45,985 nucleotides of DNA from Thermoproteota archaeon (GCA_027491735.1 JAOZGP010000038.1:1-45985), one strand, 5' to 3'. Shown: positions 1 to 45,985, counted from the stretch's first letter. The notes: generated from the sequence alone by a model not told the origin. Made by a program: numbers and translations.

Positions 1-633
1 AGTTAGGTCTCCTTCGGACTTGCCCCACATGCCGGAGATCACCTCCGAAGAACTCAAAATCTAAGATCCGGAAGGATAAAGGATGCGTCACACCTTTAAC
101 ATCCACGAAACAACCCGAGGACCGCGACGCTCTGAGTTAAATCTGGTCACGATCGAACCAGGAGCTTTCTTAATTTATTTCTATGAGTGCTTGTGAATGA
201 AAACCACCTCGTAAGGTAAGAGCATGTGGTGCCGCACGCTTCGTGAGAATTCGGCGGTATCAAGACCTTTGCAAAGACAAAGGGCTGGCAGCAGGCAAGC
301 TCTGATCAGATGTGGGTTTCTCTAGCGGAGGATCAGAAGAAGTAGAGGTGAGGCAGGCGCTCCTGCGTCCGCTGATGAGTGGGACAGGAGACCTCCACGA
401 ACACAGGTTGTAGAGGTGACGAATGGTCAGAATGGGAGGTTCATGGAGAACACCCTGAGCAGCTGATGAGTCTTGTTATCATGAACTCCGATCTGGTTGG
501 ACTCGATCAGGATCTTCCAAGAAAGATCCTCCATCACCGCTGATGACTAAAAGTCGTTTTGCTCCCTCTCCAAACGAGGTGAAGTTGAGATGTAGTTTAG
601 GAAAGATCGGTGAAGAGAGACAGGTCTGAAGAT

Positions 634-1632
634 CTACCAGGACCTCTGTGACTGGGAATTGTATGCCCCTCCAAATATTCTCTCATAAGCATCTACAGCA
701 GCAACTGTCCCTTGACCAACGGCTTTGCTTATCTGTAGGGGTTCGCCTGTGACGTCTCCCACGGCGTAAACTCCTGAAATGTTTGTTCTCTGTAAACGAT
801 CAGTCAGGACGAATCCTCTTTCATCCAGCTGGATTCCGATCTTCCTAGCAAGGCTGTTGTTTGGCTCCACGCCTATTGCCACGAAGACTCCGTCCACCTC
901 AAGCTCGACTCTTTCGGTTCCGGATTTAGTGGATCTCCTCAGGACGAGCTTTTCCACTTTGGAGGTCCCTCTGATCTCATCAACTGTGGAGTTCCACACG
1001 GGCTCCAAGTTTGGGAGCCTCAGCATCCTCTCAACTATCGACTTCTCAGCTCTCATCTTCTCTCTTCTATGAATCAGGAATACCTCTCTGGCTATCTGGC
1101 TGAGGTAGAGTGCAGAGACAGCTGCAGTGTGTCCACCTCCTACGACAGCCACTCTCTTGTTCCTGTAAAGAGGTCCATCGCAAACCGCACAGTAGCTCAC
1201 ACCACGTCCAATTAGCCTTTCCTCTCCTGGAACATTTAATCTTCTCTCATTACATCCCGTCGCTAGAATTAAGGCTCCATATCTGAATTTTCTACCTGAC
1301 GAGGTGAGAAGTGTTCTCTCATTAGTGATGATATCTATCACCTCCTCAGGGAATAGCATCTCAGCGCCAGCGGATATGGCGTGCTCATGAAACCTCAATG
1401 CGAGATCTCTTCCCTTCGCTGAGGGTACTCCGGGGTAATTCTCTATGAGAGGAGCCACATTGATCTTCCCTCCTGGGAGATCCTTCTCTATAACCAGGGT
1501 CTTGAGACCATATCTCGCAGCATATATAGCTGAGGTGAGTCCTCCAGGGCCCCCTCCAACTACTATAACGTCCCAGCTCTCCTGAAGATTAGGTGAAGCA
1601 GATTTCATCAGCTCAGGCATCATGATGTTCAT
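634..1632 (-). CDS. trxB: Thioredoxin-disulfide reductase (NAD(P)/FAD-dependent)
   Basis: FAD motif GGGPGG, redox-active CAVC in GRGVSYCAVCDG, NAD(P)H motif VGGGHTA, C-terminal GVYAVGD; exact start uncertain (several Met). Confidence 0.92.
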   Translation of the reverse strand: MNIMMPELMKSASPNLQESWDVIVVGGGPGGLTSAIYAARYGLKTLVIEKDLPGGKINVAPLIENYPGVPSAKGRDLALRFHEHAISAGAEMLFPEEVIDIITNERTLLTSSGRKFRYGALILATGCNERRLNVPGEERLIGRGVSYCAVCDGPLYRNKRVAVVGGGHTAAVSALYLSQIAREVFLIHRREKMRAEKSIVERMLRLPNLEPVWNSTVDEIRGTSKVEKLVLRRSTKSGTERVELEVDGVFVAIGVEPNNSLARKIGIQLDERGFVLTDRLQRTNISGVYAVGDVTGEPLQISKAVGQGTVAAVDAYERIFGGAYNSQSQRSW

Positions 1633-1749
1633 CAGAAGCTAGTGTTGAGCTTTAAAATAAATAATCAAGTTTTGAATTATCGATAATTAATTTATATCCA
1701 ATTTCGGATGGGACACGTGCTCGCTGAACTTTCAGACCTTCCTAAACGC

Positions 1750-2544
1750 TCAAATAGACCTCACGATCATGTATATCGAGATTGTCAGGAGAATTAAAGC
1801 AAAGACCCTCCTAATGATCTTGGATTTAGTTCTTCCAGCAATTCTTGCTCCAACTTGGGCTCCAAACACGGTGCCTGGGACGAGGCCTAGGAGATAGCTG
1901 TACATCACATGTCCAAGAGAGGTTCTTACGATAAGACCTGAGAGCGCTGTTATCACTATCATGAAGCTTGACGTGGCTACTGCCACGTGGACCGGAGTTC
2001 CAGCAGCCACAAGAATTGGAACCTTCAACACTCCACCTCCAATTCCAAAAAAACCTGAGGAAAGGCCAGCTAGAAAGCTGAGGGCCATGGCAGGTATGAT
2101 ATCTATTTGATACACTGTCATCCCTCCACCACGGCCCACGATCCTCTTCAGTCTGAGACCACCAGCAAATCTGCCCAACCTAAGCTCTTCCTTCCACATC
2201 TTGTAGGATACCAGAGCCATGAGCATCGCGAAGAGGACCTTCATCTGCTCAGATGAGGTGAAGGCCGTCAACAAGGCCCCAAGATATCCTCCTGGCGCAG
2301 TTGTAAGCTCCAAGATGAGGCCAGTCTTCCAGTCAACCCTCCCCTGCCTGAAATAGGCGATTGCTGAGGAGAGACCCGTGAACAGGACGACGACTAAACT
2401 GGTTCCGGTGGCGAGGTGAGGGTCCAATCCAAGGAATATGAGCGCGGGAACGAGAATTATTCCTCCGCCTATACCAATGAACGCGCTCAATGTGCCAACA
2501 ATCCCTCCAAGGAGAAATAGAGCCACTATCTCCAATAAAGGCAT
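1750..2544 (-). CDS. TauE/SafE family sulfite exporter-like membrane protein
   Basis: Two repeats of GIGGG followed by P, A(T/V)(G/A)TS motif twice, about 8 hydrophobic segments. ATG at 2544 follows a GGAGGAG SD-like motif (ORF track starts at TTG 2574). Confidence 0.88.
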   Translation of the reverse strand: MPLLEIVALFLLGGIVGTLSAFIGIGGGIILVPALIFLGLDPHLATGTSLVVVLFTGLSSAIAYFRQGRVDWKTGLILELTTAPGGYLGALLTAFTSSEQMKVLFAMLMALVSYKMWKEELRLGRFAGGLRLKRIVGRGGGMTVYQIDIIPAMALSFLAGLSSGFFGIGGGVLKVPILVAAGTPVHVAVATSSFMIVITALSGLIVRTSLGHVMYSYLLGLVPGTVFGAQVGARIAGRTKSKIIRRVFALILLTISIYMIVRSI

Positions 2545-2584
2545 CAATAAGCTCTCCTCCAGCACCTTTCGCAATTAAAAGTCT

Positions 2585-2602
2585 ATGCTTAAGCATGCTT
2601 AA
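2585..2602. promoter_or_regulatory. Overlapping palindromes ATGCTTAAGCAT / TTAAGCATGCTTAA upstream of tauE; candidate operator
   Basis: Perfect 12-bp (2585-2596) and 14-bp (2589-2602) palindromes next to a TTTAAA box about 60 bp upstream of the tauE start. Confidence 0.35.
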
Positions 2603-2889
2603 ACATTTAAACTCGATGATCTCCTTGAAAGCTCCTAGCTCCGACCTCGTGAACCCCAGTGACCACAGTCAACGGATACGTTTTTATGGATTTCTCGGTT
2701 CTTCAAACCCTTTGCTCCTCATCATATAGATCTTCTCACTTCCCTCCTCGTCTTCGGATTCACAGTACATCATCATCACATGATAGCTACCTATCGGGGG
2801 GAGTATGAGTTTTATAATTGTATAAAAATAAGCAAGATGGGAGTCCATCCTCCACGATCCTGTGCATCAATTATGTGATGTTTGTGGAG

Positions 2890-2947
2890 CGGATGAGAAG
2901 GATGAGGCGGGGTATTTCAGGTACAGGCTGGTGGAGGGGTGATAGAT
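2890..2947 (+). repeat. Direct repeat copy 1 (58 bp exact) of the wHTH 3' end / qmoC-like start junction
   Basis: cggatgagaaggatgaggcggggtatttcaggtacaggctggtggaggggtgatagat is identical to 7769-7826; the match extends left through ttgtggagc with a 1-nt indel. Confidence 0.95.
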
Positions 2948-3146
2948 TGTTGAAGTGGCTCTCATTCATTGTTTATTTTTTACAGTCTGCTGTAAAGGAT
3001 AGAACAAAATTATCCTTTGTCTGGATCTATAACCTAGACATGGCATTACTAAAATATTTAGCTGGATCTCCTTTTTTCCTTTTTTATAAAAAACCATGAT
3101 TAAACTTAAATTTTGTAGGTATGCCTAAGAGGACAGGTGATAGATT

Positions 3147-3557
3147 TTGACAGACAAGATGTGTATAACAGTTGCGACTGGCAGCGTCGATAGGCTGACG
3201 GGCATGGCTGTTCTGGTAAGCGCCGCGGCAGCAATGGATGTTGAGGTTGAGATTTTCCTACAGCTCTGGGGAGTTTATGCCTTCAAGAAGGACGTCATAA
3301 ACAAAAACATGAATCTGATAGAGTTCAAGGAGCTCGGTCCTCAGGTAGTTGAGGGGATGAAAAGGGCCAACATCCCTCCATGGTTTGAGATGCTTAAACA
3401 GGCCAAGGAGGTGGGGAAGGTTAAGATCTACGCCTGCTCAGCGGCTTCCAAGATTTGGGACGTTAAGCTGGAGGACTTGGAGATGGTTGATGAGGTCATG
3501 GGCGCTGGAGAGTGGCTAGACAAGATGAAGGAGGCCAAGATAAATCTGTTCATATGA
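3147..3557 (+). CDS. DsrE/DsrF-like (DsrE2-type) sulfur carrier protein
   Basis: AAAM-x-x-EVEIF..WG motif, conserved KIYAC cysteine, C-terminal LFI; adjacent to tusA. Confidence 0.85.
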   Translation: MTDKMCITVATGSVDRLTGMAVLVSAAAAMDVEVEIFLQLWGVYAFKKDVINKNMNLIEFKELGPQVVEGMKRANIPPWFEMLKQAKEVGKVKIYACSAASKIWDVKLEDLEMVDEVMGAGEWLDKMKEAKINLFI

Positions 3558-3561
3558 GGAG

Positions 3562-3831
3562 GTGAGAACTTTGAGTCTGTCGGAAGAGGAGCTTAGAGGT
3601 CTCAAGCCCGATAAGACTGTGGATGCGAGAGGGACCTCCTGTCCTGGCCCCCTTCTTGCAGCTAAGAGGGCTATAGCCGACGTTCCTATAAACGGTATCC
3701 TGGAGGTCCTCTCCTCTGATCCGGGAACAAAGAGAGATCTACCCCTATGGGCTAAGAAGGTTGGGCATGAGTTTCTGGGAACTCTTGAGGAGCCTGGATA
3801 CTTCAGGGTCTTCGTGAGGAGGAAGAGGTAG
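3562..3831 (+). CDS. tusA: TusA family sulfur carrier protein
   Basis: DARGTSCPGP (CPxP) motif, SDPG..DLP.W, GH; start may be the TTG a few codons downstream. Confidence 0.92.
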   Translation: MRTLSLSEEELRGLKPDKTVDARGTSCPGPLLAAKRAIADVPINGILEVLSSDPGTKRDLPLWAKKVGHEFLGTLEEPGYFRVFVRRKR

Positions 3832-3842
3832 GGGGGAGCTTC

Positions 3843-4253
3843 ACGGACTGGAATTCTTTCAGGCCTAAAATACTAGTTTTTTCCTCCGATTTGATATCCT
3901 ATGTGGGCATAGACTTTGCTGGTCTCCAGCATATGCATTATCCTGCTACCACATCCATAATGAGGTTACCATGTTCCTCTATGATAAGACCGGAATGGAT
4001 TATTTTAGCGCTAAAAAATGGATTTGACGGTGTATTTGTGGCTGCCGATGGAACTGACTGCCCCTATCTCAGAGACTGTACGGATAGAACAGCCAAAAGA
4101 ATAGATGACGCTTTGAAGCTAGCGGAAAAGGAAGGAATAGAACCTCAGAGAATTAAGATGGCTGCTATCTGCTCGGTCTGTGGGGAACCATTCGCGAACC
4201 ACATGCACAATTTCTACAGAGAGCTGAAGGAGCTAGGACCAGTTAAGAGGTGA
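3843..4253 (+). CDS. mvhD: MvhD/FlpD-like iron-sulfur subunit (atypical Cys pattern)
   Basis: In-frame FRPKILVF upstream of the called TTG (3891) matches the MvhD N-terminus; also ISYVGIDFAG, IMRLPCSS, GFDGVFVA, GIEPQRI. Probable start ACG at 3843 after GGGGGGAG. Confidence 0.8.
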   Translation, partial: TDWNSFRPKILVFSSDLISYVGIDFAGLQHMHYPATTSIMRLPCSSMIRPEWIILALKNGFDGVFVAADGTDCPYLRDCTDRTAKRIDDALKLAEKEGIEPQRIKMAAICSVCGEPFANHMHNFYRELKELGPVKR

Positions 4254-4257
4254 TCTC

Positions 4258-5592
4258 TTGGGAGTCATGGACCAGATCTTAGAGAAAGCTGTTGAAGAGG
4301 AAGAAGCTGTGTCCTACGATGTTTTGGTTGTGGGAGGAGGGATAGCTGGAGAGTCCGCCTCTCTCGATCTGGCTGACATGGGGTTCAAGGTCCTACTGGT
4401 GGAGAAGGAGCCCTCAGTTGGTGGCAAGATGTATCTCCTCAGCAAGGTGTTTCCCACCCTGGACTGCGCCAGCTGCATATCCACACCGAGAATGGCTGCT
4501 GTGTCTCATCACCCGAACATAATCCTTCACACCTACTCAGAAGTCTTGGAGATCAGAAAATTGTCCGAAAGCGATTTTCAGGCGAGAATTCTGGTGAAAC
4601 CAAGGTTTGTGGAGGATGACTGTACCGGCTGTGGGCAGTGCGAAAAAGTCTGCCCTGTCGTGGTTCCAAAGGAGTACGACTTCGGGCTTAGAGGAAGAAA
4701 GGCTGCTTACATACCCTTCGATACAGCTGTCCCGAAGAAAGCCCTCATAGATCTGGATCACTGCATCTTCTGCGGTCAGTGCGAGAGGACCTGTCCTGTG
4801 GGTGCTGTGAACTTCCTTCAGGTACCTAAAGTCGTGAAAGTCAGGGTTAGGGCAGTTCTGATCGCTACCGGATACGAGCTGTTTTCCATCGAGAGAAAGA
4901 CTGAGTATGGATATGGGAAGTTCAAGAACGTCATAACTGCCATGCAAATGGACAGACTCCTTGCCCCAACGAGACCCTTTAACGCAGTTCTCAGACCATC
5001 TGATGGGAAGGAGCCGAGCAGCATAGCCTTCGTTTTGTGCTCGGGATCGAGAGATAGAACACTTAATAACCCCATCTGCTCGCAAGTATGCTGCATGTAC
5101 TCTGTGAAGCAGGCTCAGCTGCTTATGGGAGCTCTTCCTTTAGCAGACGTAACTATATACTACATGGACATAAGAGCCTTCGGGAAGGGGTTCGAGGAGT
5201 TCTATCAGCAGGCCAAAGCGATGGGAGCCATGTTCGTGAAGGGTCGTGTAGCTAAGATTGAGGAGACAGAGAACGATGATCTGGTCCTTTGGTATGAGGA
5301 TATAGAGAACGGAGGCAGGATTAGCAAGGCCGTCCATGACTTAGTCGTGTTATCAGTTGGTCTAAAACCGAACTCGGAGATAGTCGAAGTCTTTAAGGGC
5401 GAGGTTTTAGAGAGGGATGAGCTCGGATGGATAAGATCGAGGGATGAGAACGTTAACCCTGTTGAAACCAGCATAAAAGGTGTGTTTGCTGCCGGATGTG
5501 TGCTGGGACCGAAAGATATACCAGATACCGTTCTCGAGGCTGGGGCCGCAGCCGCTCAGGTGGCTGCCTATCTGAATGAGGTGGGGGTATGA
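4258..5592 (+). CDS. hdrA: Heterodisulfide reductase subunit A-like flavoprotein (short form, QmoA/HdrA family)
   Basis: GGGIAG FAD motif, KVFPTLDCASC, inserted ferredoxin (CTGCGQC, CIFCGQC), CSGSRD..CSQVCC, YMDIRAFGK, GPKDIP. Confidence 0.9.
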   Translation: MGVMDQILEKAVEEEEAVSYDVLVVGGGIAGESASLDLADMGFKVLLVEKEPSVGGKMYLLSKVFPTLDCASCISTPRMAAVSHHPNIILHTYSEVLEIRKLSESDFQARILVKPRFVEDDCTGCGQCEKVCPVVVPKEYDFGLRGRKAAYIPFDTAVPKKALIDLDHCIFCGQCERTCPVGAVNFLQVPKVVKVRVRAVLIATGYELFSIERKTEYGYGKFKNVITAMQMDRLLAPTRPFNAVLRPSDGKEPSSIAFVLCSGSRDRTLNNPICSQVCCMYSVKQAQLLMGALPLADVTIYYMDIRAFGKGFEEFYQQAKAMGAMFVKGRVAKIEETENDDLVLWYEDIENGGRISKAVHDLVVLSVGLKPNSEIVEVFKGEVLERDELGWIRSRDENVNPVETSIKGVFAAGCVLGPKDIPDTVLEAGAAAAQVAAYLNEVGV

Positions 5593-7538
5593 GCCCCAAT
5601 CGAAGAATAGGTGTCTATGTTTGCTGGTGTGGCGGGAACATATCGGACGTTGTTGATGTGAAAAAAGTCGTTGAGGTAATAAGCAAAGAATCCGATGTTG
5701 TGGTGGCTAAGGACTTCATGTTCATGTGTTCTGATGCTGGTCAGAGGATGATAGAGGAAGACGTCAAGGAGAAAAAGTTGGATGCTGTTGTGGTGGCCTC
5801 CTGCTCGCCAAAGCTTCACGAGCTCACGTTCAGAGGAGCAGTCACCAGAGCTGGGCTCAACCCGTATATGTACTATCACGCCAACATAAGGGAACAGGTA
5901 AGCTGGGCCCACGGCAACGATCCTGCTGAGGCCACCAGAAAAGCGATAAGGCACATAAGAGCGGGAGTTGCTTATCTCAGACATGCTGAACCGCTGAAGA
6001 AGATAGAGGTCAAGGCAGCTCGATCGGTCCTGATCATTGGAGGAGGAGTTGCCGGGCTCAGATCAGCTCTGGACCTCTCTAGGATGGGCTTAAATGTCTA
6101 TCTTGTGGAGAGAGAGCCTTTTGTTGGGGGTAACACTGCTAAACTATGGGAAGTTTATCCATATAAAAGGAAAGGCTGGGAGGTCATTGATTCCATTTTA
6201 AAGGATCTTCTCGGTAGAGATAATGTGGCCATCTACACGAATGCAGAGGTACGATCAGTAAGCGGATATCTGGGGAACTTTGAGGTGAAGGTGGAGATCA
6301 AGCCTAGGGGCTTCAGGGGGAGGTGTGAGGATCTTGAGAGGGTTGTCAGCGTCTGTCCCATTAAGGTACCTAATGAGTACGACTTCGGACTTACGAACAG
6401 ATGTGCCATAATCGCTCCACCCTATCCCGGAGCCTACCCGGAAATCCCGTCCATAGATTGGAAGAACTGTGTAAAGTGTAGGAAGTGTGCTGAGGTCTGC
6501 GATCAGATAGAACTGGACGATGAAGTGCAGACTGTGAGATTGAAGGTTGGAGCTATAGTAGTGGCCACTGGTTTCAGGCCTTATGAGCCGAGGCAAGGCG
6601 AGTACAAGTATGGCAGTTCCGAAAGAGTTCTAACGCTCCCTCAGTTCATGAAACTAGTTGAGAGATCTGGTGGTGAGTTGAAGCTTGGAAACAGAACTAT
6701 CAGGACTGTAGTCTTCATCTACTGTGTGGGAAGCAGGCAGGTCCCGTCCGGAGATGAGAAGGTGAACAGTTACTGTTCCAGATACTGCTGCAATGCTGTG
6801 ATGAACTTATCTGTCAGGATCCTAGACAGATTTAATGGATTAAAACTATACCACTTGTTCAGGGACATCAGGACATATGGAAAGCACGAGCTTATGTACG
6901 AGGAGGCCTGCAAGAAGGGTGTTATATTCATAAAGTACGATGAAAACCAACCTCCGGAGGTTCTAGTCTCAGGGAAGAGAACGATTGTTAGGGTAAGAGA
7001 CCTCCTCACGGAAAGGGAAGAGCTGGAGATCCCATCAGATCTTGTGGTTCTAGTGACAGGAATGGAGCCTACACCGAACGAGAAGCTTAATGAAATCCTA
7101 AAGCTTCCGATAGGTAAGGACGGATTCTATCAGGAGATGCACCCCAAGCTCAAGCCCGTGGAGACTACCCTTGCCGGAATGTTCATCGCTGGAGCCTGTC
7201 AGGGACCTAAAGATATAAGGGAAAGCGTGTTGTCCTCCTCAGCAGCGGCAGCAAAAGCCGCCACCTTAGTGCTTCCCGGACGGATAGAGCTGGAGCCGTT
7301 CACGGCTCTTGTCGATCCGGAGAGGTGTAACCTGAGCAAGAGGTGCGTTGACGAGTGTCCATATGGAGCAATCCAGATCAGGAGATACGAGGGTCTTGGG
7401 GAAAAGGCGTGGGTAAATGAGGTCCTCTGCAAGGGATGTGGTGCTTGTGTAGCAGCGTGTCCCAATGGAGCTATAAACATCAGGGGGCTTACAAACGTGC
7501 AGATTGAGGAGATGATAAGGGCGGCCGGGAGGGAATGA
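5589..7538 (+). CDS. hdrA: Heterodisulfide reductase subunit A-like flavoprotein (long form, QmoB/HdrA family)
   Basis: N-terminal CWCGGNI..CS..SCSP..ANIREQ domain, GGGVAG, YCVGSR..YCSRYCC, HPKLKPVET, GACQGPKDI, C-terminal ferredoxin CKGCGACVAACP. Confidence 0.92.
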   Translation: MSPNRRIGVYVCWCGGNISDVVDVKKVVEVISKESDVVVAKDFMFMCSDAGQRMIEEDVKEKKLDAVVVASCSPKLHELTFRGAVTRAGLNPYMYYHANIREQVSWAHGNDPAEATRKAIRHIRAGVAYLRHAEPLKKIEVKAARSVLIIGGGVAGLRSALDLSRMGLNVYLVEREPFVGGNTAKLWEVYPYKRKGWEVIDSILKDLLGRDNVAIYTNAEVRSVSGYLGNFEVKVEIKPRGFRGRCEDLERVVSVCPIKVPNEYDFGLTNRCAIIAPPYPGAYPEIPSIDWKNCVKCRKCAEVCDQIELDDEVQTVRLKVGAIVVATGFRPYEPRQGEYKYGSSERVLTLPQFMKLVERSGGELKLGNRTIRTVVFIYCVGSRQVPSGDEKVNSYCSRYCCNAVMNLSVRILDRFNGLKLYHLFRDIRTYGKHELMYEEACKKGVIFIKYDENQPPEVLVSGKRTIVRVRDLLTEREELEIPSDLVVLVTGMEPTPNEKLNEILKLPIGKDGFYQEMHPKLKPVETTLAGMFIAGACQGPKDIRESVLSSSAAAAKAATLVLPGRIELEPFTALVDPERCNLSKRCVDECPYGAIQIRRYEGLGEKAWVNEVLCKGCGACVAACPNGAINIRGLTNVQIEEMIRAAGRE

Positions 7539-7539
7539 C

Positions 7540-7821
7540 ATGAGCGAGAGGAGATCGACAGTGGTCCAGCTCAGGAACAGATCAGGGCTCAAACCCTCCA
7601 AGGAGAACGTAGAGCTCATGAGGAGAAGCAAGGAGGTTCAGACCGCTATAACTAAAGCCCTAAAGGATGGTCCTAAGACCGTCCCAGAGATAGCAAAGGC
7701 GACAGGCCTCTCTAAGGACGAGATCTTCTGGCACCTCATGACCATGCACAAATACGGGGTTGTGGAGCCGGATGAGAAGGATGAGGCGGGGTATTTCAGG
7801 TACAGGCTGGTGGAGGGGTGA
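7540..7821 (+). CDS. Small winged helix-turn-helix protein
   Basis: LKDGPKTVPEIAKATGL..IFWHLMTM.KYG.V is a typical wHTH pattern; tightly coupled within the operon. Confidence 0.75.
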   Translation: MSERRSTVVQLRNRSGLKPSKENVELMRRSKEVQTAITKALKDGPKTVPEIAKATGLSKDEIFWHLMTMHKYGVVEPDEKDEAGYFRYRLVEG

Positions 7822-7826
7822 TAGAT
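7769..7826 (+). repeat. Direct repeat copy 2 (58 bp exact)
   Basis: Identical to 2890-2947. Confidence 0.95.
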
Positions 7827-8871
7827 GACTGAGGTGAATCCCATCCTTATTGAAGAGATCAAGAGGTACGGGGCTTTCGACGTCACGGCCTGCTATAGCT
7901 GTGGGGTTTGCACAGCGATATGCCCTCTGGTCGAAGAAGGACGTGAGTTTCCGAGGAGAATGATAAGATATGCGCTCTTGGGGATCAGAAGAAAACTCTT
8001 TGGATCTCCTGAGCTCTGGCTCTGCTACTATTGTGGAGAGTGCACCAGCTCCTGCCCGAGACAGGCGGATCCAGGAGGGTTTATGATGGCCGCCAGAAGG
8101 TATGCAATCGCTGAATACTCGTTTGGTAGGATAGCAAAGATCTTCTACTCCAAGATAGGAGCTCCTCTGACCTTCATAGTGTTGACCTTGATAGCAGGAC
8201 TTCTGATGATTCTGTTCGGAGGAAACCCTAACATGAGCTCGGCTGACATATTCTCCCTCCTATCCAGAGAGACGATACATCACGCTGGAATAGCAGTTGG
8301 CATAATAGTTCTCCTGGGAGCCCTCGTGAACCTCGCGATGATGTACAGGCATCTCTCTCAGAATAGCGTCAAGGTCGGTGGGTTATCAGGTTTGATAAGG
8401 GTTCTCATAAAGGAGGTGGCGTATCAGGGAAGGTATGTGAAATGTGAAAGCAGATCGAGATTTCTGACTCACATGTCTTTGTTCTGGGGTTTTCTCTTGT
8501 TGTTTCTAGCCTCCGGAGTGAACTTTGTATCAGGAACCAGAAGTCCCATCGCTATTGTGATAGGATTCGTTGGGGGCATCTTCCTTCTCGTTGGAGGAAT
8601 ATACTTCGTAGCTAAGAGAGCTGAAAGGAGAGAGCCCTTCGCCTCTTACAGCGACTTCATGGATTGGGCTTTTTTAGCCCTTATACTGTTGGTAGGTGTG
8701 ACTGGTTTCCTCTTGGACTTCGCTCTGGTCACTAATCTGCCACTGATGGCATACACCATGTTTTCCATGCACTTGATAGCTGCCTTTGATCTATTGATAG
8801 CTGCTCCCTTCACCAAGTTCGCTCATGCGGTCTACAGGCCCTTGGCCCTCTGGATGTCAGAAAGAGTTTAA
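7825..8871 (+). CDS. QmoC-like protein: HdrC-type 2x[4Fe-4S] domain fused to a cytochrome b-like membrane domain
   Basis: CYSCGVCTAICP and WLCYYCGECTSSCPR, then about 6 TM helices with His in FLTHMSLFWGF, MHL and TKFAHAVYRP. Confidence 0.85.
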   Translation: MTEVNPILIEEIKRYGAFDVTACYSCGVCTAICPLVEEGREFPRRMIRYALLGIRRKLFGSPELWLCYYCGECTSSCPRQADPGGFMMAARRYAIAEYSFGRIAKIFYSKIGAPLTFIVLTLIAGLLMILFGGNPNMSSADIFSLLSRETIHHAGIAVGIIVLLGALVNLAMMYRHLSQNSVKVGGLSGLIRVLIKEVAYQGRYVKCESRSRFLTHMSLFWGFLLLFLASGVNFVSGTRSPIAIVIGFVGGIFLLVGGIYFVAKRAERREPFASYSDFMDWAFLALILLVGVTGFLLDFALVTNLPLMAYTMFSMHLIAAFDLLIAAPFTKFAHAVYRPLALWMSERV

Positions 8872-9269
8872 AACACGGCAACAACGGCCTCTTCTTAATT
8901 TCTTTTTTATTGCGTAAGTTCATATAATAATCTCCAGCGGATCTGTTGATATTGAGCCACCAGCAGTACACCTCCTTCTTCTAGACCAAAGAAACCACGT
9001 CTGAGAGGGTGCCTTAAGGAACACTCATCGGAAATCAGCTCTAATAGTGAACACCATAGTTAAAAACGACGCCTTTCTCCTCACACACCTAGGTTTGGGC
9101 TGATTCACCGAGCTTGACGGTCGCGGATCGCAGCCTTAACCTGTTTCTCAGATTCATGCCGGGGGCCTGTCATGCAAGCCCTGCGCATCGGGGCTCCTCT
9201 CTCATCAGTTGCCTGAGGACCGTGGTCTCCTTGCTGTAAACTCCAACCAAAAAATCAAAAAATTGAAAT

Positions 9270-9746
9270 CTATGGATCAGACTCGCTTGGGTAGAGGACT
9301 TCTTCTTCCCCATCATAATCAAATATTCCCGCGTAAACACCCCACAGAACCAGACATTCGAAGGCTTCATCGACATTTTCACAGAAGCTGAAGTCCTTAT
9401 CCAATAGCTTTGAAATAATTTCTTCCTTCTCTATGGATCCTTTTTGGACGAGCTCCTCCTTGATCCTTCTGAATATCTCTATCTTCAGGAGTTTCTCCCT
9501 GAGATGCTTTGCCCTCTCTTCGTGGGACATCCTCAGAAATGCCCTTCCCTCCTGCGTCAGAAGGATGTCCCCATTGCGTACTTCCACTAAGTCCAAGATC
9601 CTAGCGAAGGTCATCACAGGGAAGAGCTCATCTATGTCAAGTTCGCTCTCGTCTGAGAGCCTTGCCATGTCAGCTCTTCCGCCTATATTCTCTAACATCC
9701 TTAGGAGGCCCAATAACTTGGAGTAGGATACGGGAGCTTCGCCCAA
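9270..9746 (-). CDS. Stand-alone AAA-associated C-terminal domain protein of NitT/TauT-type ABC ATPases
   Basis: GGRADMARL..L.IDELFP, GDILLT.EG, LVLWG.YAGIFDYD; likely start TTG 9746 (ORF track extension to 9905 looks non-coding). Confidence 0.72.
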   Translation of the reverse strand: MGEAPVSYSKLLGLLRMLENIGGRADMARLSDESELDIDELFPVMTFARILDLVEVRNGDILLTQEGRAFLRMSHEERAKHLREKLLKIEIFRRIKEELVQKGSIEKEEIISKLLDKDFSFCENVDEAFECLVLWGVYAGIFDYDGEEEVLYPSESDP

Positions 9747-10123
9747 TCCTGATCTGAGATAAAACCAGAACTGAGTATTGATAAATGTTTTCTCACAAAC
9801 TGAGATTTTCATTCGAACCCGCAGGAGACCATGAGAACATCCGATTCTCCTCTTAAGGATAAGGAATTCGATCATCGTCGGGCTTCCGGCGGGTTCTGTC
9901 AGCAATCCTTCAACCTTCTTAAGAAACTCCCGTGACGTCTAAGGTCGAGAGATTGTCTTTATAGTGAAAAAAGCGGTCTGTGAGCCGTTAAACCAATTCC
10001 TTTTGATAAGTGCGCTTCATGCGATGAGGACTCATAACAGATCACGTTATTGATGATGGGGGTGGGAGCTGTCCTTCAGAAGATGGGATGCTCACTGCTT
10101 GCTTGATCTCACTGAGAGCCAGA

Positions 10124-10879
10124 TCAGCTAGAGAGCACACTGTACACCTCATCCATCTTGTTATAGAATTCTGGGCTTCTTGTATCCCTAGGTCTTTTCA
10201 GATCTATCTTAACTATGCCTAGTATCTTGGAGGGCCTTCTGGAGAGCACTACCACATAATCAGACATGTAAACTGCCTCCTCAACGTTGTGTGTGACCAT
10301 CACCACCGATTTAACATGCGTCTCGCTTCTCCAAAGCTCTAGAATCTCCTCCCTGAGGGAGTCAGCTGTCAGCTCGTCCAATGCCGAGAAGGGCTCATCC
10401 ATGAGGAGGAGATCGGGCTCAACAGCTAGGGCTCTAGCTATGCCAACTCTCTGCTTCATCCCCCCCGAGAGCTCCTTGGGAAGAGCATTCATGAACTCAT
10501 ACAAACCAACTTTTCTCAACCATCTCCTGACTAGCTCCTCCCGCCCTCTTTTGTCAATACCCCTGGCCTTCAACGGTAGCTCTACCTGTTCCCAGACAGT
10601 CAGCCATGGGATCAGAGCAAAGTGCTGAAATACCATCGATATCTTCCGATCTGGGCCCTTTATCTCTCTTCCTTTGAAGATTATCCTCCCGGAGGTTGGC
10701 TTCTCTATTCCACCCATTATCTTGAGGAGAGTGGACTTGCCACACCCACTGGGGCCCACTATCGAGAGGAAGACTCCCTCATCCACCGAGAAATCAACGT
10801 TGTCCAGAACCTTGAGAGTCCCTCCCTCAACCTCAAACCTCTTCGTTATCCTCTCAACCCTCATGAGCATGAGGATCAC
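10124..10879 (-). CDS. NitT/TauT family ABC transporter ATP-binding protein
   Basis: Walker A GPSGCGKST, LSGGMKQRV, LLMDEPFSALD, VTHNVEEAV. Confidence 0.93.
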   Translation of the reverse strand: MILMLMRVERITKRFEVEGGTLKVLDNVDFSVDEGVFLSIVGPSGCGKSTLLKIMGGIEKPTSGRIIFKGREIKGPDRKISMVFQHFALIPWLTVWEQVELPLKARGIDKRGREELVRRWLRKVGLYEFMNALPKELSGGMKQRVGIARALAVEPDLLLMDEPFSALDELTADSLREEILELWRSETHVKSVVMVTHNVEEAVYMSDYVVVLSRRPSKILGIVKIDLKRPRDTRSPEFYNKMDEVYSVLSS

Positions 10880-12450
10880 CCCTCGAACCTGAATCTTGAA
10901 GAGTAGTTGTAGAGAGCCCTCCAGATGGTCTTGTTGAACACCACTATGAGCAGCATGATCACCAGTAGGACTATTAGAAGAGAACTTATGTCACCAAGTT
11001 GCCAAGCAGCCAAGCTGAGCAGAGTTCCAAGTCCGTACTGACCGACATCAGAGGGGTATATTCTCCCCCCTACGTTTATGTACTCCGCCATTATCGTAGT
11101 GTTCCAGGCTCCCCCCCAGGCTGTTATCAGGCCCGTGACCACCGACGAAAACATGGAGGGCAGGGTTATCTTTCTAAGTGCTAGGAACCCCCTTATGCCG
11201 AAGATCTTTCTCATCTCGTCTATCTCTGGTGGCATGGATCCAGCTCCAGCAATCATGTTGAACAGAAGGTAGAACTGCGAGCCGAAGAGTATGAGAACCA
11301 GAGCGGCTAGCTCAAAGCCCTGCTTCCCCATAGGAAGTATCATATACTTCACTAAGAAGGGCCAGAGGACAGGTATGGGGAACGCCGCTGCAAGTTCGAA
11401 CAGGAGGAGGAAGTTTTCCTTGTACTTACTCCTCTGTATAAGGATAGTTGTTGGAAGAGTCCACGCCAAAGAGATCATTAGGGCCAAAAACACCCTCCTC
11501 AATGAGTTAATAGTCCCCGTGATCAGAAGTTGTGGTTCCCTCATGTACTCAGATGATAGGAGGTAGCTCAGCTTTATCAGGGGTGCCCTCCTCAACAGGA
11601 GGGCTGCTGATAGGAGGGCCATTATTATGAAGGCTATCTTGGACCACTTGATCAGAGCAGGATAGATCTCCGTCATGAGGATGCTGAACTTTTCAGCTAT
11701 GTTCTCAAAAAACTTGCCTCTTTTTATCCTCTCAAGACCAAAGAGAGCCATCCTCCTGAGAAGAATTAAGGTTCTTGGTTTTTCTGAGACCTCACTCACC
11801 TTGCTAGCGCTTATGCTTATGAGTGGCTCCCAGACGAGGAGGTGTGTTAGCACCACCAGGGTCAAGATCGTGGCTGTGGCGACCACGGCGTCCCATATTC
11901 TCGGTGGAGAGGAGGTCAGAGCAATTACTAGATACGATCCCAGGCCTGGGAGTTTGATCTCAGCTCCTCCGACTGATAGTATCTCCGAGGCGTACAAGAA
12001 GAACCATCCACTACTCCAGGAAAGGGCGGAGTTGTAGGAGAGCTTGAGGTAAGTCGAAGGGATCGTTATCTTGACAAGTCTGAGCCATCCATCTATGCCA
12101 TAAAATCTGGCCATCTCCTCCACATCTTTGGGGATCATCCTCACGCTCTCATACACGCCGAAAGCCATGTTCCATACTTGTGATGTGAAGATTAGAAAGA
12201 TCGAGGAAAGCTCGCCCCCAAATACCGGACCTAAGACATTCATGAAGAATATTAGGACCACAGGAAAGAAACCTAGGATTGGAACACTCTGCATGATGTC
12301 CAAAACAGGAATTACTACCTTCTCAGCAGTTTCGCTCCTTGCGGCCCAGATCCCAAACACCAGCGAGAATACAAGGGACAGAAGATACGCTGCGATCATC
12401 CTGTACATAGAGAGCGCTGCGTACCACAGCACTTGGGTCAGTGGAGTCAT
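10876..12450 (-). CDS. ABC transporter permease with two fused TM domains (NitT/TauT-like)
   Basis: Two permease repeats (S.YRM..AY / SLRRV; LDIMQSVPILGFFP; GLITAWGGAWN), 524 aa, overlaps the ATPase start. Confidence 0.88.
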   Translation of the reverse strand: MTPLTQVLWYAALSMYRMIAAYLLSLVFSLVFGIWAARSETAEKVVIPVLDIMQSVPILGFFPVVLIFFMNVLGPVFGGELSSIFLIFTSQVWNMAFGVYESVRMIPKDVEEMARFYGIDGWLRLVKITIPSTYLKLSYNSALSWSSGWFFLYASEILSVGGAEIKLPGLGSYLVIALTSSPPRIWDAVVATATILTLVVLTHLLVWEPLISISASKVSEVSEKPRTLILLRRMALFGLERIKRGKFFENIAEKFSILMTEIYPALIKWSKIAFIIMALLSAALLLRRAPLIKLSYLLSSEYMREPQLLITGTINSLRRVFLALMISLAWTLPTTILIQRSKYKENFLLLFELAAAFPIPVLWPFLVKYMILPMGKQGFELAALVLILFGSQFYLLFNMIAGAGSMPPEIDEMRKIFGIRGFLALRKITLPSMFSSVVTGLITAWGGAWNTTIMAEYINVGGRIYPSDVGQYGLGTLLSLAAWQLGDISSLLIVLLVIMLLIVVFNKTIWRALYNYSSRFRFEG

Positions 12451-12559
12451 TGCCGCCCACCTTTACCTCACTCCCCTTCTCTCTGAACCCTAGTGCTGAG
12501 GTATATAAATAGCGCGGCATGAGCCCAGATACGGATCTCAGCAGCATCACATATCCGCT

Positions 12560-12760
12560 AGGGTAAAGTCGGGGGCTGTGGCATAGAGTATTGCGTACTG
12601 GAATCTCCTATTTTAAAACCCTCTACAGAGTGGAGAGCAGTGCTTCAAGCCCTTAAGTTAAACCTCGTAAATGGGGGCCTATGCCGCTAGGCTCGATAGT
12701 CTTCATGAACCCACAATCCTCAAGAAAAGGTTATGAGCTAGGCGGAACTCCCCAGGTGTT
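12560..12760 (+). mobile_element. Highly degenerate tnpB 3' end / IS605-type right-end remnant
   Basis: Frameshifted reading gives WHR..IAYWNLL (RuvC-III-like) and GPMPLGS..HEP, resembling archaeal TnpB tails. Confidence 0.35.
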
Positions 12761-12860
12761 CATTCCAATAATTCCAGTAAATTCATTGGTCACACCTAGG
12801 GAGAAATGACAGCAGTAACATCAAACGAGGATCTTTTAATCTTCACAAGAGATCCTCCTA

Positions 12861-13343
12861 GTGATGAGGATACTGGTAGCTGGGATAGGAAACGTGCTCC
12901 TAAAGGATGATGGCATCGGTCCGCGGCTGATCGAGAGGATAAAAGAAAAACTACCTCCGGAGGTTGAAACTTACGATTACGGGAACTCGATGATCGAGCT
13001 TCTTCACGACATGGCGGACTTCGACGCGCTTATCATTGTTGATGCAATCTCCAGGGGAGGGAGACCGGGAGATATCCTTGTTGGGGAGGTGAAGAAAGAC
13101 GACATAGAAGACGTAGATCCGGGAAAGGCCTCACTTCTGATGCACATGAGCTATCATGAAGCAGATCTGGAATCCGTCCTCGCTCTAGCCAAGGCCCTGG
13201 GATTTCTCCCAAAGAAGATATTCCTGGTGGGGGTCGAACCAGGACACATTGGAGTGGGCACAGAACTTTCAGCTCCCGTAAAGAAGGTGTTGGATCGCTT
13301 GGAACGGATAGTACTGGATATCGTGGATGGCCTGAGACAATAA
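12861..13343 (+). CDS. [NiFe]-hydrogenase maturation endopeptidase
   Basis: GIGNVLLKDDGIG, IIVDA, SYHE, GVEP, LS.PV. Confidence 0.92.
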   Translation: MMRILVAGIGNVLLKDDGIGPRLIERIKEKLPPEVETYDYGNSMIELLHDMADFDALIIVDAISRGGRPGDILVGEVKKDDIEDVDPGKASLLMHMSYHEADLESVLALAKALGFLPKKIFLVGVEPGHIGVGTELSAPVKKVLDRLERIVLDIVDGLRQ

Positions 13344-13619
13344 CCTGTCACCAGCCGCTAAACATTATAAATTTATAATATCTGAGAGTATAAAATTGAT
13401 ATCCTCTAACGACTTGCCAGCTCAACTGCCTCTCATTATCCCAGTTCTTCTACAGTTCTTGGCGATCTGCCCGAATAAGCCATAGATGTCCGGCGGTGAT
13501 CACGGTCTGCAGCTTCCTATTAGAAGAAACGCCGCTTGATCACGTCTGGCGCAAAACGGATGCAACCATAAGTATTCTAGGAAAAACCTTCAATCAGGGG
13601 TCTGTCCGTCGTGAGCTTT

Positions 13620-13910
13620 TAGGAGGAACGTGAGTGAAATCCCTCCCATTCAAGTCAACCCTCACGACGGGCTTGGGGTTCATCAGCCTCAACCCTCTCT
13701 GGGTTCATCGGGGAGCAAGTCACCGGCCTCACCTCCGCTCAGGGTGACCCCAAGTCCCCGCACGAAAAACGTTAAATGCACTAACAAACTGCCTATCCGC
13801 AACAAACCACGCTTGCAAACTACCAGCCCGCTTCAGGACTCTAACCTGCTCCCACATCTCGGGCAGATGGATGAGGTGTGAGCCGTGTAAGGCTTCTCCT
13901 TAACCACCGT
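13620..13910 (-). pseudogene. tnpB: tnpB (IS200/IS605) C-terminal remnant with structured right end
   Basis: Minus strand reads VVKEKPYTAHTSSICPRCGSRLES*SGLVVCK, then after a frameshift GFVADRQFVSAFNVF (Zn finger + RuvC-III); followed by stems 13669-13678/13748-13758 and 13719-13724/13743-13748. Confidence 0.75.
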
Positions 13911-14267
13911 ACGCCTCTATAATCAATTATAAAGGCTTTAAAACATCTTGCTAAAAAAGAACAGTTGGCTGAGGCGTCAGAAAGTACCTCAGAGAGTAAC
14001 ACTGCATTTAATTTAGTGTTATTTAGGCAAAGATGAGTTGAGATAAACCCTATGATGAACAAAAAACTACATCGACCTATTTTTGGTACTAGATAAAAAA
14101 AAGGGAAAAAACTGAGTAGGATCTCCTCAGCGGAAGGAAGAGCTCATTTTTTAGTCATTAAATTTTAGTGAAAAAGGGAAAAACGTTTTTTCCTATTTTC
14201 CTTGAGAAATTTTTTAAGTAATTTTTGTAGAAAAACTTATGCTCAAGAGAAAGAGGGTGTTGACGTT

Positions 14268-15488
14268 ATGGTCTCAAGGAGGGAGTTCCTGAAGACCTTG
14301 TTGGTCTATGCAGCTATTCTTTCAATGTCTAATCTGCCTGTTAAAGCGGACAAAACCGTGGAGCTAGCTTCTGAACACGTCAAAAGAGTTATGAAGGGTG
14401 AGGAGGACCCAGTGCATGTGATATGGATTCAGGGGCAGTCGTGCAGCGGTGATAGCGTTGCTCTGCTCAACGCTGTGGATCCGAGTATAGTCGACGTCCT
14501 CATCGGCCAGGTTCAGGGGGTTCCACCAGTGGAGCTCGACTATCACCCCACTCTCATGCCTCAATGGGGTGTCGATCACATAAGTGAAGAAGCAGGTTCT
14601 CTCGCCAGGGGATGGGATGCCAACAAGATAATAGACGACGTGATAGATGGCAAGTACGACCCTTATGTGCTTGTGGTAGAGGGAGCTATTCCAAATGAAA
14701 CAACTGCACAGAAGACCGGTGGGTATTGGTGTAGCATAGGTGAGAGCAGAGGAAAGACGTACCTCATGGAGCCATATCTGCGGCTCCTAGCAGCGAGAGC
14801 AGCTGCCGTTGTTGCTATAGGTACATGTGCCTCATTTGGAGGAATACCTCATGGCAAACCGAATCCAACAAGCACGAGAGGGGTCTATGATGTGCTGGGC
14901 CACGGATGGAAGAGTTCCTTGGGAGTTCCTGTGGTGAACGTCCCAGGATGTCCTGCTGGAGGAGATTGGCAAGTGAAGGCCATAGCTCATCTCCTGCTTA
15001 CTGTTAAGGGACTGCTTCCAGTACCGGAGCTGAACAAGTACAATATGCCTGTCTTTCTCTACGGACAGACAACTCACGAGCTCTGTCCTAGAGGAGTGTA
15101 CTTCGGGCTAGGGAAGTTTTCTGAGAAGTATGGGCAGCCTCTATGCATGTTCTCCTTGGGGTGCAAGGGTCCCATCAGTAACTGCCCGATAAACAGAACG
15201 GGATTCGTTGAGGGTGTTGGAAGATGCACCGAATATGGATCCGTGTGTATAGGATGCACCATGCCAGACTTTCCAGATGAGCCTTATGCGCCGTTCCTCA
15301 AGGAGCTTCCAACAATTCTGCTGCCGCCAACTAAGCCAAAGCCTGAGGTCATTAAGACGAACCTTACAGCTGTTGGTGCTGCGGCCATAGCTGGAGCTGC
15401 TGTGGGAGGTGGAATAGCCTATTTTGTCGGTGCTAGGATGGGGAAGAAGCCTAAAAGCGAGGAAGAGGAAAAAGAGGGAGGTGAGTGA
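14268..15488 (+). CDS. Group 1 [NiFe]-hydrogenase small subunit, Tat signal and C-terminal membrane anchor
   Basis: MVSRREFLK Tat motif (start moved to ATG 14268), GQSCSGD, GTCASFGGI, PGCP, HELC, LGCKGP, CIGC, hydrophobic C-terminal helix. Confidence 0.93.
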   Translation: MVSRREFLKTLLVYAAILSMSNLPVKADKTVELASEHVKRVMKGEEDPVHVIWIQGQSCSGDSVALLNAVDPSIVDVLIGQVQGVPPVELDYHPTLMPQWGVDHISEEAGSLARGWDANKIIDDVIDGKYDPYVLVVEGAIPNETTAQKTGGYWCSIGESRGKTYLMEPYLRLLAARAAAVVAIGTCASFGGIPHGKPNPTSTRGVYDVLGHGWKSSLGVPVVNVPGCPAGGDWQVKAIAHLLLTVKGLLPVPELNKYNMPVFLYGQTTHELCPRGVYFGLGKFSEKYGQPLCMFSLGCKGPISNCPINRTGFVEGVGRCTEYGSVCIGCTMPDFPDEPYAPFLKELPTILLPPTKPKPEVIKTNLTAVGAAAIAGAAVGGGIAYFVGARMGKKPKSEEEEKEGGE

Positions 15489-15490
15489 TC

Positions 15491-17305
15491 ATGAAAGAGG
15501 AGAAAGAGGTTTCACCCATATTCCAGTCTGTCGAGAAGAACCTTCAGATAATAATTGATCCGATAACGAGGATAGAAGGCCACATGGCCCTTCATGTCGT
15601 AATGGATGCTGAGAAGAGAAAGATCAGCGATGCTCACAGCTATGCAACGATGTTCAGGGGGTTCGAGATCATACTGGAGGGAAGGGACCCCCCTGATTCC
15701 ATATTTATAAATCAGAGGATCTGCGGAGTGTGTCCAGTTCCTCATGCCTATGCGGCAGCTCTAGCCAACGACATGGCCCTCAACGCTAGTCCGCCTCCAC
15801 TAGCAACGGTCATCAGGGATCTCACAGACGAGGCCGAGATTTTATACGACCATCCAATACATCTGTTTCAGCTGGCTGGTCCCGACTACAGCCAGGCAGT
15901 GGTCAGCAAGTTCAACTCCAACTGGATAGATGCTGCTAAGGACTACACATGTGAATTCAAAGACGTACACGGATGCGCGACTATAGCTGAGCTCATGGAA
16001 GCCCTGAACCCGCTCTCAGGTAGACTCTATCTGTACACTCTCAAGATGGAGAGACATGCCAGAAAACTGGCCAGTCTGTTAGGAGCTAAGCATCCACACG
16101 TTAACACATTCGTTCCTGGAGGAGTATCAAGAACTTGGAATGCTAACGAAGCCGAAGAAACTCTCAGCATGGTGTTTGCTCTAGCCGGATTCTCCAAGCT
16201 GGTCGTCACAGTGTGGGAGGACATGTGCAGGTTTCTCTACGACATTGGGTATGAGATGGTCGGAGCGAGGCCGGCCAACCTTCTGGCCTATGGAACATTG
16301 GACGATCCCGAGGTCTACGACGGTAAGTACGAGAACATGACTGAGTTTGGGAACAAGAGGCTGTTCCCACCAGGGGTAGTCGATAAGGGAGAGCTCATAA
16401 CCCACGACCTGACTGAGATCCACTTGGGTGTCAGGGAGTTCGTGGATCACAGCTACTACAAGATGTGGAGTCAGGAGTTTACCAAGGATCCGATCGGTAA
16501 CCCACTGGATGCTCATCATCCCTGGAACAAGGAGACAATACCCAATCCTGTGAGCAGAAGCTGGGACGGGAAGTACTCCTGGGGGATGTGCATAAGATGG
16601 TACGACAGGAGCGGTGAGAAGCACGTTGTGGAGGTGGGTCCACTCGCGAGGATATACGTCTCAGCTCTCGCTGGTCTGACCAACTTTGACAGCCCATACT
16701 CAGCCATAAAGACAGGAGGAGGAAGGGTTAGAATATCCCTACCTGTCACAAGAAGCGAGCTGCTTCCCTCTCAGCTGTGGGATCCGATGGAGTTTGAGTG
16801 GAGGGTTCCCTCCTTCTCAATAGGAGGGATTGCGCACGTGAACACTATAGAGAGGCTGAGAGCCAGGGCTTACAACCACGCCTATTATGCTGCATGTGCT
16901 CTTCTAAATGCACTCCAGATGATAACCTACATGGGCAAGGGAAAGACAGAGGTCTGGACCAAGTTCGAGAGGCCTGGGTTCTCTATGGGGGTTGGTCTCA
17001 ACGAGGCAGCCAGGGGTGCTCTCGGACACTGGATTGTGGTGAAAAACGGGAGGATACACAGATACCAGGTGATAACACCCACGGCCTGGAATATATCCCC
17101 TCTGGATCCGGATGGGGAGCACGGACCAGTTGAGCAGGCTGAGATAGATAGCCCGGTTACTGAGAGCAACGATCCAAGCAACTGGGTTGGGGTGGACGCC
17201 ATGAGAGTTGTCAGAAGCTACGATCCCTGTCTCGCCTGCACGGTTCACATGTACTCAGGAGGAAGGCTCATCAAAAAGCAGAGATTCTCCCCTATTTCCG
17301 GCTGA
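15491..17305 (+). CDS. Group 1 [NiFe]-hydrogenase large subunit
   Basis: DPITRIEGH, L1 QRICGVCPVPH, EAARGALGHW, L2 SYDPCLACTVH followed by an 18-aa cleavable extension. Confidence 0.96.
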   Translation: MKEEKEVSPIFQSVEKNLQIIIDPITRIEGHMALHVVMDAEKRKISDAHSYATMFRGFEIILEGRDPPDSIFINQRICGVCPVPHAYAAALANDMALNASPPPLATVIRDLTDEAEILYDHPIHLFQLAGPDYSQAVVSKFNSNWIDAAKDYTCEFKDVHGCATIAELMEALNPLSGRLYLYTLKMERHARKLASLLGAKHPHVNTFVPGGVSRTWNANEAEETLSMVFALAGFSKLVVTVWEDMCRFLYDIGYEMVGARPANLLAYGTLDDPEVYDGKYENMTEFGNKRLFPPGVVDKGELITHDLTEIHLGVREFVDHSYYKMWSQEFTKDPIGNPLDAHHPWNKETIPNPVSRSWDGKYSWGMCIRWYDRSGEKHVVEVGPLARIYVSALAGLTNFDSPYSAIKTGGGRVRISLPVTRSELLPSQLWDPMEFEWRVPSFSIGGIAHVNTIERLRARAYNHAYYAACALLNALQMITYMGKGKTEVWTKFERPGFSMGVGLNEAARGALGHWIVVKNGRIHRYQVITPTAWNISPLDPDGEHGPVEQAEIDSPVTESNDPSNWVGVDAMRVVRSYDPCLACTVHMYSGGRLIKKQRFSPISG

Positions 17306-17317
17306 GGAGGTGAGTTC

Positions 17318-18196
17318 TTGACAAAACTCACAAGAAGAGATTTTCTGAAAACAATCGCTGCTTCCGGACTCGCCGCTGCTGTAGGAGCTATTGGAAGTGG
17401 AGTATCCGAAGCTGAGGCTCAGGAGGAGAGATACAGCTTCCTTTACAACTCTGAGGCATGTATAGGATGTAATGCTTGTACCGTAGCATGCAAGACACGA
17501 AGAGGGTTTCCGATAAGCGGACAAATGCCTGACAAACTCTCGGGAACCACGTGGCTCTATGTGACCAGGGCGGAGGAGGGCAAAGGACCCTACATAAGGC
17601 ACTCCTGCATGCACTGTGGAGATCCGATGTGCATGACAGTCTGTCCTGCTGGGGCCATAAAGAAGTGGAATGGACTTGTGTACATAGATCCATCCTTGTG
17701 CATAGGATGCAGATACTGCGTGGAGGCATGTCTGTTTCACATCCCACACTTCAACGCTGAGTGGGGGATCGGAGAGTGGGCCCCGCCAAATGTGAGTAGG
17801 AAGTGTGATGGATGCTATGCATTCGTTCAGAAAGGGAAGCTGCCCGCCTGTGTGGAGGTGTGCCCAACTCACGCTATAAGGTTTGGAAAGAGGCGTGAAA
17901 TAGTGGCGTTAGCGAAGAAGATAGTTGCTCAGAATCCGAATCTATGGATCTACGGGTTGGAGGAACTCGGAGGGCTCGGCGTTCTTTACATCTTCAGAAA
18001 AGAATTTGATCCCGTCAGGGATGGAGTATTCCCGAAGATACCGGAGGCCTATCCACAGAAGGTGATCACAGGTCCTCTCGCCATATTCTTAGCAGGATTT
18101 GGTGGTTTATTGACGGCCGGATACTTTGATCTCAAGTACAGAGCAGAGGAGGAAGAAGCAGAGAGTCAGAAGAAGGAAGGAGCGGAAGGGGGCTGA
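17318..18196 (+). CDS. HybA/NrfC-like 4x[4Fe-4S] electron-transfer subunit, Tat-exported
   Basis: LTRRDFLK Tat motif; CIGCNAC..C, CMHC..P.C..VCP, CIGCRYC..AC, KCDGC..PACVEVCP; C-terminal TM. Confidence 0.9.
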   Translation: MTKLTRRDFLKTIAASGLAAAVGAIGSGVSEAEAQEERYSFLYNSEACIGCNACTVACKTRRGFPISGQMPDKLSGTTWLYVTRAEEGKGPYIRHSCMHCGDPMCMTVCPAGAIKKWNGLVYIDPSLCIGCRYCVEACLFHIPHFNAEWGIGEWAPPNVSRKCDGCYAFVQKGKLPACVEVCPTHAIRFGKRREIVALAKKIVAQNPNLWIYGLEELGGLGVLYIFRKEFDPVRDGVFPKIPEAYPQKVITGPLAIFLAGFGGLLTAGYFDLKYRAEEEEAESQKKEGAEGG

Positions 18197-18201
18197 TCCT
18201 C

Positions 18202-19065
18202 ATGATGATCACCTGGGGAATCTACATAGCCTTGTATCTATTCCTTGGTGGAGTGGCTGCTGGCTGTTTTGCATCAGCGGCCCTGCTAGACCTTTACGGA
18301 GGAGAGAAGTACAGAGAGCCCATCAAGTGGGGAGCCTACTGGTCCTGGGTTCTAATGGTCATCGGCATCGCTTTGCTCGTCGTAGACCTCGGCAGGCCGG
18401 AGAGAGCCTCCAACCCCATACTTCATCCGAACCTGTTGTCTCCGATGGGAGGAGGTACTCTCATCATAAACATCTTCATGATACTGGCTCTGATCTATTG
18501 GCTGATATACACGAGGATCCCGAGAATCATCTTGAGAAGGGACCTCATCGTGCTCAGACTCCCAGTGATATATCTGGGATGCATATTCGCCTTCATGACA
18601 GGCGCTTACACAGGGATCCTCCTCTCCTACGGAAGCCCACCTCTGTGGGCCACATCTTCGCTGGGAATACTGTTCTTAGCGTCTGCACTGGCGACAGGCT
18701 ACGCCTTCTTCATCCTTGTGTGGGCTATAGTTGATAAGAAGACTTTTGAGGAGCTACATCCATCCCTAGGAAAGATCGAGGCCGTCTTGGGGGTTTTGGA
18801 GCTTATCGCCTTGCTACAGTACACATCCGTGATACCGATGAAGTACAAGGTGGCCCTTCTGGGGATGAGCAATCTATATAGCGCTGTATTCATGTCGGTG
18901 TTCGTCCTGCTTGGTATACTCATAGGGGAGATAGGCCTTCCTCTGTTCATGGCCAAGCCTAGGAAGGGACTCCTCGCTCTGCTATGCCTATCAGCGGCCC
19001 TAGTCCTTATAGGGGGGTTCGTCCTCAGGTATGTGGTGATCTACCTGGGGCAGATAACTGCTTAG
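18202..19065 (+). CDS. NrfD/PsrC (HybB-like) quinone-interacting membrane subunit
   Basis: WG.YIALYLFLGG.AAG, DLGRPER, SPM, YTGILL, PLW, LRY; about 8 TM. Confidence 0.9.
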   Translation: MMITWGIYIALYLFLGGVAAGCFASAALLDLYGGEKYREPIKWGAYWSWVLMVIGIALLVVDLGRPERASNPILHPNLLSPMGGGTLIINIFMILALIYWLIYTRIPRIILRRDLIVLRLPVIYLGCIFAFMTGAYTGILLSYGSPPLWATSSLGILFLASALATGYAFFILVWAIVDKKTFEELHPSLGKIEAVLGVLELIALLQYTSVIPMKYKVALLGMSNLYSAVFMSVFVLLGILIGEIGLPLFMAKPRKGLLALLCLSAALVLIGGFVLRYVVIYLGQITA

Positions 19066-19080
19066 GCAGTGACCACAGCT

Positions 19081-19100
19081 CCTCCTCTTTTTATTCTTTC
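19081..19100 (+). terminator. Pyrimidine/T-rich archaeal terminator-like tract after hydrogenase structural genes
   Basis: cctcctcttttttattctttc directly after the nrfD-like stop. Confidence 0.4.
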
Positions 19101-19117
19101 TAAGCTTCTTCTGATGG

Positions 19118-19558
19118 GTGATGTCTCTGCACGAATGGGCAGTAGCTGATGCCATAGTCTCCTCGCTGGTCAACTTCTGCTCCTCGAGAGGAGCTAGCAG
19201 GATATTGAAGGTTGAGATCGTTTACGGGGAGGCCATGGAGTACAACCTCGAAGTTCTCAGGGATGCTGTTGAGTATCTTTCCAAGGGAACTCCACTGGAG
19301 GGAGCTGAGATAGTCTTCAAGGAGGAGAAGAGCATATTCAGGTGTAACGCCTGTGGAGCTAAATGGGACATAGCTGAGGCTGAGAGACTGATAAACAGAG
19401 CCCTCAAAGTGGAGGAAGAAGGTGAAGGATTTGAGAGTCCGCTTCACTTCATACCGGAGCTGGCGTCCTCCCTGATGAGGTGTCCAAAGTGCGGAAGTCC
19501 TGATGTCGAGATGGTAGAGGGAGACTCCGTCAGAGTTTCTAAGGTGGTGATGGGCTAA
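19118..19558 (+). CDS. hypA: Hydrogenase nickel incorporation protein HypA
   Basis: N-terminal LHEW, CNAC and CPKC zinc motifs with archaeal HFIPE insert. Confidence 0.92.
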   Translation: MMSLHEWAVADAIVSSLVNFCSSRGASRILKVEIVYGEAMEYNLEVLRDAVEYLSKGTPLEGAEIVFKEEKSIFRCNACGAKWDIAEAERLINRALKVEEEGEGFESPLHFIPELASSLMRCPKCGSPDVEMVEGDSVRVSKVVMG

Positions 19559-20319
19559 TGTCCGAGGATCTCAAGCAGTTCTCCATACTGAGATCGGAGG
19601 CCCTGAAAAGAATAGATAGCTCGAAGGTGTTCTTGGTCGGCTCGGGAAAAGGTGGAGTCGGGAAAAGCATCGTCTCAAGCCTAGTAGCTCTGGAATTAGC
19701 CTCTAGAGGAACGAAGGTCGGCCTTCTTGATGCTGACGTACATGGCTCAAGTGTTCCAACTATACTAGGTGTGAATAAGGTCATCAGTGTTGGAAGGATG
19801 GGATTTCACCCGATCGAGTTCGAGAGCGTAAAGATCATGTCCTTGGGGCTGATCACCGAGGATGAGGTAGTCCCCCTGAGGGGGGAGAGGAAATCCGGGG
19901 TCATAGCTTGGCTGCTCTCCATGACGAACTGGGGAGATCTGGACTATCTAGTTGTCGATCTCCCACCAGGAACAGGAGATGAGGTTCTGTCTACACTAAG
20001 GCTCACTGATGGCCTGGTGAGGAGGAGCTTGGCCGTTAGCACTCCATCAGCCGTGGCTATCAGGGTGGCAAGAAAGTATGTTTCCCTCATGAGGGAGGAG
20101 AAGGTTGACGTTATTGGCGTGATAAATATGGCCTACAGCCTCGATGGAACTTCGTCACTGTTCGGAGAGGCGGAAGATCTTGGGGTGAGCAAGGTGTTCA
20201 GGCTTCCCATAGATCCCGGAGTGGAGGAGTTCATCAGGGGAGTCAGAAGCTGGAGAGATCTATCGAGTGATATGTTGAAAGGCGTGAGGGAGATCGTTGA
20301 CGAGCTAATTTCCATATGA
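19558..20319 (+). CDS. Mrp/MinD (ApbC/NBP35-like) P-loop ATPase; probable ATPase-type HypB
   Basis: SGKGGVGKS, DADVHG, DLPPGTGDE; translationally coupled to hypA; no Cys in the sequence. Confidence 0.8.
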   Translation: MSEDLKQFSILRSEALKRIDSSKVFLVGSGKGGVGKSIVSSLVALELASRGTKVGLLDADVHGSSVPTILGVNKVISVGRMGFHPIEFESVKIMSLGLITEDEVVPLRGERKSGVIAWLLSMTNWGDLDYLVVDLPPGTGDEVLSTLRLTDGLVRRSLAVSTPSAVAIRVARKYVSLMREEKVDVIGVINMAYSLDGTSSLFGEAEDLGVSKVFRLPIDPGVEEFIRGVRSWRDLSSDMLKGVREIVDELISI

Positions 20320-20335
20320 GTGAGAGGGATTTCTC

Positions 20336-22600
20336 TTGAAGGCCTGGCTGATCAGGGTCGTGGGCGTAGTGCAGGGAGTTGGCTTCAGACCCTTCATCCA
20401 CAGGATAGCCACGAGATCAGGTCTCAGAGGATATGTGAGGAACCTCGGAGGTAGTGAGGTTGAGATCCTTATTGAGGGATCTGAGCAAGAGTTTGAGGTT
20501 TTTAAAAAGCTTCTCCTCACCGAGAAGCCTCCTCCAGCTAAGATAGAGGAGATTCGAGTGGATGAGGTGAAGCCATCCGGATTCACCGGGTTCAAGATAC
20601 TGAAGAGCGGAACCGAGAGAAAAAAGTATTCGATGATCCCTCCTGACTTCGCGATATGCAAGGACTGCCTGCAAGAGATCCTCGATCCAGAGGACAGAAG
20701 GTTCGGTTACGTGTTGAACAGCTGTGCTTTGTGTGGACCTAGATTCAGCATGATGTACACTGTTCCTTACGATAGGGAAAACACTGCTATGAAGGATTTT
20801 CCGATGTGTGATGAGTGCAGAAGTGAGTATGAGGATCCTGAAAACATGAGAAGATTTCACGCTCAGGGAATCTGCTGTCGGAAGTGTGGCCCGAGAATCT
20901 GGTTGGAGACTTGTGATGGGGAGATCGTCGAGGAGGTGGACCCCATAAGAGAGGCGGCGAGGATCCTAGACGAGGGAGGGATCGTGGGCGTTAAGGGGGT
21001 CGGAGGGTATCATATAGCTGCCTCGGCCACGGATGACGAGGTTGTCATGGAGCTCAGGAGAAGAAAGGAGAGGCCACAGAAACCATTCGCCCTCATGGCC
21101 CTTGATATAAAGGTCGTCAGAAGGCATGCTTACACATGTGATCTCCTGGAAAGAGCTCTGAGCAGTCCTGAGAGACCTATAGTTCTCTTTCCCAGGCGAG
21201 AGGACAGTCTCATCTCTGACCTCGTTGCACCCGGTCTCGATCTAGTGGGAATCATGCTCCCCTACACAGGGATCCACTACCTCCTCCTGTCCAATGTCAG
21301 AGACGAGATACTGATAATGACTAGCGGGAACAGAAAGAATCTTCCCATGTGCAAGGATCCGGAGATTGCTAGGAGAGAGATAGGTGGGTTCGTTGACTAC
21401 TTTCTTCAACATAACAGGAGGATAGTTAACAGGGTGGACGACAGCGTGATCAGGCCCACAGCAGGAAGGATTACAATGATAAGGAGGTCCAGAGGATATG
21501 CACCGACCTGGATAAGAATAAAAGGGGAGTTTGAGAGGCCTGTTGTAGCTTTTGGAGCTGAGCTGCAGAACACTGGAGCTGTGGCCTTTGATGATAAGAT
21601 CATACTGACGCAGTATGTAGGCGATACTGACGTCTACGAGAATCTGATCGACCTGGACTCGTTCTTGAGGTTCTTTGTGAACTGCTACGGAATCGACGTC
21701 TCCAAGGCCGTTCTTGTGGCTGACATGCATCCAGGTTACCTCTCGAGGAAGCTCGCTGAGATGTGGGCTGAGAGATCCGAAGCTGAGGTCGTGCTGGTCC
21801 AGCACCACCACGCTCATGTGCTCAGCGTGGCTGCTGAGAGGGGGATCAGAGAGAAAACAATAGGAATAGCTGTCGATGGGCTTGGTTACGGGACGGATGG
21901 AACCCTGTGGGGAGGTGAGGTTCTAGAGTTCGATCTGGAGGGCTTTAGGAGAATAGCTCATCTCAGACCACAACCGATGCCAGGAGGGGATAGGGCAACC
22001 AGGTATCCTGTGAGGATGCTCGTGGGAATTCTCTCCACTTTCATGGAGGAAGATGAGATCCTGGAGGTCCTCACAACTAGAGATCTTATCAAGGGTTTAC
22101 CTGGAGGATTGAGGGAGTTGGAGATCTGTTTGAGCCAGATCCCAGACTCTCCTAGGATATCCAGCATGGGCAGAGTCCTGGACGCCATCTCAGCGTTGTT
22201 GGGGATCTGTATGGAGAGGACCTATGAAGGAGAGCCTGCCATGAAGCTTGAGGCAGTGGCCTCCAAGGGAAGAAGAATTTTGGGTGGATTCGAGTTGGGG
22301 TGCGGGCCTGTGATAGATACCTCGAAGCTGTTTGAGAAAATTTTGGAGGTGGAGGAGAGACCTGAGAACATAGCTTACACATGCATCTATGAACTCGGAA
22401 GAGCTCTTGCCAGGGCCTCCTCTAAATCGCAGGGTAAAGAGGTTTTAATGTCGGGTGGAGCAGCTGTGAACTCCTTACTTACCTTAGCTGTTGAGGAGGA
22501 GCTTAGATCTAAGGATATAAGGCTCTTCGTGAACGAGAGGGTTCCTCCAGGAGATGGAGGGATCTCTCTGGGACAGGTCTACAGGTGTTCGATCGATTAA
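20336..22600 (+). CDS. hypF: Carbamoyltransferase HypF
   Basis: Acylphosphatase GVVQGVGFRPF, zinc fingers, KGVGGYH, MTSGN, QHHHAH, DGGISLGQ. Confidence 0.97.
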   Translation: MKAWLIRVVGVVQGVGFRPFIHRIATRSGLRGYVRNLGGSEVEILIEGSEQEFEVFKKLLLTEKPPPAKIEEIRVDEVKPSGFTGFKILKSGTERKKYSMIPPDFAICKDCLQEILDPEDRRFGYVLNSCALCGPRFSMMYTVPYDRENTAMKDFPMCDECRSEYEDPENMRRFHAQGICCRKCGPRIWLETCDGEIVEEVDPIREAARILDEGGIVGVKGVGGYHIAASATDDEVVMELRRRKERPQKPFALMALDIKVVRRHAYTCDLLERALSSPERPIVLFPRREDSLISDLVAPGLDLVGIMLPYTGIHYLLLSNVRDEILIMTSGNRKNLPMCKDPEIARREIGGFVDYFLQHNRRIVNRVDDSVIRPTAGRITMIRRSRGYAPTWIRIKGEFERPVVAFGAELQNTGAVAFDDKIILTQYVGDTDVYENLIDLDSFLRFFVNCYGIDVSKAVLVADMHPGYLSRKLAEMWAERSEAEVVLVQHHHAHVLSVAAERGIREKTIGIAVDGLGYGTDGTLWGGEVLEFDLEGFRRIAHLRPQPMPGGDRATRYPVRMLVGILSTFMEEDEILEVLTTRDLIKGLPGGLRELEICLSQIPDSPRISSMGRVLDAISALLGICMERTYEGEPAMKLEAVASKGRRILGGFELGCGPVIDTSKLFEKILEVEERPENIAYTCIYELGRALARASSKSQGKEVLMSGGAAVNSLLTLAVEEELRSKDIRLFVNERVPPGDGGISLGQVYRCSID

Positions 22601-22933
22601 CACTCCTCCCTCGGCTAAGGACGTGTGGCCTAGTGAAAAGCGCAATATCTCAGCGTATGAAGAAGCGCACGGCTACATGGCAGGAGATGTTATGTAAGAG
22701 CGAGTTTACGGATCAGGGTACCAACCTGTGGAGGATTGCAAAGAGGTAGCAGTCCACTCCATCCTGTTCCTGAGAACATCAATGCAGGATGAGATATTCC
22801 TTCTCAGTAGCCTTCACTTAAAGAGAAGACAGCAGGAGCAATAGACTCCAAAACTTTACTAGAAGCTCTTTAATCCTAAAAAGCTTGCCTTTAATGAAGT
22901 TCTTCTAAGGTAAGGAATACAGCTTAGCGTTGT

Positions 22934-24046
22934 TTAGATCCCAAGCTCCTTGGTAAGCTTCTGAGCCAACCCTCCTGATCCATGCCTAGCCCAGACGTTA
23001 CAGGTCCCCTCGGACGACACCATGCATGGGCCGTAAGGTCGAGAGGGGGTGCACCTCCTCATGAAGAGCGGGCAGTCGGTTGGTCTGGCCATACCCAATG
23101 TCACCTCTGCGCACTTGCATCCCGGAGGGAGATCTCTGCTGGTAGAGCTTGGCTCCTCTATGCCGTACACCCTCAGTGCATCACTGGACGAGAACTCCTC
23201 TCTTAACCTCAGTCCGCTCCTTGGAATTGTTCCTATTCCTCTCCAAGGTGAGTCCACGACTTCAAAGGTCCTCCTTATAGCGAGTTGAGCCCTTTCATTA
23301 CCGTTCCATGTGACTACCCTTCTGTACTCGTTGTAGAGCCGTGGTTTGTCGCTCTTTATTTGTCTCAAGATCTCCAGTATGGAGAGCATTACATCAAGAG
23401 GCTCAAATCCTGAGATCACCGTGGGAATGCCGTACTCGTCAACGACAAAGCGCCAAGCCTTGGCCCCCGTTATAGTGGAGACATGTCCAGGGGCTATGAC
23501 TCCTCTTATGGGAGAGCCCGGATGCTCGTCCAGCACGTACCTCATCACGGGGGGAGTCAGCCGATGTGCCACTATGAAGAGGATTCCCTTCCCAACGGAG
23601 TCAGCTGTTGCTGGAGCCGTGGTCTCAAAACCAGGAGCTAAGAATATAGATCTCTCATTGGCCTGATTCAGGGCGTCCTGTATGCTGTAAACTATCCTCA
23701 CATCTGCTCCAGTGGATTTAGCCTCTTCTAGACTGTTAGGGAGACCTTTAGAGGTCCAGCTGGGTAATCTATACATATCCCCATACGTGAAGATCCTGAA
23801 CCCCTCCATTGCGAACTTCACAGCGATCTCGACATAGAACCCAGGGGTTATGCAGACTGGACATCCAGGTCCTGCCACGAGCTCCACGTTCTCTGGCAGT
23901 AGACTCCTGAGTCCGAAGTGCGTTATCGTCCACTCGTGAGTTCCACAGAAGTTCATTATCTTTACATCATCTAAGCCCCTTGCCTCCCTCTTTATGACCT
24001 CAGCAATTCTAAGGATGAGTTCTCTTGATCTGAACTGAGGGAGCAT
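22934..24046 (-). CDS. hypD: Hydrogenase formation protein HypD
   Basis: CGTHE, GPGCPVC, GFETTAP, PGHVST, GPCMVSSEGTC. Confidence 0.97.
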   Translation of the reverse strand: MLPQFRSRELILRIAEVIKREARGLDDVKIMNFCGTHEWTITHFGLRSLLPENVELVAGPGCPVCITPGFYVEIAVKFAMEGFRIFTYGDMYRLPSWTSKGLPNSLEEAKSTGADVRIVYSIQDALNQANERSIFLAPGFETTAPATADSVGKGILFIVAHRLTPPVMRYVLDEHPGSPIRGVIAPGHVSTITGAKAWRFVVDEYGIPTVISGFEPLDVMLSILEILRQIKSDKPRLYNEYRRVVTWNGNERAQLAIRRTFEVVDSPWRGIGTIPRSGLRLREEFSSSDALRVYGIEEPSSTSRDLPPGCKCAEVTLGMARPTDCPLFMRRCTPSRPYGPCMVSSEGTCNVWARHGSGGLAQKLTKELGI

Positions 24047-24144
24047 CCGAAAAAGCTGAGAAGAAGGATCCTATAAACTTACTCATCTGAGGAGCTCCAT
24101 CAGATCGAGGAAAGTTTAAGATATACCCCTTGCCGGATCCATCG

Positions 24145-24369
24145 ATGTGTTTAGGAATACCTGGAAAGGTTGTGAAGGTCGACGGGGAAAAAGTTCTCGT
24201 GGACTTCGGAGGGATTAGGAGAAGGGTCATCTCACCCTTCGAGGAGGTATCTCCAGGGGATTATGTGATAGTTCATGTTGGGATGGTCATCTCCAAAATG
24301 AACGAGAGAGAGGCTCTGGAGACACTAAACCTCCTTAAGGAGGTTGAGGATCTCATCTATAGGTCGTGA
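24145..24369 (+). CDS. hypC: Hydrogenase assembly chaperone HypC
   Basis: MCLGIPG N-terminus (start moved to ATG 24145), GDYVIVHVG. Confidence 0.95.
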   Translation: MCLGIPGKVVKVDGEKVLVDFGGIRRRVISPFEEVSPGDYVIVHVGMVISKMNEREALETLNLLKEVEDLIYRS

Positions 24370-24381
24370 GAGGATTTAAGA

Positions 24382-25407
24382 ATGGACGTGATAACCCTCT
24401 CACATGGCTCGGGAGGAGTTGAGACTGAAAAACTCTTGAAGAGGCTGATTCTATCAAAACTGAAGGATGAGATGAAGAGGGCTCTGGGAGGCATCGGTAC
24501 CGATGAGCTAGATGACGGGGCCACACTCAGAATCAGCAACTCCTTCTTGGTCGCTTCCATGGACTCGTACACAGTCAACCCACCCTTCTTTCCTGGAGGG
24601 AATGTCGGAGAGCTGGCGGCCTCTGGAACGATAAATGACGTCCTGGTGATGGGTGGGAATCCCGTTGCGATCTTGGACTCAGTAGTTTTCGAGGAAGGAT
24701 TTCCTATGAAGAGGGCTGATGAGATCCTGAACTCCTTCTTAGACGTCCTTCGCAAGGAGAAAGTTAGTTTGATAGGCGGCGATCTGAAGGTCATGCCCAG
24801 AGGTCAACTTGATGGCGTCCTAATAGCCACTGTGGGACTCGGAATTGCGACCCGTCCGGTAGTCGACTCAAACCTCAAAGAGGGCGACAGGCTGATAATC
24901 ACAGGAAGCATCGGAGAGCATGGGGCAGCAATACTAGCAGCTCAGAGGGGATTTGATGTCGAGTCCGAGGGACTGAAGAGCGACGTCAGGACTCTGAGCT
25001 TTATGAGAGATCTCATATCGAAGTTCGGTGAGGATATACATGCTGCCAGGGATCCCACGAGAGGAGGACTAGCCGGCTCTCTCAACGAATGGGCCAAGAA
25101 GACGGGTCTTGTTCTCGTGGTTGATGAGGAGAGAATACCTGTCAGAGAAGAGGTCAGAGCCTTCACCGAACTCTTGGGAGTGGATCCTCTGACTCTTGCA
25201 TGTGAGGGAAGGGCTCTCCTCGGTGTCAGCTCAGAGTCCGTAGAGGAGATCTTATCATTCCTCGAGAACAGAGGTGAGGCTCCGAGCCTCATTGGAGAGG
25301 TGCACAAGAGCAAGAGATTTGAGGGTATAGTCCTACTTAAGACAATATCTGGAGGATCGAGGATCCTGGAACCACCATCAGGGGAAATAGTACCTAGGAT
25401 CTGTTGA
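24382..25407 (+). CDS. hypE: Carbamoyl dehydratase HypE
   Basis: LSHGSGG, GTINDV, GGDLKV, RDPTRGG, C-terminal PRIC. Confidence 0.97.
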   Translation: MDVITLSHGSGGVETEKLLKRLILSKLKDEMKRALGGIGTDELDDGATLRISNSFLVASMDSYTVNPPFFPGGNVGELAASGTINDVLVMGGNPVAILDSVVFEEGFPMKRADEILNSFLDVLRKEKVSLIGGDLKVMPRGQLDGVLIATVGLGIATRPVVDSNLKEGDRLIITGSIGEHGAAILAAQRGFDVESEGLKSDVRTLSFMRDLISKFGEDIHAARDPTRGGLAGSLNEWAKKTGLVLVVDEERIPVREEVRAFTELLGVDPLTLACEGRALLGVSSESVEEILSFLENRGEAPSLIGEVHKSKRFEGIVLLKTISGGSRILEPPSGEIVPRIC

Positions 25408-25444
25408 CCAGCCCAAAAATACAGAAAGTTTATATGAATTCGTC

Positions 25445-26341
25445 CTAGTACTGCGATCTACCACAAAATGGACAAAATACCTCTCCCTCCTCAATTATCG
25501 CCCCGCAGTACTTGCACCGCCTTTCGATCTTTCTTGCCTCCTTCCCTCCCCCGCTTCTTTCCTTCTCATACCTTCTAGCTATTCTCATTGCCACTTCCAT
25601 CATCAGGAGCATTGGGAGGAACAGTGCTAGATCAGCTAAGGGACCGCCGTCGGGAGTTATGGCTGCTGTTATCACGAACAGAGCGACATAGAAATAGAGT
25701 CTGTTTTTCTCAACGGTGGAGGTGCTCAGCACACCGAACCTGACGAGGAGCACATATATCACGGGCATGGTGAAGGAGAACCCGGTGAATATCACAGTCA
25801 AGAAGATCAGTGAGTAGAAATCGTAGATGTTTATGACCATCTTGGCTCCTACAAGGTTGAAGAAAGGTATCATAGCCCATATGACGAAGGGAGCTATGAC
25901 TAGATAACCGAAAACCGCTCCAGCGATGAAGAGTGCGGTGAAGGCAACGGTAGAAGGGTATATCATTCTCCTCTCGTGCTCGTACAGGGCTGGATCTATG
26001 TACTTGTAAATCTCATAGACTATGACGGGCAAACTAAATACGAATCCGAAGAGCACCGAGGTCAAGAAGTATAGCTCCAGAGGAGTTGAGAAATTAAGGC
26101 CTATGAGGGTCACTCCTGTTATCTTTATGCCTATTATCCCTCCGCTGAGGACCTGCTCCCTGACCCTCCGTAGAATAAGTCCTATGAGAGGCTCATAAAA
26201 GCCGGAGAGGGAAAATATCTCTGTTGGATTCGCTGGAGCGACCAGCAATATCAGGGTTATCACTAGGAAGGGATAGAGAGCTTTTCTGAGCCTTGTCGAG
26301 AGTTCCACTACGTGATCCCAGAAGGATGCTTCACTATCCAT
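25445..26341 (-). CDS. tatC: Twin-arginine translocase TatC with C-terminal zinc ribbon
   Basis: FWDHVVEL..RL, PALYEHE, AAITPD; tail CKYCG...FCPFCG. Confidence 0.9.
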   Translation of the reverse strand: MDSEASFWDHVVELSTRLRKALYPFLVITLILLVAPANPTEIFSLSGFYEPLIGLILRRVREQVLSGGIIGIKITGVTLIGLNFSTPLELYFLTSVLFGFVFSLPVIVYEIYKYIDPALYEHERRMIYPSTVAFTALFIAGAVFGYLVIAPFVIWAMIPFFNLVGAKMVINIYDFYSLIFLTVIFTGFSFTMPVIYVLLVRFGVLSTSTVEKNRLYFYVALFVITAAITPDGGPLADLALFLPMLLMMEVAMRIARRYEKERSGGGKEARKIERRCKYCGAIIEEGEVFCPFCGRSQY

Positions 26342-26393
26342 GCTCTATCACTGTAGCCAGCTTGTAACTTTTCGCTATTCTCTGAGGATGGGT

Positions 26394-26663
26394 TCACTTC
26401 TTCTTTGAGGTTTTCTCAGCAATCTCTTTGAGGATCTCCTCTTTGGTCTTTCCAGCGGTATCTATACCAAGCTCCTTAGCTAGCTCCAGTATCTTCTTGT
26501 CTGGATCTGAGGATGATGAATCCATTTCCCCTTTAGATGCCCTCTCAAACTCCTTTTTTGCCTGGCCTATTGACCTGGCCAGCTCAGGAAGCTTCTGGGG
26601 CCCCCATATTATGATAGCTATGATTATTATACCAATTATTACGGTTTCCCAACCACTGAACAT
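26394..26663 (-). CDS. tatA: Twin-arginine translocase TatA/TatE
   Basis: N-terminal TM, WGPQKLPELARSIGQAKKEF. Confidence 0.92.
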   Translation of the reverse strand: MFSGWETVIIGIIIIAIIIWGPQKLPELARSIGQAKKEFERASKGEMDSSSSDPDKKILELAKELGIDTAGKTKEEILKEIAEKTSKKK

Positions 26664-26761
26664 TTTCCTCTCGTGATTGCTTACACCGAGTCTCTTATAT
26701 AAAGATTTGCAGGTAAAAAGGTTGGAGAAGGCCCTGAGGATTTCAGAAAAATTTTTTGTCC

Positions 26762-27550
26762 TTACTCCAGAGGAACAACGCCTTCTCCACGTTTTATATC
26801 AAAAGTCATCCACTCACCCCTATGGTGAACACCACTCATCCTTCTGACCCTTATCTGTTTTATGAGAAGACCTTTCTGAAGTCCAGTTGGGCTGAACCTA
26901 AGATCCACTATACCATCATCAAAACACTCTAAAATAGTCCTGAACTGATCAAACACGCCAAAGTGGAGGGAGTAGACGAAGGGAACGAACAAGGTCTTAC
27001 AAACCTTGGCCTTGAGGTTCTTTAATGACTCAAGGAAGTCCGCCTGGTCGGAGACCACGGTCAATAGCTCTGTCATGGAGTCCACCAAGACCATCCCCCT
27101 CTCCACCATACCAAGCTCCTCGAGATCCCTCTCAAGGGAACTCCAGAGAAGGTCATAATTGTCGGGCTCGCTCACGAGATCAACTCCGAGGCTTATCTCA
27201 TCGGACAGCTTTTTTATCCGTTCTGGGATCTTTCTTGGCTTGTATTTCTCAAGTCGATAGGAGAAACAGTCTAATATCTTGAAGGACCTGTTCTTCAGGA
27301 AGGGAAGAACGTTCCAATCCATTGTCAGAAACTTCTGCACGGTCGTCAGAGCTGTGTCCTCCATAGTCAGGAAAACCACCGGTTCTCCCATCTTGAGTGT
27401 TTTGTAGGCCATCTCAATGAGTAACATGCTTTTCCCGGTACCAGGTTCTCCCTGTACCGCCATGAGCGTGCTTCTGGGAAATCCCTCTGGAAGCAGGTAT
27501 TTCAGTATCTTAACTGGTGGCTTCATCATGGGTATCTCCAAGGAGGTCAC
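26762..27550 (-). CDS. KaiC/RAD55 family single-domain RecA-type ATPase
   Basis: GFPR, GEPGTGKS, VLVDSM, DGIVDL, IRVRRMSG. Confidence 0.85.
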   Translation of the reverse strand: MTSLEIPMMKPPVKILKYLLPEGFPRSTLMAVQGEPGTGKSMLLIEMAYKTLKMGEPVVFLTMEDTALTTVQKFLTMDWNVLPFLKNRSFKILDCFSYRLEKYKPRKIPERIKKLSDEISLGVDLVSEPDNYDLLWSSLERDLEELGMVERGMVLVDSMTELLTVVSDQADFLESLKNLKAKVCKTLFVPFVYSLHFGVFDQFRTILECFDDGIVDLRFSPTGLQKGLLIKQIRVRRMSGVHHRGEWMTFDIKRGEGVVPLE

Positions 27551-27582
27551 CGAGCTGATAACAAGAGCGCCTTACGTTTAAA

Positions 27583-28866
27583 CTATATCACGCATTTGGC
27601 TATATCGACGCTGTACAGACACTCGTTACATGTGTTGGTGTTGCTGTAACAATCCAGCTCATTTGATTGGACGTACCAACAGTCTAGGGAGGAATATACA
27701 CAATCACCACACCAGGGGATGTTCCTTGGAAGATCCCTTCTCACTGACCTGAATCTCCTGTAGTTCTCTGAGTCCCAGATGTCACTTATCGATGATCTTC
27801 TCAGGTCCCCCATCACGACCTTATGGACCTCCTTCACATGGTTGTTGACTACCTCGTCGTGGGAATAGGCGAACTCCATACAAGGTACTACAAGACCGTC
27901 AGATCTTATGAAGACAGCCTCTCTCTCCATGTACCTACAGGAACGGTTCTTAGCATCAGGGAAGACTGACGGAAGATCTATAAGAACCCCGTACTCCTTC
28001 GCCTTCTTCCGACATGTTTCGAACAGCTTTTCGCATCTTCTGGCTAGAGATATCCTATCTTTTTGCGATAGAAGCAGGGGAAAGTTTATCCAGTATCCCC
28101 TCCTCACGGCCATATCCCATAACCCTCCGTACCTCTCGTAGTTGCTGAGTTCGTAGTCTGTGAAGTGCGACACGCCCAGCAACTCAACCACGGATCTGTA
28201 TATCACTTCCTCCGCTTCATCTGCCACCGACTCCAAGAGCTCCAAGGAGGGGCCGCTTATTCCGAGATAGCAGGCCGTCTTATATACTTCTCTATTGTAC
28301 GGGATCACATGCGTTACTGTTATGAAATCAACCCCTTCCTCTATCACTTGAGAGATAAGTTCTGGTAGCTCAGAGTAGTTCTCCTCGGTGACGACGACCT
28401 CTATCCCCACACTGGTGTCGAACTTTTTCTTAATCCTAAGCGCTGACAGGAGGTTCTTCCTTATCCTCCTTCCAGCAGCGCCCCTTCTGATTCTCTCAAG
28501 CTTGAATGGGTTGGGAGTATCTACAGAAAAGGAGATCGAGTTGAGCCCCAGCTGGAACAACCTCTCCACAGTTTCCTCATCAGTCATCGAGCCGTTGGTG
28601 CTCAGGAACATCTCCGCGTCACTAAATCTCCTCGAAGCCTCACGAACCATCCCAGCTAGCTCTGGATTGAGAAGAGGTTCTCCAAATCCGTAGAGGTCGA
28701 CTCTTTCGACAGAATCGACGCTCTCCACTGCTCTTCTGAATAAACTCAGCTCCATGTCTCTGAGCTTAGCTCTCCAATAATTCCTGATGCAGTAGGCACA
28801 TGAAAAGTTGCATCTGTTGGTGACTTCCAGCTGGAGCACCTTGGGCGGCATTGGACATACCTCCAA
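27583..28866 (-). CDS. Radical SAM/SPASM protein, probable tungsten-oxidoreductase maturase
   Basis: CNFSCAYC, GFGEPLL, SPASM-like VVPC..PWCGDC..C..DC..C.ECL; directly downstream of AOR. Confidence 0.82.
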   Translation of the reverse strand: MEVCPMPPKVLQLEVTNRCNFSCAYCIRNYWRAKLRDMELSLFRRAVESVDSVERVDLYGFGEPLLNPELAGMVREASRRFSDAEMFLSTNGSMTDEETVERLFQLGLNSISFSVDTPNPFKLERIRRGAAGRRIRKNLLSALRIKKKFDTSVGIEVVVTEENYSELPELISQVIEEGVDFITVTHVIPYNREVYKTACYLGISGPSLELLESVADEAEEVIYRSVVELLGVSHFTDYELSNYERYGGLWDMAVRRGYWINFPLLLSQKDRISLARRCEKLFETCRKKAKEYGVLIDLPSVFPDAKNRSCRYMEREAVFIRSDGLVVPCMEFAYSHDEVVNNHVKEVHKVVMGDLRRSSISDIWDSENYRRFRSVRRDLPRNIPWCGDCVYSSLDCWYVQSNELDCYSNTNTCNECLYSVDIAKCVI

Positions 28867-28940
28867 AATGGGAGTCTCCTCTCAAGGACTTAGTGATCAT
28901 CCTAAAATCTGTATAAAAAAGAAAAAAGTTGGTCCGTACT

Positions 28941-30785
28941 TCATATCTCTATTCCGAGCTCCTCCAACTTCTTCGGAGTCGGCTTTCCATCCATCCATCC
29001 TCTTAGCTCATAGTACTCCTCCTTCATCCTGTCTAGCTCTACCACTTGCCCCTTAGCAGGTCCGCTGGGCATGGGATCCTTGAGAAGTCTCTCGGGTAGT
29101 GTATCGTCCTTACCGTCGAAACCATACTTGTTGAGGATCACTCTCTCGAGGTTGTAGATCCTCTCTCCTATGGTCATGAGATCAGAAGCGCTCAGGTCCC
29201 AGCCGGTGACGGAGCTTATCAAGGAGGCGTAGTCGTCAGCTCCTAGAGCAAACGTTGTGAAGAGACAAGTAACAGCCGAGTTTACGACGCAAGTGAAGTC
29301 CTGGAACACCTTGACCCACTTCGCCTTACCGTCGGGAGTTAGAGGATCTATCTTCTCAGGCAAGCCTAGTATCTCCGGAGATATTGTGTATCCGGTGACA
29401 TGGCATCCTCCTCTGTTGGCCGTTGCGTAGTTTAGCCCTATTCCCTTCGCTCCTCTTGGATCGTAAGCAGGCATTTCTAGTCCTTTAACACTCATCGAGA
29501 GCTCTGGATGTCCATATATATCAGCTAGCCTCCTAGAGCCGAGAGCTAAGTACTTACCGAAGCCCGTTTTGAAAGCGGTTCTCCAAACACACTCCACAAG
29601 AGCGGCTGCATTTCCAAACTTGAGGTCTATCCCCTGAAGATCCTCCTCTGGTATATATCCCTTCTCCCTGAGCTCCATAGCGCATGCTATCGTGGACCCG
29701 AGTGATATAGGATCCATTCCGAGCTCGTCACATAAGTGATTCGCCTTTATCACTGCTCCCATGTCAAACACAGCTGTGTCATTGCCCAAAGCCCATACGG
29801 ACTCATACTCAGGTCCCTCAGAGTACATTACCTGGAAAGGACCTCTCTCAACCTTGGTCACCCTTCCACAGGCTATGACGCATCCCCAGCATGGTTTCTT
29901 CCTTATCAAATACTCCTTAGCCATGGTCTCCCCGCTTATCTTATCGGCATCTGGGTTGGTTCCGTCCTGCCAGTTCTTGAACGGAAGGATCCCGGAGTTG
30001 TTTATTATATTCACGAGAATAGCTGTTCCGTACGTCGGAAGGCCCTCTGCCGTGACTGAGTTCTTCCTGAGCTTATCCAAACAGGCCTTTGAGATCTCCC
30101 TGTACCTCTCCTCCTCAGCGATCTCCGGTTTCGAATTGCCCGACACAACTATGGCCTTGAGTTTCTTGGATCCCATAACAGCTCCCATACCGGTCCTTCC
30201 CGCGGCCCTGTGCTCATCATTTATTATGCACGCCATGTTGACCAGATGCTCTCCAGCAGGACCTATGCATGCCGTGCTGGTGAACTTGCCCCCAACTCTC
30301 TTGTTGAGTATTCTACAGGTGTCGAAGGTGTTCTTGCCCCAGAGATCTTCTGCACTCTTCAGATCAGCCTCTCCATCCACAATCGAGAGGTAGACAGGTT
30401 TCTCGCTTGCTCCCCTGATGATCACCATGTCGTATCCAGCAAACTTCAGGTAGGGTCCCCAGTTTCCTCCCGAGTTAGCGCTTCCTATGGATCCCGTTAG
30501 GGGAGACTTCAGCGCCATAACATGGTATCTCCCGGGAGATGGAGCTCCTACAACCCCTGTTAAAGGTCCAGTAGAAAATATCATTATGTTCTCAGGTCCA
30601 AGAGGATCTATGTCCCTAGGAGCTATCCCCTTGGCCTCGTACTCCTTCAGATACTGATACAAAAGATAGGTCGAATATCCCTTCCCACCTAGGTACTTCT
30701 TGGCGACCTCCTCGCAGACCGGGATATCCTTAAAGCCCCCTGTTGATAGATCCACCTCTAAGATCTTCCCTATAAAACCCTTCAT
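28941..30785 (-). CDS. aor: Tungsten aldehyde:ferredoxin oxidoreductase family protein
   Basis: Start MKGFIGKILEVDLS at 30785 (ORF-track extension overlaps tfx); KSPLTG, GRTGMGAVMGSK, CWGCVIAC, EGPEYE, DELGMD, YDPRG, RGGCH. Confidence 0.95.
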   Translation of the reverse strand: MKGFIGKILEVDLSTGGFKDIPVCEEVAKKYLGGKGYSTYLLYQYLKEYEAKGIAPRDIDPLGPENIMIFSTGPLTGVVGAPSPGRYHVMALKSPLTGSIGSANSGGNWGPYLKFAGYDMVIIRGASEKPVYLSIVDGEADLKSAEDLWGKNTFDTCRILNKRVGGKFTSTACIGPAGEHLVNMACIINDEHRAAGRTGMGAVMGSKKLKAIVVSGNSKPEIAEEERYREISKACLDKLRKNSVTAEGLPTYGTAILVNIINNSGILPFKNWQDGTNPDADKISGETMAKEYLIRKKPCWGCVIACGRVTKVERGPFQVMYSEGPEYESVWALGNDTAVFDMGAVIKANHLCDELGMDPISLGSTIACAMELREKGYIPEEDLQGIDLKFGNAAALVECVWRTAFKTGFGKYLALGSRRLADIYGHPELSMSVKGLEMPAYDPRGAKGIGLNYATANRGGCHVTGYTISPEILGLPEKIDPLTPDGKAKWVKVFQDFTCVVNSAVTCLFTTFALGADDYASLISSVTGWDLSASDLMTIGERIYNLERVILNKYGFDGKDDTLPERLLKDPMPSGPAKGQVVELDRMKEEYYELRGWMDGKPTPKKLEELGIEI

Positions 30786-30921
30786 TGAGATCCCTCTTTG
30801 TCTACAGCGGAAAGATATAGATATAAAGTTTGAATATAACAAGATTATTGTAAAAGAGGGTCTCGTAGTACACGAAAGTTCGATCACTATTTTAAGTAAA
30901 TGGCGACTGACTTCTGCGGGA

Positions 30922-31344
30922 ATGTCGAGAAAGAAGTTTGGATCGACGTTTTTAACTGAAGAGCAGGTCCGCGTGCTTCGACTGAGAGCTAAGGGGTACA
31001 GCGGAGATAAGATAGCCAAAGAGTTGGGGATGACCAGGTCCAACGCTTATGCTATCCTGAGGAGCGCTTTGAGGAACATCAACAGAGCAAAGAGAACTCT
31101 GGAGCTCTATATGGAGATCTTCTCCTCAGTGATTGTGGAGATCAGGGAGGGGACCAAGCTTCTCGAGGTACCGCCCATTGTGTACAGAACCGCCGATGAG
31201 TATGGAATAAAGGTCGGAATGAAGAGCGCCGAGCTTGTTGCCTTTCTGGAGAGGAGCACATCAGATCTCTTTGAGAACGGAGGGGCCGTGAAAAGCTTTA
31301 AACTTAAGCTCAGGAGAGATGGACGAATTGAGGTGGAGGAATAG
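30922..31344 (+). CDS. Tfx family DNA-binding protein
   Basis: TFLTEEQVRVLRLR..G....IA..LG.TRSN...I..SA..NI.RAKRTL; divergent from aor; start ATG 30922. Confidence 0.88.
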   Translation: MSRKKFGSTFLTEEQVRVLRLRAKGYSGDKIAKELGMTRSNAYAILRSALRNINRAKRTLELYMEIFSSVIVEIREGTKLLEVPPIVYRTADEYGIKVGMKSAELVAFLERSTSDLFENGGAVKSFKLKLRRDGRIEVEE

Positions 31345-31364
31345 TCGCTGGAAGAGGGATCTCA

Positions 31365-32210
31365 TTGAGGCTCCTCGGCGTTGATGTCGGCGGGACGTTT
31401 GTGAAATGGTGGACCTTGTCGGGGGAGAGAGGAAAAGCTCCATCTAGAGGATTAGACCTGAGAGGTTTGATGGGCATTGTGCGGGATCTGATCGACAGGA
31501 TCAATCCCGACTCCTGGGGACTGGCTATCGCCGGTCTTGTGGACAGAGAAGGATTTGTTTGGAAGGCTCCCAACTTGAAAATCCTGGAAGGAGTTCGCAT
31601 TCTGGACCATCTGAACCCAGACATCGTAGTCAACGACGCTACAGCAGCTGTCTACGGTGAGTACAGGATGGGAGCCGGAAGGGAGGGAAGGGTGGTCCTC
31701 ATGCTGACCTTGGGGACCGGCGTCGGTGGCGGTCTGGTTGTGGACGGCAGGATATTCGATGGGACCAACGGAACTGGCCTGGAGCCCGGGCACATGATCA
31801 TAGTCCCAGACGGAGAACCCTGCAATTGCGGGAGAAGGGGATGCCTGGAGGCATACTTCTCATCCTATGCTATTGAAAGGGAGTACAGAAGGATCTCTGG
31901 TGAGAGCTTGAAGATACCAGAGATCTCAAGAAGGTACATATCTGGAGAGGAGAAAGCGAGGAGAGTTGTGGAGAGATCCATAGGGCACCTCCACCTAGGC
32001 GTGCTGAACCTAGTCACTGTGCTTAATCCGGACGTCCTGATCTTGGGAGGAGGACTCATAAGAGACATACCAGATCTGGTGGATAGGCTGCGCTCCATGT
32101 TGAGTAAATCCCTCTTTACTCCTCACAGACTGATTATCAGGGAGGCAGAACTCGGGGAGTTCTCAGGAGCCTGTGGAGCCTGTCTGCTAGCGGCCTCTGG
32201 AACAAGGTAG
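31365..32210 (+). CDS. ROK family sugar kinase (probable glucokinase)
   Basis: DVGGT, NDA, LGTGVGGG, E.GH, CNCGRRGCLEAY; no N-terminal HTH. Confidence 0.9.
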   Translation: MRLLGVDVGGTFVKWWTLSGERGKAPSRGLDLRGLMGIVRDLIDRINPDSWGLAIAGLVDREGFVWKAPNLKILEGVRILDHLNPDIVVNDATAAVYGEYRMGAGREGRVVLMLTLGTGVGGGLVVDGRIFDGTNGTGLEPGHMIIVPDGEPCNCGRRGCLEAYFSSYAIEREYRRISGESLKIPEISRRYISGEEKARRVVERSIGHLHLGVLNLVTVLNPDVLILGGGLIRDIPDLVDRLRSMLSKSLFTPHRLIIREAELGEFSGACGACLLAASGTR

Positions 32211-32242
32211 GTTTATACTTAATCGAGTTGTTCGAGAACACG

Positions 32243-32962
32243 ATGGCTATGACCGAGCTTCTCTATATGGATGACTCCTACCTTAGAGAGTTCAGGGCCC
32301 AGGTCGTCAGGGTTGGTGGAGACAAGGTTTTTCTCGACAGAACGGCCTTTTACCCTGTGGGGGGAGGTCTTCCGTCCGATACTGGAATCCTAATATCTGA
32401 AAACAGGGAATTCAGAGTTAAGGAAGTCAGAAAAGACAGATCGAGCGGCGAAGTCTTCCATCTAGCGCCAGGACATGAGCTGATGGAAGGAGATCCTGTG
32501 ATGGGGAAGATAGATTGGGAGAGGAGATACAGGATCATGAGAATGCACACAGCCCTTCACGCTCTGATAGCTGTCCTAAACTCGAAATACGGGGTTTTGG
32601 TCACTGGAAATCAGGTTGGCCTGGAGAGAAGCAGAGTGGACGTCAATCTGGAGAGACCGGATAGAGAGATCGTCAAGGCAGCCATCGACGAGACCAACGA
32701 CATCATGGCCAAAGGAATTCCTGTGAAGATATACTACCTCCCCAGAGAGGAAGCCATGAGGATCTCTGGGATAGTCAAGCTAGCCAAAGCGCTCCCTCCA
32801 AACATCGAGAAGTTGAGAATAGTGGAGATAGAGGGCGTCGACATACAGGCTGATGGAGGACCTCATGTGGCGAACACGAGGGAGATCGGCAGGGTGGTTT
32901 TTCTCAAGCTTGAGAACAAAGGAAGGAACAACAGGAGGATACACTTCACTTTAGAGAAATGA
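32243..32962 (+). CDS. alaX: AlaX-type misacylated tRNA(Ala) editing protein
   Basis: LY..DSY, FYPVGGG...DTG, RMHTALH, QADGGPHV. Confidence 0.9.
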   Translation: MAMTELLYMDDSYLREFRAQVVRVGGDKVFLDRTAFYPVGGGLPSDTGILISENREFRVKEVRKDRSSGEVFHLAPGHELMEGDPVMGKIDWERRYRIMRMHTALHALIAVLNSKYGVLVTGNQVGLERSRVDVNLERPDREIVKAAIDETNDIMAKGIPVKIYYLPREEAMRISGIVKLAKALPPNIEKLRIVEIEGVDIQADGGPHVANTREIGRVVFLKLENKGRNNRRIHFTLEK

Positions 32963-33019
32963 AGGAGGCCTCTCTCTATAGGATTCGGTGATGTGGTTCG
33001 ATGTCTTCTATGTTGGAGG

Positions 33020-33387
33020 ATCTGTGAGATAGGTCAACCTTCTCGTGACGGGTGTCAGTGACCGGGAGGAATCCATAAGATATGTTGTTGAGAACCACCT
33101 GAAGTACCTCGGTCCAGACGTACCTCTCCACTTCACCAGGTACTTTTCAGCATACAGATTTGAGGCTAGGCCAACTAGCTTAGAGGTTCTCAACGGAGCC
33201 GTTGCGATAGCGAGGCGGGATGGGATACGTGTATGTGGGAAACGTGCCAGGACATAGAAGTGAGAACACCTTCTGTCCTAGATGTGGCGCTCTACTGGTC
33301 AGGAGAAGATCTTGGATTGTCTTGGAGAACAGGATCTCTGGAGGAAAGTGCCCTGAGTGTGGTAAGGAGATCTACGGGATCTGGTGA
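33020..33387 (+). pseudogene. C-terminal remnant of an AmmeMemoRadiSam/PFL-activating-like radical SAM enzyme
   Basis: NLLVTG..LGPDVPLHFTRYF..Y, frameshift near 33225 into YVYVGNVPGHRSENTFCPRCG...KCPECG.EIYGIW*; no CxxxCxxC N-terminus present. Confidence 0.8.
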
Positions 33388-33391
33388 GAAA

Positions 33392-34624
33392 TCATGAGAT
33401 CGTCTCTACAGCGATCACCTCATCCAGATCCACAGCTCCATTGCTGTTCAGATCTACCCATTTCACCAGGACAAATCTGGCCACGGGACGCGCCTCCACC
33501 AGGTAGAAAAGAGCTGCTCTAGTCCCGTACCGATGAGTTCCGACCACGTACAGATTGCCACCCCTGAGAAGGATAACTCCATAGTCTACTCTCCTCCATG
33601 TGCTGTTATAAAAGGTCCCGTTGATGCCCATCCAGTCCCTGCCGAAGGATATTCCCGCCAAGGCCAGATCTTTTCTGACGAAGGGATTCACCTTAGGTCC
33701 TCCGACGAAGAGGTTGTGCTCACCAGGGCCTGTGCTTATCCCGGCTCCCTTTATGCACAGAGAGATGGAGTCCACGTCCGGCTGGGACGTCGCAACGATC
33801 GTGTAGGATGTGTTCAGAAAGGCAGAGATATTCCTTACTGGAGGCCTCTTTTCGATCTTCTTTTCTCTTTCCATCTTATTCTTGACTGTCTGGTTCCATC
33901 CAGGGAAGACCACAATTCTCCCGTTCTCGTAGATGTAGGAGGATATATTTCCGTTGAACCACGGGAAGATCTCCTTGGACCATATATACGCATAATCAAG
34001 GCCTGTGGTGCTGTTATTGTAAAAAATCACTAGTTTATCTTTTATGGGATAACGAGTGTAGTTGAGCCTTCCTTCCGGACTAAAATCGTACTTATCAGCT
34101 AAATAATCGAGCATAGCGCTCCTGGGAAATAGATTTCTGTCATAAGAGAGGCTAGTCGTTATGTTCACGAGTATTATCCCTCTCTCTCCCATTGGAATCC
34201 AGTTCTTGCTTGATGTAGTCTCTATCACGAAGTAGGGAACTCCAGCGTGTGATCCACCTCTTATCATGGAATCGCCAACAATAAGAACTCGATAGCTCCC
34301 ACCCATCTGCTTATTGGTTCCATCAAAGATGAAGTCTCCTCCCATCGACGAGATGTTGAGGATCGCCACAGTTCTTCCATCCGGGGTCAGCAACCTTGCT
34401 AGAATCCTGTCATAGCTGTGATGTGCATCTCTGAAGAGCACATTATCCACATACAGGTAGAACCCCAACCATGGTATCCTGTAGAGGCACCCCTTTTTCA
34501 TTTCTATGAGCCCTGTCTGGAGGTAAAATCCATCTGAGAACTGAACTATGGGAGAGGCACTGACGAGAATCGTGCTAGTCACCAGGAGAGCTACCAAGAT
34601 CAGAAGGGTACATGAAGCTCTCAT
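33392..34624 (-). CDS. Secreted/cell-surface protein with S-layer-like C-terminal domain
   Basis: Signal peptide MRASCTLLILVALLVTSTILVSA, many N-x-S/T sequons, VGGPKVNP..DYGVI..GTHRYGTRAA, terminal DLNSNGAVD motif. Confidence 0.65.
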   Translation of the reverse strand: MRASCTLLILVALLVTSTILVSASPIVQFSDGFYLQTGLIEMKKGCLYRIPWLGFYLYVDNVLFRDAHHSYDRILARLLTPDGRTVAILNISSMGGDFIFDGTNKQMGGSYRVLIVGDSMIRGGSHAGVPYFVIETTSSKNWIPMGERGIILVNITTSLSYDRNLFPRSAMLDYLADKYDFSPEGRLNYTRYPIKDKLVIFYNNSTTGLDYAYIWSKEIFPWFNGNISSYIYENGRIVVFPGWNQTVKNKMEREKKIEKRPPVRNISAFLNTSYTIVATSQPDVDSISLCIKGAGISTGPGEHNLFVGGPKVNPFVRKDLALAGISFGRDWMGINGTFYNSTWRRVDYGVILLRGGNLYVVGTHRYGTRAALFYLVEARPVARFVLVKWVDLNSNGAVDLDEVIAVETIS

Positions 34625-34689
34625 TCGATCTCCTGAGCGTAGTTGTGGTCCTGAGGATATATTTATTTCGCTGGAGGCGAAGGGGGTGG

Positions 34690-35910
34690 TCAAGTCCTAA
34701 TGCTCGAGATGAAGCTCCTTATCCTGCTCACCCCCTCCTCTATATAGCTCACGTCCTCCACGGAAGGAGCGAAGGACAGTCTTATCCATCCCTCCATGCC
34801 GAAATCCACTCCAGGGGCCAAGGCCACCTGCCACTCGTTGAGGAGCCTTGACACGAACTCCTTGGAGGATGGCATAACCGAAGATGCATCGAAGAACACG
34901 TAGAATCCTCCTCTTGGCTCAAGTATCCTCAGATGGGAGATCTCCTTCATCAACTCGGCAGTCCTTCTCGCCACTGCGCCGTACTTCTTGGGAGTCTCAT
35001 CCCTTATGAATCTCCTGATTTCCTTTATTCTCTCCTCGCTCTGTAAAGCTTTCACGAGAACTCTCTGAGGCAGCCTAGGTGGAGTTAAAATTCTTCCCTG
35101 CTCTACTGTCTCCAAAGCCCTTATCACCTCCTTATCAGCGATCACATGTCCAAGCCTCCAACCAGGGACTCTCAGCTCCTTTGATAGGGTCAGGAGAAGG
35201 ATCTGATTCTCCTCCCTATCCCCAGAGATGTATCTGGGCTCAGCTAGGTAGTGAAACGCCCTATAAGCTTCATCCAGAACAACATAAGCTTCTCTCTCTG
35301 CCGCTATCTCTGTGACTGCTTTCACGGTCTCATCGTCCATAACTTGGCTGTCTGGATTGCCAGGTGTGGTTACGAGAATAAGCTTTGTCTTCTCGGTTAT
35401 CATTTCATTTAGTTCCTCAAGATCTGGTTCAAACTCATCACCTTTTATCAGATTCCACCTTTTGATTCTCACTCCTCCGACCTCTATCTCAAGCTGCCTT
35501 GTGTAGTTCAGGTAGCACGGTCTAGTGAGGACCACCTCATCACCCGGGTCGAGAAAGACCTTGAATATCGCTGATGTCAGGTCTGTGCTACCTGATCCGG
35601 ATATCACCTCATCTTCTGAGAGGTTTTTACCAAAAAGCTCTCTTTCGTAAACTCTTAAGACCTCCAGGTAATCTGGGTCTCCTCTTGTGGGAGAATACCT
35701 GGCGCTCAGCTTCAGATCCTTCTCGTTCAGCTCTGCAAAGGCCTCGAGCACAGGTCTGGGCGGCGAGTCCTGAGGCCATCCTCCTCCCAGGTAGATCAGC
35801 CTTCGGGGATATTTCTCAGGATGCTTTTCGAAATCAGCAACGAGGTTCATTATCTCTCTTATCGAGCTCGGTCTGCTCAGAGCATACTCAGCAATAGAGG
35901 AAAACCTCAT
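34690..35910 (-). CDS. PLP-dependent aminotransferase class I/II
   Basis: PGNP, LDEAY, TLSK....PGWRLG, GGFY, IRLSFA. Confidence 0.92.
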   Translation of the reverse strand: MRFSSIAEYALSRPSSIREIMNLVADFEKHPEKYPRRLIYLGGGWPQDSPPRPVLEAFAELNEKDLKLSARYSPTRGDPDYLEVLRVYERELFGKNLSEDEVISGSGSTDLTSAIFKVFLDPGDEVVLTRPCYLNYTRQLEIEVGGVRIKRWNLIKGDEFEPDLEELNEMITEKTKLILVTTPGNPDSQVMDDETVKAVTEIAAEREAYVVLDEAYRAFHYLAEPRYISGDREENQILLLTLSKELRVPGWRLGHVIADKEVIRALETVEQGRILTPPRLPQRVLVKALQSEERIKEIRRFIRDETPKKYGAVARRTAELMKEISHLRILEPRGGFYVFFDASSVMPSSKEFVSRLLNEWQVALAPGVDFGMEGWIRLSFAPSVEDVSYIEEGVSRIRSFISSIRT

Positions 35911-35940
35911 ACTCTCACCAGGGAGTCTGGAGAAGAGATC

Positions 35941-36609
35941 TTAAAAAGGTAATACGTCTGAAGGATTTCTGAGAAACTCACGAATTCTCGGATCCTCTAC
36001 AATATCCTTCAGAGACTTCTTGATCACAAGCTCATCGGCAGCTCGTGGAGGAGGAACTCGTGAGTACATAGGATTCTCGAGAACTCCTGAGGTTGTCAGA
36101 TACACAGCCGCCCCCCTCAACCTCCTGAACAGGGTGTAATCCCCCCTGACAAGTTTATAGACTAAGTTTGCGTAGATGAGGGTCCCTCCTCCAGGATTTA
36201 CTGTCACGTGACCGTAACCTGGCGGAACCAATAAGGACTCTCCCTCATGAACCTCAATTACTATTAGGTCCTCTATCTCCGGAGATTCTGGTTTCTGAAG
36301 CACGAACATAGCCTTTCCAGATAAGACCTCATAGATCTCAGGATAAGGTCTTCCGTTCAATGCTCTGTTGTGGTAGTGCCCGAAGGTTTTGACGTGTTCC
36401 CTGCCTAATCTCCTGTAAGGAAGGACTGTGATGTCGTAGCGCAGATCTTCATAGGTTCTGACTCCTCGGTACATGTAGTAAGCTATCTCCCCGTTCATCG
36501 ACCTCTCAACAGGTTCCATCATGACCGGCTGGAGTTCTCTTAAATATCTTAAAGAGGGTTTTACATTCCCGACCAGAAGCTCCTCAACTCCAAGCTCGAA
36601 ATGGTCCAT
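35941..36609 (-). CDS. Cupin-type (archaeal) glucose-6-phosphate isomerase
   Basis: LRYDITV, KTFGHYH, YPEIYEVL.G, VPPGYGHVTVN. Confidence 0.87.
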   Translation of the reverse strand: MDHFELGVEELLVGNVKPSLRYLRELQPVMMEPVERSMNGEIAYYMYRGVRTYEDLRYDITVLPYRRLGREHVKTFGHYHNRALNGRPYPEIYEVLSGKAMFVLQKPESPEIEDLIVIEVHEGESLLVPPGYGHVTVNPGGGTLIYANLVYKLVRGDYTLFRRLRGAAVYLTTSGVLENPMYSRVPPPRAADELVIKKSLKDIVEDPRIREFLRNPSDVLPF

Positions 36610-36781
36610 CTAAATCATCGGATCTGAAGGGGGAGGATCCCTAAAAAATTTCTCTTAGAGCGAAAGATTGGTCTGCATCCCGTGAAGGACGCCCATGGAC
36701 TCAGCACTTCTCGGATTTCTCAGGCTTCACTGGTAAAAGTTTTTTTAACTGTTATAACTAAACTTAATCGGTGAACTTATA

Positions 36782-37867
36782 ATGAGGTTCAAGATCCTTA
36801 TGGGGATCTTGCTGGTGGTGGTGATCGCGGTAGGAGCGTTCTTTACCATCAGCACCCGTAAGATCAGTGAAAGACGGGTTCTCATTGTCTATACATATGA
36901 AAGCCTGCTCAAATGGGGAAAGAATCCGAACAAGACCTTAGAAGCTGTTTTTGGAGGATTTGAGAGTAAATACGGATGCAAAGTGGAGGTCAGAAAGTTC
37001 AGCGACGCAAGGGCAGCTCTGCTGGCAGTGATAAACGAGAAGAACAACCCGAGGGCGGATGTGATAATAGGCCTGGACAACGTTCTAGTTCAGGAGGCCA
37101 TAAGAGAGGGTGTGATCGAGGTGTACAGGCCTTCGAACATAGAGGAAATACCAAAGTGGCTAATAAACTCACTGGACCCGACTCTTCACTCGGTTCCCTA
37201 CGACTACGGGCTCATAGCCTTGGTCTACGATTCGAAGAGGGTCAGTGCTGAGAAAATGGAGGAACTCACCTTGGACAGACTGGCCTCCATGTCCGACAAG
37301 CTCGTGACTGAGAACCCGTCCATAAGCAGCACAGGCCTGAACTTCCTGTTGTGGGAGATGGCGTTGTCCAAGCTTGAGGGTAGGAGCTGGACATCTTGGT
37401 GGTCTTCTGTCAAAGGCAGGGTGCTGATCGCCAAAGGATGGGGAGATGCATACAACATATTCCTGGATGAAAAACAGGGAAGGCCTATAGTTGTCAGCTA
37501 CGGAACAGACCCCGCCTACTCCGTCTATTTCTATAACGACACCAGGTACAGAGCAACCCTTCTTACCTACAATGGTGAGAAGTACGGCTGGTTGCAGGTA
37601 GAGGGGATATCAATCGTCAGAGGAGCTCCACACAAGGACCTGGCCAGGAAGTTCGTTGAGTACTTTATCAGTCCCAGCGTGCAGAAGTACATACCACTCA
37701 ACAACTGGATGTATCCAGCGAACAGCAAAGTAGGGCTGCCAGAGGTCTACAAGAAGTACGCCTTAGATCCAACGAAGATAAAGCTGGCAAATGAGCTCAT
37801 ACCAGTCGACATGATCCACAAGAACCTCAGGTCCTGGTTGGATGTATGGCGCAGAGTGATGAGCTGA
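36782..37867 (+). CDS. thiB: Thiamine-type ABC transporter substrate-binding protein
   Basis: N-terminal anchor, VYTYES, ADVIIGLDN, SSTGL.FL, VSYGTDPAY, Q..IPLNNWMYP. Confidence 0.82.
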   Translation: MRFKILMGILLVVVIAVGAFFTISTRKISERRVLIVYTYESLLKWGKNPNKTLEAVFGGFESKYGCKVEVRKFSDARAALLAVINEKNNPRADVIIGLDNVLVQEAIREGVIEVYRPSNIEEIPKWLINSLDPTLHSVPYDYGLIALVYDSKRVSAEKMEELTLDRLASMSDKLVTENPSISSTGLNFLLWEMALSKLEGRSWTSWWSSVKGRVLIAKGWGDAYNIFLDEKQGRPIVVSYGTDPAYSVYFYNDTRYRATLLTYNGEKYGWLQVEGISIVRGAPHKDLARKFVEYFISPSVQKYIPLNNWMYPANSKVGLPEVYKKYALDPTKIKLANELIPVDMIHKNLRSWLDVWRRVMS

Positions 37868-37907
37868 GTTTTTATCCTCTCATTTTTGAACCGGTGAGGA
37901 GGAAGCT

Positions 37908-39431
37908 TTGAGGAGATGCCCCCTTCTCATCGCTGTGATCAGCGTTTTAACCTTATGGGGATCATCAGCAGGGCTGATCCTGATCAAAGGTATCGGAGAA
38001 CTGAATAAAGCTATCGGAGATCCAGGAGTGATCTCGGCAGTTAAGTTTTCCGTTTTACAGGCTCTGATAAGCGCCGCAGCCTCTGTGGGACTTGGGTCCG
38101 TGCTTGGATACATAGATGCAACTTACGAGTTCAGAGGAAGAAGTTTCCTGAGAGGCGTGATCGCTTCTCCTTTTACCCTTCCCTCGATAGGAGTTGCCCT
38201 GGCCTTCCTCCTTATATGCAGAGCGGGGATCTTGCCCAGGGGATTTCCAGCCATAGTCGCTGCTCATGTATACTACAACTATGGCTTCTGTGCAGTTATG
38301 ATCTCCTCTGTTCTTTCCACGGTGCCCAATGAGATAGACGAGGCTGCTGAGGTTCTCGGAGCTTCTTCCACAACCAGATTCCTCAGAGTGGTCTTTCCTT
38401 CCGTCATCAAGGGGATTGTCTCCTCTTTCGTGATAGTCTACATGCTCTGCTTCACCAGCTTCGCCATACCTCTGGTGCTAGGGGGATCTAAGTGCTATAC
38501 CCTCGAAGTTGAGATCTACAGCCTAGCGACCACCTTTCTCGACTTGAGAGAATCTGCTGCTGCAGCTCTCCTGGGATTAGGACTCACAGCTCCATTGGCG
38601 ATCCTATTGATTAGAGGAAAGCCTATCCAAATGCCTGGGGAGGCTCGGAGGAGAAAAACTGTTCCCAACGGGATTTTCGGTTTCCTCATGCTAGCTTTCT
38701 ACGCCTTGGCCGCTATCGCAGCGATGTACCCAATAGCATACCTCTTCATGAACTCTCTCCACAACCCAATCACATCCAGGTTAAACCCTGAGGTCTTCCT
38801 GGAGCTCCTGAGCTGGAAACACAACCCCTACTTGGGGACATCGCCCGCCAAAACCGTGATGAACTCCATCATGTACGGCATAGCTGCATCCTCTCTGGCT
38901 CTCTCTTGGAGCTTGATTGCTTATACTAGTGAGGAGGACATCTCTCCACTGGCCTTCCTTCCTTTGGCGACCTCCCCGATGACCTTAGCGCTTGGTCTGT
39001 ATATGTTGGGGGATATCACAGGCCTGGAATCGTGGATTCTGATAATAATGAGCCACTGGATGATATCCCTTCCCTTCATGTACAGGTTCATGGCCTCCTC
39101 CCTCTCATCTCTAGATCCAAACCTCCTAGACGCTGCTGAGGTTCTCGGAATGGAGAGAAAAGATGCCCTCGTTCATGTGTTGCTTCCAGCCATAGCACCA
39201 GGTCTCTTGGCAGGGATATTTTACTCATTCTCTACGTCTCTCGCCGAGACCTCCGCATCGACATTGCTATCCACACCAGGACAGCAACCAATGACCGTGG
39301 CCTCGCTCCAGTTCCTGAGCGGGAGGATGCTTCAGGAAAGCAATGCTATGTCTTTTTTGGTGACGTCATTCACTCTGTTGATCTTCTTGCTCGAAGAGAT
39401 TTTGCAGAGGCGATTGAGATGGTTGAAGTGA
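37908..39431 (+). CDS. thiP: Thiamine/iron-type ABC transporter permease (two domains)
   Basis: QALISA, AHVYYN, EAAEVLGA and DAAEVLG EAA motifs, TLEVEIY. Confidence 0.8.
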   Translation: MRRCPLLIAVISVLTLWGSSAGLILIKGIGELNKAIGDPGVISAVKFSVLQALISAAASVGLGSVLGYIDATYEFRGRSFLRGVIASPFTLPSIGVALAFLLICRAGILPRGFPAIVAAHVYYNYGFCAVMISSVLSTVPNEIDEAAEVLGASSTTRFLRVVFPSVIKGIVSSFVIVYMLCFTSFAIPLVLGGSKCYTLEVEIYSLATTFLDLRESAAAALLGLGLTAPLAILLIRGKPIQMPGEARRRKTVPNGIFGFLMLAFYALAAIAAMYPIAYLFMNSLHNPITSRLNPEVFLELLSWKHNPYLGTSPAKTVMNSIMYGIAASSLALSWSLIAYTSEEDISPLAFLPLATSPMTLALGLYMLGDITGLESWILIIMSHWMISLPFMYRFMASSLSSLDPNLLDAAEVLGMERKDALVHVLLPAIAPGLLAGIFYSFSTSLAETSASTLLSTPGQQPMTVASLQFLSGRMLQESNAMSFLVTSFTLLIFLLEEILQRRLRWLK

Positions 39432-40408
39432 GGTTGGAGAACGTCAGTAAGAGGTTCGGATCGTTTCAGGTCCTTAGGAGAATAAGCTTCACTGCCCCCA
39501 GGTCGAGGATAACGGCCATCCTTGGGCCAAGCGGGTGTGGAAAGACAACAACTCTCAGAATAGTGGCTGGTCTTGAGAAGGCGGATTCGGGAAGAGTTCT
39601 CTTCGATGGAAAGGACGTCTCAGAGCTGGAAGCCAGGAAGAGGGATATTGGGATGATATTCCAATCCCTAGCACTCTTCCCAACCATGAAAGTAGTTGAG
39701 AACGTGATGTTTGGACTACTGGTTGGGGGAACACCGCGAGAGGAGGCGAGGAAGGAGGCTATGTCCCTCCTCAAAATGATGAGACTTGAGAGATCAGCGG
39801 ATAAGTATCCACACCAGCTCAGTTGGGGTGAGAAGCAGAGGGTGGCTATAGCTAGAGCCATTGCTCCAAAACCTAGGATCCTCCTGCTGGACGAGCCCTT
39901 CAGCAACCTGGACCCTCCACTCAGAGAGAAGCTGCTGTGGGAGATGAAGGATCTGCAGAGGGGTCTCAGAATCACATTGATACATGTGACTCATGATCGA
40001 GAGGAGGCATTCGCTTTGGCAGATCACGTGATCCTGATGGACAATGGAGAGGTTCTCGCAGAAGGTGATCCAGAGAAGGTCATGGAAGATCCCGGATGCG
40101 AGAAAGTCGCAAGGTTTCTCGGAGCCAATGTGCTGGAGCTGCCGGGCCGCTTCTTGAGGGCTAAAGTGAATAAAGTTAGGATCTTCTTCTACCCTGAGGA
40201 TGTGAGGGAGGGAGGACCTATAAGAGGTTTTGTAATTGGATATCTGTTCAGCAGGGGAGGTTACAGAACGAGGGTTCAGGTGGGAAGGCAGGTTGTGGAG
40301 ATTCTCTTGAGAAGAAGGACAGAAAAAGGTGATCTCGTGTCCTTTCTACCTATCAAGTGGGGTGTTCTCGGTGGACGATGTTCCGGGCGCCTACATTTTG
40401 CTAATTGA
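39419..40408 (+). CDS. ABC transporter ATP-binding protein (thiamine/Fe/PotA family)
   Basis: GPSGCGKTT, LSWGEKQRV, LLLDEPFSNLD, VTHD. Confidence 0.9.
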   Translation: MVEVRLENVSKRFGSFQVLRRISFTAPRSRITAILGPSGCGKTTTLRIVAGLEKADSGRVLFDGKDVSELEARKRDIGMIFQSLALFPTMKVVENVMFGLLVGGTPREEARKEAMSLLKMMRLERSADKYPHQLSWGEKQRVAIARAIAPKPRILLLDEPFSNLDPPLREKLLWEMKDLQRGLRITLIHVTHDREEAFALADHVILMDNGEVLAEGDPEKVMEDPGCEKVARFLGANVLELPGRFLRAKVNKVRIFFYPEDVREGGPIRGFVIGYLFSRGGYRTRVQVGRQVVEILLRRRTEKGDLVSFLPIKWGVLGGRCSGRLHFAN

Positions 40409-40814
40409 AAATAAAGGGAACGAGAACGTCGAGGTTGGATCCCTCGGGGTGGTGTTTTTCCCAAGAGGGAGGTATGCCTATGTTGGATCAGCTCGATCAG
40501 GAATAATGAGAAGGATCAGGAGGTACTTCCTAGGACCTAAAAAGGTCAGGTGGCACATCGACTATCTCATCAGAACCCCATCATTTCGAGTGCTCTGCAT
40601 CCTTGCTGTGCCCGGAGGAGAGGAAGGTGAGATAGTTAAGAGGATTCAAGGTAGATTCCCCTGCATGGACGGATTCGGATCCACTGATGACAGGGAGAGC
40701 AGGAGCCATCTCTTCTACATAGGCGAGTGTGGGGAGGAGGAGCTTGCTCTCATCCTCTCAAGCGCTGGCCTGAAGTATGAGATCGTGAGGGCTTTGGACG
40801 CCGGCCACCGCTGA
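40371..40814 (+). CDS. GIY-YIG (DUF123-like) nuclease family protein
   Basis: GAYIL..GRYAYVGSA..RI.R..WHIDYL..GFGSTD..SHLF; start GTG 40371 inferred. Confidence 0.8.
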   Translation: MDDVPGAYILLIENKGNENVEVGSLGVVFFPRGRYAYVGSARSGIMRRIRRYFLGPKKVRWHIDYLIRTPSFRVLCILAVPGGEEGEIVKRIQGRFPCMDGFGSTDDRESRSHLFYIGECGEEELALILSSAGLKYEIVRALDAGHR

Positions 40815-41048
40815 AGCCGTTTTTCTTGATCAGAGTAATCGAAAGACCATAATCCATTGTCCGGAGATTAAAACTTTGAGCAGTTTAGGGTCCCACCTGT
40901 GGGATGCGATATTCAGATCCGGTGGAGGACTGTCGGAGGGATTGATGGATAGCAAGGAGCTCCTGCTTCCACGAGAGCTGCTGATGAGGACTGGAAGGTT
41001 CTTCTTCACCGGTTCTACTTGCACCATGAATAGCAGGTAACAGAATGC

Positions 41049-41972
41049 TCAGGATTTCTTCCTCACCAACAACTCAAGGCCGTTAACCGCCTCCTCAAGA
41101 TCACTGGACTCTATAAGTTCCACTTTATTGGTCTCCAAGATCTTCCTCGCCTCAGGTGATATCCTAGGTATCGCTATGAGGATGAATCTCTTCGGAGATA
41201 CGTCCAACACCTTGATAAGAGAGCGCAGCACATGATCGGCACCGACGTAAACATCAGACATGAGCACCTCCACTGCAAGCGCTATCTCATCGGCCGAATG
41301 AACCACTCCCGTGAACACATGTCTAACACCCGATCTACCGATCACGATGCCTGGCACATCCACATAACCTCCAACATCATTCAGGACACTCTTTAACCTC
41401 CTGCTGATGTGCTCTCCAAGGCGAGCATCAGCTATGCGGTATGAAAAGATGGGCTTCTCCTCAAGGCTGGCCTCGCTGAACGTCTTCTTACATACGGGAC
41501 AGTAATATACCTTCTCTGGAGTGGAGAAAAGACTGTTACAGTTCTCGCACTTGTACTCCCTAATTATATCTTTCTTACTTAGGTGTTCACCGCATCTTGG
41601 GCATCGGAAAACCCTTCCACTACGGAACTCCTCAAATCCTCCCCTGTACTTACATACTGGACAGCTAACCACGTTCGTCACCTCCACTTGTGTGCTACCA
41701 CAGCTTGGACACGAGAGGACAACACACAGAACGAGGTTTCTGCACGAAGGACAGGCCAGAGCAGTTCTCCAAAGAACTCTCTTCAACAGACCAGCACCTT
41801 CCAGCTCTTCAAGTCTAAACAAGGCAGTCTCATCATCCAGATCGAAGAGCTTTTTGAAGCTGGGGTATCTCAACTTGGACAAGACGGAGATCTCTGGATT
41901 TATCATCCCGTCCTTGTTCATCGAGAGCCGTATCAGGAACTTGTCCTTGTCAACGTCGCTCGATATCTTCAT
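41049..41972 (-). CDS. Multi-zinc-ribbon (TackOD1-like) protein with C-terminal restriction-endonuclease-like fold
   Basis: wHTH-like N-terminus (LEELE..GLL), six CxxC pairs, then GRSGVRH.F and AVEV..SD..V...V pattern. Confidence 0.6.
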   Translation of the reverse strand: MKISSDVDKDKFLIRLSMNKDGMINPEISVLSKLRYPSFKKLFDLDDETALFRLEELEGAGLLKRVLWRTALACPSCRNLVLCVVLSCPSCGSTQVEVTNVVSCPVCKYRGGFEEFRSGRVFRCPRCGEHLSKKDIIREYKCENCNSLFSTPEKVYYCPVCKKTFSEASLEEKPIFSYRIADARLGEHISRRLKSVLNDVGGYVDVPGIVIGRSGVRHVFTGVVHSADEIALAVEVLMSDVYVGADHVLRSLIKVLDVSPKRFILIAIPRISPEARKILETNKVELIESSDLEEAVNGLELLVRKKS

Positions 41973-42099
41973 TTAAGATGAGAGTTTCACCTAACCTTAT
42001 AAATTATTGGGTTCAAGTTCCTAACCCATCTGTGCAAAACAATCCGAAGACGGCTGTATCCATATAATATGAGCTTTTTCGGTAGTTCCGGTGGTGGTT

Positions 42100-42959
42100 G
42101 CCATTGAATCGCACCCTCACTGTTGCTCAGGGGGCTTGAAGTAACTAGACCACAAGTTCCTGTACTTCACACTCACTGGGCCGCATAGACGATACCATCA
42201 CGAGCTGCCAACGGTTCTCTTCAGGGTAATCGGAGGCTAAACTGTCTAAGCAGACTTCTTCGTAGCACTCATCCCCAAAGTATGCCAAGCTAGAGGCCTG
42301 GTGAAACTGTTTCATTTTTATAGACATTAATGCATATTCTATCTGGATTTATGTCGAAACCAGCAACTAAACATGCTCTACTCCTAGCCCTTACTCTAGC
42401 AGTATGTTTAGCATAAAGCTCTAGTGGTATGTGAAGACGAAGGCAGTATCTATTCTTTTTCTCATCAAAAACTATGCTTGCGGAGTATGGTAGATGCTTT
42501 TCAGCTAGTTAGATTAGCTCACTCGCTATGGGTTCATGCTTAGGGCTGAACCTAACTTTAACCTCTATCCATGCCTTCCATTAGCACGAGGTATCTTAAT
42601 CAAAACTCTATCAACATCAACTACCCTGACGTTCCTATCTCCTTTCTCATGTCCTTTACCGATGCTGTATAGCTGTGGTTTTTTCAAAATCCAATCTCTC
42701 TTGCTCAAGATACATCATAGCTCTTCTAACAGCAGAATAAGCATAGTGAGCATTACCTATAAACTTGGTAACTCTCTTCACCACTTCATTTTGCTCTAAC
42801 TTCTCTTTCATAAGCAATCTATAAGCCATCTCTACACTATCTCTAAACAACCGCATTATATAAGAGGAGCTTTGCTAGATTGAACCTATCCTCAATGATG
42901 AGCTTACCCTTTATCGTGACTTTTTCTTTACTATTACTTTTTCCTCCTTCACGTGCCAT
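42100..42959 (-). pseudogene. tnpB: Archaeal-type TnpB (IS200/IS605) pseudogene, frameshifted and internally deleted
   Basis: ATG 42959 MAREGGK..VTIKGKL; frameshifts link MRLFRDSVEMAY, KPQLYSIG...EKGDRNVR, WIEVKVRF, YSASIV and RuvC-I LVAGFDINPD (42341-42370); no RuvC-II/III recognisable afterwards; AT-richer than flanks. Confidence 0.75.
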
Positions 42960-43057
42960 TCTATCACATCCCCAACCTTCAAGTCTAAAGCCTCCCTAAT
43001 GGGCTTGGGAACAGTTGTTGTATGCTTTGGTGAAATCCTGCTTTCAGCAACCTTCAT
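42911..43057 (-). CDS. AbrB/MazE/SpoVT family DNA-binding protein (48 aa, not in ORF track)
   Basis: MKVAESRISPKHTTTVPKPIREALDLKVGDVIEWHVKEEKVIVKKKSR*; overlaps the tnpB start by 49 bp. Confidence 0.85.
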   Translation of the reverse strand: MKVAESRISPKHTTTVPKPIREALDLKVGDVIEWHVKEEKVIVKKKSR

Positions 43058-43080
43058 ACTAACCCCCAGTAGAAGTAAAG

Positions 43081-43098
43081 AAAAAGCTTTATAAATAC
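43081..43098. promoter_or_regulatory. BRE/TATA box, possibly bidirectional
   Basis: AAAAAGC-TTTATAAA (TATA 43088-43095, palindromic), about 30 bp from the abrB ATG on the minus strand and about 24 bp from the GGGATCC start of the structured region on the plus strand. Confidence 0.6.
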
Positions 43099-43118
43099 TT
43101 TACCATCTCTTTACTATT

Positions 43119-43312
43119 GGGATCCGATTCCGATGAGGGTTGAGGAGATGAATCCATGGATGAGCCCCTGTGTCGGCGAGGGGAGTGGAACCTGCTAGGC
43201 GATTAGCAAGGGATGCTGGCTCCCGTAGCAGGCACAGGGGCGGATCTTGGGTAATGAATGTCTAGGTAGGTCTATCAATACCTGCCCTAGACACGAACCC
43301 TACAATGAGACC
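43119..43312 (+). ncRNA. Candidate structured ncRNA with K-turn motifs (omega/reRNA-like?)
   Basis: Nested stems 43119-25/43242-48, 43164-74/43231-41, 43181-86/43219-24, 43191-98/43203-11; canonical K-turn hairpin GGGU-AAU-GA...GA-ACCC at 43249-43300. Confidence 0.6.
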
Positions 43313-43821
43313 TAATATCCAGAAAGGTACTTCAGATGAAGCTTCTTCCAAAATCGCCCTTTGAGAAACGTGCTCGGATAGCTAACTAAACAAGAAGTTG
43401 GTGTGCAACAGATCCGAAGCACAGCTATAGACCCTGGCAATCTCCTCCAGCGAGGATGAACTGAAGGAGAACTAGATCAGAACAATCGTGTCGACTGTGG
43501 AGCGATATCAATCAAGCACGATCCCCGAGCTTAACCTGAAGACCTCGGTGAGATTGAGGCTTCTTGGAGGATCTCCACTATCCGGGCTGAGCATGTCCGT
43601 CCAGGGGAGTGTACAGATGAACGAAGAACCATTCCAGAGATGGTCTCGTCAGCTTGGACATATCTCCAGCTGCTTTCGACCTCGAGATGTTGACCTCAGA
43701 TCTGATAGACTCGACAATAAGGTTGGAGAAGGCTAATCAGGTGGAGAAAAAGACGTGGTGAGGATCTTCCTTTCTTTCGTAAGCCTTTGCTTAGCGTGAG
43801 ATCATCTGCAAGCTGCTGTCT

Positions 43822-44949
43822 TCAGATTGTAGTGGTTGACTCTCTTATTTCCACATATTTCACCAGGTGTCTCCTGACCTCATCCTCCAGGATGTCCACA
43901 CCAATTCCGCTCATGTTGGGGACCTTCATGTACCCGTCCTCAATGCTCCACTCGGGCTCAACTATGTCCCTCTCGTAATACCTCCTGCTCGCGGATATGT
44001 CGCTGGGGTATACAACTCCTGGAAGGGAGGCCAAGGCGACGAGATGAGCCCTTCCCACACCGGTCTCCAACATTCCTCCTATCCATACAGGCATCCCAAC
44101 CTTTAAGCAGAAGTCGTGGATTTCCCTAGATTCTGTTATGCCTCCGACTCTTCCAGGCTTTATGTTTATCACCTCGCAGCTCTTCATCTCAAAGGCCTTC
44201 ACGGCCTTCTCTAAGGACGTGATGCTCTCATCCAGACAGATGGGAGTTTTAATTCTCTTAGCGAGAAGAGAATGGAAGAAGAGGTCGTCATAGGAGAGGG
44301 GTTGCTCTATCATCAGCAGGTCGTAGGGGTCCAGCTTCCTCAATGTGTCGACGTCTTTCAGGGTATAGGCAGCGTTGGCATCAACCTGAAGTGGGATATC
44401 CGAATGCTCTTCTCTTATTCTTCTTACGACCTCTACATCCCATCCTTTCCTTATCTTTATCTTTATCCTCCTATATCCAAGCTCGAGGTACCTCTCAACG
44501 TCGTCAAGAAGGTCTTCAATCCTCCCTCTTATGCCTAAGCTGACCCCGCACTCCACCCTTTCCTTGACCCCTCCTATCACCTTGGATAAACTTCTGCCTT
44601 CCTTTCTGGCGTAGAGATCCCAGAGAGCCATGTCAATTCCAGCTTTAGCCATGTTATGCCCTCTAACCTTAGCGATTCTGGTGTTCCACAACTCCTCTGG
44701 ATTGTCAAACTCGGAGCCGACCACCTCTCCAGCCAGGTACTTGACTATCAGATACCACTCACACTCCGCCATCTCATGACTGTACCATGGTCCGGCACTC
44801 GCCACGACCTCACCCCATCCTTCCTCACCTCTTCTCTCCTCCAACCTGATGAGTATGCACTCCCTGTCCGCCTCCACCCCGAAGCTGGTCTCGAAGGGAG
44901 AGGTCAGCCTCATCCTCAGATGGTATAACCTCATGGACCTTATGATCAG
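43822..44949 (-). CDS. menC: o-succinylbenzoate synthase / N-succinylamino acid racemase (enolase superfamily)
   Basis: PFETSFG, RIKIKI, DANAAY, IEQP, CLDES, NIKPGRVGG, GGMLE, DISAS; probable CTG start at 44949 (first ATG 44934). Confidence 0.88.
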   Translation of the reverse strand: MIIRSMRLYHLRMRLTSPFETSFGVEADRECILIRLEERRGEEGWGEVVASAGPWYSHEMAECEWYLIVKYLAGEVVGSEFDNPEELWNTRIAKVRGHNMAKAGIDMALWDLYARKEGRSLSKVIGGVKERVECGVSLGIRGRIEDLLDDVERYLELGYRRIKIKIRKGWDVEVVRRIREEHSDIPLQVDANAAYTLKDVDTLRKLDPYDLLMIEQPLSYDDLFFHSLLAKRIKTPICLDESITSLEKAVKAFEMKSCEVINIKPGRVGGITESREIHDFCLKVGMPVWIGGMLETGVGRAHLVALASLPGVVYPSDISASRRYYERDIVEPEWSIEDGYMKVPNMSGIGVDILEDEVRRHLVKYVEIRESTTTI

Positions 44950-45818
44950 AGCATCACCCCCGAGAGGATGTCCTCCTTCTTAGCCCTGATCAGGACGTGA
45001 TAGGGCATCAGAAAACAGGCGTCCCAATATCCATGACTGAAGTAGAACATAAAAGCCTTGGCCATGGCATTTCTCCATGACTCCATTGCCAACCTGTCCT
45101 TTCTGATCTCCTCAAGGTTATCGGGAACCTTCACAAGCACAACATCGCTGTGAGGGAATTCTATGGGCTCCCCAGGGATCTCCACATCGCTGATCTTCTC
45201 AACCCTGAGAACCTCCTCCCCCAAGCTGGCAATTCTCTCGACGTTCATCACTCTGTGGATCCTCCTCTCGACGTGAGGACTTCGAATGTACCACTCGGCC
45301 TTGAGCCTATCTGATCTCATTCCCCTATTCAGACTATTGTTCATTCTTCCGTAGTAATTCATCAGAAAGGTGTTGCTTATTGCCCCAAGCCTCGTCAGGT
45401 TAAAGTAACTGTTTCCTGCCCTTATCGGGTCAAAGGTCCACTTGATGAGGTCTATTCCCCTACGAAGGGCCTCTTCCCTCTGGGCTAGCTTCAACCTGAG
45501 GCCTATACCCCTTCCCTGATATTCCGGAACCACTCCGGTGTGGTGCGAGTACAGAAAGATCTTACCGCCCTCCTCAGCTAGAAAGGCGAGTGAGTAGCCA
45601 ACAACTCTTCCCTTATCCGTAAAAGCTCCAAGAACCACACCTCCATTGTCTGCTATTGCCCTTATGATCCTGTGACCAACTATCTCAGTCCTCGACATCT
45701 TCCAAGTCTCTAACTGAACCCTTACAAGTTCCCTAAACTCTTCTGGATTTCTAGGACGCCTGATCTCTATTCTCTCCGGTCCGGAGGGACCTTCTATCTC
45801 AAAGAAGGTCACCGACAT
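44946..45818 (-). CDS. GNAT family acyltransferase (NSAR/OSBS-associated, probable D-amino acid N-succinyltransferase)
   Basis: GGVVLGAF, LYSHHTGV..YQGRGIG..LKLAQR, WTFDP, NYYG, SDRL.AEW. Confidence 0.8.
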   Translation of the reverse strand: MSVTFFEIEGPSGPERIEIRRPRNPEEFRELVRVQLETWKMSRTEIVGHRIIRAIADNGGVVLGAFTDKGRVVGYSLAFLAEEGGKIFLYSHHTGVVPEYQGRGIGLRLKLAQREEALRRGIDLIKWTFDPIRAGNSYFNLTRLGAISNTFLMNYYGRMNNSLNRGMRSDRLKAEWYIRSPHVERRIHRVMNVERIASLGEEVLRVEKISDVEIPGEPIEFPHSDVVLVKVPDNLEEIRKDRLAMESWRNAMAKAFMFYFSHGYWDACFLMPYHVLIRAKKEDILSGVML

Positions 45819-45985
45819 TGGGTATCCTGATCTAGATCATGGCATAGTTATTAACTTCATTTCGTCGATCATCACCTCCCCAATCATCCGTAACCCTTGT
45901 GAAGCTCGTAATCATGATCGCAGGTGCCCTCCGGTGGGAGGGCCTTCGAGAGCTCTCGGATCTCCCATCAAGCCCCCTACCCAGG

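Follow-up and report, generated by a model that had tools for sequence, protein, structure and literature searches.

A seven-gene operon of a Thermoproteota archaeon probably represents a widespread route between protein-bound sulfur and the quinone pool. The proposal draws on the recurrence of the same gene set in many archaeal and bacterial phyla, mostly without sulfate or sulfite respiration. The operon lies in a 45,985-nucleotide stretch of DNA (GCA_027491735.1 JAOZGP010000038.1:1-45985), here called the window, and encodes a membrane-anchored flavo-iron-sulfur complex together with the small proteins TusA and DsrE2-like. The complex may be an oxidoreductase, linked to quinone and possibly bifurcating, whose substrate is sulfane sulfur bound to TusA and DsrE2, a reading given about an even chance of being correct.

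Gene organization

The operon (3147-8871, plus strand) is tightly packed, and its gene order from dsrE to the qmoC-like gene, as read in the original prediction, is borne out by open reading frames and domain matches. Intergenic spacing of 4, 59, 4, -4, 1, and 3 nt, in gene order, is consistent with a single operon. Two genes described as divergent from it, tauE and trxB, do both lie on the minus strand. The features of the locus are as follows.

634-1632, minus strand: TrxR-like protein (TIGR01292, 329 bits, below the cut-off of 343)
1750-2574, minus strand: TauE (PF01925, 187 bits)
2882-2965, plus strand: intergenic duplicate, ~85 nt, of the 3′ end of the winged-helix gene and the start of qmoC, upstream of dsrE
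3147-3557, plus strand: DsrE2-like protein, 136 aa (PF13686, 58.5 bits), candidate active-site Cys97
3562-3831, plus strand: TusA, 89 aa (PF01206, 76.7 bits), single Cys27 in a CPGP motif
3891-4253, plus strand: MvhD/FlpD-like iron-sulfur subunit, 120 aa (PF02662, 92.8 bits, cut-off 22.3)
4258-5592, plus strand: short HdrA (QmoA-like), 444 aa (NF040770, 487 bits, model positions 127-561)
5589-7538, plus strand: long HdrA (QmoB-like), 649 aa (NF040770, 613 bits, model positions 1-641)
7540-7821, plus strand: winged-helix protein, 93 aa, no Cys (HTH_5, 25.9 bits)
7825-8871, plus strand: QmoC-like membrane subunit, 348 aa (NF038018, 201.6 bits, cut-off 300)
8890-8912, plus strand: T-rich tract 3′ of the qmoC stop, read directly from the sequence

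The T-rich tract is possibly an archaeal oligo-T terminator. The duplicate is 91% identical to 7760-7844, with an identical run of 58 nt, and the genome has no third copy; an ORF at 2818-3099, which is partly made of the duplicated fragment and has no family match, is probably not a gene. The operon proteins are intact, retaining all FeS cysteines, both FAD motifs, and the three universally conserved QmoC histidines.

The HdrA and QmoC core

Both HdrA paralogs have HdrA2 as their top family model and are nearer to true HdrA than to QmoA or QmoB. The short HdrA comprises an FAD domain with an inserted 2x[4Fe-4S] ferredoxin domain, while the N- and C-terminal ferredoxin domains are absent, and it aligns to the PDB HdrA structures 8rvv and 5odc over residues 130-560 with E about 1e-119. 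It is 43% identical to the conventional HdrA of the same genome versus 33-38% to canonical QmoA, and groups with TusA-type sequences in a clade of 16 (SH-aLRT 100). The long HdrA, with invariant FAD motif and Cys clusters, is 40% identical to the conventional HdrA versus 25-26% to canonical QmoB and likewise belongs to a 16-member clade (SH-aLRT 99); it stops at position 641 of 777 of the HdrA2 model and carries no fused MvhD domain. Canonical QmoA and QmoB (six rows each in the tree) form clades separate from both paralogs.

In the QmoC-like protein, an N-terminal HdrC-like 2x[4Fe-4S] domain is continued by a NarI-like cytochrome b domain, and the protein has about six hydrophobic segments. 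Its eight FeS cysteines and His216, His316, and His334 are kept both among type II proteins and in 9/9 canonical QmoC. The nine canonical proteins form a single clade (SH-aLRT 100), with the window protein opposite among 83 type II rows. NF038018 scores were bimodal in a sample of 41 genomes drawn from the phylum to which a 'Deltaproteobacteria' MAG belongs, with nine canonical proteins at 373-525 bits and three at 199-207, near the 201 of the window protein. Identity as canonical QmoC was rejected on its 201.6 bits, below the equivalog cut-off of 300, and its placement outside the canonical clade. The architecture predicted as Qmo-like yet non-canonical stands. Phylogeny places the proteins outside the canonical QmoA, QmoB, and QmoC clades, and no aprA was found in the genome.

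The gene immediately 5′ of qmoC encodes the winged-helix protein in 65/72 loci with flanking sequence, and none was found in seven loci in which qmoC comes first. An AlphaFold2 model (pLDDT 89) has winged-helix topology, Foldseek matches are to generic winged-helix proteins only (E about 1e-3), and the recognition-helix region is hydrophobic and rich in W, M, and Y, not basic. The protein could be either a subunit or a regulator.

The MvhD-like subunit

The MvhD module is a separate ORF of 120 aa located two genes 5′ of the long HdrA rather than fused to it, and aligns to the solved MvhD 5odc_D with E 2.7e-17. Classical hydrogenase-linked MvhD has an N-terminal Cys pair followed by 'CSG', 'GGC', and 'GDC' motifs, a pattern from which the window protein departs: it keeps Cys28 and Cys57, has neither the N-terminal pair nor the 'GGC' Cys, and carries Cys63, Cys94, and Cys97 in addition. 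The Cys94-x2-Cys97 motif occurs in all 47 TusA-type loci versus 0/5 hydrogenase-type loci, and is absent from the solved MvhD and from the host genome's conventional MvhD. Cys94 and Cys97 may merely stand in for lost classical ligands of the [2Fe-2S] cluster, the N-terminal pair and the 'GGC' residue being absent from TusA-type MvhD.

TusA and the DsrE2-like protein

The TusA domain, with its Cys-Pro-x-Pro motif, was confirmed at 76.7 bits, so the protein belongs to the TusA family; residues D21, A22, R23, C27, P28, G29, and P30 are invariant in 16/16 sequences. Identity of TusA across phyla is 43-80%, above the 31-52% of QmoC. Biosynthetic roles are also known for TusA. Proteins of the TusA and DsrE families carry Cys-bound sulfur, according to the available text of two studies (PMC4175335, PMC11094781).

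The DsrE2-like protein has as its closest solved relative 2qs7 (E 5.5e-24 in the PDB), which is SSO1126 and was named DsrE2B (PMC4175335). Its score against the DsrE2 equivalog NF047629 is 32.8 bits, under the 210-bit cut-off, and Cys97, equivalent to the active-site Cys, is kept in 38/38 aligned cluster-linked homologues. DsrE2B, the closest characterized relative, is described as inert toward all six sulfur compounds tried, which counts against the sulfane-sulfur reading; its gene adjoins the Hdr-like cluster in Metallosphaera, SSO1126 being the Sulfolobus counterpart (PMC4175335, as far as its text was available). The carriers had been called sHdr-type; tusA and dsrE-like genes are present, but the DsrE-like protein is of the DsrE2B kind and not among the DsrE3 proteins shown to load TusA.

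Relatives of the cluster offer hints of sulfur or redox regulation. Fusions of an ArsR-type HTH to TusA account for three of four longer TusA homologues, with a further case in P0164; TusA is fused to DrsE_2 in P0197, P0223, P0225, and P0226; an ArsR-family ORF occurs in ten related loci, directly 3′ of tusA in the examples inspected; and a Rex-like gene comes first in the operon of three Aminicenantes loci. The ArsR-type regulators adjoining or fused to TusA have two cysteines and presumably resemble the persulfide sensors BigR and SqrR. The TusA-HTH fusions fit a sensory role for TusA equally well.

Distribution and synteny

The cluster is widespread and not peculiar to the window. The phylum labels of carrier genomes include 15 or more named ones, from both domains, and all seven genes are kept in a genome of the same genus at 81-94% identity. 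Of the 41 loci in which hdrA and the winged-helix gene precede qmoC and the flank extends for 6.2 kb or more, tusA is present in 40 and a dsrE-like gene in 33, so the dsrE/tusA linkage whose conservation had been in question is strongly conserved; the absence of a dsrE-like gene from the other 8/41 counts against the sulfane-sulfur reading. In 45/48 loci tusA ends no more than 450 nt from the start of the mvhD-like gene. Association with TauE and TrxR, proposed as functional partners, does not hold up: of 80 related loci, one has a TauE-like gene nearby (L083) and one a true TrxR homologue (L019, 45% identity). Other 'TrxR' matches near related clusters are a GltD-like, NAD(P)H-type insert inside the long HdrA, a bacterial variant found in 17 loci.

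Occurrence of the cluster does not depend on Apr or Dsr, with dsrA in 5/48 and aprA in 4/48 carrier genomes. All seven genes recur in Vulcanisaeta sp. JCM 14467 (L056), and Vulcanisaeta and an Archaeoglobales MAG combine the cluster with aprA and dsrA. The cluster is also found in Chthonomonas calidirosea and other Chthonomonadales, lineages of aerobic or facultative heterotrophs, without dsrA or aprA. As most carrier lineages are uncultured, no phenotype is assignable to the cluster. In sister loci where qmoC comes first, mvhD is followed by hydrogenase small and large subunit genes, with no winged-helix gene and no convincing tusA; this arrangement has a [NiFe] hydrogenase in place of TusA and the winged-helix protein.

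Host genome

Family searches covered all contigs of the host genome (88% complete). The original prediction had aprAB, sat, hdrB, and lbpA absent from the window, and this holds, as every whole-genome family match is on another contig. Genome-wide, aprA was likewise not found (best match 25.9 bits), but HdrB, a GcvH-family protein, Sat, DsrABC, and DsrK are present elsewhere. Sat lies on contig C9 alongside APS kinase, which is an assimilatory-type context. CCG/HdrB domains occur on C36, C23, C30, C22, and C18, with no match on the operon contig, C3; C36 holds a conventional hdrA-mvhD-hdrC-hdrB cluster. The single GcvH-family match, on C32, has neighbors unrelated to hdr. DsrA (548 bits), DsrB (494 bits), DsrK (591 bits), and DsrC are encoded, the last two on C23. 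A [NiFe] hydrogenase of the uptake type, which has a Tat FeS subunit and NrfD anchor, lies 5 kb from the operon, and no molybdopterin oxidoreductase (PF00384) was found in the genome.

Proposed function and alternatives

In the proposed mechanism, the two HdrA-type flavo-iron-sulfur proteins would form a heterodimer, the core of a 'type II' Qmo-like complex, and the QmoC-like subunit, through its HdrC-like FeS domain and dihaem cytochrome b, would exchange the core's electrons with membrane quinone. The other side of the heterodimer would be wired to the MvhD-like iron-sulfur subunit. Because the sister type has a [NiFe] hydrogenase after MvhD where TusA and the DsrE2-like protein stand here, the redox partner is proposed to be sulfane sulfur, or a related S-S species, on Cys27 of TusA, which a DsrE2-like trimer may load or buffer via Cys97. 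Sulfur would be processed at or near the MvhD-like subunit, with Cys94-x2-Cys97 in the role that HdrB has in true heterodisulfide reductases. The net reaction would be TusA-S-SH + 2e- + 2H+ <-> TusA-SH + H2S, coupled to quinol/quinone, and the HdrA flavin might confurcate or bifurcate with a low-potential carrier, ferredoxin here and NAD(P)H in the bacterial variant with the GltD insert. Gene content, motifs, placement in the trees, and the conservation of synteny are observed, whereas we infer which substrate is used, where catalysis takes place, in which direction it runs, and that TusA binds the complex. The reductive direction, that of a cytoplasmic sulfane-sulfur reductase, is favored because the host appears to be an H2-oxidizing, Dsr-bearing archaeon without molybdopterin sulfur reductases. 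Against the sulfane-sulfur reading as a whole, the cluster lacks an HdrB/CCG catalytic subunit, and we know of no action of HdrA, MvhD, or QmoC on S-S bonds. By standard potentials quinol alone is too weak to reduce sulfane sulfur, so the reductive direction requires confurcation, itself a proposal.

The same chemistry might run oxidatively, from sulfide or thiol-bound sulfur to TusA persulfide, with electrons passed to quinone as in SQR and perhaps bifurcated to reduced ferredoxin. In sulfidic habitats this would help to detoxify sulfide, yield energy, or supply activated sulfur for TusA-dependent biosynthesis. Transfer from sulfide to quinone is downhill by standard potentials, the HdrA modules of methanogens are bifurcating, and the aerobic or facultative Chthonomonadales, together with the two-Cys regulators of presumed BigR/SqrR type beside or fused to TusA, suit this direction. 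It is nevertheless considered unlikely: the Rex-headed operons of Aminicenantes and the NAD(P)H-type insert suggest an electron sink and not a donor system, and sulfide is an end product in the H2-oxidizing Dsr host. It is also doubtful that TusA, possibly with the winged-helix and DsrE2-like proteins, is a sensory, regulatory, or maturation accessory through which cellular sulfane sulfur tunes the expression or activity of an MvhD-HdrA-HdrA-QmoC core working as a possibly bifurcating ferredoxin- or NAD(P)H:quinone oxidoreductase. ArsR-HTH fusions to TusA, the winged-helix gene embedded in 65/72 loci, a sister complex that functions without TusA, the lack of an S-S-active subunit, and the NAD(P)H-type module built into the 17 bacterial loci all argue for such a role. 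The embedded winged-helix protein, however, lacks Cys and a basic recognition-helix region, tusA stays beside the mvhD-like gene in both domains and is better conserved than QmoC, the subtype-specific change in MvhD co-occurs with TusA, and a mere regulator pair would rarely be kept in 40/41 horizontally spread clusters.

It is very improbable that the complex is an ordinary Qmo taking part in the dissimilatory reduction of sulfate or sulfite, where it would serve the Dsr pathway or APS reductase, as assumed for type II Qmo in Vulcanisaeta moutnovskia. The host does encode DsrA, DsrB, DsrK, and DsrC, the cluster coexists with aprA and dsrA in Vulcanisaeta and the Archaeoglobales MAG, and two known sulfate reducers have type II Qmo (PMC10504309, available text). 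Yet aprA is missing from the 88% complete host genome, Sat stands in an assimilatory-type context, few carriers have aprA or dsrA, and the proteins fall outside the canonical clades.

Comparison with known systems

Like the operon, canonical (type I) QmoABC, found in green sulfur bacteria and sulfate reducers, combines a pair of flavoproteins derived from HdrA with an MvhD module and an HdrC-cytochrome b fusion, with a presumed quinone link to a cytoplasmic sulfur enzyme (PMC10504309, available text). It differs in that its MvhD is the C-terminus of QmoB, whereas here it is a separate upstream gene; the window HdrA paralogs are just 25-38% identical to QmoA/QmoB, and QmoC scores 201 against a cut-off of 300 bits. 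In place of aprBA, the operon has embedded tusA, dsrE-like, and winged-helix genes.

The sHdr-LbpA system shares an HdrA-type flavoprotein gene adjoining tusA and dsrE-family genes, and TusA interacts with sHdr proteins in Aquifex (PMC11094781, available text). The operon differs in having no HdrB1/B2, HdrC1/C2, linked LbpA, or lipoate ligases; it has instead a QmoC membrane anchor, two HdrA paralogs, and MvhD, and its sole HdrC-like part is the QmoC N-terminus. With MvhAGD-HdrABC of methanogens it shares HdrA (40-43% identity, E about 1e-119 to solved HdrA) and MvhD as connector; in the hydrogenase-linked clusters, hydrogenase adjoins mvhD. Unlike MvhAGD-HdrABC, the cluster has no hydrogenase or HdrB, its HdrC part is fused to cytochrome b, and its MvhD has gained Cys94/Cys97 while losing some of the classical cysteines. 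In DsrMK-DsrC, a membrane cytochrome b and FeS protein similarly reduce the tri- or disulfide of a small carrier, taking electrons from quinol to protein-bound sulfur, but catalysis there is by CCG-domain DsrK and the carrier is DsrC, both of which the host has separately on C23.

The QmoAB-like proteins of 'type II' QmoABC have been described as resembling HdrA more than canonical Qmo; the complex occurs whether or not the organism has Apr and Dsr, and its function is left open (Neukirchen et al. 2023, PMC10504309). The text available from that source makes no mention of the TusA/DsrE2/winged-helix linkage, the hydrogenase-linked sister, or the MvhD Cys signature, and its supplements may contain synteny. 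The core of the system, originally predicted to be uncharacterized, belongs to a family already named in print. Judging from the sequences, the core complex is filed under 'type II Qmo', with HdrA paralogs that are 40-43% identical to conventional HdrA versus 25-38% to canonical QmoA/QmoB. Chernyh et al. 2020 is reportedly a further source on this family.

Operon Organization and Protein Integrity

Seven ORFs on the plus strand span positions 3147 to 8871, with junctions of 4, 59, 4, -4, 1, and 3 nt, and the last ORF, qmoC, is trailed by a T-rich tract. ORF families were assigned from Pfam and NCBIfam profiles. Since ORF layout and family matches agree, the original prediction was correct in describing an operon of a dsrE-like gene, tusA, an mvhD-like gene, short and long hdrA paralogs, a winged-helix (wHTH) gene, and a qmoC-like gene, divergent from genes for a TauE permease and a thioredoxin-reductase-like (TrxR) protein.

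Features of the operon and its divergent neighbors
634-1632, divergent from operon: thioredoxin-reductase-like gene
1750-2574, divergent from operon: TauE permease
Operon gene 1, +: DsrE-family protein (PF13686, 58.5 bits)
Operon gene 2, +: TusA (PF01206, 76.7 bits), its sole cysteine, Cys27, within a CPGP motif
Operon gene 3, +: MvhD/FlpD-like protein (PF02662, 92.8 bits)
Operon gene 4, +: short HdrA, 444 aa (HdrA2 model positions 127-561, 487 bits)
Operon gene 5, +: long HdrA, 649 aa (HdrA2 model positions 1-641 of 777, 613 bits)
Operon gene 6, +: winged-helix protein, 93 aa (HTH_5, 25.9 bits)
Operon gene 7, +: QmoC-like protein, 348 aa (best family qmoC NF038018, 201.6 bits, cut-off 300)

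The operon is real and intact, and its proteins appear functional. The short HdrA covers the flavin core and the inserted ferredoxin domain only, the long HdrA has all of the HdrA2 model save its C-terminal MvhD part, and both retain the GxGxxG FAD motif and the HdrA cluster motifs; the short paralog matches solved methanogen HdrA (8rvv, 5odc) with E about 1e-119. The QmoC-like protein is an HdrC-like di-cluster domain fused to a NarI-like membrane domain, with about six hydrophobic segments. Alignment of 93 QmoC-type sequences shows that the cysteines of its two [4Fe-4S] sites, eight in all, are kept in relatives and in canonical QmoC, as are His216, His316, and His334. The nearest structure to the DsrE-like protein is 2qs7 (E 5.5e-24), and its Cys97 occurs in 38/38 cluster-linked homologs. 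According to Liu et al. 2014 (PMC4175335), 2qs7 is Sulfolobus SSO1126, a DsrE2B, which reacted with none of the six sulfur compounds tried, while DsrE3A and TusA did react.

A direct repeat of about 85 nt (91% identity, with an identical run of 58 nt) joins intergenic positions 2882-2965, upstream of dsrE, to 7760-7844. It comprises the 3′ end of the wHTH gene and the first qmoC codons, exists in just these two copies in the host genome, and could have been left behind by a rearrangement or a tandem duplication, or be an artefact of assembly. The 93-codon ORF at 2818-3099, which overlaps the duplicated fragment, returned no match in the family search, and an Rfam search of the window found no RNA family.

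Conservation of the Sulfur-Carrier Linkage

Scanning one genome per species yielded 80 loci encoding QmoC-like relatives, which were then searched by tblastn with the window proteins. The wHTH gene immediately precedes qmoC in 65 of the 72 loci with a flank of at least 300 nt, and both hdrA and wHTH lie upstream of qmoC in 41 of the 49 loci with at least 6.2 kb of upstream sequence. Within these 41, tusA is present in 40 (locus L077 being the sole exception) and a dsrE-like gene in 33, its match being absent from eight. Across all 49 loci, the dsrE-like gene precedes tusA in 15 and closely follows qmoC in 22; the distance from the end of tusA to the start of the mvhD-like gene is at most 450 nt in 45/48 loci. 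TusA is conserved best of all the members, its homologs being 43-80% identical to the one in the window, and neighborhoods beyond the seven genes vary between loci. TauE and TrxR, which had been proposed to move a sulfur compound and to recycle thiols for the system, do not belong to it on this evidence: a TauE-like gene and a real TrxR homolog each occur near the cluster in 1/80 loci, and both are therefore treated as chance neighbors.

Archaeal carriers bear the phylum labels Nitrososphaerota, Thermoproteota, Heimdallarchaeota, Thermoplasmatota, and Methanobacteriota (Archaeoglobales), and bacterial carriers those of Aminicenantota, Acidobacteriota, Armatimonadota, Chloroflexota, Bacteroidota, Actinomycetota, Bacillota, Planctomycetota, Gemmatimonadota, Ignavibacteriota, Myxococcota, and Chrysiogenota. 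Across 40 host relatives, this TusA-type cluster recurs in a single genome, one of the same genus, where all seven genes are kept at 81-94% identity.

Fusions of TusA to DrsE_2 in four proteins of a metagenome protein library (P0197, P0223, P0225, and P0226) support a TusA-DsrE partnership. These proteins join two to four TusA domains to a DrsE_2 domain, and three others of 727-824 aa (P0137, P0144, and P0149) carry five or six TusA domains in tandem; both kinds are close relatives of the window TusA. An apparent TusA::MvhD fusion, P0198, was rejected as Rosetta-stone evidence because its 60-90 inter-domain residues resemble out-of-frame translation, and it is probably a frameshift or a gene-call merge of adjoining genes. 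ABC-transporter adjacency (window 9270-12450 and five related loci) was also rejected, the similarity being that of generic ATPases (28-37%) with no common permease.

In two loci, L071 (a Thermoleophilia MAG) and L067 (a Chloroflexota MAG), the cluster or qmoC is present twice within 17 kb, on opposite strands. In Aminicenantes and Chthonomonadales, a gene for a FadL/TodX-family outer-membrane channel follows the downstream dsrE-like gene (L023, L024, L033, L034, L069, L075, L088, and L090), and in Aminicenantes this is followed by a TonB-dependent-receptor-like gene. Speculatively, the adjacency may reflect uptake of a hydrophobic substrate such as S8; a full-text literature search on FadL and elemental-sulfur uptake gave nothing usable.

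Placement Outside Canonical Qmo

The NF038018 profile was run against 41 genomes sampled from one phylum, that of a cluster-carrying 'Deltaproteobacteria' MAG, and the scores were bimodal, with nine proteins at 373-525 bits and three at 199-207 bits, where the window protein also falls. The nine canonical (type I) sequences form one clade with SH-aLRT 100 in a tree of 93 QmoC-type proteins, and the window protein groups among the 83 others, nearest to a Nitrososphaerales MAG (52% identity). The long HdrA is 40% identical to the host's conventional HdrA versus 25-26% to canonical QmoB, and the short HdrA 43% versus 33-38% to QmoA. A 58-row HdrA/Qmo tree resolved canonical QmoA, canonical QmoB, two TusA-type paralogs, and two paralogs of a QmoC-first sister arrangement as six groups, each on one side of a branch with support of 96-100.

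The match for the window complex in Neukirchen et al. 2023 (PMC10504309) is the 'type II' Qmo. The cluster is a member of a widespread, uncharacterized TusA/DsrE2-linked branch within this published family; a full-text search of a limited literature set found no description of a tusA-dsrE-mvhD-hdrA-hdrA-HTH-qmoC cluster. The central idea of the original prediction, a Qmo-like complex coupled to DsrE/TusA carriers, withstands the refuting conditions set for it, with proteins outside the canonical clades and a conserved carrier linkage, in a unit that excludes TauE and TrxR and is found in many other genomes.

The cluster does not depend on Apr or Dsr. In 48 carrier genomes of TusA-type loci, a dsrA match occurs in five (four above cut-off) and aprA in four (three above cut-off).

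Metabolic Context of the Host

The host genome comprises 1.36 Mb in 41 contigs and is 88% complete, and at that completeness aprA and mcrA were not found. Contig C23 encodes DsrA (548 bits), DsrB (494 bits), DsrK (591 bits), and DsrC, and with these genes and no aprA found, the host therefore resembles a sulfite-type Dsr archaeon. This Dsr region (C23:19077-27676, L107) has a likely DsrM-sized ORF ahead of DsrK and two small ORFs (128 and 71 aa) without family match between dsrK and dsrA. Genes for Sat, APS kinase, and a second TauE-family permease are consecutive on contig C9 (C9:14920-17359, L122), an assimilatory-type context that suggests PAPS synthesis or sulfur assimilation and not dissimilatory sulfate activation. 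A conventional hdrA-mvhD-hdrC-hdrB cluster is located on contig C36, the neighbors of a GcvH-family gene are unrelated, and no PF00384-family molybdopterin oxidoreductase was found in the host genome.

Five kb downstream of qmoC is an uptake-type [NiFe] hydrogenase cluster (window 12861-25407), with hyp genes and tatC. It is likely an H2:quinone module, and it neighbors the Qmo-like operon.

Features of the hydrogenase region
12861-13343: HycI protease
14202-15488: [NiFe] hydrogenase small subunit
15485-17305: [NiFe] hydrogenase large subunit
17318-18196: Tat-signal 4Fe-4S subunit
18202-19065: NrfD-type membrane anchor
19558-20319: Mrp/NUBPL-like ATPase
After the ATPase and before TatC: HypF, HypD, and HypE-like protein
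25445-26341: TatC

Window positions 27583-31043 encode a radical-SAM/SPASM protein and a tungsten-type aldehyde:ferredoxin oxidoreductase (AFOR_N and AFOR_C, 700 aa), which is a likely source of reduced ferredoxin in the host.

Sister Arrangement and Modular Variants

The order qmoC-hdrA(short)-hdrA(long)-mvhD occurs in seven Bathyarchaeia and Nitrososphaeria loci, and its qmoC-hdrA start recurs in four host relatives (L116-L119). Wherever these QmoC-first loci have flanking sequence, small and large [NiFe] hydrogenase subunits come next (L020, L026, L028, L032, L084, and also L116-L119); the hydrogenase genes follow mvhD, so the core is joined to the hydrogenase on the MvhD side. Searches of QmoC-first loci by tblastn gave no winged-helix match and no convincing tusA, the TusA-like match in L020 being weak (21%) and 6 kb off.

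The MvhD-like protein distinguishes the two types. Its Cys94 and Cys97 (window numbering) are present in 47/47 TusA-type loci, are Ser and Glu in 5/5 hydrogenase-type loci, and are also absent from solved MvhD (5odc_D) and the host's conventional MvhD. TusA-type MvhD-like proteins have neither the classical N-terminal Cys pair nor the 'GGC' Cys. MvhD alone differs in this way, since a search of QmoC and of both HdrA paralogs for TusA-type-specific Cys turned up none.

An inserted GltD/NfnB-like module (Fer4_20 and Pyr_redox_2) extends the short HdrA to about 900 aa in 17 bacterial TusA-type loci (L016, L021, L023, L025, L027, L033, L034, L038-L040, L046, L054, L055, L059, L062, L085, and L089), which points to NAD(P)H entry or exit. 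The operon opens with a Rex-like gene in three Aminicenantes loci (L023, L033, and L034).

Proposed Function and Alternative Readings

Homology suggests an electron path that links quinone to the haems and clusters of QmoC, to the HdrA pair and its two flavins, and to the cluster of the MvhD-like subunit. In the sister type a hydrogenase occupies the MvhD side, and here TusA, usually a DsrE2-like protein, and the type-specific MvhD Cys pair are found instead; Cys-bound sulfane sulfur on TusA is therefore proposed as the redox partner. A DsrE2-like trimer would serve as sulfur donor or buffer, and the MvhD-like subunit as the reaction site, or at least the docking site. Standard potentials indicate that quinol alone cannot drive persulfide reduction, while the combination of quinol and reduced ferredoxin is about isopotential with S0/H2S, and confurcation on the HdrA flavin has already been discussed for Qmo. 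These potentials make a confurcating, reversible mechanism on the HdrA flavin attractive. A complex prediction of long HdrA, MvhD-like protein, and wHTH with TusA as the partner scored 0.00 without controls, so it is evidence neither way.

A bolder reading, tentative and rather unlikely as a whole, is that the seven-gene unit is a widespread but undescribed kind of enzyme for respiration or redox balancing. It would be an oxidoreductase between quinone and persulfide (TusA-bound sulfane sulfur) with a pair of HdrA proteins, bifurcating electrons by flavin, as its base, in which an MvhD-derived Cys94-x2-Cys97 site replaces HdrB for sulfur chemistry, the winged-helix protein is a structural adaptor, and the core is a plug-in platform for hydrogenase, NAD(P)H, or sulfur carrier. 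For the proposed reaction, the reductive direction is favored in the host because it oxidizes H2, has Dsr, and is without a Psr/Sre-type enzyme, and the variants with a Rex-like first gene and an NAD(P)H module point in that direction too. The main rival runs oxidatively, from sulfide to TusA persulfide to quinone, and fits the aerobic Chthonomonadales.

According to a third reading, TusA is a sensor. Three of the four longer homologs of the window TusA, plus P0164, are ArsR-HTH::TusA fusions, 10 related loci contain an ArsR-family ORF (immediately following tusA in checked examples, some with two Cys), and the embedded winged-helix protein is itself a generic winged helix (predicted model, pLDDT 89). 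Foldseek matched that model to Fur, SmtB, BigR, SqrR, and Z-alpha at E about 1e-3, values that do not separate regulator from subunit. Speaking against a plain regulator, the winged-helix protein has no Cys and a 'recognition helix' rich in W/M/Y, and in archaea and bacteria alike its gene is set between those of hdrA and qmoC, at junctions of 1 and 3 nt.

ArsR-family HTH proteins fused to or beside TusA include P0122-P0124 and P0164, and those at L028, L036, L062, and L067. Several have one Cys near the HTH start and one in the last helix, a layout that presumably resembles that of the persulfide sensors BigR and SqrR.

Significance and Comparison with Known Systems

Little is understood of how zero-valent and protein-bound sulfur is handled in the cytoplasm, of what type II Qmo does, or of which catalytic partners are missing from the many HdrA-like modules. 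This cluster couples a defined sulfur-carrier pair to a quinone-linked HdrA/Qmo core, and its carriers include lineages counted as non-sulfur organisms in metagenomic surveys, namely Aminicenantes, Chthonomonadales, Chloroflexota, Bacteroidales, Bathyarchaeia relatives, and Asgard archaea. Were the persulfide:quinone reading true, many 'non-sulfur' heterotrophs in at least 15 phyla could respire or dump electrons on zero-valent sulfur, sulfur-cycling potential would be under-called by the markers dsrAB, aprAB, and psr, and a new class of acceptor or donor would be added to flavin-based electron bifurcation. Since the carriers include cultured ones (Chthonomonas calidirosea and Vulcanisaeta), the question is directly testable.

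The hydrogenase-linked sister cluster, of which no mention was found in the literature searched, would be a membrane-anchored Mvh-Hdr-like complex with quinone replacing the heterodisulfide. In the Mvh-Hdr complex of methanogens, the hydrogenase is likewise attached via MvhD.
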